Notes under the pieces: model-generated
What the model saw: only the letters and a program-made list of their open reading frames with translations
The model's database searches: none
What the model was told of the DNA's origin: nothing
In this document: one piece after another, positions 1 through 64,000 of the stretch
Layout of the letters: each line of letters starts with the position of its first letter
How positions within the stretch are numbered: the first letter of the stretch is position 1
Source: Limisphaerales bacterium
GTDB lineage: Bacteria > Verrucomicrobiota > Verrucomicrobiia > Limisphaerales > UBA11358
DNA length: 64,000 bases
NCBI GenBank assembly: GCA_003161635.1
Contig: PMOA01000050.1
Span: 3,091-67,090, forward strand
Reading direction: 5' to 3'
Made by a program: the position numbers and the translations under genes

Positions 1-227
<227 letters not shown>

Positions 228-289
228 CTTAAAAATTCCGGGAACGCAGACAAACTGTCCACGTTCCCGGTCCCCACAAGACCTTGCTT

Positions 290-320
290 AAAAACCCGCG
301 CTACGCCCGGCGTAAACGCG
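290..320 (-). terminator. possible intrinsic terminator downstream of 435..773
   Basis: On the minus strand, an imperfect hairpin CGCGTTTACGCC-G-GGCGTAGCGCG is followed by GGTTTTT. It lies about 115 nt after the stop codon, so support is weak. Confidence 0.3.
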
Positions 321-434
321 AATTCAATGCAAAAAAAGGCGCGGCGAGAAGCTGTTGGCGCGAGCGTCAGATATTTCGCTCGAGCCAACGGCTCCCCGCA
401 CACGCCCGTGTCCCCACTTCAAGCTGGCGCGATT

Positions 435-773
435 TCATACGGCGAGCAGTTCGCGGCTGCTCTCGAAAATGCGCGCCTGGCGTTCAGCCTGGCGGAGGGC
501 AGCTTGGGTTTTTTCCTCGAACAGCACCGGGAACACCAGCAAGGGGTAAAGTGTCGCCCATGCCAGCGCCGCCGCGTCGTTGGCCGCGCGCCGCAACGGA
601 GGGTTCAGTTCCGGCGTCGGCGCTTCGGCCAATTGCCGCGCGAGCAAACGGCTTTTGAGCCGCTCGAACTCGGTTTCCTGCGTGGCGCGAAACGGCGCCG
701 GCGAAGCCGGTCGCACTTCGAACCGCGTTTCGAGGCCGAACCTGGCCGGCACCCGTGTTTCATTTTTGTTCAT
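435..773 (-). CDS. hypothetical protein (112 aa)
   Basis: ATG-initiated ORF with a charged N-half and a hydrophobic segment (WATLYPLLVFPVLF). I prefer it to the overlapping plus-strand ORFs (284..658, 327..824), whose products are Arg/Pro-rich low complexity. No family recognised. Confidence 0.5.
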   Translation of the reverse strand: MNKNETRVPARFGLETRFEVRPASPAPFRATQETEFERLKSRLLARQLAEAPTPELNPPLRRAANDAAALAWATLYPLLVFPVLFEEKTQAALRQAERQARIFESSRELLAV

Positions 774-810
774 GTTTTTTCCTTTCGTTTGGTTTGGGTT
801 AAAAAGCGAA

Positions 811-841
811 AAACCCGCGATTGACTGGCAATCGCGGGTTT
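811..841. terminator. perfect 13-bp-stem hairpin, potentially a bidirectional intrinsic terminator
   Basis: AAACCCGCGATTG-ACTGG-CAATCGCGGGTTT is flanked by AAAAAGCGA upstream and TTAAAAATTT downstream, giving a T-run after the stem on both strands. Confidence 0.5.
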
Positions 842-1087
842 TTAAAAATTTGTCCTTTTAAATCAGAACTTCACTCCCTCGATGCCAGAACGCCGGCAGA
901 CGCGCGTCCAAATGGACATGCGTCCGTTGGTCTGCGCGTGCTTCAGCGTTGGAGCAAATGTGTTTTTCATATTCAACCGCGGGGAAGAAACACCATTTGG
1001 GCACGTTTGTCAAAAAGTTTTTTGTTTTGAAAAGCAGCCTTTCTCAAGGCTTGTCGGATGGAAAAGTAGTGTTAAATTGGTTCAAGC

Positions 1088-2086
1088 ATGAGCGAACAAT
1101 TACGAATGGTCACATGCGGGTGGTGTGAGACGAAGGTCTTTATTCCCGGCGACCTGGAGCCGTTGGGCTCCGTGCCGTGTAACAAGTGCGGGCATCCCAT
1201 CATGATGCCCATGATGATCCGGCAATTCGAGTTGCGGAGCGTCGTCGGTTCGGGGGGCATGGGCACGGTCTATCGTGCCTGGGATACGACACTGGAGCGC
1301 ATGGTGGCGGTGAAGTTGATGCGGAAGGAATTGCTCACCGATCAGAACGCACTGGAAAGTTTTTATCGCGAAGCCCGCGCCTGTGCCCGGCTCAACCATA
1401 CGAATATCGTTCACATTTACTCCTTCGACGACTGGGAGGGCCAACAGTATCTCGTGATGGAGCTGGCCGATCATGGCAGCCTGGACGCGCGCATTGAGAA
1501 ACTACGCCTGCTGCAGGAACTGGACATGCTCGACATCGGCGTCAAAATCGCCTCCGCGCTCGACATGGCGCTCAAGCACGACTTGCTCCACCGCGACATC
1601 AAGCCGGGCAATATTTTGTTCAACGCGGACCACGAACCAAAGCTGATTGACTTCGGCCTCGCCCGCAAAGCCGACGTGGAACACGAAGTGGAGGACGTGA
1701 CGTGGGGCACGCCGTATTACGTCGCGCCCGAAAAAATCAAGCGCGAGCCGGAAACTTTTCTGTCCGATATGTACAGCCTCGGCGCCACGCTCTATCACGC
1801 GATGACCGGTCATGTGCCGTTTGAAGCACCGACGGTCGAGGAAGTAATCACTGCCCAGGTGCAAACGCCCCTGACGCCGCCGAATCTGGTCGTGCCTGAA
1901 ATCACGCAGCCCACCAGCGATGCGCTGGTGAAGGCAATGGCAAAAAATCCCGCGGAACGTTTCCTGAGCTATGACGAATTCATCATGGCGCTGACGGCGG
2001 CGCGCAGCCAGTTGCTCGTGATGCAAAATCAATCGCCGCAGGCGCAAAAGTCCAAAAGTCTCACCAGTTGGTGGAAGCGGGCATAA
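1088..2086 (+). CDS. Hanks-type Ser/Thr protein kinase with N-terminal zinc ribbon
   Basis: CGWC..(17)..CNKC zinc ribbon, followed by GSGGMGTVY (Gly loop), AVK (catalytic Lys), HRDIKPGNILF, DFGLA and GTPYYVAPE. Confidence 0.9.
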   Translation: MSEQLRMVTCGWCETKVFIPGDLEPLGSVPCNKCGHPIMMPMMIRQFELRSVVGSGGMGTVYRAWDTTLERMVAVKLMRKELLTDQNALESFYREARACARLNHTNIVHIYSFDDWEGQQYLVMELADHGSLDARIEKLRLLQELDMLDIGVKIASALDMALKHDLLHRDIKPGNILFNADHEPKLIDFGLARKADVEHEVEDVTWGTPYYVAPEKIKREPETFLSDMYSLGATLYHAMTGHVPFEAPTVEEVITAQVQTPLTPPNLVVPEITQPTSDALVKAMAKNPAERFLSYDEFIMALTAARSQLLVMQNQSPQAQKSKSLTSWWKRA

Positions 2087-2088
2087 AA

Positions 2089-2112
2089 AAGGCGGGCGTT
2101 GCCGCCCGCCTT
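2089..2112. terminator. hairpin between convergent genes (best fit as terminator of 2137..2568)
   Basis: AAGGCGGGCG-TTGC-CGCCCGCCTT is a 10-bp perfect stem. On the minus strand it is followed by TTTTTTAT. Confidence 0.6.
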
Positions 2113-2136
2113 GAAGATTCAAAAAACTCCGGACCA

Positions 2137-2568
2137 TTAATGGCTGCCACCGGTGCCCGAAGTTTCCTTCTTTTTCATTTCGGCTTTGGCGCCGAAGTGG
2201 ACGTTGTTAGCGTTGAGTTTGCCATCGTTGGTTTTCTTGTAAGCGCCACTGACCAGCTCTCCCACCACGCCGTCAGCCAGTGTGGCCAACTTGCCATCCC
2301 TGGTAATCATGGTGTCGGACGTGACTTGCAGCGTGAGCGTGCCCACGGTAAGCGTCATCGCCTTCGTGTCCACCGCGCTCAGGTTGCCATGGAAGGGCAG
2401 GTTGCCATGTTTCGGCTTGGCGGGGGTTTGGTCGGACGACGCCGGTGCGTTCGTGCTGGTGCCTTCCGCGCGCGATAACGCGGGCATTGCGACGAGAGCC
2501 GCGGCAAAGAGGCTCAGGACTGTGATTTTAGAGATATTTTTTGTCATAATGGTTGATGGTTTGTCCAA
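2137..2568 (-). CDS. secreted hypothetical protein
   Basis: Signal-peptide-like N-terminus (ITVLSLFAAALVAMPALSRAEG), a beta-rich body and a Lys-rich tail. The start could instead be the internal ATG at 2547. Confidence 0.7.
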   Translation of the reverse strand: MDKPSTIMTKNISKITVLSLFAAALVAMPALSRAEGTSTNAPASSDQTPAKPKHGNLPFHGNLSAVDTKAMTLTVGTLTLQVTSDTMITRDGKLATLADGVVGELVSGAYKKTNDGKLNANNVHFGAKAEMKKKETSGTGGSH

Positions 2569-2626
2569 TTATTCGTTACGAAAAACAAAGCAGAATACGA
2601 ATTGGTCCCAACAAATCCAACTGTTT

Positions 2627-3139
2627 TTACCACACGCCTTCGGTCAGCAATTCCGTGACGTTTCGCGCCAGATCTTCCGCCAGCAGCGGCAGCGACTGGC
2701 GCTCCGAGTCCACCAAATCCGTGCCAACATGAATCAGCGTGTAGCCGTTCACGGGTTTGTCGAACAACACTTTGCCCGTGACGCGTTCGCGCGCGATGAC
2801 GCGCGCGGTGATGCCAACCCGGTAATTCTCCGTCGTTGTGACGTCATTGTTCAAATAGCTCAACCCTTCACGGTTGTAGCGCGTAAGCACACCGCTGACG
2901 ACGACGTCACCGGGACCGTGCGTGGCGAGGTGGTAAGTGCCGTCGGTTTGGAGCCGTTCACGCAACGCCTGGGTGACCGCGTCGCCGAGCCGCGGTTGAA
3001 GCGTCTGGTTGTTGAACGGCAAAACTTCAACCGACTTTTCACCCGCGACCGCGCCGTTGACCGGGCCGAGATGATAGCCGGCGCAACCGGCGAGCAACGC
3101 CGCCACCACGGAAACGGCAAAAATTTCCGGCAGACGCAT
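2627..3139 (-). CDS. lptE: LPS-assembly lipoprotein LptE-like
   Basis: Starts at ATG 3139 (MRLPEIFAVSVVAALLAGCAGYHLGP). The lipobox LAGC followed by GYHL resembles the LptE N-terminus. The longer track ORF (to 3496) would overlap the upstream gene. Confidence 0.6.
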   Translation of the reverse strand: MRLPEIFAVSVVAALLAGCAGYHLGPVNGAVAGEKSVEVLPFNNQTLQPRLGDAVTQALRERLQTDGTYHLATHGPGDVVVSGVLTRYNREGLSYLNNDVTTTENYRVGITARVIARERVTGKVLFDKPVNGYTLIHVGTDLVDSERQSLPLLAEDLARNVTELLTEGVW

Positions 3140-3140
3140 T

Positions 3141-4133
3141 TCAATTGGCGGTTGACGCTTGAACGCGCGGTTTGAGGGCTTCAATGCGCTGGCGCGCGGA
3201 CGCGGCGTAAGGCGAGTTTGGATCCAATTGCAGCACTTCGTTGTAATAAACCAGCGAGCCGTTCCATTTCTTGCTCTTTTCGTAGAATTGCGCGATTTCA
3301 AAATTACCGCGCACCTGTTCAGCCTTGAGCACGGCAATGGCTTTTTGCGCCTGCGGCACGCGCTTATCGTCGGGATAAAGCGTGATGAAATCAGTGAACG
3401 TCGCAATCGCCTGCACCGCGGTGTTTTGGTCGTATTCAGCTTTCGCCGCCTGCCGCGCATACGAAACGCTTTCACGGAACAGCGCGTCGGAGGCAATGGC
3501 CGGCAGGTTGTAGTAACGATCGGCGGCGGTGGCGTAAGCCTTCACCGCATCGGGATAATTTTTCTCCTTTTCGCGCGCAGCGCCGATGCGCAATTGCGCG
3601 TGCGCGGCGACGTCGCTGTAAGGGCCGTTGTTGACGACCTTGTCAAACATTTGCGCCGTTTGACTCATCGAGCGATACAGCGGGAGGTAACCCCAGAAGA
3701 TTCTGAACCGCTGGCCGCCGAGGAAACGGTTGGCGATTTCATACTGCCGCCAGAGCACTTCTTCATAGCGACTGCTGCGCGGATATTTTTCGATGATGTT
3801 TTGGTAGGCTTTGAATGCGGCTTCATCATTGCCTGTCGCCTCGAGGCAGCGGCCAATGAGATATTCCGCGTCCGGCGCGTAGTCTGACAACGGCCACACG
3901 CGCAAGACGCGGTGCGCGGCATGGAGCGTGGTGTTGTAGTCGTTCTTGGCGAAAGCCTGCTCCGCAACGTCCAATTGTTCCTTGGCACGGGTGCGCTGCC
4001 ACTTGGTGTTCTGGCCATACAGCTCGTAATACCAGCCTTCGCCCGGCACATAGAATAACGGCGCGGGCGCGCGAAACGGAAACAACACCACGGCCGCAGC
4101 GACCAGGAACAGGAAACCAAACCGGCGATTCAT
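3141..4133 (-). CDS. bamD: TPR-repeat outer-membrane assembly factor BamD/YfiO-like
   Basis: Hydrophobic N-terminus from ATG 4133 (MNRRFGFLFLVAAAVVL). Repeated TPR-like helices carry Y/W/A patterns (AEQAFAKNDYNTTL, AEYLIGRCLEATGNDEAAFKAYQNIIEKYP, NFEIAQFYEKSKKWNGSLVYYNEVL). It lies 1 nt upstream of the lptE-like gene. Confidence 0.6.
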   Translation of the reverse strand: MNRRFGFLFLVAAAVVLFPFRAPAPLFYVPGEGWYYELYGQNTKWQRTRAKEQLDVAEQAFAKNDYNTTLHAAHRVLRVWPLSDYAPDAEYLIGRCLEATGNDEAAFKAYQNIIEKYPRSSRYEEVLWRQYEIANRFLGGQRFRIFWGYLPLYRSMSQTAQMFDKVVNNGPYSDVAAHAQLRIGAAREKEKNYPDAVKAYATAADRYYNLPAIASDALFRESVSYARQAAKAEYDQNTAVQAIATFTDFITLYPDDKRVPQAQKAIAVLKAEQVRGNFEIAQFYEKSKKWNGSLVYYNEVLQLDPNSPYAASARQRIEALKPRVQASTAN

Positions 4134-4185
4134 GTGGCGACAATAACGACCCGAAATCGGCAAGTCAAGGCGGGTGCAACCAGTA

Positions 4186-4698
4186 TCATCCCCGATACAA
4201 AACCATCACGCCATAATCCGTCAGTAGCTTTTGCGTGCCGACGTCAAAATGCGAGTAGCTGACCGTGTGAACGCCGATGAGATTGGCCTCGCCGACTTCA
4301 TGCAAAAATTCCGTAACCTTTTCATCAAACTTGTCGTGGCCCGCTTCAATGCACATGTTGTGGCGGATCGTCCGGACCCGGACTTTTTTGTCAGCGCCCC
4401 TGGCCACCGCTTCCAATGGCGGTTTCGGTTTGGCAATGAGAACCTCGCCCGGCTTGTCCCGCACGGGCACCTTGAGGTGCATTTCGATTTTGGCGGCGGC
4501 GGACGAGGCGATGGTGTGGCTGGCTTGAGAGCCGCCGCCAACCGCTCCCGCCGGGGCGGATTCAGGAGCGGGCGGCGTTGCTGCTGACGGAATCGTAATT
4601 TTCGCGCCGCACGACGGGCACTGGATTTCCGAGCCAGCGCCGGAATTGTCCACGGCCATTTCCTGTTCGCAATGAGGGCAATTGAAGATGATGTCCAT
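4186..4698 (-). CDS. zinc-ribbon protein, function unknown
   Basis: N-terminal CPHC..(17)..CPSC ribbon, an Ala/Pro-rich linker and a globular C-terminal half. Confidence 0.7.
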   Translation of the reverse strand: MDIIFNCPHCEQEMAVDNSGAGSEIQCPSCGAKITIPSAATPPAPESAPAGAVGGGSQASHTIASSAAAKIEMHLKVPVRDKPGEVLIAKPKPPLEAVARGADKKVRVRTIRHNMCIEAGHDKFDEKVTEFLHEVGEANLIGVHTVSYSHFDVGTQKLLTDYGVMVLYRG

Positions 4699-4770
4699 AA
4701 GCCGGAATAAAGTTTGTATGTCCAGATTAAACCCACAGCCCGCCGCAAACCAGCAAAAAATCGCGCCGTT

Positions 4771-6312
4771 TTACTCCCACTCGATCGTCCCCGGCGGCTT
4801 GCTGGTGATGTCAAACACACACCGATTCACGCCTTTGACTTCGTTGATGATGCGGCTGGCGAGTTTCTCCAGCAATGCGTAGGGCAGTTTCACCCAGTCT
4901 GCCGTCATGCCGTCCTGCGATTCCACCGCGCGGATGGCGATGGTGTAATCATAAGTCCGTTCGTCGCCCATCACGCCCACGCTGCGCACGGGCAGTAATA
5001 CCGCGAAGCTCTGCCAGATTTTGTAGTAAAGCCCATTCGACTTCATTTCCTCAACGACGATGGCGTCGGCGTTCCGCAAAATCGCGCAGCGCTCCGGCGT
5101 CACTTCACCGAGAATGCGCACGGCGAGTCCCGGTCCGGGAAACGGCTGGCGCAAAACAATTTCCTTCGGCAAGCCGAGTTCGAGCCCGAGCTGGCGCACC
5201 TCGTCCTTGAACAGGCATTTCAGCGGCTCAACGAGCGCGAATTTCATTTTCTTCGGCAGCCCGCCGACATTGTGATGGCTCTTGATGAGCGCGGCGGGAT
5301 TGCCGTCAATCGGCACGGACTCGATCACGTCGGGATAGAGCGTTCCTTGCGCGAGAAATTTCGTCTTGCCCGCATGCTGGGCCGCATTCTGAAAAACTTC
5401 GATGAACGTCTTGCCGATGATCTTCCGTTTGCGTTCGGGTTCGGTCACGCCTTTGAGCCGTTTCAAAAACAGCTTCGAGGCGTCTTCGTATTGCAGTTTG
5501 ATTTTGAAATTGCGCCCGAAAACTTCCTGCACGACTTCCGCCTCGCGTCCGCGCAACAGGCCGTTGTTGACGAAAATGCAGGTCAGTTGGTCGCCGATGG
5601 CTTTGTGCAGCAACGCCGCCGCCACGCTCGAATCCACGCCGCCACTCAAGCCGAGAATCACTTTTTCCGTCCCAACCTGGGTGCGGATTTCCTCGACGGC
5701 TCGCTCAACGTAATTCCGCATCGTCCAGTTTTTGCCACAGCCACAAACGCCGTGGACGAAATTGGCGATGATTTCCCTGCCGCGCGTTGTGTGGACGACT
5801 TCGGGATGAAATTGCAGGCCGAAAAATTTCCGCGCGCGGTTTTCGATGGCGGCGTATTCGGAGTTTTCGGTGACGGCGACGGATTTGAAATCGCGCGGCA
5901 GTTTCGTGAGCTTGTCGCCGTGCGAATTCCAGACCTGCAACTTTTCCGGCAGATTGCCGAACAGCGCGCACGACGCGTCCTTCACTGTGAGCACACCTTT
6001 GCCGTATTCGCGTTTCTGGCCTTTCTCGACCTTGCCGCCGAGAAACTGCGCGAACAATTGCACGCCGTAACAGATGCCGAGCACAGGCACGCCGAGCGCG
6101 AAAATATTCTTGTCCGACAACGGCGCATTTTTGGCATACACGCTGGACGGACCGCCGGACAAAATGATGCCACTGGGCGCCAGCGCGGCGATTTCCACCG
6201 CCGGAGTGTCGTGGCACAGAATGACGGAATACACGTTGCATTCGCGGATGCGCCGCGCAATCACCTGTGTGTATTGCGAACCAAAATCAAGGATGACAAT
6301 TTGTTCGGTCAT
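4771..6312 (-). CDS. guaA: GMP synthase (glutamine-hydrolysing)
   Basis: Full-length 513 aa. GATase domain ([27 protein letters not shown]), ATP-PPase SGGVDSS loop, and C-terminal KPPGTIEWE. Confidence 0.97.
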
Positions 6313-6352
6313 TTTTCAGAGGCATCCTCTTTGCCTGCCGAAAGGCGCTTTG

Positions 6353-6392
6353 GCGAGACAAAAAAACAAAAACACCAGCCGGTTCCGGCTGG
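6353..6392 (-). terminator. intrinsic terminator of 6429..6800
   Basis: CCAGCCGG-TT-CCGGCTGG stem, followed on the minus strand by TGTTTTTGTTTTTTTG. Confidence 0.5.
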
Positions 6393-6428
6393 CTGTCCCG
6401 GACAATTTTTGTGGAGGCAACGCGAAAT

Positions 6429-6800
6429 TTACTGCTGCACCACTTTGACCTGGCCGGTATTCGGGTCATAGTCGAGTTTCGTTCCGTAAGACGTCGCCGG
6501 CAGTTTGCCCACATAATTCGGCACCAGTTCATTCAGGTCTGTGGGCAAACGGCCTTCCTGCGTCTTGAACAGTTCGACAGCCTCGTTGAGATACGACACG
6601 TCAATCGTCTTGACCGCGTATTTGTCGGCTTGCATTAACGCGCCCAGATAGCCCCCCGACGGCGCAGCGGGATGGGCGCTGTCCGTTGTGTTGGTGGTTT
6701 GACTGGTGTTGGTGCCCTGGGGATGAGGACTGGAATTGTTATTGCCGCAACCGGCCAGAAGCAATCCGGCCGCAACCGAAATCAAGAAGGACGGTTTCAT
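6429..6800 (-). CDS. lipoprotein, function unknown
   Basis: MKPSFLISVAAGLLLAGCG lipobox, followed by an Asn/Ser/Thr-rich linker. Confidence 0.7.
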   Translation of the reverse strand: MKPSFLISVAAGLLLAGCGNNNSSPHPQGTNTSQTTNTTDSAHPAAPSGGYLGALMQADKYAVKTIDVSYLNEAVELFKTQEGRLPTDLNELVPNYVGKLPATSYGTKLDYDPNTGQVKVVQQ

Positions 6801-6950
6801 GCCGGCAATTTAACCCAAACTGCGAAAAATCCAAGCCGAACTTGGGCTGGGCGATTTGGTTGCAGCGTCGGGCTTGTGGCTCGATCCTTTCGGCCATCCG
6901 CCTTCGCGGCGCCAAAGCACCGCTACGGCGCGACGGCGGCAGGCCGAACG

Positions 6951-9026
6951 CTACGCCATTTTCGCCGCCAACTCGCGCGCCTGCAGGATCAAATCGAGAT
7001 CGTCAGCCAGATTGCCGAAACGGAATTTCGGCAAACCGCTTTGCTGCTGACCGAGCAACTCGCCCGGCCCGCGCAATTTCAAGTCCGTCTCCGCGATGCG
7101 AAAACCATCGTTCGTTTCCTCCAGCACTTTCAAGCGTTCATTCGCCCCGGCAGTTTCCGCGTCGGAAACCAAAATGCAATACGACTCATGTGCGCCGCGT
7201 CCGATGCGCCCGCGCAACTGGTGAAGTTGTGCCAGCCCGAACGCCTCGGCGTTTTCGACGAGCATGACCGTGGCGTTCGGCACATCCACGCCGACCTCGA
7301 TGAGCGAAGTCGCGAGCAATGCGTTCACCCCGCCGGCACGAAATTCCGTCATTACCTCGTCTTTTTCGCGGCTCTTTAATCGCCCGTGCAGCAACCCGAC
7401 GCGAAATGGCGCAAGCAAAGTTTTCAAATTTTCAAATTCTTCCGTCACCGCTTTCAAACCTTTCCCGCCCGATTCTTCGACGCGAGGATAAACCACATAA
7501 GCCTGTCGCCCGGCGGCGAGTTGTTCGCGGATAAACTCCCAAACCTTCGGCAATTTGTCAGCCGTGCGGATGAACGTTTTGATTTGGCCGCGGCCACCGG
7601 GCAATTCGTCAATCACCGACACCTCGAGGTCGCCGTAAAGCGTGAGGCCGAGCGTGCGCGGAATCGGCGTCGCCGTCATCACGAGCAAATGCGGATAACG
7701 ACCTTTGCGCACAAGCTGTTCGCGCTGTGCCACACCAAACTTGTGCTGCTCGTCAATGATGACCAGGCCCAGCTTCGGCAGATCAAAACCGGACTCAATG
7801 AGCGCGTGGGTGCCGATGAACAAGGTTGAAGGTTGCGTGTTGCGTGTTGCGTGATTCGCGCACGCCGTTCGTTGGACGTTGGACGTTCGATGTTCGATGT
7901 TCGATGTTTTCCTGTTCCCCGTTTGCAACTCGACTTTGACTTCCAGTGGTTCAAACCACCTCTGAAAATTGGTGTAGTGCTGTTCCGCCAGAATTTCCGT
8001 CGGGGCCATGAGCGCGACATTAAAGCCGCTTTCCAACGCCATCAGCGCCGTGCAAGCAGCCACGGCGGTTTTGCCCGAACCGACATCGCCTTGCAGCAAC
8101 CGCCGCATCGGATGCGCGCCGCCCATGTCCTTGCGGATTTCGCGCAGCACTTTCGTTTGCGCATCGGTAAGCTTGAAGCCGAGCCGGGCAAGAAACGGTT
8201 TGATGAGGCGATTGTTGCCGCCGCACGGCAGCGCCGCTGCGTGCGATTCAAATTTTTTCCGCCGCTTTTGGATTTGAACCTGCAATTCAATGAACTCGTC
8301 CAGCGCCAGCCGCCGGCGCGCAATTTCCACATCGGTCAGTTCTTCGGGGAAATGAATCATTCGAACCGCATTGGCGCGGCTTGGAAATGTAGCGGCGACT
8401 CGGGAGAGCGCCGCCATCTTTTCTTCCACTGCATTCCACTCAGGGAAATTGGCCGCGCTCTCACGAGACGCGGCTACAAACCTTTCCAGCGTGCGCCAGA
8501 TCAGCCCGCGCAGCCAGCGTTGCGGCAGGCCATCAGTGAGCGGATACACGGGCGCGATGCGGTTGATGTGGATGAAGCTTTCCTCGCCGCCTTCGATGAC
8601 TTCGGTTTCGGGATGAGTCATCACGCGCGGTTTGGTTTCGCTCAATTTGCCGTAAACAAAAACCTCGTCGCCCATGGCAAAATAATTTTGCATGAACGGC
8701 AGGTTCCACCAGCGGCAATGCAACCGCGCCGAGCCGTCGTCGAGAATGATTTCAAAAACAGACTTGTCGCCGCCGCGAAAACGCCTCAGGCCGGATGCGA
8801 CAATCGTGCCGCGCGCCGTGGCCGGTTCATCCTTCGTGAGTTCGGCGATTTTGCGGAAATGCCGGCGGTCTTCATAACGCCGCGGGCAGTGCAACAACAA
8901 ATCCTCGATGTTATGGATGTCGAGGCGCGCAAGTTGAGCCGCGCGTTCCGCGCCGACACCCCAGAGCGAACCCACCAGAGCGGCGAGCGGAGAAGTCTTG
9001 GATTCCGACGGCGACATTGGCCGCAC
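6951..9026 (-). CDS. recG: ATP-dependent DNA helicase RecG
   Basis: Wedge domain, GDVGSGKT (motif I), IIDEQHKFG (motif II), MTATPIPRT and QLHQLRGRIGRG (motif VI). The start is GTG 9026 or ATG 9017. The gene contains an in-frame repeat-encoded segment (see findings). Confidence 0.93.
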   Translation of the reverse strand: MRPMSPSESKTSPLAALVGSLWGVGAERAAQLARLDIHNIEDLLLHCPRRYEDRRHFRKIAELTKDEPATARGTIVASGLRRFRGGDKSVFEIILDDGSARLHCRWWNLPFMQNYFAMGDEVFVYGKLSETKPRVMTHPETEVIEGGEESFIHINRIAPVYPLTDGLPQRWLRGLIWRTLERFVAASRESAANFPEWNAVEEKMAALSRVAATFPSRANAVRMIHFPEELTDVEIARRRLALDEFIELQVQIQKRRKKFESHAAALPCGGNNRLIKPFLARLGFKLTDAQTKVLREIRKDMGGAHPMRRLLQGDVGSGKTAVAACTALMALESGFNVALMAPTEILAEQHYTNFQRWFEPLEVKVELQTGNRKTSNIEHRTSNVQRTACANHATRNTQPSTLFIGTHALIESGFDLPKLGLVIIDEQHKFGVAQREQLVRKGRYPHLLVMTATPIPRTLGLTLYGDLEVSVIDELPGGRGQIKTFIRTADKLPKVWEFIREQLAAGRQAYVVYPRVEESGGKGLKAVTEEFENLKTLLAPFRVGLLHGRLKSREKDEVMTEFRAGGVNALLATSLIEVGVDVPNATVMLVENAEAFGLAQLHQLRGRIGRGAHESYCILVSDAETAGANERLKVLEETNDGFRIAETDLKLRGPGELLGQQQSGLPKFRFGNLADDLDLILQARELAAKMA
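7825..7908. repeat. two heptanucleotide tandem arrays inside recG
   Basis: 7825-7852 holds GTTGAAG plus GTTGCGT x3. 7871-7905 holds GTTGGAC x2 plus GTTCGAT x3. An 18-nt spacer separates them. Confidence 0.9.
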
Positions 9027-9065
9027 GATACAAACCGTTCACCGCCGCTTCAACGGGAAAGCAGT

Positions 9066-9119
9066 GTTGGAGTTCAAGCTTTAGCTTGTTCGGGGACACG
9101 CTGAAGCGTGAACTCCAAC
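9066..9119. repeat. palindromic intergenic element
   Basis: GTTGGAGTTCA ... TGAACTCCAAC are 11-bp arms around an internally self-complementary core. It lies between the recG start and the 3' end of the next gene. Confidence 0.6.
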
Positions 9120-9145
9120 GCGGACAAGCTGTCCGCGCGCCGGAC

Positions 9146-9844
9146 TCAAGCGCGTTTTGGAGTCTTTCGATTTTGTGTTGGTAAGAACCAAGTAGCCAAA
9201 GCGATTGCAATCAACGGCAGCGGGGTATTTAACAGCATGGCTACTAGCAATCCCTGTTCTGCATGATTCAAGCGAGCGTAACTTAAAGATTTAATCATGC
9301 TGCAGGTCTCAAGGGTTAGAAACATGATTGTCAGCACTAGGCAGAAAATAATACGCGACTTCAACAGTAATTTTAACTTCAGCCCTGCTCGCGGAATTCG
9401 GTTGTGTGTGAGAAAAAGAGCAAAAGCCAGCAAGGGCAACAAAAACAGCAAAAGAAAAACTAAGTTCGCACCTGGCGCCTGATGCAACCAAATCGTATCG
9501 GGGAATAATGCACGCAATGCATCTTCCAAAAACCCGCAAAAGTGTGACCAAAAAGTAAAAGTCAATGTGGCAATAGCCATCCAAAAAATCCTTTCGCGCC
9601 AGATTTTGGCCGGGTCGGCTTTGACAAATTCCTCGCCGAGTTGTTGCGGCTGGCCGACGCGCCGGCGCGCCAGCCAGAAGGATTCTTCATCGTTCAAACC
9701 GCGTTGCTGAAATCCGGTGATAGCATCGCGCAGGTGCGTTTCCAATTCGCGTCGGACATCCAACGTGAGACCAGCTTGCGCAGCCAGTTCCTGCCGCCAG
9801 TTTTCAATCGCGGTGTTCAGATCGTAACGGGTTTGATTTTCCAT
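9146..9844 (-). CDS. membrane protein with PadR-associated N-terminal helical prefix domain
   Basis: From ATG 9844 the protein begins MENQTRYDLNTAIENWRQELAAQAGLTLDVRRELETHLRD, the pattern typical of proteins encoded after PadR genes. Four to five TM helices follow. The track ORF start (9964) lies inside the PadR gene. Confidence 0.65.
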   Translation of the reverse strand: MENQTRYDLNTAIENWRQELAAQAGLTLDVRRELETHLRDAITGFQQRGLNDEESFWLARRRVGQPQQLGEEFVKADPAKIWRERIFWMAIATLTFTFWSHFCGFLEDALRALFPDTIWLHQAPGANLVFLLLFLLPLLAFALFLTHNRIPRAGLKLKLLLKSRIIFCLVLTIMFLTLETCSMIKSLSYARLNHAEQGLLVAMLLNTPLPLIAIALATWFLPTQNRKTPKRA

Positions 9845-10170
9845 AATTTGCTCAAGGTGTTGTGAACGGTCAGCCATTGCTGGCGTTCGGTTTTGAGAAC
9901 TTTGCGTCCGTCGGAACTGATGAAATAGTATTTCCGCTGGCGTCCGGTGTCGGCTTCCTTCCATTCGGAATCAATCAGGCCGTCGCGCTCCAGCCGGTGC
10001 AGCACCGGGTAAAGCATTCCATCGCTCCACTCGATGTGGCCGCCGGAAAGCTCGCGGACTTTCTGGATGATTTCGTAGCCGTAACTTTCGCCTTCGGCAA
10101 GGATGGACAGCAGCAGCGGTTTCGTGGAGGCGGCCACCATGTCTTTAGCAAGCATGGCGGTCTTATACAT
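9817..10170 (-). CDS. PadR family transcriptional regulator
   Basis: LLLSILAEGESYGYEIIQKV...MLYPVLHRLERDGLIDSEW...RKYYFISSDG winged-helix signature. Confidence 0.9.
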   Translation of the reverse strand: MYKTAMLAKDMVAASTKPLLLSILAEGESYGYEIIQKVRELSGGHIEWSDGMLYPVLHRLERDGLIDSEWKEADTGRQRKYYFISSDGRKVLKTERQQWLTVHNTLSKLWKIKPVTI

Positions 10171-10185
10171 TGAACTGTAATGTAT
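10165..10185. promoter_or_regulatory. candidate PadR operator palindrome
   Basis: ATACATT-GAACTGT-AATGTAT has 7-bp perfect arms. The arms contain the start codons of both divergent genes (CAT 10168-10170 and ATG 10184-10186). Confidence 0.4.
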
Positions 10186-11947
10186 GTCAACAGAAAAATT
10201 GCGCTCAAAAACATTGGCGGCTATTTTTCACACGGTGTCCGAACCGAAAACCAAACCTGTACCCGCGCCGCTGTGGTTGCTCGTGCGCGTCAACGCGCTT
10301 CAAAGCTGGCGGCGGCTTTTGTCCGTGCGCGATCAATCGCGGTTGCTTACCGGCATCATCGCGCTGTTCCTGGCCGGTTATCTCGTCGTGTCGTTCGGGC
10401 TGTTCTATCACGGGCTGAGATTCATAGCGAAATTTCCGGGCCTGGGTGCGGTGCTTACGGAGCGGCTGATGTATGTGTTGTTCGCATTTTTGTTCGCGCT
10501 GCTGCTGTTGAGCAACCTCATCATCGGCTACACCAATTTGTTCCGCAATCGGGAGACGGCGTTTCTGCTGACGCTGCCGGTTCCGACCCAGACTATTTTC
10601 CGCTGGAAATTCATCGAATCCACGGTGCTGGCGTCGTGGGCGTTTGTTTTTTTGATTGCGCCGTTGCTCGCGGCGTTTGGTTTGTTGCGCGGAGTGCCAT
10701 GGCATTTCTATCCGGTGACGATGGTGCTCATCGCACTGTTTATCGTGCTGCCGGGCGTGCTGGGCGCGGTTCTGGCAATTTGGGTGGGGAGATTTTTGGA
10801 CCGGCGCAGTTTTCAAATCGCCATGATCGGAACGGCCATCGTTTTGCTGGCGGTGGCGGCGTTTTGGTGGAAGGCCCAGCCGGTTGACGACGAGTTGCTC
10901 GACAAGCGCACACTCGAAGCGCTCGATCTGCTGCTCGCCAAGACACGATTCACAATGTTTCCGTTTCTGCCGAGCTACTGGCTGTCGTCGTCCGTGTTGC
11001 AATGGGCCGAAGGCGTCCTGCGCGGCGCGGCATTTTTCACGCTGGTGCTGTTGAGCTACGCGCTGTTTTTCGGCGGAATTGCGTTCACATGGTTTGGCAA
11101 TGTGTTTTACAACACGGCGTCGGCGGTGCAAAGCCGCGCGGGCGGCGGATGGAATTGGTTTCACGCCCGCCAGAACCGCCGGCATTCCGCCGGCTTGCTT
11201 GAAAAAAGCGCGGCGAAATTATCCTGGCTCGACCGCGACACGCGCGCGCTGGCGGTCAAAGACCTGCGGATGTTCTGGCGGGACACCACGCAATGGGGCC
11301 AGTCCGTGATGCTGTTCGGCCTGCTGGGCGTCTATATCATCAACCTGCGCAATTTCACGCACCACTTGACCAGCCCGTTTTGGGTCAACCTGGTCGCATT
11401 TCTGAATCTCGGCGTTTGCTCGTTAAATCTCGCCTCGGTGACGACGCGGTTCGTGTTCCCGCAATTTTCGCTGGAAGGCCGGCGGCTGTGGATCATCGGC
11501 ATGGCGCCGATGGGCATGGCGCGCGTGGTCAAAACCAAGTTCTGGCTGGCCAGCATCTCGTCGCTGTTTGTCACGTCCGGCCTCATCACGCTGTCTTGTT
11601 ATCTGCTCAAGATGAGTTGGGACCGCGTGCTGTTTTTTGCCGCGGTGATTACCGTAATGACGTTCGCACTCAATGGTCTCGCCATCGGACTGGGTGTCCT
11701 TTATCCCAACCTGAAGGAGGCCAACCTGAACAAAATCGTCAGCGGTTTTGGGGGCACGCTCTGCTTCGTGCTGAGTTCGTTTTACATCCTGGCCTCCGTG
11801 CTGTTGCTGGTGTTTGGCGCGGCCGGCCTGCACTCGCGCGCAAGCTGGGCGGCAGAAGGCATCACCGGCTTTGTGCTGCTGTCCGTTTGCATCGGCTGGC
11901 TCCCGTTGAAATTGGGACTGCGGCAATTGAAAAATTTCGAGGCGTGA
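10184..11947 (+). CDS. polytopic membrane protein (putative ABC-exporter-like permease family)
   Basis: 587 aa with at least 12 hydrophobic helices. The N-terminal LWLLVRVNALQSWRRLL motif resembles putative-ABC-exporter domain proteins, but the functional call is weak. Confidence 0.75.
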   Translation: MSTEKLRSKTLAAIFHTVSEPKTKPVPAPLWLLVRVNALQSWRRLLSVRDQSRLLTGIIALFLAGYLVVSFGLFYHGLRFIAKFPGLGAVLTERLMYVLFAFLFALLLLSNLIIGYTNLFRNRETAFLLTLPVPTQTIFRWKFIESTVLASWAFVFLIAPLLAAFGLLRGVPWHFYPVTMVLIALFIVLPGVLGAVLAIWVGRFLDRRSFQIAMIGTAIVLLAVAAFWWKAQPVDDELLDKRTLEALDLLLAKTRFTMFPFLPSYWLSSSVLQWAEGVLRGAAFFTLVLLSYALFFGGIAFTWFGNVFYNTASAVQSRAGGGWNWFHARQNRRHSAGLLEKSAAKLSWLDRDTRALAVKDLRMFWRDTTQWGQSVMLFGLLGVYIINLRNFTHHLTSPFWVNLVAFLNLGVCSLNLASVTTRFVFPQFSLEGRRLWIIGMAPMGMARVVKTKFWLASISSLFVTSGLITLSCYLLKMSWDRVLFFAAVITVMTFALNGLAIGLGVLYPNLKEANLNKIVSGFGGTLCFVLSSFYILASVLLLVFGAAGLHSRASWAAEGITGFVLLSVCIGWLPLKLGLRQLKNFEA

Positions 11948-11954
11948 ATCATCT

Positions 11955-12108
11955 GTAGCAGCCGAGGTAACGAGGCTCATTTCAAATGCAGAAGGCAGAA
12001 TGAAGAATGATGAAGCTATTCCGGGACCGTTTCACGTCAAATAGATGTTTTTTCATTCAGCATTCTTTTTTCATCCTTCAGTTTGAGCCTCCTCACGTCG
12101 GCTCCTAC
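11955..12108. repeat. REP/MITE-like long palindromic element (GTAG...CTAC)
   Basis: GTAGCAGCCGAGGTAACGAGGCTCATTTCAAA ... TTTGAGCCTCCTCACGTCGGCTCCTAC, with a second internal inverted repeat (GAAGGCAGAATGAAGAATGATGAAG / CATTCAGCATTCTTTTTTCATCCTTC). The right end overlaps the coaB stop codon. Confidence 0.8.
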
Positions 12109-12761
12109 GGGGAACGCACAAATTTATCCAACGCTTCAAACAACAACGGCGCACTCGACAGATGCACCACCTTGCCATCCCGCGCCACCAAACCAAAGCC
12201 CTCACCGTAAGCCGGACCGTTCGCAATACACAAATCGGTTGAACATTCGGCGATTTGCCGTTGGGCGGCGCTGATGGCATCGGCGCGCGCGCCGTCCGCC
12301 TCGAATTTCCATCCCACAATTCGCGTTCGCGGAAACCAACCGCGCAGCCCGGCAATGATTTTTGGCGTCGCCACCAGCTCGACGAGCCACTTGCCCTGCC
12401 GCGTGGAAATTTTATTGACCGCCTTGATTTCGGCGAGTTTGCCGGCTTCGTTGGGCGTGAAAATTCTTCCGAAGGCGAAATCGCTGACCGCCGCCGCGTG
12501 AAAAATCGCGTCCACTTTTTTGGACGACACCGCTTTCAGCTTTTCGCGCAGATCAGTCGTCGTGGTGAAAGTCTCCACTCGCTGCGCGCGCCGTTCACCG
12601 CCATGCGTGGCCATGGTGCCAATGAGCAGAATCACCTTGTGGCCGCGCGCCGCCAGAAAATTGGCCAGCTCCGTGCCGAGGCGGCCGGTCGAGAAATTCG
12701 TGAGCCGCCGCACGTCGTCCAGCGGCTCATAAGTGGGTCCGGCGGTGACGATGCAGTTCAT
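12105..12761 (-). CDS. coaB: phosphopantothenate-cysteine ligase domain protein (stand-alone CoaB-like)
   Basis: IVTAGPTYEPLDDVRRLTNFSTGRLG matches the CoaB motif (TAGgT.EpiDpVR.itN.SSGk.G). There is no CoaC flavoprotein domain. Confidence 0.8.
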   Translation of the reverse strand: MNCIVTAGPTYEPLDDVRRLTNFSTGRLGTELANFLAARGHKVILLIGTMATHGGERRAQRVETFTTTTDLREKLKAVSSKKVDAIFHAAAVSDFAFGRIFTPNEAGKLAEIKAVNKISTRQGKWLVELVATPKIIAGLRGWFPRTRIVGWKFEADGARADAISAAQRQIAECSTDLCIANGPAYGEGFGLVARDGKVVHLSSAPLLFEALDKFVRSP

Positions 12762-12820
12762 GCCGCAATGATACGGCGGACGGCGGAGGTAGGCGAGTGC
12801 GATTCAAACCCGTTGATCCT

Positions 12821-12889
12821 GTAGGAGACGACGTGAGGAGTCTCAAATTTTCAGGAATACAGTTAGAGACTCGTTACCTCGTCTCCTAC
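12821..12889. repeat. REP-like palindromic element (GTAG...CTAC)
   Basis: GTAGGAGACGACGTGAGGAGTCTCAAA...GAGACTCGTTACCTCGTCTCCTAC. The arm sequence is related to the 11955-12108 element. Confidence 0.85.
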
Positions 12890-13021
12890 GGCAGAAAAAT
12901 CACGTTGGGATTGAGCCGGACGTAACGGCGGCTCGGCAGAGCGCCGCAAAACCAACGGGAGTATTTCAGATGGCGGCTTTCTCCCGAAAGCCGCTACGCC
13001 GCGAGAAACGATTTCATTTTT

Positions 13022-14632
13022 TCAGCGGGCGAAGTCAGCGGGCGAAAACTTTTGGTTTACGACAATGTTCTCGTGCGTCTGGGTGGAAACAATTTTTCCA
13101 GACCCTATCGCGCTTTGAGCCTGTTGAGCCTGTTTGGTTATCGTCTGCAACTGCGTTCTCATCGCCGCGACGGCTTCAGGTGTTGCCGGTTTGTTTTGTC
13201 GTTCCACCATCGCTTTTATTTGCGAATCGCTAAATTGCGGCAGAGTGATGGACGCTCCTTCCACGATTGTTTGGGCTTGATGAATAAGATAATCCTGCTT
13301 ACCGATCCAAAACGTAGTGGTTGTTTTTCCCACCTTGCCCGCGTTATTCGGCAGCTTTCCTTTGCTGGGCAGGTTTGCCGCGTCTATGATGGTGGATAGA
13401 ACAAAACAATCAACGTCATCAACTGTCTCGTCTTTAAGTTTTTGAAGCGTAGATTTGGCCGGATTCAATTTTAGAACATTACCCCAGTTTTGGTTGAAGA
13501 AAGTTCCGGGAATGGTCGATGAAGCTTGGCCCGAAATACCTGTGGCATCGGCCAATGCCGTTTGCATATCCCGACACTTTTCTGGTTGGGCGTTGTATTG
13601 CCCATGTTTCATCACCAAAAAGTCACCGTTTCCAGCAGACCACACGGTTCCACCGTTGGTAAAGAATGCCGTCGTTTGAGTCCATTCGATGCGATAAAGA
13701 TTTGGACGCTGCAACCGAATGTTAAAAGTAGTCGGGATAGTTTGATTGCCAACTTCAGCGGAAATTTTCCCGCTGTCGCTGTAACTGGAAAGCGCGGCGT
13801 AAGCATCTTGTGACTTCTTGATAATTTCCTGCGCCAGTTTGTCGTCGCTGCTGGTTTGAGAAATGGCCACTGTCACCGCACCGCCCGCCAATAAAATTCC
13901 GGCGGTGATGCCGATGGCCAGTTTTAGTTTTGCGTAGGACATAATTTTTAGAGTTCCTTTCACAATGGTTGTTATTGATGTCGTAACCGCCGCTCCTTTT
14001 GCCGCCACGACAGAAACTTTCACCGCCAGTCCCACAGGCGCAGCCTGCACCGAGTTTGCCGCCACCGCTCCGGCGATGACCGTAGCCGTCAGCGTCACAC
14101 CGCGTTTCACAAAGATGGCGCGCAGTTTTTCCAGCGCCCGTGCCACGCGTTTCTGCGCCGCGGCTTCTTCCATCCGCAAAGCCCCGGCGATTTCGCGGGC
14201 GGTTTTGTTCTCGAAGAACCGCAGCACCAGCGCGGTGCGGTCGGTTTCGCCCAATTCGGCCAAGGCGTCATCAAGCAGCGGCGCGAGTTGCGCCCAGGCG
14301 TCGGTGTCCGGCTGGTTCAAGATGGATTGCATGTGCGCCTCCTGTTCGCGGGCCTGACGGCGGCGTCTGGCTCTGAGAGCATCCGCTGCCGCGTAGCGTG
14401 TGGTGCGATACAGCCACGCGGAGAGAATGGTCTTCGGTCCGAGCGACACGGCTTTGCGCGCGAGGATGATGAACACAGCCTGAGTGATTTCCTCCGCCAG
14501 ATGCGCGTCGCCCACCTGCCGCAGTGCCGCCGAGTGGACGAGGGCGATGTGCCGTTCCACAAGCGCGGCAAACGCCGGTTCGGATTGATTGGCGGCGAAC
14601 CCCCGCACCAACGTCATGTCATCGCTCATCAT
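13022..14632 (-). CDS. ECF sigma-70 factor fused to a transmembrane segment and a ~270-aa C-terminal extracytoplasmic domain
   Basis: Region 2 (FAALVERHIALVHSAALRQVGDAHLAEEITQAVF) and region 4 (LGETDRTALVLRFFENKTAREIAGALRMEEAAAQKRVARALEKLR), then an Ala/Val/Thr-rich hydrophobic tract and a TM helix (LKLAIGITAGILLAGGAVTVAI), then a globular domain. All lie in one ORF with no internal stop. Confidence 0.9.
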   Translation of the reverse strand: MMSDDMTLVRGFAANQSEPAFAALVERHIALVHSAALRQVGDAHLAEEITQAVFIILARKAVSLGPKTILSAWLYRTTRYAAADALRARRRRQAREQEAHMQSILNQPDTDAWAQLAPLLDDALAELGETDRTALVLRFFENKTAREIAGALRMEEAAAQKRVARALEKLRAIFVKRGVTLTATVIAGAVAANSVQAAPVGLAVKVSVVAAKGAAVTTSITTIVKGTLKIMSYAKLKLAIGITAGILLAGGAVTVAISQTSSDDKLAQEIIKKSQDAYAALSSYSDSGKISAEVGNQTIPTTFNIRLQRPNLYRIEWTQTTAFFTNGGTVWSAGNGDFLVMKHGQYNAQPEKCRDMQTALADATGISGQASSTIPGTFFNQNWGNVLKLNPAKSTLQKLKDETVDDVDCFVLSTIIDAANLPSKGKLPNNAGKVGKTTTTFWIGKQDYLIHQAQTIVEGASITLPQFSDSQIKAMVERQNKPATPEAVAAMRTQLQTITKQAQQAQSAIGSGKIVSTQTHENIVVNQKFSPADFAR

Positions 14633-14666
14633 CTATACATGGCCGCCCGGCGTGGATTCGGACAAT

Positions 14667-15407
14667 TTATTTAAGCCACCACGCGAGCAGCGGCGCGACG
14701 GCGAGTCCCGGCAGAAAATTCGCCAGTTCGACCCGGCGGACCTCAAAAATCATCAACGCAATGGCGCACGCGATCAGGCCGGCGGCGGCATTGACCGGAT
14801 CAACCAGACCGTGCACGGTGAGAAACGGTTTCGCGTAAAACTGGCAGGCGAACGTGATGGCACTGAGAAAAATGAAAGCTGGAAACGCCGACAGGGCGGA
14901 CGGCCAGCCGAATACTTTCACGAAACCGGTCATGGCCAAACCGTCCATCACGGCTTTGATCGCCAGCAGCCAAAAGCAACCAAACTGGCCGCCTTGGCTT
15001 GGTAATCCATCCGTCACCGCGCCGAGCAGACCCAGGGGCGCGGCGCAAAATAAAATTGTACACGCGATGAAGCCGCCGCCGATTTTACGCGGCGCGTCCG
15101 ATTGTGCCGACACGATCAAACTGCCAGCGTAACGGCCAAGACGATTCGATAATTTTTGCAGGCGCAGCAGTTTGCCCGTCCAAAACCCGAGCGTGACGGC
15201 AAGGACGGCAATGAATATCTGCTTCGCCACCGACAAAAAAGTTCCGCTCACGCTCAACCAAACTAGTTGCAGGCCGAAGAAAATGGTGCCGGCGCCGAGT
15301 GCCGAACGAAAGAAAATCTGCGTTCGGATGGACAGCGGTTTGCGCAGCGCCAAACCGAACAGCCCCCCGATCAAAATGCCCATTGCGTTAAGAAATGCGC
15401 CGGTCAC
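14667..15407 (-). CDS. DUF554 (YdfK/YqgA-like) membrane protein
   Basis: TGAFLNAMGILIGGLFGL N-terminus and overall hydrophobic pattern. The start is GTG 15407 or ATG 15383; the track start at 15497 is probably too far upstream. Confidence 0.8.
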   Translation of the reverse strand: MTGAFLNAMGILIGGLFGLALRKPLSIRTQIFFRSALGAGTIFFGLQLVWLSVSGTFLSVAKQIFIAVLAVTLGFWTGKLLRLQKLSNRLGRYAGSLIVSAQSDAPRKIGGGFIACTILFCAAPLGLLGAVTDGLPSQGGQFGCFWLLAIKAVMDGLAMTGFVKVFGWPSALSAFPAFIFLSAITFACQFYAKPFLTVHGLVDPVNAAAGLIACAIALMIFEVRRVELANFLPGLAVAPLLAWWLK

Positions 15408-15555
15408 ACGCTGACTCAACGCGGGGCGCGGCCAAAGCGCAAGCCGGAAAATGCGCAGGGTGGGGCTGGCACTCCAAATCAACCCGAAATGCGGCACTAC
15501 GGAGAAAGCCCCTGCCTGCTTGCCCGCATGGCTTTGGCCTGTTACTCAAACGCGG

Positions 15556-16845
15556 ATGGCCGACGCAAAAACCAGTCCCCGCAGTCCGTGGTTTTGGATT
15601 CCCACGCTTTATGTGGCCGAAGGACTGCCTTATGCGCTGGCGATGTCGGTGTCGCTGGTACTTTATAAAAACCTCGGCGTGTCGAACACGGACATTGCGT
15701 TCTACACGAGCTGGCTTTATCTGCCATGGGTCATCAAGCCGCTGTGGAGTCCGGTGGTGGATTTGCTCAAAACCCGGCGGCTGTGGATTTGGATGACACA
15801 ATTGCTCCTCGGCGCGGGTCTGGCGGGCGTGGCACTGACCATTCCCGCGCCGCATTTTTTCCAGCTCACGCTCGCATTTTTCTGGTTGCTGGCATTCAGT
15901 TCCGCGACGCACGACATTGCGGCGGACGGCTTTTACATGCTGGCGATGACCGAACGCGAGCAGGCGTTTTTCAGCGGCATCCGCAGCACGTTTTACCGCG
16001 TGGCAATGATTTGCGCACAGGGCGGGCTGGTAAGTCTGGCCGGAAAATTTTACCAGCGCACCGGCGATTATTCGACCGCATGGTTGATGGCGTTTGTGTT
16101 CGTCGCCGGATTTTTTTTGTGTCTGGGCATTTATCACTGTTTCATCCTGCCCCAGCCACCGGCGGATCACCCCGGGAGGATTGGTTCGTCAGAAACTTTC
16201 TTCGCCGGATTTTTTAAAACCTTCGGCACGTTTTTCCAGAAACCAAAAATCGTCGCGCTCCTGCTCTTTTTACTGCTCTACCGGCTGGGCGAGGCGCAAC
16301 TCGTTAAAATGGTTCAACTGTTTCTGCTCGACCCGCGCGAAAAAGGCGGGCTGGGATTGGTGAACGAACAAGTCGGTCTGGCTTACGGTACGATTGGCGT
16401 CATCGCGTTGATGCTCGGCGGATTGCTCGGCGGTTTTGTTGTGGCGCGGCACGGACTGAAATTCTGGCTGTGGCCGATGCTGCTGGCGATTCATCTGCCG
16501 GACGCGGTGTTCATCTGGCTGGCTTACGCGCAGCCGGACAACTTTTGGGCGATTGGCACGGGCGTCGCCGTCGAGCAATTCGGCTACGGCTTCGGTTTCA
16601 CGGCGTTCATGCTTTACATGATTTACATCGCGCGCGGCGAACATCAGACGGCGCACTACGCGATTTGCACGGGCTTCATGGCGCTGGGCATGATGCTGCC
16701 GGGCATGTGGAGCGGCTGGTTGCAGGAACATATCGGCTATCCGCATTTCTTCATCTGGGTGCTGCTGGCAACGATTCCGAGCTTCATCGTCGCACTGCAA
16801 ATCCCGCTCGAGGCGGAGTTTGGCCGGCGTCGTCAGGCCGGCTGA
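15556..16845 (+). CDS. ampG: MFS transporter, AmpG (muropeptide permease)-like
   Basis: From ATG 15556: WFWIPTLYVAEGLPYALAMSVSLVLYKNLGVSNTDIAFYTSWLYLPWVIKPLWSPVVD matches the AmpG N-terminal pattern. Twelve or more TM helices. Confidence 0.75.
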   Translation: MADAKTSPRSPWFWIPTLYVAEGLPYALAMSVSLVLYKNLGVSNTDIAFYTSWLYLPWVIKPLWSPVVDLLKTRRLWIWMTQLLLGAGLAGVALTIPAPHFFQLTLAFFWLLAFSSATHDIAADGFYMLAMTEREQAFFSGIRSTFYRVAMICAQGGLVSLAGKFYQRTGDYSTAWLMAFVFVAGFFLCLGIYHCFILPQPPADHPGRIGSSETFFAGFFKTFGTFFQKPKIVALLLFLLLYRLGEAQLVKMVQLFLLDPREKGGLGLVNEQVGLAYGTIGVIALMLGGLLGGFVVARHGLKFWLWPMLLAIHLPDAVFIWLAYAQPDNFWAIGTGVAVEQFGYGFGFTAFMLYMIYIARGEHQTAHYAICTGFMALGMMLPGMWSGWLQEHIGYPHFFIWVLLATIPSFIVALQIPLEAEFGRRRQAG

Positions 16846-16903
16846 ATTGACGCCGAAAAGAATTGCTTTGAACGCACCGGCCTTTCCAAAATCCAAGGTC
16901 ATA

Positions 16904-18298
16904 ATGAAATCAACCTGTTTCAACTGTTCCCGCCGGACGCTCATCCTGGCGTTGCTGTCGGGCACGGCGCTGTTCGGATTTTCACCGGGTGCCCGCGCGG
17001 AATTGTCGTTCATCTTCACCAACTCCACGGCCGCCGCCATGCCGCGCCGCCCGAGCATCATTTTGATTGTCGCCGACGATCTTGGCTACGGTGATTTGAG
17101 CTGCTACGGCCAGACGAAATTCCAGACGCCGAATCTCGACCGGCTCGCCGCCGGGGGCATTCGCTTCACGAGTTACTATGCGGGCGACGCGGTGAGTTCA
17201 CCGTCACGCGCGTCGTTAATGCTGGGCAAGGATTCGGGTCACTTGAAACAGCGCGCCGACGTGGACGTGCCGCTGACGGCGGACGACATCACCGTCGCGC
17301 AAGTGCTCCAGCAATCCGGCTATCATACGGCCTTGATTGGCGAATGGGATTTGGGTGGTGACGGCACGAGTGGCGCACCATGGAACAAGGGTTTTGATGA
17401 ATTCGCCGGTTACTTCGATTCCGCCGATGCAGAAAATTATTACGCCGACTATATCTGGCGGCATGATCCCACGACCGGTTTTCACGGCAGGGAAATGCTG
17501 TATCCGAACACCGGCGAAAAAAAAAGCCAATACCTTCCCGATATATTCACGACAGCAGCGATAAACTTCGTCAAAAATAATCAACCTGACCAGTTCAACC
17601 GCTATCGCCCGTTTTTCCTGCTGCTGAATTACAAAATGCCGGGCGTTGGCAAGGCAGCGGTCCCAACCGACGCGCCGTTCTCCGGCGAATCGTGGCCGCA
17701 GCCGGAAAAAAACCAAGCCGCCATGATTGCGCGGCTCGACGGCTACATCGGGCAACTGCTCGAACAATTGCAAAAGCTCGGCATGACAAACAACACGGTG
17801 ATTTTCTTCACCAGCGACACCGGGCCGCAAACGAACGGCGGCGTTGGTCTAAAATTTTTCCAAAGCGCCGGGCCGTTTCGCGGCATCCGCGGCGACCTTT
17901 ACGACGGCGGCCTGCGAGTGCCAATGATTGTGCATTGGCCGGGTAAAATTCCTGCCGGCCAGGTCAGTGATTTTCCCTGCGCGGCGTGGGATTTTCTGCC
18001 GACGGCGACGGACATTGCCCTGATCCAATCGCCGACGAACATTGACGGCATTTCCATTTTGACGACGCTGTTTAACCAAATCCAAACCAACCGGCATGAG
18101 TCGTTTTATTGGAAGCTCCAAAGTCGCGATGAGGCCCAGGCCGTTCGCATGGGAGATTGGAAGGTTATGCGTTCAAAAGCCGATGCGCCACTGGAACTTT
18201 ACAATCTCAAAACTGATCCGGGCGAAACCAACAACGTCGCAGGTAAAAATCCTGATGTAATCAAAAGGTTCCAGGGCGTCTTGAAAAACAGCCGCTAA
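16904..18298 (+). CDS. arylsulfatase-family sulfatase (Ser-type active-site motif)
   Basis: Signal peptide, IVADDLGYGDLSCYG, and the active-site box SSPSRASLMLG (S-x-P-x-R rather than C-x-P-x-R). Confidence 0.9.
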   Translation: MKSTCFNCSRRTLILALLSGTALFGFSPGARAELSFIFTNSTAAAMPRRPSIILIVADDLGYGDLSCYGQTKFQTPNLDRLAAGGIRFTSYYAGDAVSSPSRASLMLGKDSGHLKQRADVDVPLTADDITVAQVLQQSGYHTALIGEWDLGGDGTSGAPWNKGFDEFAGYFDSADAENYYADYIWRHDPTTGFHGREMLYPNTGEKKSQYLPDIFTTAAINFVKNNQPDQFNRYRPFFLLLNYKMPGVGKAAVPTDAPFSGESWPQPEKNQAAMIARLDGYIGQLLEQLQKLGMTNNTVIFFTSDTGPQTNGGVGLKFFQSAGPFRGIRGDLYDGGLRVPMIVHWPGKIPAGQVSDFPCAAWDFLPTATDIALIQSPTNIDGISILTTLFNQIQTNRHESFYWKLQSRDEAQAVRMGDWKVMRSKADAPLELYNLKTDPGETNNVAGKNPDVIKRFQGVLKNSR

Positions 18299-18462
18299 CG
18301 TGCCGAAGCGCCTGGCAATGGGGCATTCACGTCGCGTTCCTGTTTTTCACGATGGACGGCAAAGCTCATCCACACAATCGCCAGCCCCACGCCCAGCAAA
18401 AACGCCGCCAGTACAAACCACGGCCATCGGTAGCGTTGGGGATTTTCATTCTGGTCGCTCAT
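18295..18462 (-). CDS. small single-pass membrane protein (55 aa)
   Basis: From ATG 18462: MSDQNENPQRYRWPWFVLAAFLLGVGLAIVWMSF. Its stop overlaps the sulfatase stop convergently. Weak support. Confidence 0.4.
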   Translation of the reverse strand: MSDQNENPQRYRWPWFVLAAFLLGVGLAIVWMSFAVHREKQERDVNAPLPGASAR

Positions 18463-18647
18463 GCGGGTTATTGTATCGCCAGTCTGCGGCCACCGCAAAT
18501 CAAGGTGAAGCCGGTTCTCCCCGCCCGGCGTGCCGTCCCGCCCGGCGGGACGGTCTGACCAGCCCTGTTTTCTTTGCCGCGTAAACACGGAACTCCAAAC
18601 GGCTCGACCAACGGAGAATTTAAGCTAGATTAAAAGCCATTGCGTCC

Positions 18648-19964
18648 ATGAACGAAGCCGGACCACCCGCAGACTTGCCATCGCCGACGCCGGTTAAAAC
18701 CGGCGACGACCATCCCTACGCCATTTTCCGGAACCGGGACTTTACCCTGTATTTGATCGGCCGGCTCGTGGCCGTCACCGGCCAGCAAATGTTCACCATA
18801 GCCATCCTCTGGGAAATTTATGAGCGCACCGAGTCGGCACTGGCGCTCGGCCTCGTGGGGCTGATACAAATGATCCCGATGTTTTTGTTCACGCTGCCAG
18901 CGGGGCACGTCGCGGACAATTACAACCGCAAACGGACCGTGGTGCTGATGACGGTGGCCATCGCGACTTCGAGCCTTGGCGTGGCCTTCGTCTCCTGGCG
19001 CCACGCGCCGGTCTCCTGGATTTATTTTTATCTGTTCATCGGCAGCACGGCCAACACGTTCATGCGGGCGGCCAACGCCGCTTATTTGCCGGCGCTGGTA
19101 AGCCGCAAGGAATTTTCGCGCGCGGTGAACTGGAACGCCGGCGCATTTCAACTCTCCTGCATCATCGGCCGGGCGGGCGCGGGCGCCATCATCGCCTGGA
19201 TGGCCGGGCATCATTCGACTTCTCCCGCGGCGTTGGTTTATGTGATCAATACGCTGGCATCATTGGCCTTTTGCGTTCTCATTGGCATGATCCGCCGGCA
19301 ACACACCGTCAAGACCAAGGAACCCATGACGCTCCAGGCGCTGCTGACGGGTTTCAAGTTCGTCTATGCGAGCAAAATTATTTTGGGACTCATCACGCTC
19401 GACATGTTCGCCGTGTTTTTGGGCGGCGCGACGGCGTTGCTGCCGATCTATGCGAAAGATATTTTGTTCGTCGGGCCGACCGGACTCGGGTTTTTGTCGG
19501 CGGCGCTGCCGATGGGCTCCGTGCTCTGCGCGTTCATCTTGAACCACCGGCCGCCGTTGCAAAAAGCCGGGCGCGCGATGCTGTGGGCCGTGGCCGCATT
19601 CGGACTGGCCACGATTGCGTTCGGGTTTTCGACGTGGTTTTGGTTCTCGCTCTTCATGCTGTTCACGTGCGGCGCGGTGGACAACATCAGCGTGGTCGTG
19701 CGGCACACGCTGGTGCAGATGCTCACGCCGGACGACAAACGCGGACGCGTCTCCGCCGTCAACAACCTCTTCATTGGCACGTCGAACGAACTGGGCGAGT
19801 TCGAGTCCGGCTTCGTCGCGCAAATCTTCGGCCCAACCATCGGGAACACCATTGTGATTGGCGCGATGATTTCCGTCGTCTCCGGCGGGGTGGGAACCAT
19901 TCTGACCGTCCTCGCCGTGGCCTGGCTCTGGCCGGAGATCCGGCGTTACGGAAAATTGGCGTAA
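18648..19964 (+). CDS. MFS transporter
   Basis: 438 aa, 12 TM helices, with the N-terminal FRNRDFTLYLIGRLVAVTGQQM motif typical of MFS_1/EntS-like transporters. Confidence 0.85.
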   Translation: MNEAGPPADLPSPTPVKTGDDHPYAIFRNRDFTLYLIGRLVAVTGQQMFTIAILWEIYERTESALALGLVGLIQMIPMFLFTLPAGHVADNYNRKRTVVLMTVAIATSSLGVAFVSWRHAPVSWIYFYLFIGSTANTFMRAANAAYLPALVSRKEFSRAVNWNAGAFQLSCIIGRAGAGAIIAWMAGHHSTSPAALVYVINTLASLAFCVLIGMIRRQHTVKTKEPMTLQALLTGFKFVYASKIILGLITLDMFAVFLGGATALLPIYAKDILFVGPTGLGFLSAALPMGSVLCAFILNHRPPLQKAGRAMLWAVAAFGLATIAFGFSTWFWFSLFMLFTCGAVDNISVVVRHTLVQMLTPDDKRGRVSAVNNLFIGTSNELGEFESGFVAQIFGPTIGNTIVIGAMISVVSGGVGTILTVLAVAWLWPEIRRYGKLA

Positions 19965-20099
19965 AAAATCTTCGCCCTCACCGTCCACGTTCCCGCAATC
20001 GAAACCCGGTCAAATAAACCGAGGACGAAGACGGGAAGGAATCCAATTTTCCGAGTCAACGCGACTTGACGCGGGCGCACGACGGTTTATTGTCGGCGC

Positions 20100-20684
20100 A
20101 TGAAACGAATTTTAATCTGGATTTTTATCCTGGGCATTTCCCTGGCCGCGGCGCGGGCACAGGATGACGCCACCCAGCAGCAAATTAACAAACTCAACGG
20201 CCAGGTCCAGGACCTGCTCGACGCGCAGGCGGTGCAGGCCAAGCGCATCACCGCGCTGGAGAAGGAAATCGGCGAACTGCGCGACAAATCCAGCCAGCCG
20301 GGCGCCACGGACACTGCCAACGCCGATGATTTGAAGAAGCTCGCCGACCAGGTCCAGGAAATTGACAAGAAACGGCAGGCCGACCGGGAATTGATTTTGA
20401 AGGAAATCGGAAAACTCGGCAAAGTCGGCGGTTCGTCTCCGGGACGCAAGCCAACCCCGACAATGACCACAAATTCGGCAACCGGCGGTTCAAACCCAGG
20501 CGGCAAGGAAAACGGTTACGAATACAAAGTTGCGGCAGGCGACACGCTTTCGATCATTGCCAAGGCCTATCGGGATCAAGGCATCAAGGTGACCGCCGAC
20601 CAGATTCAGAAGGTAAATCCGGGTTTGAATCCGAACAGTCTCAAGGTCGGGCAGAAAATTTTCATTCCCGCGCCGGCACCGTAG
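20100..20684 (+). CDS. secreted coiled-coil protein with C-terminal LysM domain
   Basis: Signal peptide, a heptad-rich region, and LysM (YKVAAGDTLSIIAKAY...KVNPGLNPNSLKVGQKIFIP). Confidence 0.85.
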   Translation: MKRILIWIFILGISLAAARAQDDATQQQINKLNGQVQDLLDAQAVQAKRITALEKEIGELRDKSSQPGATDTANADDLKKLADQVQEIDKKRQADRELILKEIGKLGKVGGSSPGRKPTPTMTTNSATGGSNPGGKENGYEYKVAAGDTLSIIAKAYRDQGIKVTADQIQKVNPGLNPNSLKVGQKIFIPAPAP

Positions 20685-20771
20685 GTTCGCGTCTGGCATC
20701 TGGGATTGGGCGTCTGGGGCAACAGGAGTTTTCGAGTCCTTCCCCAAAACCAAGACGCCAGAACCCAGCCC

Positions 20772-21563
20772 CTATCGCATCAGGACAAAAATCGCAATCG
20801 CCAGCGCGATGCGATACCAGCCGAACGCGTTGAAGGTGTGCGTCTGGATGTAGCGCAGCAGCCATTTCACGGCAATGAAGGAAACCACCGACGCAATGAC
20901 GGTCGCCAGCAAAACCATTCTCCAATTTTCATGCGGCGCATTGGCGACGGGATGATGCAACGCCTTGAAAATGGTCAGGCCACCGGCCGCCAGCATGGTC
21001 GGAATGCCGACCAGAAAAGAAAATTCCGTCGCCGCCGGGCGGTTCAAACCGAGCAACAGCGCCAGCAAAATCGTCGAGCCCGAGCGGGACGAACCGGGAA
21101 AAACCGCCGCGATCAACTGGCCGACGGCGACGGCAAAGACGATGGGCCAGGTGATTTCATTGCTCATTTTTTTCCCGCGCAACCACCATTCGATGGCAAG
21201 GAAGGCGACGCCGCCGATAAGCAATGCCCAGGCAATGGGGACCGGATTTTCCTCAAGTCTGAAGCCCTTTTTGACGAGAACGAAACCCACAGCCCCGGTG
21301 ATGACGAAGGCGGTGAGCATTTTCAGCAGGTAATCCTGGGTTTCCTTCTGGCGCCACTCAAAAACGAATTTGTAAATACGCTGGGGAAACAGCGGCAGGA
21401 CAGCGATGACCGCGCCGCATTGGATGACGATGTTGAAGAGGTCGCTTTCGTGGACTTTCAGGAGGTGCTCCGCCAGCAGCAGATGGCCGGTGGATGAAAC
21501 GGGAATGAACTCGGTGATTCCCTCGATGATCCCCAAAATGACAACGGCAATCCAGTCAGGCAT
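20772..21563 (-). CDS. uppP: undecaprenyl-diphosphate phosphatase
   Basis: IIEGITEFIPVSSTGHLLL and PGSSRSGSTI motifs. 263 aa polytopic protein. Confidence 0.95.
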   Translation of the reverse strand: MPDWIAVVILGIIEGITEFIPVSSTGHLLLAEHLLKVHESDLFNIVIQCGAVIAVLPLFPQRIYKFVFEWRQKETQDYLLKMLTAFVITGAVGFVLVKKGFRLEENPVPIAWALLIGGVAFLAIEWWLRGKKMSNEITWPIVFAVAVGQLIAAVFPGSSRSGSTILLALLLGLNRPAATEFSFLVGIPTMLAAGGLTIFKALHHPVANAPHENWRMVLLATVIASVVSFIAVKWLLRYIQTHTFNAFGWYRIALAIAIFVLMR

Positions 21564-21617
21564 GAATCATTTGGACGCGAAACGGGCGCGGCGGGCAAGG
21601 AAGAAGTGTCACGGACG

Positions 21618-22010
21618 TTACTTTTTTGATCTCCAGAAGGTTTTAACTTCCTCGATGTGCTGTTTGACCTTGAGCTGGCCCAGGATGGAGTGCCAGGCGA
21701 TGTAAATTTTGTGCCACTGGGTTTCCAGGCCGCGGAGCGCGCCTTCGCTCATTTCGCTGAGGTAGCGCAACGACGGCGCGTTGCCGATGAGCGCGTGGAT
21801 TTCCTCGCGTGTGGGCGAGGCGACTTCAATGGAGGCGTAAATCAGTTCAATCTCCTGCACGATGATGCTTTTAATTTCGAGAAAATGACCTTCTTCCGCC
21901 GGCCCGAATTTTTTTCCGCGCGCGACGTTAATGAAATAGTTGAACTGTTTCCAGCACTCAATGTGGGTTTCAATCTGAGTGACCAGTTGGTTGAGTTCTT
22001 TGGCGGTCAT
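21618..22010 (-). CDS. hypothetical helical protein (130 aa), last gene of the response-regulator operon
   Basis: ATG 22010 overlaps the upstream stop as ATGA. No family recognised. Confidence 0.6.
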   Translation of the reverse strand: MTAKELNQLVTQIETHIECWKQFNYFINVARGKKFGPAEEGHFLEIKSIIVQEIELIYASIEVASPTREEIHALIGNAPSLRYLSEMSEGALRGLETQWHKIYIAWHSILGQLKVKQHIEEVKTFWRSKK

Positions 22011-22324
22011 AAGCGTGGTCGGGTTGTTATCGGCGAAAAAGCGGCTTGTGGGAACAGGAAAATGATGGCGCCGCCGCGCAATTCGCGGGCGGTGATGTGG
22101 AGGCTGGCGAAATGGATGCTGACCTCGGCCAGCGGCATTTGCGCCGCGCGCGCCTCGCGGAAGAGGGACAGCACTTCCTGCCCGATGTCGCGCAGCAACT
22201 CCTTTGGATAGGCGGACGAGACGGTGTACGTGAGGACGTGGCCATTGCGGTCCACGGCGACACTGCCGGCCGGCAGTTGCTGGACTGCCGCACGGGAACG
22301 GAAAAATCGTTTTAAGAATCCCAT
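22007..22324 (-). CDS. hypothetical small alpha/beta protein (105 aa)
   Basis: ATG 22324 overlaps the response-regulator 3' end by 13 nt. GSVAVDRNGHVLTY...GGAIIFLF resembles Roadblock/LC7-sized proteins only weakly. Confidence 0.55.
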   Translation of the reverse strand: MGFLKRFFRSRAAVQQLPAGSVAVDRNGHVLTYTVSSAYPKELLRDIGQEVLSLFREARAAQMPLAEVSIHFASLHITARELRGGAIIFLFPQAAFSPITTRPRL

Positions 22325-23382
22325 GACGAAACAAGTTTTTTGCTTTTTTCCAATAATGGTCCGGCAGCGACATTGGGCGGCCAGCCAACGAGAAAACACT
22401 CGTTTCCCCGGTTCAAAACAAGCATCTGACGTTCCAAATTATGGCCGGCGATGTGCGAAAGTGGCCCGGCTTCGATCCGTTCCCCAAGACGTTTGGCGGT
22501 TTCGACGGCCCGGCGCGCCCATTTGGCGAGCGGCTCGGAAGGTTGCGTGCCCATGGTTTCGATTTCGCCCTGGCCTTCGGGCGGCACAACGATGACGAAT
22601 TCCGCGCCTTCGCGCGTGAGCAGCGCAAGTTTCCAAATGGTTTTTCGGTGAGCGGTTTGCTCGATGGAACCGGGCTCGACGGAATCAGCGGTTTCATCAA
22701 TCGACTGCGCGGATTCGAGCAGCAGGGCGTTGACGGGTCTGGTGATGGTGCGTTCGCGCCCGGATTCGGCGGGCAAATTTTCAAACGTGCCGGACTTCCA
22801 TGCGAGAATTCTGAGGAACGCCGCCTCACCGCGCGCACCTTCGGTTTCAGCGTCAATCAATTCGCCGTTTTGAATCCAAAGTTTTGCCACGAGCGGTCCG
22901 CGCGTGATGCGCAGGACGGTGGAACTGCGCGAGAGACATTCCATCTGGATGATGTCCATGAGGCTTTTGCTTTGAATGCCGCGAAAGCCGCCTTCCATGT
23001 CGCGTCCCAAAAGCGATTCAATACAGTCCAGAAACATCTGCGAATTGACCTGCATGTCGGTTTTGAGCCAGAACAAATCCACACCCAGGGCGTAGGCGCG
23101 CGAGCGAAATTCCTCGTCTTCCAGCCCGCTCAAAACAACCGTGCGCAATTCGGGAAACCGGCGGCGGACGATGGACAACACCTGCAGGCCGTCCATGCGC
23201 GGCATCTTCAAATCACAGACCAATAGCCGGAACGGCTCGGTTTCCAGGAGCGCCAATGCGCGCGCGCCCGACACGACGGTGCGGATTTCAGGCTCGCTGG
23301 GAAGGTGCGCAAACATTTCGTTGCACAAGTTCAGCCAGTCTGCATCGTCATCCAAAACGAGAATTTTATGGCGCATTTCCAT
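22312..23382 (-). CDS. response regulator: receiver + PATAN (DUF4388) domain + C-terminal extension
   Basis: REC domain (ILVLDDD, LLVCDLKMPRMDG, VVLSG...K), then the DUF4388 pattern (SLMDIIQMECLSRSSTVLRITRGPLVAKLWIQNGELIDAETEGARGEAAFLRILAWKSGTFE). Confidence 0.9.
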   Translation of the reverse strand: MEMRHKILVLDDDADWLNLCNEMFAHLPSEPEIRTVVSGARALALLETEPFRLLVCDLKMPRMDGLQVLSIVRRRFPELRTVVLSGLEDEEFRSRAYALGVDLFWLKTDMQVNSQMFLDCIESLLGRDMEGGFRGIQSKSLMDIIQMECLSRSSTVLRITRGPLVAKLWIQNGELIDAETEGARGEAAFLRILAWKSGTFENLPAESGRERTITRPVNALLLESAQSIDETADSVEPGSIEQTAHRKTIWKLALLTREGAEFVIVVPPEGQGEIETMGTQPSEPLAKWARRAVETAKRLGERIEAGPLSHIAGHNLERQMLVLNRGNECFLVGWPPNVAAGPLLEKSKKLVSSWDS

Positions 23383-23689
23383 TCCGATGGCGTTAATCGC
23401 TAACGCCGCCGCTCCGCAAATACAAGCGCGAAAAAAGCCAACAGCGCAAATTAATTAAAAGGAAGCAATCGGCGTTCCCAAATGAGACAGGGCGGCAAGA
23501 AAATCTAAATGCCAGAATGTGAACAGACTAGGGACAAAGAAGTCCAACGCTGAGACAAATTTCCCACCCGCCCAACGCTCCTTTCAAAGCTTTCAAAGGT
23601 TCGGGCGGCTAAGTCAGACAAAAAACCAACCATGGCGTGCTTCCTGCTGAAACAAAGGAGCCTGCCGGTTGACCGGCCGCCAGTAAAGC

Positions 23690-25459
23690 ATGAGTGCCAT
23701 CTCAAACAGTGTGAAAATAAAGTTCGCCGGGTTGCTCCGAGGTTTGCTGCACCGCCTCGACGATGATGAAGCAACCGCACCCCAAACGCCTCGCGGTGTC
23801 GCCGTTGCCGCACCGCCCGTGACAGTCGCACCGGCTGCCGCCGCGCGTCCGCAAACCGCGCCGCCGGCATCCCCGGCACCCACAATGCCGCCCGCGCCAG
23901 CAGAGAACCCCGATGAATTGCAACTGCCCCTGCAATCAATCCTTGCCGCGATGCCGATGGATTTGCGCGCGAAAGTCATGCAAACACCGCCCGCAGGGAT
24001 GATGATTGCCGTTCCGCTGGAAAAAATTCTCACGCAACTCGCGTTTGGCTCCGTGAAAATCGCTTTCGGTGAATTGCGAAAGGCCGCTCCGGGCGTGTTC
24101 GTCAATTCCGGCGGCGAACATGACCACAAGCCAGTGATGCTGCCGCTCAATGAAATCCTCACCCGGTTGAATCCTGCTCTGCTGTCACGCCACTCCGCCC
24201 AGAAACAAGTCGAAGTCACCGAAGACATCACCGGACCATTCGGCGCCGGCGGAGAAGGGGTCAAAATTTCCGTCGCAGCCAAACCCACGCCGTCCGCCGC
24301 CATGCCACCGTTGCGAATGACCACGCCGCCATCGTTTTCGTTTGCCTCACGCGCCATTACGCCTGCCACCAGCGCCACGGCTCCGCCCTCGCCGCCATTC
24401 ATGCCGCACGCCCCCACGCCTGCCACCAGCGTCGTCACGCCACAAAGCAATGGCGCGCCGAAACCCGTTGCACCCGTTCCTTCACCTGCGCCGCAAATTC
24501 CGGTTGAACCGGCGGCCATTTCCGCACCATTGGCCGCACTCTCGGAAAATTGGCCGGAAGGACTGCGACTCGAAATCAGACAGTCGAATCTGGCAAATGC
24601 CCAAGTTTTGTTGCCGGCGAACTTGATTAAACCGGCGTTGAAGCGCGGACGCATAACCTTCACCTGGCGAAATTTGCGGCCTTTGATCAAACCCACGCCC
24701 CCGCCGGCGTCCGTCCTCCACGATGGCATCGAATTGGAGCTGCCGTTGAATGTCATCGCCCCGCTGTTTTTCGCACGACAAAAAACGGCGCCGCGGCCGC
24801 ACCAGGTGGAACAGCCACCGGCTGACATCCCGAACTTGTTTTTTGGTTTTCCGCAACCCGAAACATCGCAGCCAAAACTGCCGGCGAAATTGCCGGCACA
24901 GCCGGTGAAGTTGCCGGAGCCGCTGGCGCAGTTGCCGGAACCGCCGGCGAAATTGCCGGAGCCGCAGGCGATCCGTCCCGCCCTCAAGCCGGTGGATGCC
25001 AAGCTGTCGGACACAAACTACTATATCTGGAGCGACACCGCCGAGGCTCCCAGAGTGGACGAAACCGAATACAAACGTTCGCAAAGGCCGGCGACGGATT
25101 TCTCCAGCCGTCACGCGACGCCAAACGAGATCGTCGCCCGCGCGATGGCGTTGCCCGGGATGGTGGGCGCCATCGTGGCGTTGCCGGACGGCTTGAAAGT
25201 GGCCAGCCAGATTCCGCCCGACCTCAACGCCGACACGCTCGCGGCGTTTTTGCCGCAAATTTTTGACCGCGTGAGTCAGAGCACAAGGGAATTGAGGATG
25301 GGCGCGCTGAATAATTTCAATTTCACCGTTGGCAACGTGCCGTGGAAAATTTTCCGCGTGAACGCCGTCTATTTCGCCGCGTTCGGTCGCGCGGGAGAAG
25401 CGCTGCCAACCGTGCAACTGGCCGCGCTGGCCGCCGAACTCGACCGCAAAAAACAATAA
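23690..25459 (+). CDS. Pro/Ala-rich protein with repeated N-terminal motif and C-terminal Roadblock/LC7-like domain
   Basis: 589 aa. The C-terminal IVARAMALPGMVGAIVALPDGLKVASQIPPDLNADTLAAFLPQIF fits the Roadblock pattern. It lies immediately upstream of mglA (6-nt gap). Confidence 0.75.
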   Translation: MSAISNSVKIKFAGLLRGLLHRLDDDEATAPQTPRGVAVAAPPVTVAPAAAARPQTAPPASPAPTMPPAPAENPDELQLPLQSILAAMPMDLRAKVMQTPPAGMMIAVPLEKILTQLAFGSVKIAFGELRKAAPGVFVNSGGEHDHKPVMLPLNEILTRLNPALLSRHSAQKQVEVTEDITGPFGAGGEGVKISVAAKPTPSAAMPPLRMTTPPSFSFASRAITPATSATAPPSPPFMPHAPTPATSVVTPQSNGAPKPVAPVPSPAPQIPVEPAAISAPLAALSENWPEGLRLEIRQSNLANAQVLLPANLIKPALKRGRITFTWRNLRPLIKPTPPPASVLHDGIELELPLNVIAPLFFARQKTAPRPHQVEQPPADIPNLFFGFPQPETSQPKLPAKLPAQPVKLPEPLAQLPEPPAKLPEPQAIRPALKPVDAKLSDTNYYIWSDTAEAPRVDETEYKRSQRPATDFSSRHATPNEIVARAMALPGMVGAIVALPDGLKVASQIPPDLNADTLAAFLPQIFDRVSQSTRELRMGALNNFNFTVGNVPWKIFRVNAVYFAAFGRAGEALPTVQLAALAAELDRKKQ

Positions 25460-25465
25460 AATTTT

Positions 25466-26080
25466 ATGGCCCTCATCAACCAAGCCACCAAGGAATTGCA
25501 GGTTAAAATCGTCTATTACGGCCCCGCCATGGGCGGCAAGACGACCAACCTCGTGCAAGTCCACGACCATGTACAAACCGCCTCGGGCAACAAGGGCAAA
25601 CTCGTGTCGTTGGCGACGAGTTCCGACCGCACGCTGTTCTTCGATTTTCTGCCGATTGAGGCGATGACCATCAAGGGCTTCAAGACGAAGTTCCAGCTTT
25701 ACACCGTGCCCGGCCAGGTGATTTACAACACGACGCGGCAACTGGTGCTGCGCGGCGTGGACGGCATCGTGTTTGTCGCCGATTCGCAATACGAAAAGAT
25801 GCCGGAAAACGTCGAGAGCTTCCAGAATCTCGTGGATAACCTGAATGCACTCAAGCTCAACCTCGCGGAAATTCCCTACGTGCTGCAATACAACAAGCGC
25901 GATCTGCCGAACGCCGCGCCGGTGGAATACATGGAATTTTTGCTGAACAATCGCGAAGCGCAGGTGCCCCCGTTCAACGCGACGGCGCACAAGTGCGAAG
26001 GCGTGTTCGAAACCCTGAACATGATCACGCGCCTTCTGTTGCACAAATTCATCAACCAAAGCGTTCCACAATACGCATGA
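25466..26080 (+). CDS. mglA: MglA-type Ras-like small GTPase
   Basis: KIVYYGPAMGGKTTNL (P-loop), DRTLFFDFLP, YTVPGQV (the MglA-specific T in place of D in DxxGQ), and QYNKRDLP (NKxD). Collinear with Myxococcus MglA as I recall it. Confidence 0.93.
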   Translation: MALINQATKELQVKIVYYGPAMGGKTTNLVQVHDHVQTASGNKGKLVSLATSSDRTLFFDFLPIEAMTIKGFKTKFQLYTVPGQVIYNTTRQLVLRGVDGIVFVADSQYEKMPENVESFQNLVDNLNALKLNLAEIPYVLQYNKRDLPNAAPVEYMEFLLNNREAQVPPFNATAHKCEGVFETLNMITRLLLHKFINQSVPQYA

Positions 26081-26081
26081 C

Positions 26082-26564
26082 ATGGCCACCCTGCCCCAAC
26101 TTATCGAGGATGACATTCGGCGGTGCGATGAAACGTTACGCGCATTCATCGCGAACACAGACGCGACGGTCGCGCTGATCATTGACAAGGGCGGTTTCCT
26201 CATCACGCATCAGGGCGACGCGCATGATTTCGACCTGATCACCATCGGCGCACTGGCGTCCGGCGCGTTCATGGCCAACCAGACCATCGCCGGCCTGGTC
26301 AACGAAACCAATTTCAGCAGCATTTACCAGCAGGGCGAAAATTTCAGCATGTTCGTCATCAATGTTGACGAACACTCCCTGCTGGTCGTGATTTTCAAGT
26401 CCCACTCCGGTGTAGGTGTGGTGAAGTATTATGCGGCGGCGGCGGTCAAACGCATTGCGCGCCAGCTTAAAACCGCCAAGGAGAGGGCGCCGGAGTCGGG
26501 ACTTGATCTTTCCGTTCTCAACGTCGCCGAAACCGGACAGTTCTTTAGGAAAAAGAAAGCGTGA
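26082..26564 (+). CDS. mglB: Roadblock/LC7 protein, MglB-like
   Basis: TDATVALIIDKGGFLITHQGD...GALASGAFMA...HSLLVVIF Roadblock pattern. The gene starts 1 nt after mglA. Confidence 0.8.
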   Translation: MATLPQLIEDDIRRCDETLRAFIANTDATVALIIDKGGFLITHQGDAHDFDLITIGALASGAFMANQTIAGLVNETNFSSIYQQGENFSMFVINVDEHSLLVVIFKSHSGVGVVKYYAAAAVKRIARQLKTAKERAPESGLDLSVLNVAETGQFFRKKKA

Positions 26565-26584
26565 GACCGACCGTGCAACCAGTG

Positions 26585-26887
26585 TTAATCCTCCAATCCG
26601 GATCGCAACCCCGCCCCACCCGCCCGATTATGATTGTGGGGGGTGTCCTGACTTGAAAATGGCGTTCTCATTTCGTCCCAGAGTTTCTCAGCGTGAACGC
26701 CCAGCGGTGATAGATGGAGAATGACCAGATCGTAACATCGCTTCAAATCCAGCATCGTTCGCTGGATTTCTGGTTCCGCCGTTTTTTGGCATACCGTTCC
26801 AGACTCTTTGTAGGCATCGAAAATTTCCGCGAGAATCGCGTCCTTGAATTTGCGAGTTTCAATGCTTTCGGCTCCCCCTGTATCCAT
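26585..26887 (-). CDS. hypothetical protein (100 aa), weakly supported
   Basis: ATG ORF in a lower-GC patch with a plausible helical N-half. The C-terminal third is low complexity. Confidence 0.3.
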   Translation of the reverse strand: MDTGGAESIETRKFKDAILAEIFDAYKESGTVCQKTAEPEIQRTMLDLKRCYDLVILHLSPLGVHAEKLWDEMRTPFSSQDTPHNHNRAGGAGLRSGLED

Positions 26888-26947
26888 GGAGTAACTTTTT
26901 GTTTTGCTGACGATTTTTACGTTTTAACGATGTAACGATTTAACATT

Positions 26948-27187
26948 TCACGGCAGATTGCTGTGACTGCCATCGCAGAACGCGCCGTTCTTCGAGTGCT
27001 TGCAACCGCACCACGCGATGGTTTTCGCTTCGGCGATATCCACTTTGCGCGGCCCGAGGCCGGTGCCTTTGTGCGAGCCGTCGCAGAACGGCTGCTGCTT
27101 CGACGCGCCGCACGCGCACCACCAAAAGGTGCCCGCCCCGGCTTTTTGAACAAATGGAGATTTTTGGGCGATTACTGGTTCTGGCAT
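26948..27187 (-). CDS. CDGSH-type iron-sulfur domain protein
   Basis: From ATG 27187 there are two CDGSH boxes (CACG..PFCDGSH and CGCK..AFCDGSH). Confidence 0.85.
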   Translation of the reverse strand: MPEPVIAQKSPFVQKAGAGTFWWCACGASKQQPFCDGSHKGTGLGPRKVDIAEAKTIAWCGCKHSKNGAFCDGSHSNLP

Positions 27188-27259
27188 AAATAAAATTGTT
27201 TGTTGGACTGATGGAGTAATGAAAGAACCGGAAAGAAGCAACCCCCAAAACATCTCACA

Positions 27260-28105
27260 TTAAAAATCACCACCACCCGGCGACGCCTTCTCTGAAGCGG
27301 TGAACTGACCGGCCCGCTCGGCGGCTTCGCGGCGGCGATATTCATCCAGGATCGCGGCTGTGGCTGTCACCCCACAACGGCTGGCGCCGAGATCGCGCAC
27401 GAGAATCAAACTGTCCAGGTCGCGCACGCCGCCGGCCGCTTTGACCTGAACCTTTGGCGAGCACATCGCCCGCATCAGTTTCAAATCGTGCGCGGTTGCA
27501 CCCTGGTAATTGTAACTGCCGTCCGGCTGTTTTACGAAGCCGAAGCCCGTGGACGTTTTCACCCAGTCGGCCCCCGCACGTTCGCAAATCTGGCTGAGCT
27601 TGCGCTTGAAACTGTCGCCGTCCAGGCCGGCGCCGCCTTTGGTGAGATAATCGTTTTCGAAGATGACCTTTATTTTTGCTCTATGCCGATAAGCCTCGTC
27701 ACACACGGCTTTCACATCACGCTCGACGTAAACCCAATCCCCGCTGAGGGCCTTGCCGATGTTGATGACCATGTCAATTTCCACCGCGCCATCCCGGCAG
27801 GCCAGTTCGGTCTCATAACGCTTTGATTCCGTGCAGGCGTTGCCGTGGGGAAATCCGATGACACACCCGACGAGCACGCCGCTCTTGGCCAGCAGTTCGG
27901 CGGCGCGCTTGACGGCGTAAGGTTTGATGCAAACGGAGGCGACGCCGTATTTCACGGCGAGTTTGCAGCCGTCCTCCAGCTCCTGGTCCGTCAGAGTCGG
28001 ATGCAGCAGCGAATGATCAATCATTTTGGCAAGTTGTTCGTAGGTGTATTTCACAACGTTCCTTTGCGCCTTATCAACACGCACCGGATTCCGGTATTTG
28101 AACAA
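27260..28105 (-). CDS. deoC: deoxyribose-phosphate aldolase
   Basis: IDHSLLHPTLT, SVCIKP, IDMVINIG, KVIFE and KTSTGFG (Schiff-base Lys region). Confidence 0.9.
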   Translation of the reverse strand: MFKYRNPVRVDKAQRNVVKYTYEQLAKMIDHSLLHPTLTDQELEDGCKLAVKYGVASVCIKPYAVKRAAELLAKSGVLVGCVIGFPHGNACTESKRYETELACRDGAVEIDMVINIGKALSGDWVYVERDVKAVCDEAYRHRAKIKVIFENDYLTKGGAGLDGDSFKRKLSQICERAGADWVKTSTGFGFVKQPDGSYNYQGATAHDLKLMRAMCSPKVQVKAAGGVRDLDSLILVRDLGASRCGVTATAAILDEYRRREAAERAGQFTASEKASPGGGDF

Positions 28106-28204
28106 ATGAAGATTTTTGTGCGATGGTCGGTTTCACAATGTGCCAACCATATTCCAATCCACCAAAAACGCAAATCGTCCCAACTGCGGTATCAGTCTGA
28201 AAAA

Positions 28205-28263
28205 GTAGCGCCGGCGTCCCGCCTGCACGTTTGTTGATTCTACAGGCGGGACGCCTGTGCTAC
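28205..28263. repeat. REP-like palindromic element (GTAG...CTAC)
   Basis: GTAGCGCCGGCGTCCCGCCTG ... CAGGCGGGACGCCTGTGCTAC, located 50 nt upstream of rtcB. Confidence 0.75.
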
Positions 28264-28312
28264 TTTCAAATTGGCAACACCCCTTTGCCAGGCTTAACTT
28301 CTCCGTGCAACT

Positions 28313-29485
28313 ATGCCCGGCCAACCCATCCCCTACCGCCAGTGGGGCGTGGACCTGGACGCCAACGCGCTCCAGCAGATGGAGAACGCCTGCAAGCTGC
28401 CCGTGTCCGTCGCCGCCGCGCTCATGCCCGACGCCCATGTCGGCTATGGCCTGCCTATCGGCGGCGTGCTCGCCACCGACAACGCCGTCATCCCCTACGC
28501 CGTGGGCGTGGACATCGCCTGCCGCGTCAAACTCACCGTGCTCGATTTGCCGCTGGATTATCTCCGCCGCCACGAAACCGATTTCATCCGCGCCATCGAA
28601 GCCGAGACGCGCTTCGGCGTCGGCGTGGAATTCAAACATCGCCGCATGCATCCGGTGATGGATGAGGACTGGTCGGTCAGCCCTGTCACGCAACGTTTTC
28701 GCGACAAGGCCGCGGCCCAACTCGGCACCAGCGGCAGCGGAAATCATTTCGTCGAGTTCGGCGAATTCACCATCGAAAACAAGGAACTCGGCCTTGAACC
28801 GGGCACGTATCTCGCCTTGTTGAGCCACAGCGGCAGCCGCGGCACCGGCGCGCTCGTGTGCGACCACTACAGCCGTCTCGCGCGCCAGAAACACAAGGAT
28901 TTGCCGAAGGAACTCAGCTATCTCGCGTGGCTCGACCTTGATTCCGCCGACGGCCAGGAATACTGGTCGGCGATGGAATTGATGGGCAAATACGCCTCCG
29001 CGAATCACTACCTCATCCACAAACACATCGCGCGGCATCTCGGCGCGGGCGTGCTGCTGGACATTGAAAACCATCACAATTTCGCGTGGAAGGAACGCCA
29101 TGGCGGACGCGACGCGATTGTGCATCGCAAAGGTGCGACCCCGGCGGGCGCGGGTGTGCTGGGCGTGATCCCCGGTTCAATGGCCAGCCCGACATATGTG
29201 GCGCGCGGCAAGGGCAACGCCGCGTCGCTTAACTCCGCCTCACACGGCGCGGGCCGGGTGATGAGCCGTCATAAGGCGAAGGAAACCTACAACTGGAAGA
29301 TGGTGCAGCCCTATCTGGACGAACGCGGCGTGAAATTGATTTCCGCTGGATTGGATGAAGTGCCGATGGTCTATAAAAACATCGAAGAAGTCATGGCCGC
29401 GCAAACCGACCTGGTGGAACCGCTCGCGAAATTTTTCCCGCGTATCGTCAAAATGGCTCCAGCGGGCGAGCGGGCGGAGGATTGA
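28313..29485 (+). CDS. rtcB: RNA 3'-phosphate ligase RtcB
   Basis: MPDAHVGYG, GVDIACR, SGNHF, SHSGSRG, NHHNFAW, HRKGATPA and SASHGAGR motifs. Confidence 0.95.
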   Translation: MPGQPIPYRQWGVDLDANALQQMENACKLPVSVAAALMPDAHVGYGLPIGGVLATDNAVIPYAVGVDIACRVKLTVLDLPLDYLRRHETDFIRAIEAETRFGVGVEFKHRRMHPVMDEDWSVSPVTQRFRDKAAAQLGTSGSGNHFVEFGEFTIENKELGLEPGTYLALLSHSGSRGTGALVCDHYSRLARQKHKDLPKELSYLAWLDLDSADGQEYWSAMELMGKYASANHYLIHKHIARHLGAGVLLDIENHHNFAWKERHGGRDAIVHRKGATPAGAGVLGVIPGSMASPTYVARGKGNAASLNSASHGAGRVMSRHKAKETYNWKMVQPYLDERGVKLISAGLDEVPMVYKNIEEVMAAQTDLVEPLAKFFPRIVKMAPAGERAED

Positions 29486-29516
29486 GAAGAATTGGGAGAA
29501 AAATGGTTTGAACGCT

Positions 29517-29669
29517 CGCCCTCATCCCGGCCTTCTCCCCCAGGAGAAGGAGAATCATTCGCCGTGTATTTGAAATGTCGTGTGACGGGATTGGCCGACA
29601 ATTTGTAGCCAGTCGGAAATCATGCGCTGGCATGTCCTCTCCTTGGGGAGAGGAAACAGGTGAGGGAGG
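29517..29669. repeat. inverted-repeat (MITE-like) element
   Basis: The left arm CGCCCTCATCCCGGCCTTCTCCCCCAGGAGAAGGAGAA pairs imperfectly with the right arm TCCTCTCCTTGGGGAGAGGAAACAGGTGAGGGAGG, about 80 nt away. Confidence 0.7.
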
Positions 29670-29720
29670 TCGTAAATACAAATCAAGAAAATCTAACGAG
29701 CTATTTTCAAGAAACCGGGA

Positions 29721-29778
29721 GGCGACAAAGATTCCGCCCCTCACGGAGCTGGGCGGCGTGCGGTGGCGGGGATTTCAC
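29721..29778. repeat. R2 dispersed repeat, copy a
   Basis: Core GGCGACAAAGATTCCGC, then a G-rich tract, then GGGGATTTCAC. It overlaps the stop codon of 29741..30796. Confidence 0.75.
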
Positions 29779-30796
29779 TCGAATGTTGTTGCCACCATTT
29801 AAGCCAGCGCGCTTTTGCTGCCGCTGGCGTTATGATGTAGATATTTGTTCCCGTCACTTGGAAATTGAAAGGGTCACTCAAATCGCAATAACGAAAAACA
29901 AAATCCCGGTCACTGAGCAGCGCATCATAAACCACTTCATGAACGTCTCTGCCACTAAAGTATGGCGAGAATCGTTTCCGAGCCTCGGTGGAATCTCGAA
30001 ATTTCCAAACAATTCGCTGACCGCCCGGTTTTTGAGATTGAGTCACAATGTTCGTGTCTAAATCAATGAGCTTGTTGATCCGATCGAATCTTTCGTCAGG
30101 TTGCTCTTTCGTGAAAACATATAATTCGCCGATTTCTGTGTTGGCGCCCAGTTCAACGACAGCTACGCGCGCTCCATCCGAATCTTTGGGCAGAGTGCCG
30201 CCAAAAGACGAATTGGTAAGATTATATCGGAAGATGGCATTGACGAGTGGCTTGCATTTGTCGTCGGAAAGATGTCCGAATAGCGTGAACAGATGAGAGA
30301 GGTCATCAGGCCACGGATCGCGCACAAGAAGAAGTATCACCTGATCTCGAAGCCCCTCGTCATTCAACAATTCGTAAAAAATGTTTCGGACCCGCTTGTT
30401 TTTGAATCCCTCATGAAATCGGCCCGCGATTTTGCTTTCGATTCCAATCAGGTGAAGTGTCAGGAGCGCGCCGTAGCGCGCCTTGGTGGATTGGCTGTTC
30501 TTGATGAAACTTAAAAGAGGATCAATTGCCTCCTCGCCGTGAGCTGCGATGGAATACATGTCATCCGTGTAGCCAATCCAATAAGCTTTGCCCGTTTGGA
30601 CTTTTCTCCAATCACTTTCAAGTCTCTGAATGAGTTGAGGCAGCGGTGTGTTTGTATCAATTCCAATGTGCTGCGAGCCACCTTGAACAGCGCGCTCATT
30701 CTTTTCACCGCTGGGATTAACATCCAATATCCATTGCGCGGGTAGTTGTAAAGCTGCCAGGCAAAACAAAGAAAGAAGGAGTAATTTTCTTCTCAT
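29741..30796 (-). CDS. secreted hypothetical protein (351 aa)
   Basis: Signal peptide MRRKLLLLSLFCLAALQLPAQ. Visibly AT-richer codon usage than its neighbours. One HEAT-like helix pair (AIDPLLSFIKNSQSTKARYGALLTLHLIG). No family recognised. Confidence 0.7.
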   Translation of the reverse strand: MRRKLLLLSLFCLAALQLPAQWILDVNPSGEKNERAVQGGSQHIGIDTNTPLPQLIQRLESDWRKVQTGKAYWIGYTDDMYSIAAHGEEAIDPLLSFIKNSQSTKARYGALLTLHLIGIESKIAGRFHEGFKNKRVRNIFYELLNDEGLRDQVILLLVRDPWPDDLSHLFTLFGHLSDDKCKPLVNAIFRYNLTNSSFGGTLPKDSDGARVAVVELGANTEIGELYVFTKEQPDERFDRINKLIDLDTNIVTQSQKPGGQRIVWKFRDSTEARKRFSPYFSGRDVHEVVYDALLSDRDFVFRYCDLSDPFNFQVTGTNIYIITPAAAKARWLKWWQQHSSEIPATARRPAP

Positions 30797-30848
30797 GTTT
30801 TCCTTGGCGCTTTGTAGCTAATTGGTATCTGTGCAGAACTGTCGTCGC

Positions 30849-31646
30849 TTAAAGCGCGTTCCCGGGCAATTCCTTTTTCCGGTACTCGTCGATGTAGATC
30901 GTCATCGGCTCGGGCATCAAATCGCGATATAATCCCATCTTGAAATAAAACCGGCTGGGATGGGTGTAGCCGGTGGTTGGGTTTTCGGGATAAGCGTTGA
31001 CGCCCAAGTAATCTACCACCTGTTTGCTCCCGAGCCACGCCTTGATTCGTCCATTCTCGTTGGTTGAGAAACGGATTTGGAATTTAAAATCGAGCCATTG
31101 GTTTCGCAGCTCCTCCTTCGTTTCATAAAGGGTCGTTTGGTGGGGGCCGATCTGATGGGTGATTTTGAGCTCGCCGGAAACATATCGGATGACCAGCACC
31201 GGACTGTCGTCCGAGCAATTGCCGCCTGCGGGGCAATTCTGCTTCCACTGCGCGATGACCAGCCGCGTCGGCACGATGGGAAAATTCGTCGGGATGAACA
31301 TGCTGAAGGAATATTCGTAAGCTGCGTTTTCTTTCGAGGTCAGCTTTTTGGCCTCCATCAATTCGTCCCGCTCGCTGTCCCGGCTGCCGTTGATTCCCGC
31401 TTCATATGTATCACGGGGGAGAATAGTAATTTTTGCCGCGCCGCGACCTGTGTGAAAAATGTTCGTCTGCATCTGCACCGCGCCGGGAACGAATCGGCTG
31501 GTGTCCCAAACCTTGCTCAAACCAGCCGCTTCAAAGCCGTCGTAAACGTCAATCGCCGGGGCCGTTGCGTTGGTAGCTTGGGCGCGGGAAATGACACCTG
31601 ACAAAAGCGCCCAGCCAATAACCGACATGGTAATGAGTTTAAACAT
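30849..31646 (-). CDS. secreted polysaccharide lyase-like protein (heparin-lyase-I / PF14099-type fold)
   Basis: Signal peptide. ERDELMEA, LVIAQWKQ, SPVLVIRY and FYFKMGLYRD resemble the concanavalin-like Polysacc_lyase family as I recall it. This is a family-level call only. Confidence 0.6.
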   Translation of the reverse strand: MFKLITMSVIGWALLSGVISRAQATNATAPAIDVYDGFEAAGLSKVWDTSRFVPGAVQMQTNIFHTGRGAAKITILPRDTYEAGINGSRDSERDELMEAKKLTSKENAAYEYSFSMFIPTNFPIVPTRLVIAQWKQNCPAGGNCSDDSPVLVIRYVSGELKITHQIGPHQTTLYETKEELRNQWLDFKFQIRFSTNENGRIKAWLGSKQVVDYLGVNAYPENPTTGYTHPSRFYFKMGLYRDLMPEPMTIYIDEYRKKELPGNAL

Positions 31647-31649
31647 AAG

Positions 31650-32888
31650 TCACCTGGGCTCTTCCAACCCGACACCTTGAACGTTGGTCTGCGTGAGGAA
31701 CGGACCTTCGTAGCCGGTTACATGGATATTGTGGAGCACGGCATTGGTGATATTGGCAAGATTGATGCCTTTCGTGCATGTTCCCGTGATGTTTTCAAGG
31801 ATAAGATTTTCGAGCGGTTTCTCTCCGGAAATCTGGCTGACATCGGCAAGGGTTGTGGCAGCGACGCGGACGTTGGAGAAGCTGAAGTTCCTGCCAACGG
31901 GATAGCCGGCCAGACCCTCAACCGGATCGTCCGCCGTGTTGTTGTTACCGCAGCTGATCAAGTTAACGCGGAGGAAGCCGCCCGCCAAAACATCGAGGTC
32001 GTCGCCCGAAATGTTTTCAATGATCCCCGCGCGACCAATGCGTGTCTTTACATACACGCCGTAGGTGTTGCTGGTTAATTTGCAATGTTCGATCCGCACA
32101 TTGCGGATGCCACCGGAGGTCTCGCTGCCAATGCCGATGCAGGCGAAGCGGCGACCGCGCAATGTGCATTGGGTGATCAGCACGTCCTCCGTGGCCTTCC
32201 CCAGACGCGCGCCGTTCAGGCCGCGACCGGATTTCAGGCTGATGGAATCATCGCCCGTGTTGATGTCGCACCCTTCGATGCGGACATTTTTGCAGGAATC
32301 GATGTCAATGCCGTCGCGACCGCCGTTGATGTTCACGTTTTTTATCACAACATCGGTGCAGTAAGTCGGGTGCGTGGCCCAATTGCCGCCTTGCGTGACG
32401 GTGAATCCTTCCCAGCGGACGTCGTTGCATGAGATGGGCTCAAGGACGACAACCCCACGCGGGTTTTGCGGGGCCGCGACGGCGGGATTTCCTTCAATGC
32501 GACCCGGGCCAATGATTCCCGTGTGGTCAACATATGCAGAATAAATGAGCGCGCGACGCCCCGGCTGCCAGCGCCCTTCCCAACGGATGTCCATCATCGG
32601 ATAATCATTTGTATCAGGGCTGCCGGTGATGATGCTGTCTGCTTCGAGCCGGAGAATGGTGTGGTCGCCGATCTGCACGCTGCCGATGAGATATTTGCCG
32701 GCGGGGACAAGGACTTCGCCGCCACCGGAAACGGCGCAGGCGTCGAGCGCTTTTTGGAAGGCGACCGTGTCCTTGTTCGTGCCATCACCAACCGCGCCAA
32801 AGTCACGGACGTTAAACGGAGGTTTCGTCGCGGCGTCAGCGCAGAAAAGCGAGACCGCGAGAAATGAGAGGGAAAATAATTGTTTCAT
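31650..32888 (-). CDS. glycoside hydrolase family 28 (polygalacturonase-like beta-helix)
   Basis: FNVRDFGAVGDGTNKDTVAFQKALDAC, GGRDGIDIDS, NTGDDSISLKSG and IGIGSE motifs. Confidence 0.9.
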   Translation of the reverse strand: MKQLFSLSFLAVSLFCADAATKPPFNVRDFGAVGDGTNKDTVAFQKALDACAVSGGGEVLVPAGKYLIGSVQIGDHTILRLEADSIITGSPDTNDYPMMDIRWEGRWQPGRRALIYSAYVDHTGIIGPGRIEGNPAVAAPQNPRGVVVLEPISCNDVRWEGFTVTQGGNWATHPTYCTDVVIKNVNINGGRDGIDIDSCKNVRIEGCDINTGDDSISLKSGRGLNGARLGKATEDVLITQCTLRGRRFACIGIGSETSGGIRNVRIEHCKLTSNTYGVYVKTRIGRAGIIENISGDDLDVLAGGFLRVNLISCGNNNTADDPVEGLAGYPVGRNFSFSNVRVAATTLADVSQISGEKPLENLILENITGTCTKGINLANITNAVLHNIHVTGYEGPFLTQTNVQGVGLEEPR

Positions 32889-32893
32889 TGGAA

Positions 32894-34414
32894 TTATCGG
32901 GATGAAGGCGACGCGGCCTTGGTGGCCGCCGCAGCGTCGAGTTCTGCTTCCGTTGGAAAATGATCAAACGTGCGCCCGACTTTCATTCCCCGAAGATGCT
33001 TGTCGGCAAAGTCCATCATCGCGGTCCAATCCTCCTGTGTGAATGCGTGCCCATGATGCGCGTAATTTACACCGAGCCGGTCTTTCGCACCGAAAAGTTC
33101 ATAGGCCGGTTGCGCGCCAAGGATTGATTGCTTGACCGCTTCGGGAAAGGAAATCATATCGGTGTCGCCTTCCAACGCGATAAAAGGACGCGGCGCACAG
33201 AGCGCGAGAAACCAGTGTTCGTCGAAGGGCAATTTCTCGCGCTGACCCCAGAACTCATGCAGGTGCGGCGAAAACCAGTTCGGATATTTTTTCTGCATGA
33301 TGTCGAGTGTCTCGCTGTTACGCGGGCCGGCGAAGCGATACGCGCCGATACCGCCGCCGCCGGTCACGACCGGCGCGCCCATCAGACGCTCGTCAAACGC
33401 CGCCGCGATCATGGCGGATTTTCCGTTGCGCGACGCGCCGGTGATGATGAATCTCGTTTTGTCAATCGCGGGATCGGTTTCGAGATAATCGGCGACGCGC
33501 GACGCGCCCCACGCCCAGCCCGCGAGGATGCTCCAATCGTAGCCGGGATAAGCGGGAAAAAACCGTGTATTGCGAAACGCCCAGCTGCCGTCTTCATTCC
33601 GCAACGTCGTGTCCTCGGCGCAATCGTTGGGATTGAACATCACCAGCGCATAGCCGCGACGAAACAATTCACTGTTGCGCTTCGCAATATCTTCGGCATT
33701 GGCCGGTCCGCCAAAACCGCCGCGACCAGCGCGACCATCACGGCCGGTTGTTGCTGATGCTGCCGGCTCCTGACCGGGAACCACCGGCGTCGTGTTGGTG
33801 ACGGTCACAGTCGCACTGGCGTTCGTTGCCGGGCCGACTACGAGTAAAACGTCTTGTCCTTTGCCTTGGTTTGGGCCTTGCGGCAGGCGCGGCAACGGCG
33901 TCGCGCCGGGCGGCGTGCCGCTCTGCGAGATGATGGCCGGGAACGGCCCTTTGCTGTCGGTGGGCGTGAAGATGCCGATGTTCAATTCCAGTTCTCTTTT
34001 CGGCCCGAACGTCAGTTGCACCAGCCGATACTTCACTTTTCCATCCAGCACCAACTGCGATTTGATCTCGTGCCCTTTCACGTTGCCTGGCGGCGGCGGC
34101 ATCTGGCCGACAGCGTAATACTCGAGAATTTTTTTCATCTCCTCGCGGCGCTTTTTCCATTGTTTAACCGTTGTGACTTTTTGCCCGTTGTTCATCGTCA
34201 TCACGTCGGGCATCCCGGTGCGAACCGGCAAATCATTCACGCCCGGCAACGTTCCCATCGTAGTCTTGATTGGAGGCAATGGAATTTCTCGCGGGTCTGG
34301 CCCGGCAACGGAGTTGGAAGACTGGGCTTGTGCTGCGTCAGCCCACAATCCGATGGAGATTGTTGCAACTAAGACGGTTAAAACACTAAACAGCCAGGTC
34401 TGCCGGTGATTCAT
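32894..34414 (-). CDS. carbohydrate esterase, CE15 glucuronoyl-esterase-like
   Basis: Signal peptide. ITGASRNGKSAM resembles the CE15 G-C-S-R-x-G-K nucleophile box, with a C-terminal HHGH. An alpha/beta-hydrolase order is plausible. Confidence 0.7.
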   Translation of the reverse strand: MNHRQTWLFSVLTVLVATISIGLWADAAQAQSSNSVAGPDPREIPLPPIKTTMGTLPGVNDLPVRTGMPDVMTMNNGQKVTTVKQWKKRREEMKKILEYYAVGQMPPPPGNVKGHEIKSQLVLDGKVKYRLVQLTFGPKRELELNIGIFTPTDSKGPFPAIISQSGTPPGATPLPRLPQGPNQGKGQDVLLVVGPATNASATVTVTNTTPVVPGQEPAASATTGRDGRAGRGGFGGPANAEDIAKRNSELFRRGYALVMFNPNDCAEDTTLRNEDGSWAFRNTRFFPAYPGYDWSILAGWAWGASRVADYLETDPAIDKTRFIITGASRNGKSAMIAAAFDERLMGAPVVTGGGGIGAYRFAGPRNSETLDIMQKKYPNWFSPHLHEFWGQREKLPFDEHWFLALCAPRPFIALEGDTDMISFPEAVKQSILGAQPAYELFGAKDRLGVNYAHHGHAFTQEDWTAMMDFADKHLRGMKVGRTFDHFPTEAELDAAAATKAASPSSR

Positions 34415-34616
34415 GATTCGTCTTCATCCTGCGCCGACAGGATGGAAATGGCAATGGCGGGATTCTTGTTTCTGGCAAGGCCAAACGCGAGTTCGAGGCC
34501 GGAGTTGCGGGGTGGCTGGCGGTCGAGTGGTCAAAATTCTGTAACCCGGGAGAATTTCCAGCGTCTGTTCCAGTGCAGTTTAAACCAACAAATTCAACAT
34601 TTATTACAATACGAAC

Positions 34617-34904
34617 ATGAAGAAACTATTAGTAGCAGCCCTCGGGCTCCTCTGTGCAACCGCAATCGTGGTCCAGGCCCAGGACGCCAAACCCAAGAAG
34701 GCGTTGACCCCGGAACAACAGACGGTCATGAAGGAAATGCTGGCGAAATACGACACCAACAAGGATGGCAAGCTCGACAAGACCGAGCGCGCAGCCATGA
34801 CCCAGGAAGACAAAGACAAGATGACCAAGGCCGGCTTGGGCAAGAAAAAACCTGCCGCCCCTGCCGATGCTTCCACCAATGCTCCGGCTGCCACCGACAA
34901 GTAA
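34617..34904 (+). CDS. small secreted EF-hand protein
   Basis: Signal peptide and a canonical 12-residue loop, DTNKDGKLDKTE. Confidence 0.8.
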   Translation: MKKLLVAALGLLCATAIVVQAQDAKPKKALTPEQQTVMKEMLAKYDTNKDGKLDKTERAAMTQEDKDKMTKAGLGKKKPAAPADASTNAPAATDK

Positions 34905-34928
34905 TTCCCTTCCCGGTCTTAAACCATT

Positions 34929-34963
34929 ACGCTCCACTGAATCCAGTGGAGCGTTTTTTTTTT
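34929..34963 (+). terminator. intrinsic terminator of the EF-hand gene
   Basis: ACGCTCCACTG-AATC-CAGTGGAGCGT followed by T9. Confidence 0.8.
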
Positions 34964-35044
34964 CAGCGGGATGCCGACTTCAACGCAATGGCTTTGGGCA
35001 TCGCGGCCAAAATCACCAGGTTTGTTTGTGGAAATACATTCCCG

Positions 35045-38000
35045 TTACTGTGTTTGATAGCCTTGACTGGCAAGCGACTTGGTCAGGGAATTGACCAGGT
35101 CGGCCAGGGTCTGGCCGGTATTATTGGCGGTCTGGGTGCTTTGCGGCACGAAGGTGTAAATCGAAGAGGATTCGCTGAGGACCAGGTTGCCGGTTTGTGA
35201 ATCCGGATAGACATGGGTGGCATCGCTGGCAAAGGTGTTGGGAAATGAAAAATACTTTTTCTTGCCAATGGTGAGCACCGTGTTCTGCCCCTTGTGCAGA
35301 TCCGCCCAGATGTTCGGATAGCCATTGGTATCAATGCCCTGCCCCGCCTGTCCCAGAACGGTGAAGCTCTGGTTGCTAACCCCGGAAATGGTGATCCACA
35401 AATACTCCGGCAAGGGATTTACCCAGTATTGTTTTTTCCCCTTGATCGTGGCCCAGCCGACGAACACGCCATTAGTGTTGTCGGGAATGAAAAACATCTG
35501 CCCGGCGTAGGCATACGAAAGTGCCAGGCCGGACGTGATGATCTTTTGGATGCCGGCATATTTGTAAACCAGAATGTTCTGGGCAATCACCGTGACACTG
35601 GCGTTGGAGCTCGTGATGCTTCCATAGGGCGTGGTGATGGTCACGGCATAATTGCCCGACTGATTCGGATGAAGGTTCGTCAGGGTCAACGTGGCATTCG
35701 TGGCCCCAAAAATGTTTGTCCCGTTAAAACTCCATTGATAACTGAAAGGTCCGGTCCCGCCCGCAACCACGGACAAAACAATGCTTGAGCCTTCCACGGT
35801 GGTTTGATTCACCGGCTGCACGGCGATCCCGGGGGGCAAAGGCCCGGCGCATTTGCCCGCGCTGCCGGCGTTGTAGATAGCTGCAATTTCATTGGAAGAC
35901 AGAGCCCGGTTGAAAATCGCAGATTCATCTATTACGCCTTGGTAATAAAGATCGCCAAAATCCATTCTTCGCCCAAGCAGGAACGAGGTATCAGTTTTTG
36001 GTGTGAAGCTGCCCAAATTGCCCGACGATACAAGAGAACCGTTGTAATATATTTTGCCCACCCCACTAGCCTTGTCGTAGGTAAGGGCTACATGCTGAAG
36101 TATGCCGGCCTGAACGATTCCTGTAGGCGATGCAAAAATGTGAAGGCCACCCACCGAATCAACAATGTTCGCATAAATGCATCCCGGACCTCCAACCCCG
36201 CCGAAAACCCCCGAGATCCAAAAATGAGCTCCATTGTGGATACTGCCACCGTTTCCGCTCCACTCCATCAGTGGTTCCTGATTGGCCACAGATGTCGGGG
36301 CTATCCAACATTCCAACGTCATTCCTTGGCCGGCTCCGACATTAAGTGAAGAAGAAGCAGGCACACTTATTCCGTCATCCACACCATCAAAATTGAAGGC
36401 GTGCCCCACTTCGCCGGCGGTAAAGTTTATTCCCCCCTGCAAAAATCCGTTGTTGTTGCCCATGATGTCGTTGGCATTGCCTTCGCCCGGCCACCAGCTA
36501 ACCAGGCCCGATGGCGGGGACACGCAGGCGACGGCGCATTTGCCCGCGCTGCCGGCGTTGTAAATGGCCTGAACTTCAGCCGCTGTAAGGGCGCGGTTGT
36601 ACAGGGAAATCTCGTCTATATCTCCGGTAAACGGAAAATTGTTTTGACCGTCATTGAGATTCCCGATGCCGACGCCGGGAGAATCCTCGGGAATCAGATC
36701 GCCAAACGGTCTGACGGCCGTCACGGTCTGGCTGGCAAGTTGCCCGTTTATATATAACTTCATGATGCCAGATTCCCCATCCCAGGTGGCCGCCACATGA
36801 TACCACTGGTTATAGTTAATGTTGGTTCCAACAAAAGCGGAATTGCCCGACTCATCCTCAATATAAAAACGAAGGTTATTGTTTCCCTGCATGGACAGGA
36901 CGTAGGGATCCAGTCCTGGACGGTTGTCTCCCCGCCAGAAGATGCAGTATCCGTCTCCTCGCGGCCGGATCCAACCCTCGATGGACAAGGAGTTGGTCAG
37001 CACATAAGCCTGCTGGTCGGGAATCTGAATTCCGGTGTAAGTGCCGTAGGGAAAATTATTCGGGTCACAGGCAAACGCCTGGCCGACCACGCCGCTGGTA
37101 AAGGTCACGTTTTCAAGCAGACCGTTGTTCATGCCGACGATGTCATTGGCATTGCCTTCGCCCGGCCACCAGCCCACCAACCCTGAAGGCGCAGGCGTGC
37201 AGGAAGGCGGACACTTTCCTGCACTGCTGGCATTGTAGATGGATTGAATCTCAGCCGTGGTGAGGGCGCGGTTGTACAGGGAAATCTCGTCTATATCTCC
37301 CGTGAACGGAAAATTGTTTTGACCGTCATTGAGATTCCCGATGCCGACGCCGGGAGAATCCTCGGGAATCAGATCGCCAAACGGTCTGACGGCCGTCACG
37401 GTCTGGTCGGCAAGCACCCCGTTGGTATAAATGCTCATGGTCCCGGTGCTGCCATCCAGGGTCGCCGCCACATGCGTCCATTGGTTGTAGGTCAGGTAAG
37501 TTCCAACCGTGACTGTGTTGCCATCCTGATCACAAATCTGGAACTTGATATTGTTATTGCCCCACATGCCGATGAAGTAGGGATCCATGCCCGGACGGTT
37601 GTCTCCCCGCCAGAAGATGCAGTATCCGTCTCCCCGCGGCCGGACCCAGCCCTCGATGGACAAGGAGTTGGTCAGCACATAAGCCGGCTGGTCGGGAATC
37701 TGGATTCCGGTGTAAGTGCCATAAGGAAAATTATTCGGGTCACAGGCAAACGCCTGGCCGACCACGCCGTTGGTATAAGTGATATTTTGTGCGACCCCGT
37801 TGTTCCCCAATACGCTGTCGAGTGTGTTGCCATCGCCTTTCCACCAACCCACCAAGCCGGACGGCGGCGTGACGCAACTGGGGTCTTGAATCGGCGTGGG
37901 CGGCATGATCGGCGTGGGCAGCATGGGTCGCGTGGGCGGCATGATTGGCGTAGGCGGAACGCGCTGATACCGCCTAATATCCAAACCTTGAGCTGATACG

Positions 38001-38071
38001 CTGGCAACCAAGCTGAAAACCAAGAGGCCCGGCACGATGAACGACTTGAGAACTTTTGACGATCTTTTCAT
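35045..38071 (-). CDS. large secreted protein: Pro-rich leader, 3 x LamG/concanavalin-like lectin domains, Ig-like domain, C-terminal domain
   Basis: Signal peptide. Each of the three repeated units carries GLVGWW.G.GN..D, ...SIEGW.RPRG, ...FPF.G.IDE.S.YNRAL. An Ig-like segment (VEGSSIVLSVVAGGTGPFSYQWSFNG...SGNYAVTITT) follows. Confidence 0.9.
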   Translation of the reverse strand: MKRSSKVLKSFIVPGLLVFSLVASVSAQGLDIRRYQRVPPTPIMPPTRPMLPTPIMPPTPIQDPSCVTPPSGLVGWWKGDGNTLDSVLGNNGVAQNITYTNGVVGQAFACDPNNFPYGTYTGIQIPDQPAYVLTNSLSIEGWVRPRGDGYCIFWRGDNRPGMDPYFIGMWGNNNIKFQICDQDGNTVTVGTYLTYNQWTHVAATLDGSTGTMSIYTNGVLADQTVTAVRPFGDLIPEDSPGVGIGNLNDGQNNFPFTGDIDEISLYNRALTTAEIQSIYNASSAGKCPPSCTPAPSGLVGWWPGEGNANDIVGMNNGLLENVTFTSGVVGQAFACDPNNFPYGTYTGIQIPDQQAYVLTNSLSIEGWIRPRGDGYCIFWRGDNRPGLDPYVLSMQGNNNLRFYIEDESGNSAFVGTNINYNQWYHVAATWDGESGIMKLYINGQLASQTVTAVRPFGDLIPEDSPGVGIGNLNDGQNNFPFTGDIDEISLYNRALTAAEVQAIYNAGSAGKCAVACVSPPSGLVSWWPGEGNANDIMGNNNGFLQGGINFTAGEVGHAFNFDGVDDGISVPASSSLNVGAGQGMTLECWIAPTSVANQEPLMEWSGNGGSIHNGAHFWISGVFGGVGGPGCIYANIVDSVGGLHIFASPTGIVQAGILQHVALTYDKASGVGKIYYNGSLVSSGNLGSFTPKTDTSFLLGRRMDFGDLYYQGVIDESAIFNRALSSNEIAAIYNAGSAGKCAGPLPPGIAVQPVNQTTVEGSSIVLSVVAGGTGPFSYQWSFNGTNIFGATNATLTLTNLHPNQSGNYAVTITTPYGSITSSNASVTVIAQNILVYKYAGIQKIITSGLALSYAYAGQMFFIPDNTNGVFVGWATIKGKKQYWVNPLPEYLWITISGVSNQSFTVLGQAGQGIDTNGYPNIWADLHKGQNTVLTIGKKKYFSFPNTFASDATHVYPDSQTGNLVLSESSSIYTFVPQSTQTANNTGQTLADLVNSLTKSLASQGYQTQ

Positions 38072-38257
38072 AACTTGTTCCTATTGCTTAAATTGGCTTG
38101 AAGCTCCACTTCATCATTTTCCCAAGTTATGTCAACCAAATTGATTATTAGCTGCTCAATCAACCGGCACCCCTCCAACACGAAGAACCAAGGGATTCAA
38201 CCGCCCGCTCGGTACGCTACGCTCATCAGGCCACAGGCTCGACGCTAAATCGAAACC

Positions 38258-39010
38258 TCAGTCCCAGACTCCCAGTTGGACGAGTTCCTTGGCCGCCGTT
38301 TTCGTCCAGTCGTGGCGGTTGGCTTTGGGGCTGGCCGGACTGGGATGCAGGATTTGCCCGACGCGAATCTTCGTGTTTTCACAAACCAATCGTCCGCGTT
38401 CCGCCGCGAAGCCGCCAATCCCAACCAACCATTCCGGCTGGAGAATTTCCAGGACGCGGCGCAAATGCTCGTCACAGATTTCAAACAGACGGTCGCGTTC
38501 GGCCCGGGGCAGTTTGTCGGGAGTTTGATTGCGACCGCTCGCTTCGCAGAATGCCAGCGGACAATAATTCGCCACGAAATGACCGGTAAAGAATCTTTCC
38601 GGCGAGTCAAAGCGTTCGGCGAAAAGTTTCCACAATCGCCGGCCGCTGACTTCGGAGCGCGGGCAATTAAAACCCAGGATGGGCCGTTTGGGATGTTCCG
38701 AACGGGGCCTTTCGATTCTGGCGCGAATGCCCAGCCAATCGCGCACGGCGGCAACTTCACCGAAGGGCACACCGGTTTGCACCATGCCGAACGGCCCGGG
38801 GTTCATTCCGAGAAACACCACCCGCTTCCGGCCGTTGCTGAACCGGCGCAAGTATTCCTCGTGCGCCTTCCACGCATAAGTCAGCGGATTATAGACGTGC
38901 GCGACGGGCGGCTGGAATTTCAAGCGACCGACTTGGGCCGAAAGCCTGCGAGCGGCGGCAATGAGACGTTTGCTGGTGGCAGAAAGTCGAGGTAACTCAG
39001 CTTTTCTCAT
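38258..39010 (-). CDS. SMUG1-family (family 3) uracil/5-hydroxymethyluracil DNA glycosylase
   Basis: FLGMNPGPFGMVQTGVPFGEVAAVRDWLGI and ILHPSPASPKANRHDW match the two SMUG1 signature motifs closely. Confidence 0.9.
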   Translation of the reverse strand: MRKAELPRLSATSKRLIAAARRLSAQVGRLKFQPPVAHVYNPLTYAWKAHEEYLRRFSNGRKRVVFLGMNPGPFGMVQTGVPFGEVAAVRDWLGIRARIERPRSEHPKRPILGFNCPRSEVSGRRLWKLFAERFDSPERFFTGHFVANYCPLAFCEASGRNQTPDKLPRAERDRLFEICDEHLRRVLEILQPEWLVGIGGFAAERGRLVCENTKIRVGQILHPSPASPKANRHDWTKTAAKELVQLGVWD

Positions 39011-39435
39011 GATGAGATTTCCGGCAAAATTTCGAGTGTCAGAGAATAATCTTTGTAACCAACCGCCCGCCAGAACGCGACCGCCGCTTCATTTTGAACC
39101 AAAACTTCAACCGTCAGCCGCTTATTTTTCGGCCAGATTTTTGAGCGCAGAATTTCCACGGCCTGACGGCCAATCCCCTGCCGGCGCCGGTTCCGGACGA
39201 CGGAAAGCTGCCGCAAATAAATCTCCTCCGGCTGCTCGCGATACAAAGCGTAAGCAACCACTTCACCGTCATTTTCAAAAAGCACCGCCGCGTATTCGGA
39301 CGCCAGCCAGCCTTTCATCCGCTGCTCCAGCTCAGGAACCGTCATGCGATTCCTGTGCCCTTCGTCACGAATCAACTGATGGTTGAGTTCCGCCAGCAGG
39401 GCACAATCGTTCAATGTTGCGCGCCGGAAGTTCAA
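39007..39435 (-). CDS. GNAT family N-acetyltransferase (copy 1)
   Basis: The RNRRRQGIGRQAVE acetyl-CoA (Q/R-x-x-G-x-G/A) motif. The TTG start overlaps the ORF6N stop (TTGA), and its own stop overlaps the SMUG1 start (ATGA). Confidence 0.85.
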   Translation of the reverse strand: MNFRRATLNDCALLAELNHQLIRDEGHRNRMTVPELEQRMKGWLASEYAAVLFENDGEVVAYALYREQPEEIYLRQLSVVRNRRRQGIGRQAVEILRSKIWPKNKRLTVEVLVQNEAAVAFWRAVGYKDYSLTLEILPEISS

Positions 39436-40064
39436 GTTTTCTTCCTTCCTTTGGCTCCCGCTTCATCCTCCGGCCGGACGTGAAAGCCAATCTGCCGTTT
39501 CGGCGGTTCGGGCGGCAGCGGCGGCGGGTCGAGAATTTCCATGACGCGCCGGAGCACGTCCACAATCACGCTCTCATGCACATCCAGACGGGCAGTTAAT
39601 TTCTTTTCCAAGTCGGCCAATTGGCGCGCGAGTTCCTTCGTGCCGCCGAGCAGGTCGCGCATCTTCACGAACGCGCGCACCACGAACACGCTCATGCGCA
39701 CGGCCTCCGGGCTGTTGAGAACATTGGCCGCCATGATCGCGCCGTTTTCGGTGAAGGCGTAAGGAAGAAAGCGGACATTGCGTTTATATGCGGTCGCAAT
39801 TTGCGACCGCATGGCTGACGCGGTTTTGGATGCGGTCGCAATTTGCGACCGCATCGGCATCAACGTTTCAGCCTCTTCAATTGTAAGCTGGAACAAGAAA
39901 TCAGCTGGGAATCGCTTTGCGTTACGCTTGATCTGCTCATTCAGCCGCCTTGTTGGCACGCCATAAATACGCGCCAAGTCAAAGTCGAGAATGACCTTCT
40001 GCCTGCGAATTGTGCGGATTACCGAACTGATGTCATCTATACGCGATAAACTTTGTTGGCTCAT
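39432..40064 (-). CDS. ORF6N (KilA-N-related) DNA-binding domain protein
   Basis: From ATG 40064: IRTIRRQKVILDFDLARIYGVPTRRLNEQIKRNAKRFPADFLFQLT ... RSQIATA (twice) ... LPYAFTENGAIMAANVLNSPEAV. Confidence 0.8.
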   Translation of the reverse strand: MSQQSLSRIDDISSVIRTIRRQKVILDFDLARIYGVPTRRLNEQIKRNAKRFPADFLFQLTIEEAETLMPMRSQIATASKTASAMRSQIATAYKRNVRFLPYAFTENGAIMAANVLNSPEAVRMSVFVVRAFVKMRDLLGGTKELARQLADLEKKLTARLDVHESVIVDVLRRVMEILDPPPLPPEPPKRQIGFHVRPEDEAGAKGRKKT

Positions 40065-40329
40065 GTTCGTTGCATCTTTGAACCGGTCACAATTTGTGAC
40101 CGCATACCTCTTTCCTCTTGATATCGCAATTTGCGATATCAAAGCGATTACTCGTTGCTCAAATGAACCGATCGCAAATTGCGATAGGTTCAAAGCTCAA
40201 CTCGAAGTACCAATTTGGCACTTCAAGTTTTCAAATTCTCTGCGCCTAAGCCTGTCGTTGGTGATTCGGTGATCCGGTCACAATTTGTGACCGGCTGGCT
40301 GCCCGAATCAAGGTCGCATTTTGCGACCT
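39790..40329. promoter_or_regulatory. array of 7 related palindromes (core TC[GA]CAA-A/T-TTG[CT]GA)
   Basis: Positions are 39790-39810, 39832-39852 (both inside the ORF6N CDS), 40084-40102, 40121-40139, 40171-40185, 40274-40294 and 40311-40329 (upstream of it). Confidence 0.8.
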
Positions 40330-40386
40330 TAAATAGCGGAGAAGATCTCGTCCCCGATGGGGCGAAAGGGATTAAAGGAAGCGGTT

Positions 40387-40448
40387 GGCGACAAAGATCC
40401 CGCTCCTCACCGGACGGGGCGGCGGGCTACGGCGGGGGATTTGAACAC
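40387..40448. repeat. R2 dispersed repeat, copy b
   Basis: GGCGACAAAGATCCCGC, then a G-rich tract, then GGGGGATTTGAACAC. Confidence 0.75.
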
Positions 40449-40607
40449 AGTCGTGCGCCTCGTCAAAGTTGTTCGGTACAAATGGCGGCGGTGAACCGCA
40501 CGCAGTCCAAACGCTTCGCGAGGTTCAGAGACGCCTGGCTGTCGCGTCAGTCCCGCTTTGCGGGAGAGTGCGGTTGCTTTAGCACCGCTTTCTTGCACGT
40601 CTGGCGA
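40448..40607. repeat. R3 dispersed repeat, copy i (~160 bp)
   Basis: CAGTCGTGCGCCTCGTCAAAGTTGT...CGCAGTCCAAACGCTTCGCGAG...TCCCGCTTTGCGGGA...CACGTCTGGCG. Collinear with 42583-42742. Confidence 0.8.
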
Positions 40608-40631
40608 GGCTGGGGTTTTAAGAAACCGGAT

Positions 40632-40706
40632 GGCGACAAAGATTCCGCTATACACGGTGCGGGGTGGCGGGTGGTGGCGGCGGGCGATGGCGGGGGATTT
40701 GAAAAC
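40632..40706. repeat. R2 dispersed repeat, copy c
   Basis: GGCGACAAAGATTCCGC, then a long G-rich tract, then GGGGGATTTGAAAAC. It lies 67 nt downstream of the stop of 40773..41903. Confidence 0.75.
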
Positions 40707-40772
40707 AGACATGCACGGTTGGCGCTGGTAGGGTCAGGCCGTGGGCTGTTTGGACCGTGTGCTCCGGTCTGG

Positions 40773-41903
40773 TTATTCGGAATTGAAACCCGAAACCCGG
40801 CTTCTCAACGGCATTCTGATGGTCCGCGCCGGGAGCGGTTCGACCCGGCCACCGGCGTTCGCCGCATATTCGGCGTAGATGGCATTGACTTCATCCGCCG
40901 ACAAGGCCCGGTCATACAAAGCCATCTCATCAATTTCACCAATGAACGGGAAATTGTTTCCCCCGTCATTGACGTTGCCGATACCGACGCCGGGAGATTC
41001 ATCGGCCAGCAAGGCACCAAACGGACGCACGGTTGTGACGGTCTGCGCTGCCAGCACGCCGTTGGTGTAAAGGCTCATCGTCCCCGTGCTGTCATCCAAA
41101 ACACCCGCCATATGAATCCACGCACCCAGCCCCACGGGCGTGCGCACCGCAGCCGTGTTGGCGTCCGCACCACAGATGGTAAATACAAGATTGAGGTGAC
41201 CATCCAAGGACAAACAATACGGGTCAAGGCCCGGACGATGGTCGCCGCGGAAAAAAATCACATAACCATTCCCGCGCGGACGGATCCAGCCTTCGATGCT
41301 CAAGGATTGGGTCAGGGCATAGACGGGCTTGTCGGGAATCTGCACGCCGACGTAAGTGCCGTAAGGGAAACTGTCCGGAGCAAAGGTAAACGCCTGCCCG
41401 ACCACCCCGTCCGTGAAGCTCACATTTTGCATGACCCCGTTGTTGCCGCCCACGGAATCCACCGCATTCCCTTCGCCTGACCACAAACCAATCAACCCGT
41501 CTCTAGGTCTGCCGGTCTTTCCGAGAACCGACACCCGCACGCTTTTAATCAAGGAAACCGGCAGCTTGACATCGCCATACGACGTCTCTATCCGGATCTC
41601 CTTCATGGCAAACTGAACCGCCAACGTGTCGCCACTGGACGTGGTCAGTTTTGCGGAATTGGTTTTAGCCTGACATTCGACCGAACGGACCCGGTCCAGC
41701 GGCAGTTTCATGTCGCCCAAAACATCGGAGCGGAATTTAAAAGCATCGTCACCACCTTTGCCGATGATGCGCGATCCGTCCCACAACTCAACGGTCAAAC
41801 GGAAGCCGGTCGGTTTATTGGTGGCCGCTGGTGCTGCTTGAAGCTTATGAAAACCCAACACCAAAACCGTCAGCAGACAGAAAAAACGCAGGATGGCATT
41901 CAT
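40773..41903 (-). CDS. secreted protein with one LamG/concanavalin-like lectin domain
   Basis: From ATG 41903 there is a signal peptide (MNAILRFFCLLTVLVLGFHKLQA). The C-terminal domain is a paralogue of the repeats in 35045..38071 (GLIGLWSGEGNAVD...SIEGWIRPRGNGY...FPFIGEIDEMALYDRAL). Confidence 0.85.
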   Translation of the reverse strand: MNAILRFFCLLTVLVLGFHKLQAAPAATNKPTGFRLTVELWDGSRIIGKGGDDAFKFRSDVLGDMKLPLDRVRSVECQAKTNSAKLTTSSGDTLAVQFAMKEIRIETSYGDVKLPVSLIKSVRVSVLGKTGRPRDGLIGLWSGEGNAVDSVGGNNGVMQNVSFTDGVVGQAFTFAPDSFPYGTYVGVQIPDKPVYALTQSLSIEGWIRPRGNGYVIFFRGDHRPGLDPYCLSLDGHLNLVFTICGADANTAAVRTPVGLGAWIHMAGVLDDSTGTMSLYTNGVLAAQTVTTVRPFGALLADESPGVGIGNVNDGGNNFPFIGEIDEMALYDRALSADEVNAIYAEYAANAGGRVEPLPARTIRMPLRSRVSGFNSE

Positions 41904-41959
41904 GATTAGGAGTCTGCATCCAATCGCACCTTCCGTCAAGGATAAGCATTTCAAACCCG

Positions 41960-42077
41960 CCGGGTCCAACGCAAGGATGGAGCCTCCCGAACACCCCCGC
42001 CCGCACGGCCGGAATCGGGTCGGTTTCCCTCGTGGCGATGTGCAGGTTGTAGAGGCTCACGGGCGATTTGTGTCCGG
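41960..42077 (-). pseudogene. decayed fragment of the argG 3' region (remnant a)
   Basis: In the argG-like frame it reads [20 protein letters not shown], against arg[24 protein letters not shown] similarity to 44945-45063 is visible by eye. The boundary is at CCGG 42074-42077. Confidence 0.6.
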
Positions 42078-42488
42078 TAAAATTTCCAATGTCAAACAAT
42101 AATCTTTGTAGCCGACGGCCCGCCAGAACGCGACCGCCGCTTCATTTTGAACCAGAACTTCAACTGTCAGCCGCTTGTTTTTCGGCCAGATTTTTGAGCG
42201 CAGAATTTCCACGGCCTGCCGGCCAATCCCCTGCCGGCGCCGGTTCCGGGCGACGAAAAGTTGGCGCAAATAAATTTCCTCCGGCTGCTCGCGATACAAG
42301 GCGTAAGCCACCACTGCACCGTCATTTTCAAACAGCATCGCGGCGTATTCGGACGCCAGCCAGCCTTTCATCCGCTGCTCCAATTCGGGAACCGTCATGC
42401 GATTTCTGTGTCCCTCGTCGCGGATCAACTGATGATTGAGTTCAGCCAGCAGAGCGCCATCGTCCAACGTTGCTCGTCGAAAGGTCAT
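42057..42488 (-). CDS. GNAT family N-acetyltransferase (copy 2, chimeric 3' end)
   Basis: 9 substitutions against copy 1 over the first 137 aa. The last 6 codons and the stop are read out of frame from the argG-derived fragment. Confidence 0.8.
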   Translation of the reverse strand: MTFRRATLDDGALLAELNHQLIRDEGHRNRMTVPELEQRMKGWLASEYAAMLFENDGAVVAYALYREQPEEIYLRQLFVARNRRRQGIGRQAVEILRSKIWPKNKRLTVEVLVQNEAAVAFWRAVGYKDYCLTLEILPDTNRP

Positions 42489-42582
42489 ACGAAACCCTGA
42501 CAGAAACTGTGCGTTTTGGCGAGGTCACGCTTTGCCGCACCGGGACGGGAATGATTAAAGGAAGCGGGTGGGGCTTTGCGCG

Positions 42583-42742
42583 CAGTCGCGCGTCTCGTCA
42601 AAGTTGTCCGGCGGGAACAGCGGCGGTAAACGCGCCGCAGTCCAAACGCTTCGCGAGCTTCGGAGACGCCTAGCTGTCGCGCCAGTCCCGCTTTGCGGGA
42701 GAGTGCGGATGCTTCAGCACCGCTTTCTGACACGTCTGGCGG
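42583..42742. repeat. R3 dispersed repeat, copy ii
   Basis: Collinear with 40448-40607 and shares CGCAGTCCAAACGCTTCGCGAG and TCCCGCTTTGCGGGAGAGTGCGG. Confidence 0.8.
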
Positions 42743-42768
42743 AGCGAAAGGGGTTAAAGGAAGCAGGT

Positions 42769-42833
42769 GGCGACAAAGATTCCGCTCCTCATGGGGCGGG
42801 GCGGCAGGCGGTGGCGTGGGATTTTACATTCAC
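42769..42833. repeat. R2 dispersed repeat, copy d
   Basis: GGCGACAAAGATTCCGC, then GGGGCGGGGCGGCAGGCGGTGGCGTGGG, then ATTTTACATTCAC. It abuts or overlaps the stop of 42830..43672. Confidence 0.75.
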
Positions 42834-43672
42834 ATGTCTTCTGGCCTCAATCTTCTTGGTATGAAGACCCCGGCTGGGGGTGGTGGCTGTCCAATAGTTG
42901 AAGATGATTTGAAGACTTTCTCAAAGTGACCGAGTGAAAGGGCAAAGAATTGGTCAATGCTTTTTGCAGAATTGGTGGCGAAATCCTGCAAGTAGGAATC
43001 TGACAGAATATTCACAATTGTATGCGGCTTGCCAGCAATTGGGTTTCGCCAAAGCAAAGTTCCGCGAGAGGTTTCAGTAACAGAAATCGACGCATCATCC
43101 TGAAGAACACACGAAAACAATTTACCTTCGACAACAACAACAGGAAAGAAGAAGGCGTATTCCAGCTCACCCGCCTCCTGTGCCTCAGCAGTTACGGCTG
43201 CGCCGACACTGGTCAAGGCCATATAAACGACATCGTTCCCAGTTGTGAACGCTTGCGTTGCTCCGTAGGCAGCCGGCTCAGTCACTCTAAATAAGTCAAG
43301 ATCTTGGATGTTCTTTCGTTGTGCAAACCCCTCCAGAAAAACAGCAGCCCTTCTGGTAGCGGTTCTTTGGGCGACTCGCGCTGGGGGCGCAAGTCGCAGA
43401 TCAGAGGAACAGAACATGAGCCAAGGTTTGCTACGCGACAACTTGCACTCGATCATAAACTGAACACGAACGAGCCTCCCCTCGATTTCACGATCAATGT
43501 GCGCAACGACATCTATCTCGCGTTGGGCATTTGTCGTTGGGTCGCGATAATAGTCGGATTGCCTGACCCGGAATCCAGCCCTGCGAAATGCACAGGCCAC
43601 CCGCATTTCAAGCGGATAGCCTTGTTCGTCTAACCAAGCGCGAACTTTGTTTTCTAGTTCAGACATGGCCAA
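42830..43672 (-). CDS. PD-(D/E)xK (Mrr-like restriction-endonuclease fold) N-terminal domain protein with unknown C-terminal domain
   Basis: LENKVRAWLDEQGYPLE...REIDVVAHIDREIEGRLVRVQFMIECKLS fits the D...(D/E)-x-K core of the Mrr_cat-type nuclease fold. Codon usage is AT-richer than the flanks. Confidence 0.7.
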   Translation of the reverse strand: MAMSELENKVRAWLDEQGYPLEMRVACAFRRAGFRVRQSDYYRDPTTNAQREIDVVAHIDREIEGRLVRVQFMIECKLSRSKPWLMFCSSDLRLAPPARVAQRTATRRAAVFLEGFAQRKNIQDLDLFRVTEPAAYGATQAFTTGNDVVYMALTSVGAAVTAEAQEAGELEYAFFFPVVVVEGKLFSCVLQDDASISVTETSRGTLLWRNPIAGKPHTIVNILSDSYLQDFATNSAKSIDQFFALSLGHFEKVFKSSSTIGQPPPPAGVFIPRRLRPEDM

Positions 43673-43693
43673 ACAGATTTTTGACAGTGCATC

Positions 43694-43826
43694 TTATTTC
43701 TTCTTCCCGTGCACCAGCGCCGCGATCCCGCTTGCGGGACGTAGCGCGTTGAGCCGGATGAAGCCGGTGGCGCGCCCTGGTTGTGGTCCGCACGGGCGGG
43801 ATCGGTTCGGTTTCCATCATGGCAAT
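43694..43826 (-). pseudogene. decayed duplicate of the argG 3' end including its stop (remnant b)
   Basis: TTATTTCTTCTTC...GCGTTGAGCCGGATGAAGCC...CCTGGTTGT...GGTTTCCATCATGGCAAT is collinear with 44886-45001 (TTATTTCTTCTTC...GCGTTTAACCGGATGAAGCC...CCTGGTTGT...GGCTTCCATCGTGGCAAT). Confidence 0.8.
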
Positions 43827-43870
43827 CAGCAAACTCCCGTTCTCCCTTTCTGGCAAGGCCAATCGCAAAT

Positions 43871-43925
43871 GGCGACAAAGATTCCGCTTCTAATTGGGGC
43901 AGAGTGGTGGGGTGAAGAGTTGGTT
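43871..43925. repeat. R2 dispersed repeat, copy e (more diverged)
   Basis: GGCGACAAAGATTCCGC followed by a G-rich tract, 5 nt downstream of the stop of 43930..44877. Confidence 0.6.
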
Positions 43926-43929
43926 TGAG

Positions 43930-44877
43930 CTAGAAATGACGCCAATAGCCGAGGGACTCTAGAATAAGCCGACGAGCAAGATGTTGAACATTTACAACAT
44001 CATATGGTGACAACCCTCTTGTTAAATGTTTAACACTATGAGAGGCAACGCAATCTCGAAGCCAGTCTGCATATGCGATGGCATCACTTATGTGTAACTC
44101 CGAGTCTCGAACGGTCCATGCAGACCATGTCGCTTTGCCTTTCGCCGGCACAGGCCTTTTCTTTTCTATTCTTCGTTTAGGACCACGCATAGTCCATAGG
44201 ATTGTTTCACTAAGATTAACACCTGCATTTTGAAGCCGGGATTCCAATTCTTGTTTTACAATAGGATTCCATTGACCATTAATCCGACTTGGTCGTTGTG
44301 ATGATGCTCGAATCTCCAGTCCGAGTTCCTCAATTGCTGAGTAGGCCGAGATAATTGCGTGGGAAAAAGTGATATGGTCTCTAGGAAACTGAGAAATGGG
44401 GAGATTGGGTGATCTGAACGGCTCAAGGTCAGCGCCATGAATAGCAAAGAGGGATGTGCTAAATCGGTATTTAGCAATAGCGTAGATCCATTTGCGCCGC
44501 CGTGTAGCTTTTTTAGCAATAGAACAAGCGCGGGGAAATCCTGTTATGCAATAGTTTCCCTCCGAAAGGGCTTGGCGTTCGTCTTGATTCATCCAACTAG
44601 GTTCAGTCTTGTTGTGAGCGACTAAATGCATCGGGAAGATTGGAGGATTTCCCAGTAGTACTTCGTGACACCCCTCGATCAAATCTAGAGTGCGTTGAGC
44701 CGAATACCAATTCTTTGCGTAAACGACTACTTCCCGTCCATCATGGACCGAAGAGGGTTTTTCCCTCTGATACTCAAACTTAACCTTCCAACCAGATCCT
44801 ATTAACGAATGCGAAACTCCATCACCCTCATCTCCAATTGTGATCAATCCCGTCCAAAAACGTTCTTGCTTTGCCAT
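43930..44877 (-). CDS. hypothetical protein (315 aa) with C-terminal Rx5H (HEPN-like) motif
   Basis: Uninterrupted ATG ORF that starts 8 nt after the argG stop. It has the lowest GC of the window by eye. The C-terminal helix is ISDAIAYADWLRDCVASHSVKH. No family recognised. Confidence 0.8.
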   Translation of the reverse strand: MAKQERFWTGLITIGDEGDGVSHSLIGSGWKVKFEYQREKPSSVHDGREVVVYAKNWYSAQRTLDLIEGCHEVLLGNPPIFPMHLVAHNKTEPSWMNQDERQALSEGNYCITGFPRACSIAKKATRRRKWIYAIAKYRFSTSLFAIHGADLEPFRSPNLPISQFPRDHITFSHAIISAYSAIEELGLEIRASSQRPSRINGQWNPIVKQELESRLQNAGVNLSETILWTMRGPKRRIEKKRPVPAKGKATWSAWTVRDSELHISDAIAYADWLRDCVASHSVKHLTRGLSPYDVVNVQHLARRLILESLGYWRHF

Positions 44878-44885
44878 CGTTTAAC

Positions 44886-46112
44886 TTATTTCTTCTTCTG
44901 CACCTTCGCCGCGACTTTCAGGCGCAGGGCGTTTAACCGGATGAAGCCAGTCGCGTCGTCCTGGTTGTAAGCCTTTGTAGGATCGGCTTCCATCGTGGCA
45001 ATGTGCGGATTGTAGAGGCTCACCGGACTCTTGCGGCCGGCGACCATGATGTTGCCTTTGTACAGTTTCACGCGCACGGTGCCGGTCACGTTCTTCTGGC
45101 TCTCGGTCACGAGCGCCTGCAACGCATACCGTTCCGGCGCGAACCAGTAACCGTAATAAACCAGCTCCGCGTAACGCGGAATCAGCGAGTCCCGCAGGTG
45201 CATGACCTCCCGGTCCATGGTGAGGCTTTCCATCTGCCGATGCGCAAAGTGCAGGATGGCGCCGCCGGGCGTTTCATACACGCCCCGCGATTTCATGCCC
45301 ACGTACCGGTTCTCCACCATGTCCACCCGCCCGACACCGTGTTTGCCGCCGATTTTATTCAGCGTCTTCATCACGCCGAGCGGGGAAAGGGTCTTTCCAT
45401 TCACTGCAACGGCGTTGCCTTTCTTGAAGTCAATCGTCACGAATTCCGGTTTGTTCGGCGCGTCTTCGGGAAACACCGATAGCGTGGTGAACGAGCCGCG
45501 AAACTTTTTGTCGCTCGCATCCATCCACGGGTCTTCGAGAATGCCCGCCTCGTAGGAAATGTGCAGCAGGTTCCGGTCGCTCGAGAACGGTTTCCTGGCG
45601 CTGGCCTGGACGGGAATCCTGTGCCGGGCGCAGTAATCAATCATCTCCTGCCGGCCGGGAAAGTCGGTGCGAAATGAAGCGTCCCGCCACGGGACGATGA
45701 CCTGCAAGTCCGGCGCGAGCGCGGCGGCGGTGAGTTCAAACCGCACCTGGTCGTTGCCTTTGCCGGTGGCGCCGTGCGCGATGGCGTCGGCCTTTTCCTT
45801 TTTGGCGATTTCCACCATGCGTTTGGCGATGAGCGGCCGGGCGATGCTGGTGCCGAGGAAATACTGGCCCTCATAGACCGCGCCGGCCTGGATGATGGGG
45901 TAGATGAAATCGCGGGCGAACTCCTCCTGCAAATCGTCAATGTAGATTTTGGACGCGCCGGTTTTCTTCGCCTTGGCTTCGAGGCCGCGGAGTTCCTCCT
46001 CCTGGCCGATGTTGGCGCAGAAGGCGATCATCTCGGCGTCGTAGGTTTCCTTGATCCACGAAAGCAGCACCGACGTGTCGAGGCCGCCCGAGTAAGCTAA
46101 AACAATTTTCAT
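44886..46112 (-). CDS. argG: argininosuccinate synthase
   Basis: [26 protein letters not shown], and the SxD.NLLHISYE region. 408 aa. Confidence 0.97.
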
Positions 46113-46204
46113 GTCCCCACATTAAACCGCCAAGCCGCCAGGAACGCAAAGGGGAAATGCAAGGTGTTGGAAACCGCGAAACACACGAACCACGCGAAAG
46201 TCGC

Positions 46205-46309
46205 GGAGCGCCGATCCCTGCCGCGCCGAAGCTTCTGAGCGAAGGCTGGTCCGAATCGGCGGGTTTCGATTCGTTGCCACCATCACGCCGAATCGGAGTT
46301 CGGCGCTCC
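46205..46309. repeat. inverted-repeat element upstream of argG
   Basis: The terminal arms GGAGCGCCGA / TCGGCGCTCC enclose internal CCGAATCGG repeats. Confidence 0.55.
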
Positions 46310-46332
46310 AATCCGGCGAAAAGGAGAATGAA

Positions 46333-47031
46333 TCATTCCCAGCCGTGCAGGGAATCGTAACGGAAGGTCATTTCGCCGGCATCGTAACCTTTGTACCATT
46401 TTGAATGGCCGTCGGCGAAGAGAACGTTCTGGCCCCGGGAATGAATCTGCCAGAGTTCAAAAGGAGAGCCATTGGTCGGGCCGCCGACACAGTTCTGCGT
46501 GTAATCGTCCTTGTCTGCGTCCAACGGGACAAACGTTCCGCCGCCGGTCAAACCGGGTATGCCGCCGGTATCGCCGCCCAAAACATAAGTCGCGGGCAGA
46601 ATGATGGCCGTGCCTTTGACCGGAGCAAAATTGGTGACCGCCACATAGGCCGCGCGGTCGCCGTTGAAATAGTTGAAAGGCCCCTGTTCCGCCGCCGGCA
46701 ATTGCACATTTCCGGGACAATTGTAGGCGTTCGTGCTGCCGACATAGGAAAAAATTTGCTCCATCCAACTGGCTTTCCCGGTCGTGGGATCTGTCGCGCC
46801 CCAATAAATTTTGTCGCCGGATTCGGGATAAAGCTCATTGTTATCATCCGCAAACATCCTCATGCCCAGGCCGATCTGGTGCAGGTTGGAGTTACAACTG
46901 GTGGTCCAAGCCCTCTGTTTGGCCGTGCTGAGCGCGGGCAACAGCAAGGCGGCCAGAATGGCGATGATGGCGATGACGACCAGCAGTTCGATCAAGGTGA
47001 ATCCGGCGCGACGGGATTTATTTTGTCGCAT
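46333..47031 (-). CDS. prepilin-type N-terminal cleavage/methylation domain protein with H-X9-DG C-terminus (paralogue 1)
   Basis: From ATG 47031: [32 protein letters not shown], and C-terminal [12 protein letters not shown]. Confidence 0.85.
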
Positions 47032-48317
47032 AAAAATTTTCCGGTGGTGAATGATCGGGATGCTGAATCGCTTGAAGACTGATTGGCTGCGCGGCCAGCA
47101 TGATTTTCCTTTACGGTGGCGGCGGGGTCGGCATGGTGCCGGTGCAGTCTGCCGAAGTCCGTTCCCGCATCCATAGCCAGTCCTGGTAGTCCGCCAAACT
47201 ATCAACTGCAACTCCATTGCTGCCTTTTTCACTGCGGCTCACCCACCGGTGGGTTTCGGAATGTCCGTCTGCAAAGGCAAAGCCACAACCTCCGTTGTGG
47301 TAGGTCCCGGGCGCGTCAAACCATTGGGGGGATTCCATGCCAAAGGCAAAAGCCGCGTCATTGAGGCCTCGGGCATCCTCGTCCAGCAACACCCAGAGCC
47401 CGGAAGGTCCCGGGGCATGAATATCGGTTGCCTTGCCAAACGTGTGCCAGGGCGAATCCCGGTGATGCGTGAACTGGTTGTTCAGCCACGGGCCGTTGAC
47501 CGACAGGTTCGGAATCCCGGTGTGGATGGTTCCCACCCCCGGGCCGTTGGCATCATAACCGGGGTCAATGGTGCCCACCGCTTGACTCATCGAAAATGTC
47601 CTGGCCGCAGGGACGAGCTGGCCGATGAAAGCCGGATTGCTTCCCTGATACAGGCCCATGCGCTGGTCCGCCGGGCAGCGGAATATATTCACATTCCCGC
47701 CCAGATAACTGATGAGCAACGAACGGGTCGGGTCCCTGAGCACATCGGGGTCGAATTCCTGCGGACCGCCAATGCCCGCCGAGCCGGGGCACCAATTGTA
47801 ACCGACATTGGTATTGCCATCGTCGGGATTCGGAGGGAAAAACTCATTGTTCTCGCTCGTGTAAAGGAGCATCGCCGTCATCATCTGCTTGCCTTGGTTC
47901 AGGCAGGCAGCGCCTTGCGCCCGGCCTTTGGCCTTGCCCAGCACGGGCAACAACAGCGCCGCCAGGATGGCGATGATGGCAATCACCACCAGCAATTCGA
48001 TCAATGTAAATCCGGCGCGACGGGATTTATTTTGTCGCATAAAAATTTTCCGGTGGTGAATGATCGGGATGCTGAATCGCTTGAAGACTGATTGGATGCG
48101 CGGCCAGCATGATTTTCAGTTACGGTGGCGGCGGGGTCGGCATGGTGCCAGTGCAGTCTGCCGAAGTCCGTTCCCGCATCCATAGCCAGTCCTGGTAGTC
48201 CGCCAAACTATCAACTGCAACTCCATTGCTGCCCTTTTCACTGCGGCTCACCCACCGGTGGGTTTCGGAATGTCCGTCGGCAAAGGCAAAGCCACAACCT
48301 CCGTTGTGAGCTGTGCC
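46985..48317. repeat. tandem segmental duplication, period 1009 bp (two near-identical ~325-bp junction blocks: 46985-47308 and 47994-48317)
   Basis: I counted about 9 mismatches across the ~325-bp blocks. Each block covers the first ~15 codons of one prepilin-like gene, the 79-bp spacer and the last ~65 codons of the next. Confidence 0.9.
47111..48040 (-). CDS. prepilin-type N-terminal domain / H-X9-DG protein (paralogue 2)
   Basis: [32 protein letters not shown], and [13 protein letters not shown] near the C-terminus. Confidence 0.9.
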
Positions 48318-49088
48318 GGGAGCGTCATACCATATCGGTTGCTCCATTCCAAAACATAAAGCTGCGTCATTGAGGCTTTGGACGTCTTCGTCCACCAGCA
48401 CCCAGAGCAGGGATGGTCCGGGAGCGCCGGTGTCGGTGGCTTTGCCGAAGGTGCGCCACGGCGAGTTCCGACGATGAGTGTACTGGTTGTTCAGCCACGA
48501 GCCGTTGACCGACAGGTTCGGAATCCCGCTGTGGATGGTTCCCACCCCCGGGCCGTCGGCATCATAACCGGGGTCAATGGTGCCCACCGCATTATTCATC
48601 GAAAAAGTTCTTGCGGCGGGGACAATCTGGCCGGATAAAGCCGGATTGTTTCCCTGATACGGGCCCATACGAGTATCCGCCGGACATTTGAATATGGAGA
48701 TATTTCCGCCAAGATAACCTATCAACAACGAATGCGTCGGCTCTTTGAGCAGGTCAGGATTGAATTCGTCCGCGCCACCGATTCCCGCCAGCCCGGCGCA
48801 CCAATTGTAGCCGGGATCAGTAGTGCCGCCGTCGGGGTTGGGCGGGAAAAATTCGTTGTTCTCACTCGTGTAAAGGAGCATGGCGCTCATCATTTGTTTG
48901 CCATTGTTGAGGCAGGCGATGCCCTGCGCCCTTCCCTTGGCTTTGGACAAGACCGGCAGCAGCATGGCGGCCAGGATCGCAATGATGGCAATGACCACCA
49001 GCAGTTCAATGAGGGTGAAGGCACGCCGCCTTGGTGCCCGGTCAACGGACACCCGAGCATTCAAACGGTCTGTTTCGTTCATTGTCAT
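48120..49088 (-). CDS. prepilin-type N-terminal domain / H-X9-DG protein (paralogue 3)
   Basis: From ATG 49088 (or 49082): ...[26 protein letters not shown]. The C-terminal 50 aa are identical to paralogue 2. Confidence 0.85.
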
Positions 49089-49098
49089 TTGTTTGATG

Positions 49099-49890
49099 TC
49101 AACGGGCCTTTTCCACGACCAGCATCTGCACGGACTCGTTGCCGGGCTCCAGTTTAAGCCCCAGGTCGTCAAGAATTTTTTCCGTGGATTTTTGATCCGG
49201 CCCGCCGGGTCCGCGCCAGCCCATTTCGACTGAAAAATCGTAAAAGTTTGTCAGTCCCGTCCGATCCAGCACCGGCTGCTTGAGGGTGTATTCCATGAAT
49301 CCCATGACCGATTCAAGCCGCGTGTGGGTGAATTTGTATTTCCCATTTTTGAAGGAAACATTTCCGTTCCCCGCAGTACTCACTTTGAGGCCGGGCGGAT
49401 CCGGCGTCCGGGTTTCGAGCAGGAGCACGTCGGTATCGCGCGTTTCCCAATGCGCGGCATAGCCGATTTTTTTCCGGATGGCCGCCTTGAAGCGTTCTTG
49501 GGATGGATCCGGCACGGTGACCAAAAAATCAAAATTGCCCTTCGGTTTGGTCGGCGGCGGAACAATTCGCGACGGGTTGCATTGATAGGCCATCGCAATG
49601 ACCCGTTCCAACGGCACGTTGCGACCCATCTGCCGCACGACGTATTGTCCGGATGGGGAGCGGGTGGACGACGAAAAACTTGTGCCGTTCGCAGGAAAGG
49701 AGAAATGCGTCGGTCGAACCACCAGCAGATTGCCCGGCACTTCCTGAAATCGCCGGTAATCCGACTTGAAATATTCGTCCTTGATGGAGGGGAAATAGCG
49801 CCATTTGACGGCCACTGCCAATGCGATCACCGCCAAAACGACCACGCCAGCCACCACGGTCTTCGTTTTTGTCCACGCCATAATTTTCAA
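49099..49890 (-). CDS. TIGR03435 / DUF3738 family protein
   Basis: N-terminal TM anchor. The family pattern includes [43 protein letters not shown] and [20 protein letters not shown]. Confidence 0.85.
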
Positions 49891-50131
49891 GGCTCCCGGA
49901 AACGAGCAGCTAATGGGTCAGTTGTCTGTTAAATGACGCGCTTATGAATACAATTTGTCCGGCACAAATATGGTTTATTGGCCTGGCAATCCGACCAAGG
50001 TGACGGCGCGCCGGGTTCACTCTCTTATAGACACCGTCGTTGAAGATTCGTTTCACGGTTTTTATCAGCCAATGCCCGTCAATCCCCCGGATTTCAAATC
50101 CCATTCAGCGTTTATCAGCGAAGACCAGCGG

Positions 50132-51121
50132 TTAATCTTTCTTTCGCCGTGCCGCGATGCCGAGCGGCTCGATGTGCACGAGCACGTCGCTGACGGCAGG
50201 GATGGCGTCGCGGATTTTGTCCTTCACGTCGTGGGCGATTTTATGCGAGCGCAGGACGGTCATCTGCGGGTCCACTTCCACGTGCATGTCCACGAAATAT
50301 TGATAGCCCACCTTGCGGACGATGCATTTTTCCACGCTGTCCACGCCGGGCGTGGCGGTCGCAACCTGTCGAATCTGGTCAATCACCTCCGGACCGGGCG
50401 CAGTATCCATGAGTTCGTTGAGCGCCGGACGGAGCAGATGCCAGCCGTTCCAGGCAATGACCCCCGCCGCCGCAATCGCCGCCACGTCGTCGGCGGCTTC
50501 AAAACCCTTGCCGCCGATGAGCGACACGCTGATGCCGATGCCGGCGGCCACGGACGTGATGGCGTCGCTGCGATGATGCCAGGCGTCGGTTTTGACGGCC
50601 GAGCTGTCCACCGCTTTGCCCTCGCGCGAAACAAACCGGAACAAAATTTCTTTTACCACCACGACCAGCAACAATACGATGAGTGTGAACGGCGCCGGTG
50701 ACAGGTGCGGTTCCATGATTTCGCCAAACGCCGTGAGCACGATCCACAGGGCCGCCCCCAACAACATGGCGGCAACAATGGCGGAGGCAATCGGTTCGGC
50801 CTTGCCGTGACCGTAAGGATGGTCCTCGTCCGCCGGCGCCGCGGCCACGACCAGTCCGCGCCACACGATGAGCGAACTGAAAATGTCGGCGAAGGATTCG
50901 ACGGCGTCCGCGACAAGCGCGTGCGAATGGCCGACAATGCCCGCGGCGAGTTTCGTGCCCGACAACACGACGTTGACGGCCATGCCCGCAAAGGTGGCGC
51001 GCAAGCCACGTTGGAGACGGTTCAATGGCACGGGCGGATTTAAGCACGGACCGGGCCGGTTCGCCAAGCTCGGAGCAATGGGGCAAAACGTGCTGCCAGC
51101 AAGATGCCGGCAGCACGTCAA
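50132..51121 (-). CDS. cation diffusion facilitator (CDF) family transporter
   Basis: SHALVADAVESFADIFSS and DEDHPYGHGKAEP motifs, 6 TM helices and a C-terminal cytoplasmic domain. The start is uncertain (TTG 51121 overlaps the upstream stop). ATG 50983 would truncate TM1. Confidence 0.85.
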   Translation of the reverse strand: MTCCRHLAGSTFCPIAPSLANRPGPCLNPPVPLNRLQRGLRATFAGMAVNVVLSGTKLAAGIVGHSHALVADAVESFADIFSSLIVWRGLVVAAAPADEDHPYGHGKAEPIASAIVAAMLLGAALWIVLTAFGEIMEPHLSPAPFTLIVLLLVVVVKEILFRFVSREGKAVDSSAVKTDAWHHRSDAITSVAAGIGISVSLIGGKGFEAADDVAAIAAAGVIAWNGWHLLRPALNELMDTAPGPEVIDQIRQVATATPGVDSVEKCIVRKVGYQYFVDMHVEVDPQMTVLRSHKIAHDVKDKIRDAIPAVSDVLVHIEPLGIAARRKKD

Positions 51122-52329
51122 ACCATGTGGCAGAACATCGCGTCGCGGAGCTTCGGCTCGAACCAGGTGCTCTTGGGCGGCATGATGCCGCCGGCGTCCG
51201 CAATGGCCATCAGGTCCTCAATGCTCGTCGGGAACATCGAGAACGCACAGGCGTATTCGCCGCTGTTCACCAGCTTTTCCAGTTCCGCCGTGCCGCGAAT
51301 GCCGCCGACGAAGTTGATGCGCTGGCTCGTGCGCGGGTCGTCAATGCCGAAAATCGGCGCGAGAATATTTTTTTGCAACAGCGTCACGTCCAGATTTTCA
51401 ATCGCGTCTTTCGGTAATACTTTCGGCTGTAACGAAAGTGTTTGCCACTTACCTTGAAAATAAAATCCGAGTTCGTATTTCCGTTTTGGCGTCGCGTTTC
51501 CGTTTTTTGAAATCACAAAAAGAGTTTCCAGTTTTTTCAGGAATTGCTCCGGTGTCCAGTTGTTCAAATCTTTCAGCACGCGGTTGTAGGGCAGGATTTG
51601 CATCTGGTCGTGCGGAAAAATCACGGCGAGAAATTGTCCGCTGTGGCCCGCGCCCTGGCGCGATCGAAAAACCCGCGCCGCCGCCGCGTTGCGATGATGG
51701 CCATCGGCAATGTAGAGAAACGGGATGGTTGAGAATTGCGTCTCGATGAATTTGATCCCGTCCTCATCGGCGATCACCCAGGCCGTGTGCCGCACGCCAT
51801 CCCTGGCAGTGAAATCCACGTCCGGTTTTTGGGAAATTTTCTTCGCGACAAATTTGTCGAGTTCAGCGTTGGCGCGGTAGGTCAAAAAAACCGGGCCGGT
51901 TTGCGAGTTCAGGGCTTCGATGTGCCGGACACGGTCGTTTTCCTTGTCCGGTCGCGTCAGCTCGTGCTTTTTGATGACCCCGCGCAAGTATTCCTCGCAA
52001 CTCGCCGCGGCGACGAGGCCAACTTGCGAATGTTTGCCCATGATCTGCCGGTAAAGATAAAAGCACGGTTGCGAATCCTGCTTCAGCGCGCCGTCACGGA
52101 TGAGCTTTTGAAAATTTTCCCTGCCCTTCGCGTAGACTTCCGGCGCATAAACGTCGGTTGCTGGCGGCAAATCAATTTCCGGTTTGCTGACGTGCAAAAA
52201 ACTGAGCGGATTGCCGGCGGCGATTTCACGCGCTTCGTCCGACGACATCACGTCGTAGGGCAATTCGCAAATGCGCGCGGCCAGTTCAGGCTTGGGGCGC
52301 AGCGCGGCGAAAGGTTTGATCGCTGCCAT
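51118..52329 (-). CDS. DUF1015 family protein
   Basis: From ATG 52329: MAAIKPFAALRPKPELAARICELPYDVMSSDEAR... and HELTRPDKENDRVRHIEA, characteristic of DUF1015. Confidence 0.85.
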   Translation of the reverse strand: MAAIKPFAALRPKPELAARICELPYDVMSSDEAREIAAGNPLSFLHVSKPEIDLPPATDVYAPEVYAKGRENFQKLIRDGALKQDSQPCFYLYRQIMGKHSQVGLVAAASCEEYLRGVIKKHELTRPDKENDRVRHIEALNSQTGPVFLTYRANAELDKFVAKKISQKPDVDFTARDGVRHTAWVIADEDGIKFIETQFSTIPFLYIADGHHRNAAAARVFRSRQGAGHSGQFLAVIFPHDQMQILPYNRVLKDLNNWTPEQFLKKLETLFVISKNGNATPKRKYELGFYFQGKWQTLSLQPKVLPKDAIENLDVTLLQKNILAPIFGIDDPRTSQRINFVGGIRGTAELEKLVNSGEYACAFSMFPTSIEDLMAIADAGGIMPPKSTWFEPKLRDAMFCHMV

Positions 52330-52438
52330 AAAGCAGCGCGAAGATACGGAGGCCGTCACGCCGGCGCACGCATAAATTGAGCAACCGGCATGGAGCGTTC
52401 GTTCAATGCGGATTGAACGGGTTGCCGGCCGCTCTTTT

Positions 52439-54031
52439 TCATTGGGAAGGCTTGGCGTTCCAAATGGCCATGGTGTCCGGCGAACCCTGGCTGCGGACAC
52501 CGTTGTCCGTCAGGATTTCGTCCGTGACAGCGGGCATTTCAGCGCGCGGAAATACCATCGTCTCACCAGCGCGATTGTTGAACTCGACGATGATGAACTG
52601 GCTCTTTGCGTCGCGCAGGACTTCCACCAGGTGGCCAAGATTTTTGATGGGAATGCCGTTGACGGTTTTGACCACCTGGCAAAACGGGTCTGAATAACCC
52701 TTGGCCAGTCGGTGCGGGAAAAACGGGGACGGAACCACCGCGAGTTCCTCCCCGGCAAAGGCCGGTTTGTCACCGATGCGCTTCACCAGCGGGCTGCCCA
52801 TGGCGCTCAACCAGTTGATCCAGCGGGGAGCGCGCGTGCCGCGCAGCAAACCACTGACAAATTGTTCCGTGGCGGTGGAAAACACCAGCGGCCCGTACAC
52901 GAAATAAGATGGGTAAGCACCTGCCAAATCAGGCATGACCATCGGATGCTTCGGAGACACCGGAAGTTCAACCTGAGTCTCTTTCCCGGCGCGCACCACA
53001 GTCAATGGAACTTTCCCGTTCTGCGCGATTTTCTGAACCAAATACTGGAAGCGGACACGCAGGTTGGCGCCCAGCTTGATCATGCCCTGGTCGTCCACCG
53101 GCGTGTCCCCGATTTTGGTGATGACATCCCATTCCTTCAACGGGTACGCCGGGTCGGTGCTGTCGGGCTTGTGCACCACCATCCCTTCGACTGACTTGTC
53201 GAGCTTGAGAAACGAGCGCAGCGCCGGGTTTTCCAGCGTTTGCAGGTCGTCGAACATGGCCGGCTTCCCGTCGTAATGGCCGTCCGCGATGTCCTGAAGA
53301 AACAGCTCGATTTCCTCGTTGGGAATGATGTAGCCGATGTTGTCCGCGGAACCAAGACGGCTGAACGCGAGGCCGATCATTTTGTCGCCCACCACGGCGG
53401 GTCCGCCGCTGTTGCCGGGATTGATGGCCGCGTCAATCTGGATGCGCAGGCCGGAAACGGGATAATTGTAGGATTCAAACTCGATGCGGGAAACGATGCC
53501 CTTGGTGATCGAAAGACTGGTGCCACCCTCGGGATAGCCATACGCCATGACCATGTCCCTGATTTCGGGAAGAACTTTCGCGCGTGACAGGGGTAGATGC
53601 GAATCGAAGAATGTTTCGTCATCCGGTTTGAGCACAGCGAGGTCAATGCCCGGTGCGATGGCTTCGACCTTCGCGGAAATTTTATCACCCGCTTGATTGG
53701 CCTGTATCTGTACCTGGCTGGCGTAAAGGACCACATGAGCACAGGTGAGAATCCGTTTGCCTTCGATGACCACGCCGCTGCCTGTCGCTTCACTCGGAGC
53801 ATCCTTGGTCCAGGGTTTGTACAGATCGGGGTAGCGCACCGTGGAAAACACTTTCACAACCGAGTTCGCCACGGCGTCAGCCTTGGTCTCGATCGGCGCG
53901 TTGGTTGTCGCATCGGTTTTGGCGGCATCGGAATCCGCCGCCGCGGCGCGAACCGCGATGAAGGGCAGCGCGAGACCAGCGACTAAAAACAGTGTTTTGA
54001 GCGGGTTACGGCCAGGCAAGTTGAAATTCAT
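52439..54031 (-). CDS. secreted trypsin-like serine protease with PDZ-like C-terminal region (HtrA/Deg-like)
   Basis: Signal peptide from ATG 54031. Catalytic triad context: LTCAHVV (His), IDLAVLK (Asp), NPGNSGGPAV (Ser). Confidence 0.85.
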   Translation of the reverse strand: MNFNLPGRNPLKTLFLVAGLALPFIAVRAAAADSDAAKTDATTNAPIETKADAVANSVVKVFSTVRYPDLYKPWTKDAPSEATGSGVVIEGKRILTCAHVVLYASQVQIQANQAGDKISAKVEAIAPGIDLAVLKPDDETFFDSHLPLSRAKVLPEIRDMVMAYGYPEGGTSLSITKGIVSRIEFESYNYPVSGLRIQIDAAINPGNSGGPAVVGDKMIGLAFSRLGSADNIGYIIPNEEIELFLQDIADGHYDGKPAMFDDLQTLENPALRSFLKLDKSVEGMVVHKPDSTDPAYPLKEWDVITKIGDTPVDDQGMIKLGANLRVRFQYLVQKIAQNGKVPLTVVRAGKETQVELPVSPKHPMVMPDLAGAYPSYFVYGPLVFSTATEQFVSGLLRGTRAPRWINWLSAMGSPLVKRIGDKPAFAGEELAVVPSPFFPHRLAKGYSDPFCQVVKTVNGIPIKNLGHLVEVLRDAKSQFIIVEFNNRAGETMVFPRAEMPAVTDEILTDNGVRSQGSPDTMAIWNAKPSQ

Positions 54032-54248
54032 TTGATTCAAAGACAACGGCAATCAAGCGGGAAAGCCAAGCCCATTTTCAAACTTCTGGCGATGAGGCTG
54101 CATTCGGTTGTCCGCATCATGTCAGCCGCCAGTCCCCGTGCAGGTGCCAAATTGCACCTTGGTCATGACCCGAAGCCAAAATCCCCCGGAAATAGTGCCG
54201 GTTCTCTCCTTGTTCATGCGGGTTGTTCTGCTATCCTGAGCGACCTTT

Positions 54249-55931
54249 GTGGATATCGCCAAAGAAATTCAGAAGCGGCGCACGTTCGCCATCATCTCGC
54301 ATCCGGACGCAGGCAAGACCACGTTGACGGAAAAGCTGCTGCTTTACGGCGGCGCGGTGCAGCTCGCCGGCTCGGTCACCGCGCGCAAAAACCAGCGCGC
54401 CACCACGTCCGATTGGATGGAGCTGGAAAAAAAGCGCGGTATTTCAATCAGCTCGACCGTGTTGCAGTTCGATTACAACGGCTACCGCCTCAACCTGCTC
54501 GACACGCCGGGCCACAAGGATTTTTCCGAGGACACCTATCGCGTGCTCACCGCCGTGGATTCGGTGGTGATGGTGATTGATTCGGCCAAGGGCATCGAGC
54601 CGCAGACGCGCAAGCTCTTCGAGGTCTGCCGCCAGCGCGGCGTGCCGATCTTCACGTTCATGAACAAGTGCGACCGGCCCATGAAAGACCCGCTCGCGCT
54701 GCTCGATGAACTGGAGCACGTGCTCGGCATCGGCGCGTTCCCGGTGAACTGGCCCATCGGCAACGGGTTCGACTTCCAGGGCGTCTATGACCGGCAGACG
54801 AAGCTGATGCATTTGTTCGAGCGCACCGTGGGCGGCCAATACCGCGCGCCAGTGCAGGTCGGTGGACTGGACGATCCCGCCATTCGCGGTCAACTCGACG
54901 ACGCGACGTTTCACAAAACGGTTGAAGAACTCGAAATGCTCGAACACGCCGGGCACGACTGGGATGACGCCGCCGTGCTCGCGGACAAAACCACGCCGGT
55001 GTTCTTCGGCAGCGCCAGCAACAACTTCGGCGTGCAGCTTCTGCTCGACGGTTTCCTCAAACACGCGCCCGGTCCGAAGGGGAGGCATTCCGCCACACCC
55101 GTAGGACAGGCTTTCAGCCTGTCTCAAACTGAAAAAGAAAATAATCATGAAGATGGAGACAGGCGCGACGCCCGTCCTACGTTCATCGCACCGGAGCACC
55201 CTGCTTTCTCCGGGTTCATCTTCAAAATCCAGGCGAACATGGACCCGAAACACCGCGACCGCATCGCGTTCGTCCGCGTTTGCTCCGGCAAATTCGAGCG
55301 CGGCATGACGGTGCATCACTCGCGTTCCGGGAAAAAGGTGCGCCTCTCCAGCTCGCACAAACTGTTCGGCAACGAACGCGAGACGGTGGACGAGGCGTAT
55401 CCCGGCGACGTCATCGGTCTCGTCGGCCACGACAGCTTCGGCATCGGCGACACGCTCACGGCCGAGCCGGGCATCGCCTACAAGGAAATCCCACGCTTCA
55501 CGCCGGAAGCCTTCAGCTATCTGCACAATCCGAACACGGCCAAGTTCAAGCAATTCCGCCAAGGCCTGGAGCAACTGTTGCAGGAGGGCGTTATCCAGGC
55601 GCTCTACCTGCGTAATTCCACCGTCAAGGTGCCGTTGCTCGCGGCGGTCGGCCCGTTGCAATTCGAGGTCGTGCAATTCCGTCTCGAAAACGAATACGGC
55701 GCGGTGTCGCGCCTCGAATCCACGCCCTGGACGGTCGTGCGCTGGCTGCCAGCGGACATGAAAGAAGACGAACTCGACGCCCTGTCGCTGCCGACCGGCT
55801 CACGGGTCGCCTACGACGTGGGCAAAAATTCCGTGGTGTTGTTCCCCAACGAATGGTCGGCGGATTATTTCACCAAAACCAACGAGCGGGTTCCGCTTTC
55901 GGCTCTGCCCGTCCAGACGGCACGGGAATAA
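54249..55931 (+). CDS. prfC: peptide chain release factor 3
   Basis: GTG start. RRTFAIISHPDAGKTTLTEKLL, LLDTPGHKDF, NKCDR and FKIQANMDPKHRDRIAF. Contains an in-frame palindromic insert (see findings). Confidence 0.95.
   Translation: MDIAKEIQKRRTFAIISHPDAGKTTLTEKLLLYGGAVQLAGSVTARKNQRATTSDWMELEKKRGISISSTVLQFDYNGYRLNLLDTPGHKDFSEDTYRVLTAVDSVVMVIDSAKGIEPQTRKLFEVCRQRGVPIFTFMNKCDRPMKDPLALLDELEHVLGIGAFPVNWPIGNGFDFQGVYDRQTKLMHLFERTVGGQYRAPVQVGGLDDPAIRGQLDDATFHKTVEELEMLEHAGHDWDDAAVLADKTTPVFFGSASNNFGVQLLLDGFLKHAPGPKGRHSATPVGQAFSLSQTEKENNHEDGDRRDARPTFIAPEHPAFSGFIFKIQANMDPKHRDRIAFVRVCSGKFERGMTVHHSRSGKKVRLSSSHKLFGNERETVDEAYPGDVIGLVGHDSFGIGDTLTAEPGIAYKEIPRFTPEAFSYLHNPNTAKFKQFRQGLEQLLQEGVIQALYLRNSTVKVPLLAAVGPLQFEVVQFRLENEYGAVSRLESTPWTVVRWLPADMKEDELDALSLPTGSRVAYDVGKNSVVLFPNEWSADYFTKTNERVPLSALPVQTARE
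55101..55181. repeat. REP-like palindromic element (GTAG...CTAC) in frame inside prfC
   Basis: GTAGGACAGGCTTTCAGCCTGTCTC ...30 nt... GAGACAGGCGCGACGCCCGTCCTAC. It is exactly 27 codons (VGQAFSLSQTEKENNHEDGDRRDARPT). Confidence 0.85.
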
Positions 55932-55956
55932 GCCATCGGTTCAGGCAGTGAAAGCA

Positions 55957-56028
55957 GGGACAGCGCGTCCACCCTCCGCAGTACTGCTACGGAGGACGGG
56001 CTGCGCTGTCCGGATCCCGCAATGCGGG
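55957..56028 (+). terminator. hairpin cluster downstream of prfC (repeat-derived, possible terminator)
   Basis: GGGACAGCGC...CCCTCCG...CGGAGG...GCGCTGTCC is a long imperfect hairpin, followed by CCCGC-AAT-GCGGG. There is no clear T-run. Confidence 0.4.
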
Positions 56029-56144
56029 ACGGCGTCCCTACCAACGGAAATGATACATTATCAGGTTCGGGCTTGTGTTCCGGGGTTGGGGATTGGAAGA
56101 TTCATCTCCAAACCAGTCTGTAGAAACAACAACAGTTTTTAACT

Positions 56145-56597
56145 ATGGAACCGAAAGCACTTGCGGGCCTGATCCAGACCATCATCGCGGCGGTTGAGAA
56201 ACGAGTCCCGGAATATCTGGCGGTCGAGGCGGACCGGAAACTCAATGACGGCAACAGCGCTCTTTGCATCGTGGATGAAGCCGGGGGAGTATACGGAAAA
56301 ATGTTCGGCACCGACAAAGTCCGGCAGCGACAATGCTTCCGCATCGCCTGGATCAAGGCGAGCCAGGTCTGGATCACCGGTTATAAGACGGGCGAGTATG
56401 AAACACTGGTGTTTGCGGGCAAAGTTGACGAGAAACGGTACGGCATCATCCGACCGGACTTCATCGGTTGGGAAGGCGGCCAACCAATTGCCGTAGACGG
56501 TCAAACAAAGTTGTCCGTCGGTTTCAGTGGTTTTCGCGGCACCAGCGACCTGGAGATAGTCCAAAAGGCCGTTGCCGACGTGACGGGCCGGAAGTGA
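56145..56597 (+). CDS. GlcG/HbpS-like (DUF336) protein
   Basis: GGQPIAVDGQTKLSVGFSGFRGTSDLEIVQKAV resembles the GG.PI...G..IGAIGVSG...D motif of DUF336. Confidence 0.65.
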   Translation: MEPKALAGLIQTIIAAVEKRVPEYLAVEADRKLNDGNSALCIVDEAGGVYGKMFGTDKVRQRQCFRIAWIKASQVWITGYKTGEYETLVFAGKVDEKRYGIIRPDFIGWEGGQPIAVDGQTKLSVGFSGFRGTSDLEIVQKAVADVTGRK

Positions 56598-56744
56598 AGT
56601 CCGGTTTCTCCGACCCATCTTTCCCGGCTTGTTACCGTCTGATTCCCTGCTATCGTCCACGCTCCTGTGACGACGATTTTGCATTTTTCCGCCTGTGCTA
56701 TGCTTCGGTGCGACAGGCGGCGCTTTTTTTGGGCTTGATCTAAA

Positions 56745-58670
56745 ATGTCCACCATCCTGACTGCCACTGAACTGACCGTGCGCTACGGCGAGCACGCGGT
56801 GCTCGACCGCGCGACGCTCGCCATTGATGAGGGCGACCGCATCGGACTGGTCGGGCGCAACGGCTGCGGCAAGACGACGTTCGTCCGCATTCTGGCCGGG
56901 CTGCAATCGCCGGACAGCGGCAACGTCACGCGGCGGCGCGAGCTCGTTGTCAGCTACCTGCCGCAGGACTTCATGCTCGACGAGGCGAAGAACGTTCTTG
57001 AAAACATCCGTGACGGTGCGAAGCCGGTGCTCGATTTGATTGCGGAATTTGAATCGCTGCCCGCCGAATCGAAGCGGCATGAGCACTTGGAACATCGCAT
57101 CGCCGCGCTGGAAGGCTGGACGCTGGACCGGCGCATCGAGACCGCGATGTCGCACCTGAATTGTCCCTTCGGCGACCGGCGCATTGACACACTTTCCGGC
57201 GGCGAGAAACGGCGCGTGGCGATGTGCCGCGCCCTGGTTTCGCAGCCTGACCTCCTGATCCTCGACGAGCCGACGAACCATCTAGACCCGGAATCCATCG
57301 AGTGGGTCGCGGAATTTCTCGACGAGTTCCATGGCTCGTTCCTCGTCGTCACGCATGACCGCTACTTTCTCGACCGCGTGGCGAAGCGCATGGTCGAGTT
57401 GTCCGATGGCCGGTTTTTCTGGCACGACGGCAACTATACCGATTACCTGCTGGACAAAGCCGAACGTCAGGCCGCGGACGCGACCGTCGAGCACAAGCGC
57501 CAGATGTTTCTGAAAAAGGAACTGGCCTGGGTGCGACAAGGCCCGCGGGCGCAGCGCAGCAAACAGAAGGACCGTTTCGAGCGTTACTACGATACGGCCG
57601 CGCAGGACGGGCCGGTGATTGAAGAGGAAGTCGAGCTTTGCATCCCGCCGCCGCCGCAACTGGGCAACCGCGTTGTCGAGTTGAGCAATCTCGGCATGGA
57701 CCTCGGCGGGCGCACGTTGTTTCGCGGATTCAATTTCACGTTCGAGAACGGCCAGCGCATCGGCGTCGCCGGGCGGAACGGTCTGGGCAAGACCACGTTG
57801 CTCAAAATCATCATCGGCCAGCTTGCGCCCACGGAGGGGACGGTGAAGACCGGCCAGCTCACGAAGTTCAATTACGTGGACCAGGGCCGGATTCAATTGC
57901 GAGAGGAACGCACGGCGCTGGAGGAGGTCAGCGACGGCACGGAATTTGTCATCTTCGGCGACGGCAAAATTTCGCTGCGCTCCTATCTCAAGCGGTTTTT
58001 GTTCGCCGACGATCGCATCACGACGCAGGTGAAATATCTGAGCGGCGGCGAGCGCAGCCGGCTGTTGCTCGCGCGCATCCTGAAAAACGGCGGCAACTTT
58101 CTGATTCTCGACGAACCGACGAACGATCTCGACCTGCCGACGTTGCGCGTGCTGGAGGAGGCGTTGATCGCGTTCCCCGGTGTCGTGCTCGTGGTGAGCC
58201 ACGACCGCTATTTTCTCAACCGCGTTTGCACCGACGTGCTGGCGTTCGAAGGCGACGGCAAAATCCATCACAGCGTTGGCGACTACGATTATTACCTGGA
58301 AAAGAAACAACGTGCGCTCGTAGCCGCGTCTCGTGAGAGCGCGGCCATTCTCGCAACCAACAAGTCTTCCGCACTCTCACGAGCTGCGGCTACGAAGGCG
58401 ACGAAGACAGCGAAACCGGCCAAACCCCGCAAACTTTCGTTCAAAGAAGCGCGCGAGCTGGAAGGCATGGAGGCGCAAATCCACGGCGTGGATGCGGAAA
58501 TCGTCCGCATCGAAGGCTTGTTCGCCTCGCCGGATTTTCACCGCACGCACGCCACCCAAACCAATCAGCTCACCGCCGACCTCGCCGCCGCGAAGGAAAA
58601 CCTCGCGAAACTCTACGCGCGCTGGGAGGAGTTGGAGGCGATCAAGGCCGCAGCGAAACGGCTCGGCTAA
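56745..58670 (+). CDS. ABC-F family ATPase (Uup-like, C-terminal coiled coil)
   Basis: Two ABC cassettes (GRNGCGKTT / LSGGEKRR / LILDEPTNHLD and GRNGLGKTT / LSGGERSR / LILDEPTNDLD), no TM domain, and a C-terminal helical tail. Confidence 0.95.
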   Translation: MSTILTATELTVRYGEHAVLDRATLAIDEGDRIGLVGRNGCGKTTFVRILAGLQSPDSGNVTRRRELVVSYLPQDFMLDEAKNVLENIRDGAKPVLDLIAEFESLPAESKRHEHLEHRIAALEGWTLDRRIETAMSHLNCPFGDRRIDTLSGGEKRRVAMCRALVSQPDLLILDEPTNHLDPESIEWVAEFLDEFHGSFLVVTHDRYFLDRVAKRMVELSDGRFFWHDGNYTDYLLDKAERQAADATVEHKRQMFLKKELAWVRQGPRAQRSKQKDRFERYYDTAAQDGPVIEEEVELCIPPPPQLGNRVVELSNLGMDLGGRTLFRGFNFTFENGQRIGVAGRNGLGKTTLLKIIIGQLAPTEGTVKTGQLTKFNYVDQGRIQLREERTALEEVSDGTEFVIFGDGKISLRSYLKRFLFADDRITTQVKYLSGGERSRLLLARILKNGGNFLILDEPTNDLDLPTLRVLEEALIAFPGVVLVVSHDRYFLNRVCTDVLAFEGDGKIHHSVGDYDYYLEKKQRALVAASRESAAILATNKSSALSRAAATKATKTAKPAKPRKLSFKEARELEGMEAQIHGVDAEIVRIEGLFASPDFHRTHATQTNQLTADLAAAKENLAKLYARWEELEAIKAAAKRLG

Positions 58671-58724
58671 AGCACATACGCTCCTGCCGTGCGCCGGCCT
58701 GCCCCTTAACCTTGTTTAATCCTC

Positions 58725-58920
58725 TAGGGCGTATTTTCAAAATGAGAAATTTTGGACTGCGGCGGCAAGCGGAGCGCGACGCCGCTTTGGAAAACGATCG
58801 CACCCTGATTCACCCGGCGAAAGCGCTGTCGTCGCTGTGCTTTGCCAGCGCAGTCCAAATGCTGTCGCCCTTGCCGCGCAACCTTTTCCGGCGGCAAGCT
58901 GATTTTGAAAACACGCCCTA
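58725..58920. mobile_element. MITE-like element with 19-bp terminal inverted repeats
   Basis: TAGGGCGTATTTTCAAAAT ... ATTTTGAAAACACGCCCTA (18/19 complementary). A second internal IR is TTGGACTGCG / CGCAGTCCAAA. No ORF. Confidence 0.7.
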
Positions 58921-58977
58921 ATTACCGTCCTCCCCCTTGCGGCTTGATTCTTTCCAAAGTAATGCTAGGCTTACCGC

Positions 58978-59301
58978 ATGATTGCCAACGTATCAGTCAA
59001 AGGACAGATGGTCATTCCCGAAGCCATCCGCGAACAGGCGCGGATCAAAACCGGCGACCAGCTGGATGTCGGTTACACCAACGGGCTGATTGTCCTGCGG
59101 AAACGCCGGGCATTGACCCCGGCCCGGGTGCGGTCGCTGCTGCTGGCCGGACGCGAGCTTCCCGAAATGACCCCGGCGGATGAAACTGCCGTCGCCCGCG
59201 CCGTGCAACAGGTGAGAAACCGCATAAAAGGCCTAGAGCCTCACGTGGCAAGCCACGTAAAAGACCTTCAGTCTCACGCGGCAAGCCGCCGCAAACAGTG
59301 A
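58978..59301 (+). CDS. AbrB/MazE/SpoVT-type antitoxin
   Basis: VSVKGQMVIPEAIREQARIKTGDQLDV swapped-hairpin motif. Its 3' end overlaps the toxin start by 4 nt. Confidence 0.8.
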   Translation: MIANVSVKGQMVIPEAIREQARIKTGDQLDVGYTNGLIVLRKRRALTPARVRSLLLAGRELPEMTPADETAVARAVQQVRNRIKGLEPHVASHVKDLQSHAASRRKQ

Positions 59302-59705
59302 AAGTGGTTTTCGACACTAACGTGGTGGCCAGCGCGAGTTTCTGGCGCGGCGCGCCTTTTGACTGTCTGGCGGCATGGGCACAAGGCCGCTGCGAAGCCG
59401 TGGTCAGCCCCGCGATGCTGGCCGAGTATCACGAAACCATCGAGGAACTTCGGCTGGAATATCCCCGGCGCGAGCCGGTCGAATGGGTTGACGCCCTGAC
59501 CGAATCGGCGGAATTGATTTTCCCCACGGAACGCGCCACGGGGGCGACGCCGGATCCCGGTGATGAAATGGTTCTGGAATGTGCCTTAGCGGCGGAAGCG
59601 GATCACATCGTAAGCGGCGACAAAAAACATCTGCTGTCGCTCCGGGAATTTCACGGCATCCGAATCGTCTCCTCGTCGGATTTTCTGCGTCGTCTGGCGA
59701 TCTGA
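59298..59705 (+). CDS. PIN-domain toxin (TIGR00305-like)
   Basis: KVVFDTNVV (first acidic residue), DEMVLECA, and IVSGDKKHLL. Confidence 0.9.
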   Translation: MKVVFDTNVVASASFWRGAPFDCLAAWAQGRCEAVVSPAMLAEYHETIEELRLEYPRREPVEWVDALTESAELIFPTERATGATPDPGDEMVLECALAAEADHIVSGDKKHLLSLREFHGIRIVSSSDFLRRLAI

Positions 59706-59719
59706 AACAATCAATGAAA

Positions 59720-59836
59720 GCAACGCAAACCAGCCAGCTCAATGCCGACCTCGCCGCCGCAAAGGAAAACCTCGCAAAACTCTGCGCGCGCTGGGAAGAG
59801 TTAGAAGCGATCAAGGCCGCGGCGGAGAAGCAGTAG
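59720..59836 (+). pseudogene. displaced duplicate of the ABC-F gene 3' end
   Basis: Encodes ATQTSQLNADLAAAKENLAKLCARWEELEAIKAAAEKQ*, against ATQTNQLTADLAAAKENLAKLYARWEELEAIKAAAKRLG* at 58551-58670. I counted about 11 mismatches in the first ~100 nt. Confidence 0.8.
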
Positions 59837-59944
59837 GGTGAAGGATTACACGCTTCAGCCTGTCTTTGTAAGTGGCTTTCGTTAAATTTGTAACGACATA
59901 TTGTTCCTCGGTCTGGAATGGTTGGGAGCAGCATTGCCCGGAAA

Positions 59945-60006
59945 GTGTGAATATTTCGCACTTTTATGTTGACGCCTTGGTTTTAATGTGCGACAAAGTC
60001 ACACAT
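59945..60006. promoter_or_regulatory. two related dyads upstream of / overlapping the BlaI-family gene start (candidate operators)
   Basis: GTGTGAA-TAT-TTCGCAC (59945-59961) and ATGTGCGAC-AAA-GTCACACAT (59986-60006, which includes ATG 60005). The shared pattern is GTGYGA-N-TCRCAC. Confidence 0.35.
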
Positions 60007-60388
60007 GCGAGCGACATCTTTGAATCAGAACGAGCTGGAGGCTTTGAGAATCCTTTGGGAGGGGGGCGAACTGAAGCCCGCCCATATTCAGAGCCGTTTT
60101 TCCTGGCCCATTGAAAACGCAACCTTGCGCTCAGTTCTCGTCAACTTGGTGGAAAAAGGGCACATCATCCGGAAGCTTCATGGCAAAGCATTTTTCTACG
60201 GCGCGTGCGCCAAAAAAACGACCCTGCTCCAAAACATGCTCCAGACGATGGCGCGGGTTTTTGCCGGAGGTTCGAGCCGGGAACTGGTCGCCCAGTTGGT
60301 GGAGACCGGGGACATCAAACCCGAGGACTTGGAACTGATCCGCCGCACCACGGCTGAAACCATCTCACGAAAAACAAAAAGGAAATAG
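60005..60388 (+). CDS. BlaI/MecI/CopY family transcriptional repressor
   Basis: LNQNELEALRILWEGGELKPAHIQSRF...TLRSVLVNLVEKGHIIRKLHGKAFFY winged-helix pattern. Confidence 0.9.
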   Translation: MRATSLNQNELEALRILWEGGELKPAHIQSRFSWPIENATLRSVLVNLVEKGHIIRKLHGKAFFYGACAKKTTLLQNMLQTMARVFAGGSSRELVAQLVETGDIKPEDLELIRRTTAETISRKTKRK

Positions 60389-60390
60389 CT

Positions 60391-62469
60391 ATGAAAACAC
60401 TGCTCGATCTCTCTCAGTCGCCGGTTTTTGTGATCCTCTGGAAGTGGACCGTCCTGCTCGTGCTTGGATGGACGGCTCATGGGCTGCTTCGCTCCCGGGA
60501 TGCCCGGTGGCGGCTGATCCTCTGGCGCGGTGTTTTCTGTTTTGGGCTGGCCCTGCCACTCATACAGTTTCTCCCGCTGCCGGTGTTTCAGATCCCGGTT
60601 CATGACTTTGCCGAGATCGTCCCGGCAACACCAAGTGTGGCTGCGCCGAGCCTGGCGGAGGCTACTATTCCGCCTGGGACGGCGCGGTCGGTTGCGCCTG
60701 TGGTGGTAGAGGCGGCGAAGGACGGCGCGGCGGTCAATGGGGTTCATCGTCCAGCGGGCAGCTTTTTTTCGACGATTTCATTGAATGGCTTGCTGATCAC
60801 CATCTGGGCCACTGGTGCCCTTTGGGGAGCGCTTCGCCTGGTGCGCTTTATGATCCAACTCTCCACTTTGAAGAGATCTGCGATCCCGGCTGCTCCAGCC
60901 ATCCAAGTGCTGGCCGGGGAGATTTTGCAGCGATTGCGGATCAAGCGTTTCGTTCGAGTGCTGGTTTCGGATTCGGCTGTTTCGCCGTTTGTTTCCGGAG
61001 TCATTCAGCCTGCCATCATGCTGCCTGGAAAACTGGCGCAAAGCCTGTCTTCCGAGGAAATGGCGGCGCTGTTGGGACATGAAATTGCGCATCTGCGCCG
61101 GCACGATTTGCTCTGGTGTGCCGGTTGGCGGTGGATGAAGGCGCTTTTTTGGTTCCACCCCCTGGTTTGGAAAGTTCCCGAGGTCCACAGTTTGGCGTGC
61201 GAGGAGGAAGCCGACAGTGTGGCTTCCTCTCAAACGGAAAATCGCGCTTCCTATGCGCACCTGTTGGCCCAGATCACTCTTCGCGTGCTGGCCGTTCCAG
61301 AAATGGAAACCCAACTCGCCGTCAACGGAACGGCACAGATCACCCATCGGTTGCGCCGCTTGGGAAAGGAACTGGGAATCTGGAAACCAACGCATTCCTT
61401 GGCCGCGTTTGGGCTGGTATTGGCGATGGCCTTGATTTCAGCGGGGTGCAACGTGACCGGAGAGAAAGATACCCAGGAAGTGAAGCAATTGAAGGCACAG
61501 GTGGCGGCTTTGGAGAAGAGGATAAGTGAAATGCAGAATTCATTGCAACCGGTGGAAAGACAGCGTGCCTTTCGTGAGAAATTCGAGCGACGCAGCGAAC
61601 TGGACCAAAAGAAATATACCCAGGAGCAATTGATGGAAGCGGAGAAGCTGTATATGGTTGCCAACCAGAAATGGGGCTCCCCTGAAGTGGTCGAGAGTCT
61701 TCAGACAATGATCAAAAAGTATCCCGACATTAACCGCACAGGTTGCGCAACGCTGTATCTTGCCCAGCTATCCCAAGGCGATGAGAGCGCCAAGTATCTC
61801 CAGGACTGTATTGAGAAATACAACGATTGCTATTATGGCGACGGCGTCCAAGTCGGAGCCTACGCGCGGTTTCTGCTGGCCGAGAATTACCGGAGCAAGG
61901 GCGAAAAGGAAAAGGCGGAGGCGTTGTGCAAGGAAATCAAGGATAACTATTCAGATTCGATAGACCACCGCGGTCAACTCTTAATCAATCTCATACCGAC
62001 AAAATCTCAAGCGGAGCAGCAGGCAAGGCAACGTGCCTATCGCGAGAAATTTGACCGCCGCCGCGAATTGGACCTAAAGAAGTACACCCAGGAGCAATTG
62101 ACGGAAGCAGAGAACATGTACACGGCGGCGGAGAGCAAGTTGAGATCACCGGAGTCCATTGAGAGCGTAAATCAAATGTTACAGAAATTCCCCGATGCAA
62201 ACCGAACCGGGTGCATCCTCCTCGAGTTAGCGCAAACCACAACTGGACCGGAAATCGAGAAATATTTCAAAGACTGTATTGAGAAATACAACGATTGTTA
62301 TTATGGCGACGGAGTCCAGGTTGGACCCTTTGCACGGTTTTGGTTGGCGGATTACTACAGCAAAACCAAGGAGATTGAGAAAGTGGCGGCGTTGTACAAG
62401 GAAATCAAGGACAACTATTCAGATGCGATAGACCACAACGGTCAACTCTTAATCACTCTCATAAAATAG
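60391..62469 (+). CDS. BlaR1-type M56 peptidase signal transducer with duplicated C-terminal helical module
   Basis: N-terminal TM helices, HEIAHLRRHD (HExxH), a further TM helix, a coiled coil, then two ~150-aa repeats. Confidence 0.9.
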   Translation: MKTLLDLSQSPVFVILWKWTVLLVLGWTAHGLLRSRDARWRLILWRGVFCFGLALPLIQFLPLPVFQIPVHDFAEIVPATPSVAAPSLAEATIPPGTARSVAPVVVEAAKDGAAVNGVHRPAGSFFSTISLNGLLITIWATGALWGALRLVRFMIQLSTLKRSAIPAAPAIQVLAGEILQRLRIKRFVRVLVSDSAVSPFVSGVIQPAIMLPGKLAQSLSSEEMAALLGHEIAHLRRHDLLWCAGWRWMKALFWFHPLVWKVPEVHSLACEEEADSVASSQTENRASYAHLLAQITLRVLAVPEMETQLAVNGTAQITHRLRRLGKELGIWKPTHSLAAFGLVLAMALISAGCNVTGEKDTQEVKQLKAQVAALEKRISEMQNSLQPVERQRAFREKFERRSELDQKKYTQEQLMEAEKLYMVANQKWGSPEVVESLQTMIKKYPDINRTGCATLYLAQLSQGDESAKYLQDCIEKYNDCYYGDGVQVGAYARFLLAENYRSKGEKEKAEALCKEIKDNYSDSIDHRGQLLINLIPTKSQAEQQARQRAYREKFDRRRELDLKKYTQEQLTEAENMYTAAESKLRSPESIESVNQMLQKFPDANRTGCILLELAQTTTGPEIEKYFKDCIEKYNDCYYGDGVQVGPFARFWLADYYSKTKEIEKVAALYKEIKDNYSDAIDHNGQLLITLIK

Positions 62470-62527
62470 ATTGTAATCGCGCATCTGCCTTTTCAATACC
62501 GCTCTGCCTCCGTAGAGTGGGTGGCCT

Positions 62528-64000
62528 GTGCCGGCCACGTTATATGATCTGATTCCGCGGGATGAGAAGCCCGGCAATGATGTCTTGCTGGGGCGCTTTC
62601 TGGATTACGTGGAAGGCCGGCGGCTGCAACTTTATCCCGCCCAGGAATCGGCCATCCTGGCGTTGTTCGAGGAGAAGAACGTCATCCTGAACACGCCCAC
62701 CGGGTCGGGCAAATCGCTCGTGGCCACGGCGCTGCACTTCCAGGCCGTCGCCCAGGGCCGACGCTCCATTTACACCTGCCCGATCAAGGCGTTGGTGAAT
62801 GAAAAGTTCATGGCCCTCTGCCGCGAGTTCGGTCCCGACAACGTTGGCCTCAGCACCGGCGACGCTTCGGTCAATCGTGACGCGCCCATCCTCTGCTGCA
62901 CCGCGGAAATCCTCGCCAACATCGCGCTGCGCGAAGGCGCGCAGGCCAACGTGCAGGAGGTCGTCATGGACGAATTCCATTACTACGCCGATCGCGAGCG
63001 CGGTGTGGCGTGGCAGGTTCCACTGTTGACGCTGCCGCAGGCGCGGTTTCTCCTGATGTCCGCGACGCTGGGCGACACGACGTTTTTCGAGGAGGAACTC
63101 ACGCGGCTCAACCGGCGGCCGACGGTTGCGATCTCGTCCACGGACCGGCCGGTTCCGCTGGAACATGCCTATTCGGAGTTGTCGCTGGCCAAGACGCTGG
63201 AAAGCCTCGCCGCCGAGGGCAAGGCGCCCGTGTATGTGGTCCACTTTACGCAACTGGAGGCCGCGCAGAGCGCGCAGGATTTCACGAGCATCAACGTCTG
63301 CACCCGTGAGGAGAAAGCCACGCTGGCCAACGCACTCGAAGGATTCAAGTTCAGCAGCCCATACGGTCCCGACATTAAAAAGTGGCTGCGGCACGGCATC
63401 GGCTTGCATCATGCCGGTTTGCTGCCGAAGTATCGCGTGTTGATCGAGCAGCTTGCGCAGAAGGGTTTGCTAAAAATCATCTGCGGCACGGACACCCTCG
63501 GGGTGGGCATCAACGTGCCGATTCGCACGGTGCTGTTCACGCGGCTGTGCAAGTACGACGGACAAAAGACCGGCATCCTGAGCGCGCGCGACTTTCACCA
63601 GATTGCCGGCCGGGCCGGGCGCAAGGGCTTCGATGATCGCGGCTGGGTGGTGGCGCAGGCGCCGGAGCACACGATAGAAAACCTGAAGCTCGCGGAAAAA
63701 TCCGCGCGGGACGGAAAGAAAACCGTGAAGCGCCAGCCGCCGGAAAAGAATTTTGTTAACTGGGACAAGAACACCTTCACGCGTTTGATTGCCGCGCCGC
63801 CGGAGCGCCTTATCTCGCGATTCCAAGTGACGCACGGGATGTTGCTGAATGTGCTGAGCCGGAAAGGCGACGGATGCCGGGCGATGCAAGACCTCATTGC
63901 GCGCTGTCATGAATCGCCGCGGCAGAAGCAGGCGCACATCAAACGCGCCTGGCAACTGTTCCGCTCACTGCTGGACCGGAAGATTGTCGAGTTTATCGAA
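62528..64000 (+). CDS. DEAD/DEAH-box (Ski2-like, DUF3516-type) helicase, N-terminal 491 codons (continues past the window)
   Basis: Absent from the ORF track because it has no stop in the window. The frame is open from the TAG at 62513 to base 64000, and the first start is GTG 62528. Motifs: NTPTGSGKS (I), MDEFHYY (II), MSATLG (III), [12 protein letters not shown] (V) and [10 protein letters not shown] (VI). Confidence 0.9.

Follow-up and report, generated by a model that had tools for sequence, protein, structure and literature searches.

Heptanucleotide arrays in a hypervariable RecG loop of a verrucomicrobium look like tolerated repeat DNA rather than a gene switch

The recG gene in the stretch of DNA analysed here (64,000 nucleotides, below called the window) contains a cluster of in-frame heptanucleotide tandem arrays that looks like tolerated repeat DNA and not like an on/off switch of the gene. 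The probable explanation is that STRR-like heptanucleotide arrays reside in a tolerant loop of RecG and are turned over in steps that preserve the reading frame. The window segment would then be two heptanucleotide simple-sequence-repeat (SSR) arrays separated by a spacer, similar in general kind to the cyanobacterial STRR (short tandemly repeated repetitive) heptamers. The stretch of recG from the 'TG' (motif Ib region) to the strand before motif II would have lost its canonical helix in this part of the Verrucomicrobiota, and would encode in its place a disordered loop that tolerates changes of both length and sequence.

The source organism is a soil/freshwater verrucomicrobium and the host gene encodes the DNA-repair helicase RecG. 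The ORF is intact and starts with GTG at 9026; the database proteins P0001 and P0002 start at ATG 9017, three codons inside this ORF, and are 688 aa long. Pfam searches with the product of 6951-9026 gave RecG_wedge, DEAD, Helicase_C and RecG_dom3_C, and full-length alignments were obtained with the RecG structures 1gm5 (E=3e-144) and 9wm0 of E. coli (E=7e-134), in which GDVGSGKT, DEQH and QLRGRIGRG are conserved. The product thus has the wedge, both RecA-like domains of an SF2 helicase (motifs I-VI) and the C-terminal domain of RecG, and database proteins named RecG are 100% identical to it. Short repeats can mis-assemble, and nothing specific to this locus points to such an error. The identical protein was found on at least 14 independent contigs from several sources and the same architecture in dozens of independent MAGs. 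Since these independent assemblies agree, an assembly or sequencing artefact within the repeat is effectively refuted, and we give it a negligible chance. The features of the locus are as follows.

6951..9026, minus strand: recG CDS, the host gene (ORF list, Pfam, structure alignment, identical database proteins named RecG)
7824..7916, minus strand: hypervariable linker of 93 nt, residues 371-401 (NRKTSNIEHRTSNVQRTACANHATRNTQPST), between the conserved LQTG and LFIGTHAL
7825..7831, minus strand: single unit GTTGAAG, coding strand CTTCAAC (sequence read)
7832..7852, minus strand: array GTTGCGT x3, coding strand ACGCAAC x3, encoding HATRNTQ (sequence read, TRF)
7853..7870, minus strand: non-repeat spacer GATTCGCGCACGCCGTTC, 18 nt, separating the two arms (sequence read)
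7871..7884, minus strand: array GTTGGAC x2, coding strand GTCCAAC x2 (sequence read, TRF)
7885..7908, minus strand: array GTTCGAT x3.4, coding strand ATCGAAC x3, encoding TSNIEHR (sequence read, TRF)
7833..9104, plus strand: antisense ORF of 423 aa, in which the repeats read as ...RSMFDVRCF..., wholly opposite recG

The linker consists of an 11-nt lead, five units, the 18-nt spacer, four units and 1 nt. TRF reported the three arrays with a 100% match each, the three full GTTCGAT units spanning 7885-7905 with a GTT continuation to 7908. A preliminary description, made from the sequence, had located heptamer arrays at 7825-7908 and read them as an in-frame segment of RecG; these positions proved exact by sequence reading and TRF, and the minus-strand ORF reads through the arrays as ...LQTGNRKTSNIEHRTSNVQRTACANHATRNTQPSTLFIGTHAL..., within a product whose Pfam and structure matches are those of RecG. 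Across the 64 kb, no perfect tandem arrays with a period of at least 6 and 2.5 or more copies occur other than those in recG. A degenerate period-7 array lies at 11985-12014. The period-7 TRF row at 57106-57128 turned out on reading to be no array but normal coding sequence for an ABC-F protein (AALEGWTLDR). Three further rows, at 12773, 33492 and 40785, with about two copies each, were put aside as probably due to chance. The single GTTGAAG unit was read as a putative remnant of a right arm, (CTTCAAC/CCTCAAC)n, which is present in many relatives and encodes STFNLQPST or STLNPQPST there.

Counted from 'TG' to three residues before GTHA, the linker has 31 aa, whereas the same interval is a 20-aa helix in the RecG of T. 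maritima (ATTPSEKEKIKSGLRNGQID) and E. coli (KQKGKARLAQQEAIASGQVQ); the lengths proposed earlier, about 32 and about 20 aa, are thus confirmed. The canonical helix of about 20 aa that runs from 'TG' to (I/V)GTHA and ends in G-x-x-x-(I/V/M) is absent from the window protein. The linker in its place is repeat-coded, of low complexity and gapped in the alignments to 1gm5 and 9wm0. The heptamer units, read directly from the sequence, contain no stops on either strand. Pfam searches with the antisense ORF 7833-9104 and with an alternative-frame ORF at 7679-8020 returned no family, and the antisense ORF was judged spurious, in agreement with the earlier assignment of the opposite-strand MFDVR peptide to that type. 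In practice such segments give rise to long antisense ORFs that are spurious and to 'variable regions' of low complexity, by which annotation, alignment and marker-gene phylogeny can be misled.

The linker was compared among approximately 190 RecG homologues (protein clusters) and 79 species-level genome loci of Verrucomicrobiota subdivision 3. This alignment of orthologues, which had been proposed as a check, showed a hypervariable linker, visibly made up of heptamer arrays across the clade and in frame in all of the homologues and loci. Its length ranged from 17 to 45 aa among 120 homologues at 78-100% identity and from 11 to 68 aa among the 79 loci, and pairwise identity was 21% in the linker as against 90% in the 60-aa flanks; the arrays are turned over much faster than the rest of recG. 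Linker peptides with a 7-aa period (TSNIQHP, STLNPQP, HASRITH, VESRESR and GRWKMED) were found among the 120 homologues. Within one linker type the lengths step by 7 aa, that is, by three units or 21 nt: 17, 24, 31, 38 and 45 (for example P0061 with 17 aa, P0005 with 24, P0081 with 31 and P0046 with 38). Other series are 22 and 29 (P0028 against P0015, P0051 against P0010) and 28, 35 and 42. The reading frame is kept in every allele seen, and the lengths are quantised in 7-aa steps. Frameshifts within the linker were absent from the 79 loci and the approximately 190 protein clusters, a protein database favouring intact ORFs. The frame change seen in L074 sits between Walker A and the linker, upstream of the latter and where the contig ends; it is probably an assembly error and not a frameshift of the linker.

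Heptamer arrays have a lasting place in the RecG loop of this clade. A profile search for more diverse RecG proteins returned mostly the same clade. The canonical linker is kept only in the distant Verrucomicrobiota L075, L076 and L080, and the linkers of other distant members (L055, L057, L070-73, L077-78) are neither repeat-built nor canonical. Since these distant linkers are either canonical or non-canonical without repeats, the tolerant loop appears to be older than the repeats. In an AlphaFold model residues 375-397 are coil with a pLDDT of 27-41 and no secondary structure is predicted in the linker, with better-predicted strands at 364-368 and 401-405 on either side. The two models built reached a mean pLDDT of 46.6 and 60.5, mediocre values because the homologues used were 72-92% identical. 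They were taken only as weak support, and the description 'disordered surface loop' therefore rests mainly on the comparative data.

The persistence of the linker at one site throughout the clade, the mode of its length at 28-31 aa and the hairpins in many relatives would also fit a selected role of the repeat-coded peptide or of an mRNA hairpin, for example as a linker that binds a partner or as a pause in translation. The 28-31-aa mode could hint at some constraint on the linker. However, a linker identity of 21%, lengths from 11 to 68 aa, a spacer peptide altered between close relatives, and low model confidence with no predicted secondary structure all speak against a selected peptide, and the hairpin is absent from the window and its closest relatives, so that we consider a selected role improbable.

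Two close relatives, L201 and L202, share approximately 91-92% nucleotide identity overall with the window and have the same 93-nt linker layout, but with different unit sequences. L202 carries a single GCGCAAC (...ACGCGCAAC CTTTAAC...) where the window has ACGCAAC x3; the single unit in relatives against three copies in the window indicates amplification in place. The 18-nt spacer has kept its length in both relatives while its sequence has diverged heavily, and a reading of the three sequences shows its peptide changed by substitutions and apparent compensating 1-nt indels. Turnover by replication slippage or unequal recombination within the arrays, with amplification of neighbouring heptamers, would account for such differences. 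Purifying selection would purge any net change not divisible by 3 nt and would leave steps of three units, or else changes in the arms or the spacer that compensate each other. The encoded peptide would have no sequence-specific role, and RecG would work despite the loop, not through it.

Heptamers are not multiples of 3, and the preliminary description had pointed out that gain or loss of a single unit would shift the frame of recG. Our simulation bore this out: with one unit gained or lost in any one of the three arrays, RecG ends early, at aa 413 or 447, ahead of motif II. The preliminary description had also suggested a slipped-strand switch. In that case recG would be phase-variable, a one-unit gain or loss turning the helicase off and a later change restoring it, with subpopulations that differ in recombination or repair. 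A unit length that is not a multiple of 3 inside a reading frame, and array content that differs between species, are what such a contingency locus would have. The tracts, however, are short, with 2-3.4 perfect copies per array; known 7-bp phase-variable tracts, as at hmw of H. influenzae, are much longer. Copy-number polymorphism was not seen among six distinct strain-level alleles (P0001, P0002, P0121-P0124), which share an identical linker with identical arrays, and out-of-frame linker alleles numbered 0 in the 79 genome loci and 0 in the approximately 190 protein clusters, with the bias of the database toward intact ORFs. Equivalent arrays occur in dnaK, ileS, leuS and murD. Genes for DnaK, for aminoacyl-tRNA synthetases and for Mur ligases are essential, and the occurrence of the arrays in essential genes makes a switch implausible. 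We therefore regard it as very improbable, and do not retain that part of the earlier interpretation.

In the genomes of the clade, tandem arrays of 7-nt units are formed and kept much more than those with other periods. Outside recG, period-7 runs occurred at 32 per Mb in the clade loci, compared with 0-8.5 per Mb for the other periods among 4-13; a further 34 period-7 runs lay inside the recG linker and only one was found in the outgroup loci. Arrays of period 7 are characteristic of the clade as a whole, and the window genome itself presumably shares this trait, judging from its relatives' loci. In-frame arrays were found in this clade in Mfd, DnaK, PrmC, a TPR membrane protein and a glycogen debranching enzyme (GDE), and on taxonomically unassigned metagenome contigs in UvrA, IleRS, LeuRS and a Mur ligase, with the hosts verified by Pfam in both sets. 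Another one is present in MurD of a Nitrospirota lineage (Thermodesulfovibrionia murD). The alternative that the preliminary description had set beside the switch, a dispersed repeat domesticated as a surface loop, is supported in so far as the loop tolerates the repeat: arrays are dispersed in related genomes and lie in frame in other core proteins, and in RecG the segment is hypervariable, with conserved strands on either side of a coil modelled at low confidence. 'Domesticated' is too strong, as no gained function is indicated.

Altogether 63 distinct units were counted among 113 arrays. Single genomes, of each of which approximately 20 kb was sampled, reuse one unit, AAATCCG in eight arrays of L047 and CTCCGCA in three arrays of L020. 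The ACGCAAC array was present on at least 120 metagenome contigs with a GC content of 0.38-0.71, among them the one with Thermodesulfovibrionia murD. We considered ACGCAAC as a special, horizontally spread motif and rejected it: in a large viral collection, three-copy versions of three scrambled control heptamers gave 25, 85 and 6 matches against 13 for ACGCAAC. Because scrambled heptamers are equally common, units shared across taxa reflect the base rate.

Slippage alone does not explain three observations: the imperfect inverted-repeat arms in a third of the relatives' linkers, the reuse of one genome's unit at several loci, and one 21-nt hairpin insert within three different arrays. They would fit an origin of the linker from a small palindromic element of selfish DNA with heptamer-array arms, similar to an RPE or a MITE (miniature inverted-repeat transposable element), that inserts in frame into coding sequences, or recurrent replacement of the linker by such an element. 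Rickettsia palindromic elements (RPEs) are selfish DNA inserted in frame in protein-coding genes, and are copies of a defined consensus of approximately 100-150 bp. Like RPEs or MITEs, the arrays are present in frame in unrelated housekeeping genes (those for Mfd, DnaK, PrmC, UvrA, IleRS, LeuRS, Mur ligase and GDE). When linkers were folded, 17 of 51 formed long imperfect hairpins with inverted heptamer arms (z below -2, down to -6.8; for example L005, L014, L026, L035, L037, L039 and L053). Pairs of inverted arrays also occur in Mfd of L020, and an inverted partner array accompanies ACGCAAC x3 in 23 of the 120 metagenome loci listed. Unit families seem to be particular to a genome and to be repeated at several of its loci, and three unrelated arrays contain the 21-nt hairpin insert (ACTCCGATAAATCGCGAG plus 3 nt). 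But a consensus of element length is lacking, given 63 distinct units among 113 arrays, and terminal repeats, target duplications or shared termini were not seen among the arrays compared. RNA folding of the window linker gave z = -1.3 with both arms in the same orientation, that is, no hairpin, and its closest relatives also have none. The differences between close relatives resemble amplification of resident heptamers in place, and the scrambled controls were as common as ACGCAAC. Insertion of a mobile hairpin element is accordingly an unlikely source of the linker, although not so improbable as a switch.

A related possibility, which we likewise hold to be doubtful, is that the heptamer arrays and the 21-nt hairpin insert form an active, self-propagating system like the cyanobacterial STRR and SDR (small dispersed repeats), but outside cyanobacteria, in Verrucomicrobiota subdivision 3 and perhaps Nitrospirota. 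SDRs reportedly sit within heptamer arrays. If real, the system would spread from one locus to another, settle in frame in permissive loops of core proteins and continually remodel those proteins, and it would imply an enzyme or a peculiarity of replication that acts specifically on 7-nt units.

Core coding sequence is expected to be cleared of simple repeats whose unit is not a triplet, yet this whole clade retains them, in frame, in recG, mfd, dnaK and further housekeeping genes. Literature searches for heptamer repeats of Verrucomicrobia or Nitrospirae, or of coding sequence in general, gave no account of such in-frame arrays. Tolerated arrays of this kind offer a natural system to measure the interplay of slippage-prone DNA and frame selection and to map insert-tolerant sites of conserved enzymes, the site in RecG being the helix between motif Ib and motif II. 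They also extend the heptanucleotide (STRR) families to new phyla, which bears on the unsolved origin of these families.

Among known systems, SSR-mediated phase-variable genes, with the 7-bp repeats at hmw of H. influenzae (PMC8262952, PMC2424069) or with tetranucleotide tracts, share with the recG arrays a non-triplet unit whose copy-number change would shift the frame. The recG arrays differ from them in their short tracts, in the lack of polymorphism among strain-level alleles and of out-of-frame alleles among those found, and in their hosts, which are core cytoplasmic enzymes and not surface or restriction-modification genes. With RPEs they have in common that unrelated housekeeping proteins accommodate short repeat DNA in frame, at sites that seem permissive, and that many copies are hairpin-capable; unlike RPEs, the arrays have no consensus beyond the 7-nt periodicity, the window copy has no hairpin and growth is apparently by local amplification. 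The Nostocaceae SDRs are described as small dispersed repeats of 21-27 nt (Elhai et al. 2008, as cited in PMC5861425), and the 21-nt hairpin-forming insert embedded in heptamer arrays in three contexts resembles them, although it occurs in a different lineage, in relatives of the window and not in the window itself, and in only three DNA instances. The likeness in general kind is to the cyanobacterial STRR and to heptanucleotide long SSRs. Heptanucleotide repeats are described as the most abundant class of long SSRs in many bacteria, with slippage as the proposed origin (Mrazek et al. 2007, via PMC4692102 and PMC4679880), and published sets are described as lying mainly between genes, with few in coding regions. 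As in STRR, 7-nt units are arranged head to tail in tandem, several unit families per genome appear to be dispersed at many loci, and length and sequence change rapidly between close relatives, the origin of STRR being attributed to polymerase slippage. Unlike STRR, the arrays belong to Verrucomicrobiota, with a parallel in Nitrospirota, and not to cyanobacteria, Xanthomonas or Beggiatoaceae, and in contrast to the published STRR and SSR sets they persist in frame in core genes, with their length quantised by three units.

The heptamer tract of the window lies in frame within an open reading frame of the minus strand that we identify as recG from its domains and alignments. The product carries the Pfam domains RecG_wedge, DEAD, Helicase_C and RecG_dom3_C, and it aligned over its full length with RecG of T. 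maritima (1gm5, E=3e-144) and of E. coli (9wm0, E=7e-134), with the helicase motifs intact. The features of this region are as follows.

6951-9026, minus strand: recG open reading frame, open through the arrays, reading LQTG-NRKTSNIEHRTSNVQRTACANHATRNTQPST-LFIGTHAL
7825-7908, read on the plus strand: heptamer tract GTTGAAG, GTTGCGT x3, 18-nt spacer, GTTGGAC x2, GTTCGAT x3, GTT
7833-9104, plus strand: antisense open reading frame carrying an 'MFDVR' peptide

TRF resolved the tract into three heptamer arrays, each with 100% match. Among perfect tandem runs of 2.5 copies or more, the 64-kb window has no further array of period 6-12, so that three of them within 84 nt are far beyond chance. The segment encoded between LQTG and LFIGTHAL, which we call the linker, is 31 aa long and of low complexity. 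It is unrelated to the equivalent stretch of 1gm5 and 9wm0, which measures 20 aa in each (ATTPSEKEKIKSGLRNGQID and KQKGKARLAQQEAIASGQVQ, respectively) and where HMMER placed gaps. The preliminary description had given these units and positions, a linker of about 20 aa in E. coli against about 32 here, and an MFDVR-type peptide on the opposite strand, which lies in an open reading frame without a Pfam family match. Sequence reading, TRF and translation agreed with each detail that could be checked, and that account of the arrays is therefore correct.

Top-scoring protein matches, together with 80 genome loci, came from MAGs labelled Verrucomicrobiota, Verrucomicrobia subdivision 3, Pedosphaera or Limisphaerales, with a few bins labelled discordantly. 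Contigs L006, L013, L017, L022, L027, L045 and L068 carry recG 68-82% identical to that of the window yet were deposited under non-verrucomicrobial names ('uncultured Bifidobacteriaceae', 'Acidobacteriaceae', 'Candidatus Acidoferrum', 'Aquilonibacter'); they are probably mislabelled bins. With the linker delimited by QTG and (L/I)x(I/V)GTHAL, every one of the 120 nearest protein clusters (78-100% identity) had a non-canonical linker, extremely variable and 17-45 aa long. The linker peptides were periodic (TSNIQHP/TSNIEHR, STLNPQP/STLDPRP, HASRITH, VESRESR, GRWKMED, DKWQVTS), with a period of 7 aa, as translation of a 7-nt unit across three copies would give. Lengths within one linker type were likewise quantised, in steps of exactly 7 aa: 17, 24, 31, 38 and 45 in one type (e.g. 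P0061, P0005, P0081, P0046), 22/29 (P0028 versus P0015, P0051 versus P0010), and 28, 35 and 42 in another. Across 79 species-level genome loci (46-89% identity) the range was 11-68 aa, and the linker DNA of clade members visibly consisted of two heptamer arrays flanking a short spacer. The alignment of RecG orthologues that had been proposed earlier revealed a hypervariable linker, with a mean pairwise identity of 21% versus 90% in the 60 residues on either side (71 aligned homologues).

Turnover of the linker is fast. The close relatives L201 and L202, with about 91-92% nucleotide identity to the window, have the same 93-nt layout (11-nt lead, 5 units, 18-nt spacer, 4 units, 1 nt), filled in all three by different heptamers, which is a signature of in-place amplification and loss of resident units. 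The ACGCAAC x3 of the window (GTTGCGT on the plus strand) corresponds in L202 to one GCGCAAC adjoining CTTYAAC units, and the last CTTCAAC unit of the window reads as a relic of that CTTYAAC array. The canonical linker (LTSDMTPADRNAILRGVGDGGIHLLVGTHA) was kept in three relatives at 46-48% identity (L075, L076, L080). Non-canonical, repeat-free linkers were found in the Akkermansia-like L070, the Limisphaerales chromosomes L071-73, and L055, L057, L077 and L078. The canonical helix was probably lost first, leaving behind a permissive loop in which heptamer arrays of one subclade would have settled afterwards. A second heptamer hairpin insert (SRLQVAGCKLQVG...TCNLQPST) occurs between the wedge and helicase domains in recG of L036 (814-832 and surroundings); it is absent from the window recG.

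Period-7 arrays are in excess across the clade, and the recG linker is a hot spot for them. With one threshold for all periods (11 or more consecutive lag matches), the clade loci (1.17 Mb) contained 38 period-7 runs outside the linker (32 per Mb), against 0-8.5 per Mb for any single period among 4-6 and 8-13, and 34 additional period-7 runs fell within the linker of about 90 nt. Outgroup loci yielded one period-7 run in 0.18 Mb. The 113 arrays comprise 63 distinct units, and units were reused across loci of a single genome (eight arrays in L047, three in L020). In the MAG L047, a stretch of about 4 kb (16995-21070) contains eight AAATCCG-family arrays, some of them in long ORFs, a striking local grouping of a genome-specific family. 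L021 has more than 25 tandem heptamers (ATGTTGG, ATGTTGA, ATGTTAG) together with TTTCTGC x3.4 and TATTGGC-like units in the intergenic stretch directly after its recG stop (4680-4890). The arrays outside recG were both intergenic and in frame within long ORFs; hosts confirmed by Pfam were Mfd, DnaK/HSP70, PrmC, a TPR membrane protein and a glycogen debranching enzyme in clade loci, and UvrA, IleRS, LeuRS and a Mur ligase on taxonomically unassigned metagenome contigs with ACGCAAC x3. The mfd gene of the Pedosphaera MAG L020 (231-3893) has four sites with in-frame arrays, and at one of them the arrays form a near-perfect inverted pair, (GGTTGCA)n...(TGCAACC)n. At two of these four sites arrays are present in other genomes too (L023, L068, L142, L150), which argues for persistence at permissive sites. 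The proposal of a dispersed repeat is supported by these arrays at many loci of related genomes, including in-frame positions in core genes.

The other proposal was a slipped-strand on/off switch. The potential for switching exists: in simulation, as anticipated, adding or removing a single unit in any window array shifted the frame and truncated RecG at residue 413 or 447, ahead of motif II; when one arm gained a unit and the other lost one, the frame stayed open. Phase variation of recG is nevertheless very improbable. The window arrays have at most 3.4 copies, the linker was identical in six strain-level alleles that differ by substitutions elsewhere, and no linker frameshift occurred among 79 genome loci or about 190 protein clusters; the frame is strictly preserved. 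The sole frame change seen, in L074, was close to the end of a contig and upstream of the linker. Equivalent arrays also occur in genes generally regarded as essential. Structure modelling, suggested earlier as a check for a tolerated loop, gave mediocre AlphaFold models (mean pLDDT 46.6 and 60.5); the better one predicted strands at 364-368 and 401-405 (pLDDT about 66-81) with residues 375-397 between them as coil (27-41), a picture that fits a disordered loop but is weak evidence on its own.

An origin of the linker from a mobile hairpin element, compatible with a permissive loop, appears unlikely. RNA of 17 of the 51 folded linkers greatly exceeded shuffled sequences in stability (z below -2, lowest -6.8), with imperfect inverted heptamer arrays as arms (e.g. 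L005, L014, L026, L035, L037, L039, L053). Inverted pairs also occur in Mfd, and 23 of the 120 metagenome loci listed with ACGCAAC x3 had an inverted partner array. RNA folding gave no hairpin in the window linker (z = -1.3), where both arms have the same orientation. A 21-nt insert, ACTCCGATAAATCGCGAG plus 3 nt, which by eye is a putative small hairpin, was present at L003 11243-11263, L008 11141-11161 and L204 3371-3391 (minus). Its hosts are three different heptamer arrays, namely two unrelated recG linker types, where it encodes NSDKSR(V/A), and one non-coding (AATAGCA)n on an IMG/VR contig. This insert of the relatives is reminiscent of the SDRs of Nostocaceae, which are very small mobile elements. 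Elsewhere in the window, the convergent genes 10184-11947 (plus) and 12105-12761 (minus) are separated by an imperfect hairpin roughly 155 nt long (11953-12110, MFE -58.7 kcal/mol, z = -6.3). Its inner arms (11990-12014, 12056-12079) contain degenerate heptamer repeats (AATGAAG x4.3), and the structure could be either a bidirectional terminator or an intergenic form related to the hairpins with heptamer arms.

Similar arrays were found in a second phylum. The murD gene of L083 (5450-7084, minus), on a contig of Thermodesulfovibrionia, Nitrospirota, contains several in-frame heptamer arrays, including ACGCAAC, and 120 MurD relatives (P0127-P0246) have a hypervariable, repeat-like linker of 9-50 aa right before the GTNGKST P-loop. 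Judged from sequence, this linker is the same phenomenon as that of RecG. At least 120 metagenome contigs, spanning GC values of 0.38-0.71, contained ACGCAAC x3. We rejected this sharing across taxa as a sign of transfer: three scrambled heptamers x3 gave 25, 85 and 6 hits in the viral collection versus 13 for ACGCAAC x3, so that cross-taxon sharing of a unit is the base rate in large data. Perfect three-copy arrays of arbitrary heptamers were common on viral-labelled IMG/VR contigs (L205-L217, L218-L333), including giant-virus MAGs, with 6 to 85 contigs per unit.

Heptanucleotide repeats are a recognised, poorly understood class of SSR and are reported to be the most abundant long SSR of many bacteria, mainly intergenic (PMC4692102, PMC4679880). 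For neither Verrucomicrobiota nor Nitrospirota did the literature searched describe heptamer arrays that lie in frame in core genes. In-frame selfish repeats are known from Rickettsia. The arrays would expand, contract and be overwritten through slippage, the mechanism we infer, or recombination, with selection letting through frame-preserving outcomes alone, and the encoded linker peptide presumably has no function. In the most likely account, which we hold to be probable, the segment consists of two heptanucleotide arrays, resembling the STRR sequences of cyanobacteria, in a permissive loop of RecG.

Follow-up and report, generated by a model that had tools for sequence, protein, structure and literature searches.

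Why does one short repeat, R2, recur at the stop codons of accessory genes in a Limisphaerales-type genome, and what could it do there? In the window (i.e., the whole 64-kb stretch of DNA that was analysed), the repeat lies between two convergent conserved genes: argG, encoding argininosuccinate synthase (44886..46112, minus strand), which anchors the array and provides its entry point, and rtcB (28313..29485, plus strand), which closes it. The variable island that separates them (29741..44877) has all its genes on the minus strand, i.e., a 315-aa gene, a 278-aa gene, GNAT, LamG, ORF6N, a second GNAT, UDG, three more LamG genes, GCE, GH28, PL, and a 351-aa orphan. Their GC3 ranges from 0.38 to 0.69, against 0.78–0.80 for rtcB and argG, and in the arrays compared between strains GC3 is 0.58–0.65 against 0.77 in the flanking genes. 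From strain to strain, the island measures 1.9 to 15 kb and its contents change (PadR with a membrane protein, a ClpP-like protein, esterases, GH43, GH115, GNAT, ORF6N, LamG, toxin-antitoxin-like genes, and IS fragments). R2, which trails only about a quarter of the island genes, is the hallmark repeat of this one island. Our full-text literature search (Verrucomicrobia, gene cassettes, attC) returned nothing on an argG-rtcB cassette locus.

An earlier note, made from the letters of the window, had counted five copies of R2, and this count is correct. The exact core, GGCGACAAAGAT[TC]CCGC, occurs five times in the window, always on the plus strand (at 29721, 40387, 40632, 42769, and 43871); allowing up to three mismatches gives seven matches for 0.87 expected, a number reached in none of 100 shuffles; and a profile built from about 100 copies retrieves the same five only (E <= 9e-9, the next match having E = 1). 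Four of the five had been placed 0–67 nt from minus-strand stop codons or overlapping them, and we find the same geometry. Copy 1 (29721..29778, plus strand), the nearest to rtcB and co-oriented with the minus-strand genes, contains the stop codon of the 351-aa orphan (TCA, 29741-29743), so that the last 12 codons of this ORF are R2 sequence. Copy 3 (40632..40706, plus strand), which has the longest G tract of the set, lies 66 nt from the stop of the 398-aa LamG ORF, which ends at 40773. Copy 4 (42769..42833, plus strand) overlaps the stop of the 278/280-aa gene, whose end (42830-42832) falls inside it, and copy 5 (43871..43925, plus strand) is 4 nt from the stop of the 315-aa gene (ORF end at 43930). 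The exception is copy 2 (40387..40448, plus strand), which carries a C at core position 13 and has no gene before it: it is found 245 nt beyond copy 3, past a 177-nt repeat (D8) that lies upstream of it, with the ORF6N gene region downstream. The G-rich tract and the GGGATTT-type end described for the family are present in copies 1–4, while copy 5 has a degenerate G tract and only a degenerate end (GGTTTGAGC).

The conserved part of R2 extends over about 27 nt (GGT GGCGACAAAGATTCCGC TCCTCAC). In the cassette-gene direction, a copy opens with a C-rich tract, variable in length and often truncated, that abuts or supplies the stop codon, and the core, GTGAGGAGCGGAATCTTTGTCGCC(ACC), follows. One edge of the repeat is sharp and the other ragged. 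The tract (G-rich on the opposite strand) is fused to gene ends and truncated at variable points, which makes it the dispensable part, and its erosion reaches the core but stops short of entering it. Across copies and lineages whose argG genes differ by 8–17%, and whose adjacent non-coding DNA is unalignable, the core is about 94% identical, an apparent conservation that is inflated because exact matches to the core served to find the loci. Copies outside the search pattern carry on average about one mismatch in 17, and the conservation of their flanks is lost entirely. A lineage whose argG is only 83–84% identical likewise has the exact core, 60 nt after this gene, and a core directly after argG represents the basal state. 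A small stem (CCGCTCC/GGGGCGG) exists in part of the copies only.

The earlier note had proposed a census of the core relative to stop codons. Among 103 metagenome stretches and about 9 Verrucomicrobiota MAG contigs, we collected approximately 109 non-redundant R2 copies, which face the 3' end of the neighboring gene in 87 of 97 cases, 25 convergent contexts included, and in tandem gene contexts by 45 to 2. R2 starts 0–110 nt past the stop codon, and in about 30 arrays each copy is oriented as argG and the cassettes are. The observation is real and valid for the whole clade, beyond this window. The enrichment at 3' ends is, however, confined to one locus in these stretches and contigs: the loci of 9.8 kb or more that carry a true R2 all contain ArgG, RtcB, or known island genes, with the exception of L143, whose R2 is at the extreme end of the stretch, and the true matches in GTDB genomes with a readable context all fall in the argG-rtcB locus (L079 being left out). 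The 17-mer alone is unspecific, most of the 120 genome matches among those found in 596 Gb being chance hits or gyrA codons (GMATKIPPHN). R2 is a short repeat exclusive to the hypervariable argG-rtcB stretch of a soil and peat Verrucomicrobia group.

Does R2 operate at the level of RNA or transcription, where each cassette ends? We consider this unlikely. The C-rich, G-poor tract may load Rho, or the core may be a sequence-specific site for pausing, processing, or protein binding, proposals that we rate equally low; it is just as improbable that such a signal insulates a cassette from the next one and from the convergent rtcB. The co-orientation with the upstream gene, convergent contexts included, the start of R2 so close after the stop, and the basal position of the core immediately after argG all argue for it, as does the fact that a downstream cassette may have its own promoter (a sigma-70-like TTGACA-17-TATTGT upstream of the PadR cassette, F4). 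Moreover, C is about twice as frequent as G in the mRNA-sense tract (a mean of 17 C vs 8.5 G in 38 nt), which agrees with the composition that the earlier note had described. Like rut regions, whose sequence is not conserved, R2 gives an unstructured RNA stretch after the stop codon, rich in C and poor in G; in contrast to them, its conserved part is a specific 27-mer and its C tract is dispensable. As a candidate rut tract it has a fitting composition, yet it is short and often truncated. The tract is the least conserved part, often deleted while the core is kept, and a general 3'-end signal would be expected genome-wide, not at one locus. A GC-rich hairpin followed by a U tract is absent as well: the scan for intrinsic terminators gave 28 sites for 27 expected, only copy 1 being matched, by two weak sites peculiar to it. 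Folding z-scores are around zero on both strands, and Rfam covariance models gave R2 no match, even at E <= 1. Of the proposed Rho-utilization or 3'-UTR module, the orientation and the C-rich mRNA tract therefore stand, while the variable truncation and the restriction to one locus speak against it. Should R2 nonetheless prove to signal RNA 3' ends, its sequence specificity would be unusual for such a signal, and it would be associated with horizontally acquired genes.

Several other natures of R2 were rejected. A G-quadruplex on the non-template strand had been suggested, but the G-rich strand is the template strand of these minus-strand genes, and the strict motif is present in just 12 of 103 copies, making it weak as a general feature. 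The likeness of the repeat end to a tRNA T-loop, or to an att core derived from it, finds no support: the window has no tRNA gene, ARAGORN detected none in the argG-rtcB arrays, and it is the 3' end of argG that is duplicated in the manner of an att site. No folding signal speaks for an attC-like or REP-like hairpin: whether folded as DNA or as RNA, the long and short R2 forms do no better, on both strands, than shuffled sequences (z from -0.94 to +0.77 against 200 shuffles). The core gave no convincing match to a sigma-70 or sigma-54 promoter by eye, and a promoter scan remained at chance level. As to a coding repeat, the tract leaves both plus-sense frames open, but the indels are not multiples of three, a conserved start is absent, and the conservation lacks codon periodicity. 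A phage origin was discarded too, R2 and the linker described below both being absent from IMG/VR.

The flanks of R2 are more informative. Among 5253 pairs of copies, 5031 share neither flank, which could suggest a short mobile repeat of a classical type (MITE, REP, or attC) inserted independently behind many genes. This is very improbable and largely refuted. Indeed, independent insertion does not predict what the remaining pairs show, i.e., 206 sharing one distal flank only and 16 sharing both; and R2 is undispersed, with one locus per genome. Terminal inverted repeats, target-site duplications, and a palindrome are lacking, as is the RYYYAAC/GTTRRRY pair at the two ends. REPs of enterobacteria and pseudomonads are palindromic, number hundreds per genome, are frequently paired in inverse orientation, and are linked with RAYT transposases. 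R2 resembles REP/BIME elements in being short, extragenic, just past stop codons, and part of mosaics with small modules; it differs from them in being non-palindromic (the core has no dyad symmetry, where REPs have a palindrome of 20–40 nt), of uniform orientation, and restricted to a single locus, all five copies lying inside 15 kb of the 64-kb window.

How, then, did the island grow? Two pieces of the argG 3' end are found displaced within it. The first (43694..43826, minus strand) starts with ATTGCCA, at position 144 of the last 260 nt of argG; the second (42017..42077, minus strand; D16) is fused to the end of a GNAT gene (42057..42488). Such relics, which also exist in about 20 other arrays, share one start point, ATTGCCACGATGG, and each lies just upstream of the formerly first cassette. 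The island has grown by insertion into the 3' end of argG, leaving the older 3' ends displaced downstream. Between relic and R2 core, a conserved linker (class i, mRNA sense ATTTGCGATTGGCCTTGCCAGAAAGGGAGAACGGGAGTTTGCTG; 43827..43870, minus strand, in the window) joins the core to the displaced argG end. In about 20 non-redundant copies, the same core-linker stands beside an argG relic while the cargo side is different every time. Many inserted units terminate in a common core-linker block that directly abuts the relic. Several argG insertions (the ORF6N, F28, and GNAT units) have no R2 beside the relic. R2 is not itself a diverged piece of argG: neither R2 nor the core with its linker has any similarity to this gene, alignment scores being within the shuffled range, and direct repeats of the target 3' end flank the insert for the array, not for R2.

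The breakpoints point to the core. In 22 of 34 pairs, the flank breaks 0–8 nt from its outer edge; the end of the F5 gene occurs fused to any of four downstream modules, and four distinct upstream partners are attached to the region upstream of F6. Upstream and downstream modules have thus been combined variously at the core. The reading that we prefer, with slightly less than even confidence, is that R2 is a conserved 3'-terminal module of the cassettes and a cassette-boundary recombination joint, in Limisphaerales-type Verrucomicrobiota. Among the roles raised by the earlier note, we favor this one because R2 is confined to one array, co-oriented with the cassettes, and has flanks recombined at its core. 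The core would be the cassette-side half of an attachment site whose recombinase is encoded elsewhere; alternatively, it could be a short portable homology for RecA. Excision, insertion, and exchange of cassettes between strains would run through it, and the fixed orientation of R2 would follow from the entry of all units in the argG direction. In a stronger form, which we hold to be conceivable but doubtful, the 27-nt core with its linker would be the equivalent of attC in a system unrelated to integrons, small integrase-less cassettes being captured one-way into the argG 3' end by a recombinase encoded elsewhere in the genome, to build a strain-specific array of accessory genes in these uncultured soil Verrucomicrobiota. 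Pfam annotation of the 64-kb window revealed no integrase or resolvase gene, and a crude regular expression found no recombinase catalytic motif (box II, serine-recombinase) in about 0.5 Mb of R2-bearing loci. In four of the seven distinct loci compared, the PadR cassette has its upstream boundary away from the R2 core. Among 15 public contigs sharing an identical ArgG, the 8 contexts shown carry the identical array, so no ongoing or recent cassette turnover was seen between them.

If the core is a recombination site, it would represent a second, independently evolved route to gene-cassette arrays, with a new type of site, a housekeeping gene as entry, and no local integrase, in an abundant uncultured soil and peat lineage. 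The combination of argG, the 27-mer, and rtcB would then provide a simple marker for fishing strain-variable accessory genes from metagenomes and for tracking gene flow in these populations.

Two further families of known systems can be compared with this locus. As in integrons, and above all in sedentary chromosomal ones, accessory cassettes of mostly one or two genes form a co-oriented array at a fixed chromosomal place, the repeat being located at the cassette 3' end, often overlapping the stop codon; its outer edge is conserved and its interior variable, new units join at one end, and flanks recombine at the repeat. On the other hand, R2 lacks the attC consensus, as the earlier note had stated, i.e., the R''/R' box pair (RYYYAAC/GTTRRRY): in gene sense, GTTCAAC stands close to the beginning of the long form, whose opposite end (CTTTGTCGCC) has no GTTRRRY, and in the other sense, GTTGAAC has no partner at GGCGACAAAG. 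The imperfect hairpin of attC is missing, and no intI was detected in the window (Pfam annotation) or in the 0.5 Mb of R2 loci (crude regular expression). Clusters of attC sites without an integrase do exist, and are known as CALINs (Cury et al. 2016, PMC4889954). The R2 array differs further from integrons by its entry within the 3' end of a housekeeping gene, which is regenerated and leaves relics, by cassettes that in some cases have their own promoter, and by having R2 at only part of the junctions. Some integrative elements enter the 3' end of a tRNA gene or of a protein-coding gene and supply a replacement, as e14 and phage 21 do in icd, and the tycheposons of Prochlorococcus accrete in tandem at one att site. 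The argG array shares with such elements the displaced target 3' ends with one start point, the newest unit next to the live gene, and the tandem accumulation of cargo; unlike 3'-end-targeting elements, its units are of 0.9–2 kb and without integrase, and R2 is not the duplicated target sequence but a separate conserved block on the cassette side.

It could finally be argued that R2 is a passive scar, non-coding DNA copied along with the cassettes and devoid of any function of its own, which we judge unlikely. Recurrent Campbell-type insertion, together with unequal crossing-over, would have assembled the island, and gene conversion would have homogenized the copies, a scheme to which we give the same low credence, as we do to the idea that R2 is one module of a BIME-like mosaic with D8 and small palindromes. 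Stable arrays at the strain level and the empty crude search for enzymes are consistent with a scar, and so are the modular surroundings and the tandem R2+D8 units, spaced by 245–321 nt. Against it stand the identity of the core across lineages whose neighboring non-coding DNA is unalignable, the erosion of the tract up to the core and never into it, and the recurrent breakpoint at its outer edge. The surroundings of R2 are a modular mosaic of D8, D17, the linker, and a 22-nt palindromic mini-insert. In the window, D8 is hairpin-rich and makes a unit of about 245 nt with R2 at 40430..40606 (plus strand), and recurs at 42565..42741 (plus strand); D17 (GGGACGGGAATGATTAAAGGAAGCGGGTGG), a module usually found ahead of the core, occurs here at 42542..42571 (plus strand) without the R2 body.

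The 17-nt core of R2, GGCGACAAAGAT[TC]CCGC, occurs exactly five times in the window, always on the + strand (at 29721, 40387, 40632, 42769 and 43871). The earlier note had reported five copies sharing this core, and we confirmed them by this exact search and in two further ways. With up to 3 mismatches allowed, seven matches were obtained against 0.87 expected, a number reached in none of 100 shuffles, and a profile HMM built from about 100 R2 copies retrieved the same five copies (E <= 9e-9) and otherwise only noise. The G-rich tract and the GGGATTT-type end, which had been attributed to all five, are present in copies 1-4; copy 5 carries a degenerate end only. The position of the stop codons is as had been claimed. 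The stop of the 351-aa ORF (TCA, 29741-29743) falls inside copy 1 (29721-29778), so that the last 12 codons of this ORF are R2 sequence, and the stop of the 278/280-aa ORF lies within copy 4 (42769-42833). The LamG ORF ends 66 nt from copy 3 (40632-40706) and the 315-aa ORF 4 nt from copy 5 (43871-43925), while copy 2 (40387-40448) comes after copy 3 and the 177-nt D8 repeat, with no gene.

When the bare 17-mer was scanned against GTDB genomes, most matches were due to chance or to gyrA codons (GMATKIPPHN), and about nine were true R2 loci, all in Verrucomicrobiota or Limisphaerales MAGs. A longer R2 pattern retrieved 103 stretches from JGI metagenomes, chiefly from peat, bog and soil, and about 109 copies were left once duplicates had been removed; the loci were ascertained via an exact core match. 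Gene calls came from an ORF caller based on codon usage, for which the window served as training set. By these calls, the gene on the G-tract side has its 3' end facing R2 in 87 of 97 cases, and R2 orientation in tandem gene contexts is 45 versus 2; 25 copies lie between convergent genes and 5 between divergent ones. About 10 of the stop codons are the TCA of the core-adjacent box; the others mostly lie 35-110 nt from the core start. The 3'-end association and the fixed orientation are thus upheld across the whole clade. A G-quadruplex on the non-template strand, as had been suggested, is a weak candidate, since in these genes the G-rich strand serves as the template and a strict G4 motif is found in 12 of 103 copies.

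We demonstrated that R2 belongs to a single locus, the identity of which was judged by sequence similarity to the window and by tblastn searches with the ArgG and RtcB proteins. All loci of 9.8 kb or more that bear a true R2 have argG, rtcB or known island genes, except L143, in which R2 lies at the extreme end of the stretch and none of these genes is seen. Two apparent off-locus matches were rejected as chance matches inside ORFs. About 30 loci oriented on argG show the same layout: argG comes first, followed by a strain-specific run of mostly co-oriented genes, and a convergent rtcB, which in the window is the 390-aa gene 28313..29485 (+), closes the island. R2 cores are scattered through these arrays, all in the argG direction. 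The islands span 1.9 kb (L135) to 15 kb (window, 29741-44877); a remoter lineage, whose argG is 83-84% identical, has an exact core 60 nt past the argG stop, without any intervening cassette. The cargo is mixed (PadR with a membrane protein, a ClpP-like protein, esterases, GH43, GH115, GNAT, ORF6N, LamG, UDG, toxin-antitoxin-like genes, IS fragments) and in GC3 it lies below the flanking genes (0.58-0.65 versus 0.77); the three window genes without a Pfam match have a GC3 of 0.38-0.48.

Displaced copies of the last ~117 nt of argG (44886..46112, - strand) lie inside the arrays, at 43694-43826 (relic 1) and 42017-42077 (relic 2) in the window and in about 20 other loci, each immediately upstream of a cassette. 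One start point is shared by most of these relics, relic 1 among them: ATTGCCACGATGG, which is position 144 in the final 260 nt of argG. The start points of relic 2 and of the L086 relic, positions 120 and 125, precede it by about 20 nt. In the window, the 315-aa gene starts 8 nt past the argG stop. This pattern is the hallmark of units that bring a replacement 3' end and have inserted repeatedly into the argG 3' end, the newest unit being the one adjoining the live argG, for instance the 315-aa gene. The difference between relic 1 and the live argG matches ArgG C-termini of other lineages (DPIPPVRDHNQDD), and therefore 3' ends have been exchanged between lineages.

Within R2, positions -1 to about +24, (G)GT GGCGACAAAGATTCCGC TCCTCAC GG, hold close to the maximum information. 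Outward of this stretch (left, + sense) conservation falls sharply, and towards the G tract it declines gradually. Copies that played no part in the search pattern differ from the 17-mer at about one position on average. In many copies the G tract is shortened at arbitrary points and fused straight to unique gene ends (class C); in a second class, a structured module, GTAGCGTCG...CGACGCTAC, takes its place. A rival reading, which we consider unlikely, is that R2 is an RNA or transcription 3'-end module. Its orientation, its C-rich tract and its basal position after argG would fit such a role; the dispensability of the tract and the confinement to one locus do not.

The outer flank consists of the linker ...CTGGCAAGGCCAATCGCGAAT in 30 copies (an argG relic being visible within 110 nt in 13 of them), of the start of a D8-type repeat in about 42, and of regions upstream of particular genes (F6, ORF6N) in others; R2 and D8 can be repeated in tandem at a spacing of 245-321 nt. 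Among 103 non-redundant copies, 206 pairs have just one distal flank in common (175 outer, 31 gene side) and only 16 have both, at a flank-sharing score threshold of 35 (null maximum, 14). Independent insertion of a mobile repeat predicts that neither or both flanks are shared, not this one-sided excess. In core-anchored alignments, 22 of 34 pairs have their outer break at 0-8 nt from the core, and gene-side breaks are spread over 1-70 nt. The 3' end of the F5 gene is fused to the same tract point in four arrays, with four different outer modules after it; the F6 upstream region is constant up to and through the core, with four different partners before it; and the relic-linker-core block is common to about 20 copies, with a different cargo side in each.

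R2's closest functional likeness is the attC site of sedentary chromosomal integrons or CALINs, from which it differs in the defining features (boxes, hairpin, intI). The attC consensus is absent from R2, as the earlier note had stated, with no R''/R' boxes, and the predicted folding of either strand, whether as DNA or as RNA, is no stronger than that of shuffled sequence (z -0.94 to +0.77). R2 also lacks the palindrome and the dispersal of REP/BIME elements, as well as the defining traits of MITEs and of intrinsic terminators: it has neither terminal inverted repeats nor dyad symmetry, and terminator-like sites are at chance level. No Rfam family matches R2, even at E <= 1, IMG/VR holds no occurrence, and R2 has no similarity to argG. 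The proposed relation to tRNA finds no support, no tRNA gene being present in the window or the arrays. A classical MITE, REP or attC is largely refuted and highly improbable.

We propose instead, with somewhat less than even confidence, that R2 is the conserved terminal cassette module of an integrase-less, integron-like array, with the R2 core serving as a recombination joint; this is the best-supported reading. It is backed by the confinement to one locus, the shared orientation, entry at argG with its relics, one core-linker block on many different cargos, and the shuffling of flanks at the core. The core would be used in recombination and conserved for that reason, and the array's entry resembles that of integrative elements targeting a gene 3' end. 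Recombination at the core could proceed via a recombinase encoded elsewhere, or via RecA on ~27-60 nt of homology. Weak points of this reading are that some argG insertions are devoid of R2, that the upstream boundary of the PadR cassette lies away from the core in four of seven distinct loci compared, and that all loci were chosen by an exact match to the core. No recombinase was found in the window, nor, by a crude test, any tyrosine or serine recombinase motif in ~0.5 Mb of loci. No ongoing cassette event was caught, the order being the same in the 8 contexts shown of 15 public contigs with identical ArgG. The absent enzyme and the mosaic surroundings would also suit a passive scar homogenised by gene conversion, but the core is selectively retained, and we regard this possibility as doubtful. 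R2 could be called categorically new if, and only if, a dedicated recombination system other than that of integrons were demonstrated.

Several features accompany R2 and the island. D8 (177 nt, hairpin-rich, without an Rfam match; 40430-40606 and 42565-42741) is always contiguous with R2, and the two form a ~245-nt unit found in tandem in the window and in L122, L180, L210, L211, L223 and L135. Some R2 copies carry a 22-nt palindromic mini-insert, CACTCGCGAAAGCTTTCGGAGT, between GGGGGATTT and GAACAC, and others do not (window 29770-29782; L219 4170-4200). At copy 1, a 1.05-kb segment with the 351-aa orphan sits in the centre of this mini-insert, at R2's gene-proximal end; in L219 and L074, which lack the orphan, R2 directly follows the polysaccharide-lyase gene. 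Small repeat modules next to rtcB (window 29500-29700) include GAACGCTCGCCCTCATCCCGGCCTTCTCCCCCAGGAGAAGGAG and the hairpin CCTCTCCTTGGGGAGAGG, both also found beside R2 in L210, L211, L180 and L206. The GNAT acetyltransferase gene is duplicated (39007-39435 and 42057-42488, 92% nucleotide identity), and its first copy is missing from L148, the gap lying exactly between the stop of ORF6N and the start of UDG (4-nt overlapping stop/start codons); an entire gene has therefore been gained or lost without R2 involvement. Transposase fragments of DDE type, as judged by eye, lie inside two arrays (L056 6917-7854, L184 5331-6268), which would fit an island that acts as a general sink for mobile DNA.

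ORF6N is the commonest cargo, usually first after argG. Inside and upstream of its gene (window 39783-40332), the palindrome ATGCGGTCGCAAATTGCGACCGCAT occurs four times, together with AAGGTCGCATTTTGCGACCTT; those within the ORF encode RSQIAT-type peptides in either direction, and these palindromes may be operator or binding sites. A 1008-aa secreted protein (35045-38071) contains three 675-nt LamG repeats and an Ig domain, and the 398-aa LamG cassette gene (40773-41969) shows 71-73% identity with one of them. Upstream of argG (46333-49019), three tandem prepilin-type paralogues with a 1009-nt period carry an N-terminal methylation motif (DUF1559). Finally, the sole strong canonical terminator of the island (34929-34962, + strand; an 11-bp stem, then T8) sits between LamG and GCE, following a 95-aa ORF of the + strand.

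Follow-up and report, generated by a model that had tools for sequence, protein, structure and literature searches.

In the 64,000-nucleotide stretch of DNA analysed here (the window), an ORF6N/KilA-N-type gene, a GNAT acetyltransferase gene and a gene for a SMUG1-family uracil-DNA glycosylase follow each other with overlapping ends, which raises the question whether a base-excision enzyme chained to a phage-type DNA-binding protein belongs to a dedicated system or has merely come to lie there. An earlier reading made without database searches (the sequence-only reading) had suggested the former, with glycosylase-based restriction of phages as its speculative function. 5-Hydroxymethyluracil (hmU) is excised by animal SMUG1.

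Layout and identity of the three genes

Both the ORF list and the sequence place the three genes co-directionally on the minus strand (Table 1). The ORF6N stop and GNAT start codons share four nucleotides (plus-strand tcaa at 39432-39435, TTGA on the gene strand), as do the GNAT stop and SMUG1 start codons (plus-strand tcat at 39007-39010, ATGA on the gene strand), and the two overlaps that the sequence-only reading had described are therefore confirmed. Promoter and terminator scans of the regions between ORF6N, GNAT and SMUG1 gave no terminator-like or promoter-like sites above shuffled expectation. With one strand, two stop/start overlaps and no intervening terminator, the row has the layout predicted for a translationally coupled operon, and since both overlaps are real, the three genes are probably co-transcribed. 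The domain assignments made earlier stand as well, all three being above the Pfam cut-offs: ORF6N (PF10543, 94.1 bits versus a cut-off of 27.8, profile positions 3-86 of 86), GNAT (Acetyltransf_1, 45.3 versus 20.7 bits) and SMUG1 (UDG PF03167, 41.5 versus 24.3 bits). The repeat-rich accessory tract said to surround the genes was likewise found, with both its repeats and variable cargo.

Table 1. Features of the three-gene row, the adjoining variable tract and argG (window positions)
Feature	Position	Strand	Remarks
SMUG1, family-3 uracil-DNA glycosylase	38258..39010	-	ATG start, 250 aa; distal edge of variable tract
GNAT copy 1, 142 aa	39007..39435	-	TTG start; stop overlaps SMUG1 start (ATGA)
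ORF6N/KilA-N-type protein, 210 aa	39432..40064	-	ATG start; stop overlaps GNAT start
In-CDS perfect 25-nt palindrome, unit 2	39788..39812	.	ATGCGGTCGCAAWTTGCGACCGCAT; encodes MRSQIATA
In-CDS perfect palindrome, unit 1	39830..39854	.	Sequence identical to unit 2
Array of about six related palindromes	40084..40330	.	Core TNNCAAWTTGNNA; within 270 nt upstream of ORF6N
Dispersed intergenic repeat	40359..40714	.	Further copies at 42541-42824, near 43865-43898 and near 29720
LamG-domain protein, 398 aa	40773..41969	-	Tract cargo; Pfam Laminin_G_3
Fragment from within argG 3' region	42017..42063	-	85% identical to 44980-45026; abuts end of GNAT copy 2
GNAT copy 2, 143 aa	42057..42488	-	ATG start; 92% identical to copy 1
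Cargo gene, 280 aa	42830..43672	-	No family match
Copy of last 84 nt of argG including stop	43693..43784	-	77% identical; att-like scar between two cargo genes
Cargo gene, 315 aa	43930..44877	-	No family match; low GC (0.455-0.48)
argG, argininosuccinate synthase	44886..46112	-	NCBIfam argG (5e-175) and Pfam

SMUG1 resembles a core repair gene

SMUG1 matched Geobacter metallireducens SMUG1 over its full length (PDB 5H93, chain 5h93_A, E=1.2e-82, residues 16-248), and the same was true for vertebrate SMUG1 (1oe4_A, E=3.5e-74; vertebrate matches about 1e-70 to 1e-74). The glycosylase motifs GMNPGPFGMVQTGVPFGE and HPSPASPKAN, previously noted as close to the animal enzyme, are both present in the translation, and in an alignment including the G. 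metallireducens protein (alignment A1) GMNPGP (G68-M-N70-P-G-P73, with the catalytic Asn) and HPSPASP (H222-P-S-P-A-S-P228, with the catalytic His) are invariant. Full-length homology and the two motifs together place the protein in family 3 of the uracil-DNA glycosylases, with the corresponding activity predicted. Its gene has a GC content of 0.59, like the surrounding genome; more than 8000 homologues were scored in the database, thousands of them bacterial, and a relative is encoded in at least 598 genome loci. No match to PADLOC or PHROG profiles was obtained, and a search of 2.9 million viral contigs yielded no relatives; the idea that SMUG1 came from a phage or plasmid was rejected on the lack of PHROG matches and viral-contig relatives. 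According to a published review, bacteria carry UNG or else SMUG1 (PMC12699328), a pattern which a housekeeping role of SMUG1 fits. SMUG1 shows no sign of mobility or defence association, and by its sequence would be an ordinary base-excision uracil-DNA glycosylase encoded by a core gene, with a presumptive role in repair.

ORF6N is a candidate defence gene

The ORF6N protein consists of an ORF6N domain followed by a coiled-coil tail, and its gene has a GC content of about 0.51. It matches three models of the PADLOC defence candidate PDC-S05 (PDLC04869, 1e-43; PDLC04856, 1.8e-40; PDLC04849, 9.6e-31) and a PHROG anti-repressor family (5e-19), which bears out the mobile or defence-island flavour ascribed to it before. 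Distant homologues on plasmids adjoin integrases, lie within a type I R-M operon or stand beside a Tn3 transposase. The AlphaFold model is of moderate confidence (mean pLDDT 60), falling below 50 for the palindrome-encoded residues 70-97. A RhuM-domain member of PDC-S05 cut plating of T7 and T5 about 1000-fold (preprint), and because of this one protective member ORF6N may well be a defence gene by analogy. Defence islands and mobile elements both contain members of the ORF6N family, which as a whole is very common and uncharacterised.

The gene row is confined to a narrow clade

ORF6N genes near SMUG1 were sought using tblastn and profile HMM searches (nine ORF6N sequences from six phyla). 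An ORF6N gene within 6 kb of SMUG1 was present in only 2/80 species genomes (L020 and L023), and a GNAT orthologue near SMUG1 was equally rare (L014 and L020 only). The largest clusters of SMUG1 neighbours comprised 8-10 loci each and represented housekeeping families (response regulator, alpha/beta hydrolase, MetW, MFS transporter, PTS enzyme I, GatB, HPPK and UbiA) that vary among species. The same trio with both overlaps is found in L096 (SMUG1 89% identical), while the order is argG-ORF6N-[AbiTii and five other genes]-GNAT-SMUG1 in L091 (SMUG1 92%) and ORF6N-SMUG1 in L093 (SMUG1 93%), where GNAT has been deleted with its start codons joined to SMUG1 codon 13. SMUG1 comes first and GNAT second in L097 (82%) and L014 (74%), and in L095, L098 and L099 there is neither ORF6N nor an intact GNAT gene beside SMUG1. 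GNAT is also deleted and SMUG1 retained in L116, L119 and L144. The downstream genes GCE_fung, GH28, zf-CDGSH and Robl_LC7 travel with SMUG1 in close relatives.

No three-gene system conserved across independent lineages emerged from this comparison, and the trio is confined to one narrow Verrucomicrobial clade. The sequence-only reading had set this neighbourhood analysis as a check that could refute a dedicated trio, and outside the clade the three genes are not co-conserved.

An apparent insertion hotspot at the 3' end of argG

In a survey of 80 metagenome loci retrieved by ORF6N, the 3' end of argG lay less than 450 nt upstream of ORF6N in 40 of the 57 loci with enough upstream sequence, and a duplicate of the argG 3' end (113-117 nt, 83-95% identity) directly followed ORF6N in 31 of the 71 with enough downstream sequence; GNAT was found directly after ORF6N in ten of these 71, and SMUG1 in three. 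From this it is clear that the consistent partner of ORF6N is the argG 3' end and not SMUG1. The trio or its GNAT-deleted derivative occurs in 13 of the 71 loci with direct or near-direct junctions at ORF6N identities of 66-99%, which suggests that co-transcription has been maintained for some time.

In the window, the argG 3' end forms the proximal border of the variable tract and the apparent insertion site. Direct repeats of this end bracket variable cargo, and the cargo differs among L091, L093 and L096; the dispersed intergenic repeat is also present in L091 and L093. Neither the 280-aa nor the 315-aa cargo protein had a match in Pfam, NCBIfam, PADLOC, PHROGs or PDB. No integrase-family Pfam match was recorded within 8 kb on either side of SMUG1 in L001-L010, where several of the called genes have no recorded match. 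Defence-type cargo of the hotspot includes AbiTii, DUF2971 and PDC-S05.

These data bear on the possibility of a dedicated anti-phage system, in which ORF6N would sense or target DNA, GNAT would modulate and SMUG1 would excise uracil or hmU from phage genomes. Such a system would be consistent with the overlapping genes on one strand, the PDC-S05 match of ORF6N at 1e-43 and the protective PDC-S05 member, the existence of the UDG-superfamily defence enzymes Brig1 and Brig2, and the AbiTii gene in the adjoining accessory tract of a sister strain. However, ORF6N of any kind is rarely near SMUG1; GNAT is lost in four loci (L093, L116, L119, L144) and stands on the opposite side of SMUG1 in two others (L097, L014); six genes part ORF6N from GNAT-SMUG1 in L091; SMUG1 combines core synteny and normal GC with an absence of PADLOC, PHROG and viral-contig matches; and an argG remnant, not SMUG1, most often follows the ORF6N orthologues. 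We consider this explanation highly improbable. The gene-neighbourhood conservation pattern argues against SMUG1-based defence here, and the proposed restriction of phages by the glycosylase finds no support in a core-like SMUG1 with housekeeping neighbours and a GNAT that is dispensable and mobile in position.

GNAT as a probable old neighbour of SMUG1

The acetyl-CoA motif Q/R-x-x-G-x-G/A is present in the GNAT translation as RRQGIGR, and the best NCBIfam match, to RimI, is under its cut-off; the protein is otherwise a generic small GNAT. Several public gene calls use an internal ATG as startcodon (112 aa), but the TTG start is supported by conservation of the first 30 residues with copy 2, where the equivalent codon is ATG, and with the orthologues of L091, L096, L014 and L097; a Shine-Dalgarno-like run (AAGGAAGGAAG) is located just 5' of the TTG. 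The start region of copy 1 (TTGAAC) is chimeric when compared with ATGACC of copy 2 and L091. The GNAT orthologues beside SMUG1 in L014, L097 and L020 are 80-84% identical and vary in gene order. GNAT appears frameshifted in L020 and L095, both of which are long-read assemblies, and hence these frameshifts may be sequencing errors.

GNAT and SMUG1 could alternatively form a two-gene functional module, in which GNAT might for example acetylate SMUG1 or a partner of it in repair, with ORF6N as an unrelated upstream insertion. The ATGA overlap is shared by the window, L091, L096, L100, L103 and L113, and the similar GNATs next to SMUG1 in L014, L097 and L020 occur in either order, as such a module would allow. 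Against it, no GNAT orthologue is near SMUG1 in 78 of the 80 species genomes, the gene has been cleanly deleted in the four loci which keep SMUG1, it is apparently frameshifted in the two long-read assemblies (with the reservation given above), copy 2 in the window is adjoined by neither ORF6N nor SMUG1, and the protein is generic, with RimI-like matches below threshold. On balance we regard the module as quite unlikely. The adjacency of GNAT and SMUG1 in both orders in several lineages could hint at a functional link. It speaks against the explanation preferred below, as do the recurrence of the trio or its GNAT-deleted derivative in 13 of the 71 ORF6N loci, the protective PDC-S05 member and the excision of hmU by animal SMUG1.

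Palindromes in and upstream of ORF6N

The two palindromes in the ORF6N coding sequence arise from a 42-nt tandem duplication, and the single-stranded DNA fold of the two units has an energy of -31.9 kcal/mol (z = -7.0). A perfect palindrome of 25-39 nt is present inside the coding sequence of every ORF6N gene in the clade of the window, and in-CDS palindromes are found in ORF6N genes of at least three phyla, while arrays similar to the upstream one precede ORF6N in L091, L093, L096 and most of L100-L179. The design is a constant centre (CAAWTTG) with covarying arms of 12-19 nt and almost no G-U pairs, the arms varying yet staying strictly complementary through compensatory changes. Rfam models matched nowhere in the window, and a tRNA scan was negative. 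An RNA hairpin or known RNA was rejected as a reading of the palindromes, as there is no Rfam match and essentially no G-U pairing; the near absence of G-U argues that they act as DNA rather than RNA. Rapid cassette switching between upstream and in-CDS palindromes was also rejected, since the palindrome type tracks the phylogeny of the ORF6N flanks; pairs of ORF6N genes whose flanks are at least 88% identical are of one type.

One reading of the array is that ORF6N is an autoregulated transcription factor with putative binding to the palindromes, which has captured control of GNAT-SMUG1 in this lineage, so that the repair gene would now be expressed from the promoter of ORF6N. The six shared-core palindromes in 270 nt upstream and two within the gene, the scans between the genes, and the junction that replaced the start and upstream region of GNAT would agree with this, whereas arms that vary while remaining complementary are not needed in a sequence-specific operator. 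Although unlikely in our estimation, this reading is compatible with the explanation preferred below and largely a refinement of it. We tentatively propose that the ORF6N genes are self-contained hotspot cassettes, of which the Watson-Crick palindromes in coding sequence and promoter region might act as DNA hairpin or cruciform sites. The palindromes could serve the argG 3' hotspot as sites of recombination or insertion, or else a defence gene of PDC-S05 type could use them for sensing or autoregulation. If they do act at the DNA level, the conserved ORF6N peptide LRSQ[IF]xTS would largely be a by-product of a constraint on DNA structure. A coding-sequence palindrome with compensatory evolution points to an undescribed cis-element in the ORF6N family.

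Probable origin of the row: a hotspot-resident gene abutting a core gene pair

The clade variants and the partnership with argG together suggest that a hotspot-resident ORF6N abuts a core GNAT-SMUG1 pair, and we are fairly confident that the row consists of a housekeeping SMUG1 and an old GNAT neighbour at the edge of an argG 3' insertion hotspot, and that the trio is no dedicated system. The host would be a Limisphaerales/Pedosphaera-type member of the Verrucomicrobiota, in which GNAT would be an old chromosomal neighbour of SMUG1, with both at the distal edge of a hotspot starting at the argG 3' end and argG-ORF6N-GNAT-SMUG1 as the compact backbone of the clade. ORF6N would be a fast-diverging, replaceable hotspot gene of PDC-S05 (anti-repressor/KilA-N) type that brings its own palindrome array. 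Beside it, small integrase-less cassettes would insert, each duplicating the terminal ~115 nt of argG; those in the window would carry the 315-aa gene, the 280-aa gene, the second GNAT copy and the LamG gene. The ORF6N/GNAT overlap would then be a recombination junction at which the ATG of GNAT was swapped for TTG, and the ATGA overlap of GNAT and SMUG1 ordinary operon compaction.

The locus thus cautions that an apparent operon of a repair enzyme and a phage-type DNA binder, joined by 4-nt overlaps, can arise by mere cassette insertion beside a core gene. By-products of the analysis are the small integrase-less cassette hotspot at the argG 3' end in soil and peat Verrucomicrobiota and the ORF6N palindromes, and these could matter more than the trio itself.

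Comparison with known systems

Compared with bacterial and vertebrate SMUG1 (G. metallireducens, Xenopus and human), the protein in the window is unremarkable, sharing the length of ~240-250 aa and both motifs, and only the local gene order with ORF6N and GNAT upstream is odd. The defence glycosylases Brig1 and Brig2 (UDG superfamily) and Dag1 and Dag2 (HhH superfamily) have the broad enzyme class in common with SMUG1, and with a UDG fold like Brig, SMUG1 could in principle excise non-canonical pyrimidines from phage DNA. The Brig and Dag enzymes are sporadic, integron- or island-borne, often AT-rich and remote in sequence from repair UDGs, whereas SMUG1 in the window is core, syntenic and of normal GC, lacks PADLOC and viral matches, and has neither the sporadic distribution of those enzymes nor their ties with defence islands, integrons and mobile elements. 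In the literature searched, Brig1, Brig2 and Dag are glycosylases other than SMUG1 and no description of SMUG1-family defence was found, in agreement with what the sequence-only reading had stated.

The GNAT gene resembles those of the TacAT, AtaRT and KacAT GNAT/RHH pairs in being a small GNAT gene downstream of and overlapping a DNA-binding gene. The upstream gene here is, however, ORF6N and not RHH/DUF1778, the GNAT matched no toxin-type family such as that of TacT/AtaT, and it also occurs without ORF6N (copy 2, L097 and L014). A toxin-antitoxin role of ORF6N-GNAT was rejected on the occurrence of the GNAT orthologue without ORF6N and the lack of a toxin-type family match. With the PDC-S05 and ORF6N-KilA-N anti-repressors (RhuM relatives), ORF6N shares its three PDC-S05 matches and the PHROG anti-repressor match; the protective PDC-S05 member has a RhuM domain, and the window protein, whose protective activity is putative, an ORF6N domain with a coiled-coil tail.

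Integration hotspots at the 3' ends of conserved genes, such as tRNA-targeting islands and tycheposon-type arrays, carry their cargo in tandem, between incomplete target copies. The argG hotspot differs from these in its protein-coding target, its units of ~1 kb and the lack of a recorded integrase within 8 kb, and is like them in the ~115-nt argG repeats that bracket ORF6N and cargo, and in cargo that varies between sister strains.

Gene organisation and identity of the products

The sequence-only reading of the three minus-strand genes was correct in its basic description: the gene strand reads ATGA at 39007-39010 and TTGA at 39432-39435, the 4-nt overlaps which chain the trio, and the Pfam domains UDG, Acetyltransf_1 and ORF6N (a KilA-N-type DNA-binding domain) were each called above their gathering scores. 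Over nearly the whole length, the glycosylase matched the solved SMUG1 structures of Geobacter metallireducens (E=1.2e-82) and vertebrates (3.5e-74 and 1.3e-70), and the glycosylase motifs GMNPGP and HPSPASP were invariant in an alignment of its relatives and the G. metallireducens enzyme. Some public gene calls use an internal ATG as GNAT start codon; the TTG start is supported by the first 30 residues, which are conserved in orthologues and in a second copy of the gene, and by the AAGGAAGGAAG run just upstream. Numerous metagenome assemblies of peat and permafrost, as well as the NCBI MAG GCA_003152285.1, contain a locus identical to that of the window, and the closest named relatives belong to the Verrucomicrobiota (Limisphaerales/Pedosphaera-type).

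Features of the SMUG1 locus and the adjoining cargo region
Feature	Position	Strand	Remark
LamG/Ig gene	35045-38071		1008 aa
SMUG1	38258-39010	-	from ORF list
GNAT (copy 1)	39007-39435	-	TTG start
ORF6N	39432-40064	-	from ORF list
Duplicated palindrome unit	39783-39854		ORF6N allele of the window
Perfect 25-nt palindromes	39788-39812, 39830-39854		inside ORF6N CDS, encode MRSQIATA
About six related palindromes (GGTCACAAATTGTGACC, TTGATATCGCAATTTGCGATATCAA and others)	40084-40330		upstream of ORF6N (270 nt), spacing ~36-50 nt
argG fragment (scar)	42017-42063		joined to 3' end of GNAT copy 2
GNAT copy 2	42057-42488		ATG start
Cargo gene, 280 aa	42830-43672
argG 3' copy (scar)	43693-43784		between cargo genes
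Cargo gene, 315 aa	43930-44877
Dispersed repeats	29720, 40386, 40631, 42768, 43870 (and 40359-40714, 42541-42824)		core TGGCGACAAAGATTCCGCT

Conservation of the trio across species

The trio had been read, as a speculation, as a glycosylase-based phage restriction system in which SMUG1 would excise uracil or hydroxymethyluracil. Scanning a single genome for each species gave at least 598 SMUG1 loci, and the best 80 (54-78% identity) were analysed with 6-kb flanks. Within these best 80 of at least 598 loci, tblastn placed the ORF6N of the window near SMUG1 in two only (L020 and L023) and the GNAT also in two (downstream of SMUG1 in L014, upstream in L020), while a profile HMM built on nine ORF6N sequences of six phyla likewise detected only L020 and L023. 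With each partner near SMUG1 in 2/80 species loci, a dedicated defence function of the trio is largely unsupported. When the neighbouring ORFs of the 80 loci were clustered, every family was confined to 10 loci at most, and the recurrent neighbours of SMUG1 are housekeeping genes (response regulator, alpha/beta hydrolase, MetW, MFS transporter, PTS enzyme I, UbiA, GatB and HPPK).

Gene order in close relatives

In L096 (SMUG1 89% identical) the order ORF6N-GNAT-SMUG1 and both 4-nt overlaps are kept; in L091 (92%) argG-ORF6N is followed by six inserted genes including AbiTii, and then by GNAT-SMUG1; and in L093 (93%) ORF6N overlaps SMUG1 directly, the alignment showing a clean GNAT deletion with the first GNAT codons (VNVAPN vs MNFRRA) fused to SMUG1 codon 13. 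SMUG1 is followed by an orthologous GNAT (81-82% identical) in L097 (SMUG1 82%) and L014 (74%), and has neither ORF6N nor an intact GNAT beside it in L095, L098 and L099. The genes downstream are syntenic with SMUG1 (a 95-103-aa ORF, GCE_fung, GH28, zf-CDGSH and Robl_LC7). From these gene orders, SMUG1 is therefore a fixed core gene; GNAT is its old, dispensable neighbour, and ORF6N comes and goes.

The precise GNAT deletion of L093 (6965-7060) recurs in further sister strains, the metagenome loci L116, L119 and L144, where SMUG1 likewise begins with the first GNAT codons and retains a 4-nt overlap with ORF6N. In the window, SMUG1 is separated from the syntenic downstream genes by an inserted gene that encodes three LamG domains and an Ig domain and contains internal repeats of 675 nt; this gene is absent from the position in L091, L093 and L096.

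The GNAT gene starts with TTGAAC here versus ATGACC in GNAT copy 2 and L091, making the ORF6N/GNAT junction chimeric; the overlap there thus marks a joint left by recombination and does not argue for evolved coupling. We consider it likely that a core GNAT-SMUG1 pair is abutted by a hotspot-resident ORF6N gene, and co-transcription of the three genes, though probable, would be accidental, a consequence of the insertion.

A probable insertion hotspot at the argG 3' end

When metagenomes were scanned with ORF6N, 80 loci were identified (63-99% identity). The argG 3' end was located less than 450 nt upstream of ORF6N in 40/57 loci with enough upstream sequence, and the 71 loci with enough downstream sequence had, directly after ORF6N, an argG 3' duplicate (31), GNAT (10), SMUG1 (3, the GNAT-deleted cases) or other sequence (27). 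The duplicate consists of the last 113-117 nt of argG through the stop codon and is 83-95% identical, with differences that appear mostly synonymous, the pattern expected of an element-borne attachment site. Scars of this kind in the window separate the 315-aa gene, the 280-aa gene with the second GNAT copy, and the LamG gene, and the compact backbone argG-ORF6N-GNAT is present in L101, L168 and L178. Within 8 kb, none of the called genes has a recorded integrase-family match. The arrangement suggests that the argG 3' end is a hotspot for site-specific insertion of ~1-kb integrase-less cassettes.

Copies of the argG 3' end occur after ORF6N and between cargo genes (the window and 31 loci of L110-L179), and cargo varies among sister strains: L091 carries AbiTii among others, and L093 carries DUF2971. 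GC is reduced (0.455-0.51) in ORF6N and in both unassigned cargo genes, markedly so in the 315-aa gene (0.455-0.48). Searches of Pfam, NCBIfam, PADLOC, PHROGs and PDB sequences matched neither cargo gene; visual inspection of the 280-aa protein shows a putative D...ExK-like pattern (EIDVVA...ECK). GNAT copy 2 is 92% identical to copy 1, with a different C-terminal end, its 3' end joined to an internal argG fragment and no adjacent ORF6N or SMUG1. A family of dispersed intergenic repeats (units ~90-250 nt, no Rfam match) lies in one orientation just past the stop codons of minus-strand genes, with several more copies in L091 and L093.

ORF6N and its palindromes

ORF6N matched the PADLOC candidate single-gene defence family PDC-S05 (1e-43) and a PHROG anti-repressor family. 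A PDC-S05 member with a RhuM domain reduced plating of T7 and T5 about 1000-fold (preprint, 10.1101/2024.09.26.614923), and distant plasmid ORF6N genes adjoin integrases or a Tn3 transposase, or are located between hsdM and hsdS of a type I R-M operon. If the trio holds any defence gene, it would be ORF6N alone.

Allowing at most one mismatch, the window has 8 occurrences of TCRCAAWTTGYGA versus 0.79 expected, seven of them clustering at 39794-40326, and all exact matches in the window and ~1 Mb of fetched loci (20/20) are at ORF6N genes. Orthologous ORF6N genes have a perfect palindrome at the same codons with other arms (TTGAAGTTCCAATTTGGAACTTCAA in L096, TTGAGGTGCCAAATTGGCACCTCAA in L020, and more variants). 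When arm pairs were counted in 46 distinct 35-mers, 91.9% of cells formed a standard pair versus 70.6% in shuffles, 11/15 pairs had changes on both sides, and there were 144 double-changed cells versus 44.6 +/- 5.3 (reached in 0/500 shuffles). The arms thus vary between orthologues in a compensatory manner with hardly any G-U pairs, and the pattern points to a constraint on DNA, not RNA. Palindromes also occur in distant ORF6N genes of other phyla: plasmid genes have one at the homologous position in Bacteroides ovatus (arm 13), in Legionella (arm 8) and, with one mismatch, in Treponema (arm 15), whereas the Butyrivibrio palindrome (arm 16) is upstream. The palindrome-encoded residues 70-97 are the lowest-confidence part of the AlphaFold model, and the pair of units inside the CDS has a single-stranded DNA folding energy of -31.9 kcal/mol (z = -7.0).

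These two units are a 42-nt in-frame tandem duplication; two units are present in about ten further ORF6N lineages, sometimes with differing arm types. The in-CDS palindrome (25-39 nt, centre CAAWTTG) is at a conserved LRSQ[IF]xTS peptide in L020, L091, L096, L100-L179, L180 and L182. Almost every related locus has a similar array upstream of ORF6N, and arm types upstream in one locus recur in the CDS of another. Rapid cassette switching of palindromes was considered and is unsupported, as palindrome type tracks ORF6N phylogeny.

SMUG1 and known defence glycosylases

With housekeeping neighbours, a GC of 0.59 like the surrounding genome, no match in PADLOC or PHROG, no relatives in the viral contig collection, and bacteria having either UNG or SMUG1 (review, PMC12699328), SMUG1 fits a housekeeping repair enzyme. 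Within the paper library searched on glycosylase defence, nothing ties SMUG1 to phage defence; such a defence would be new, the genomic evidence is against it, and we regard it as a very improbable explanation of the trio. The value for follow-up lies in the palindromes of ORF6N and in the cassette hotspot at the argG 3' end. The known defence DNA glycosylases, Brig1 and Brig2 of the UDG superfamily and Dag1 and Dag2 of the HhH superfamily, are reported to be mobile, carried on islands and sporadic in distribution; SMUG1 here is a fixed core gene.
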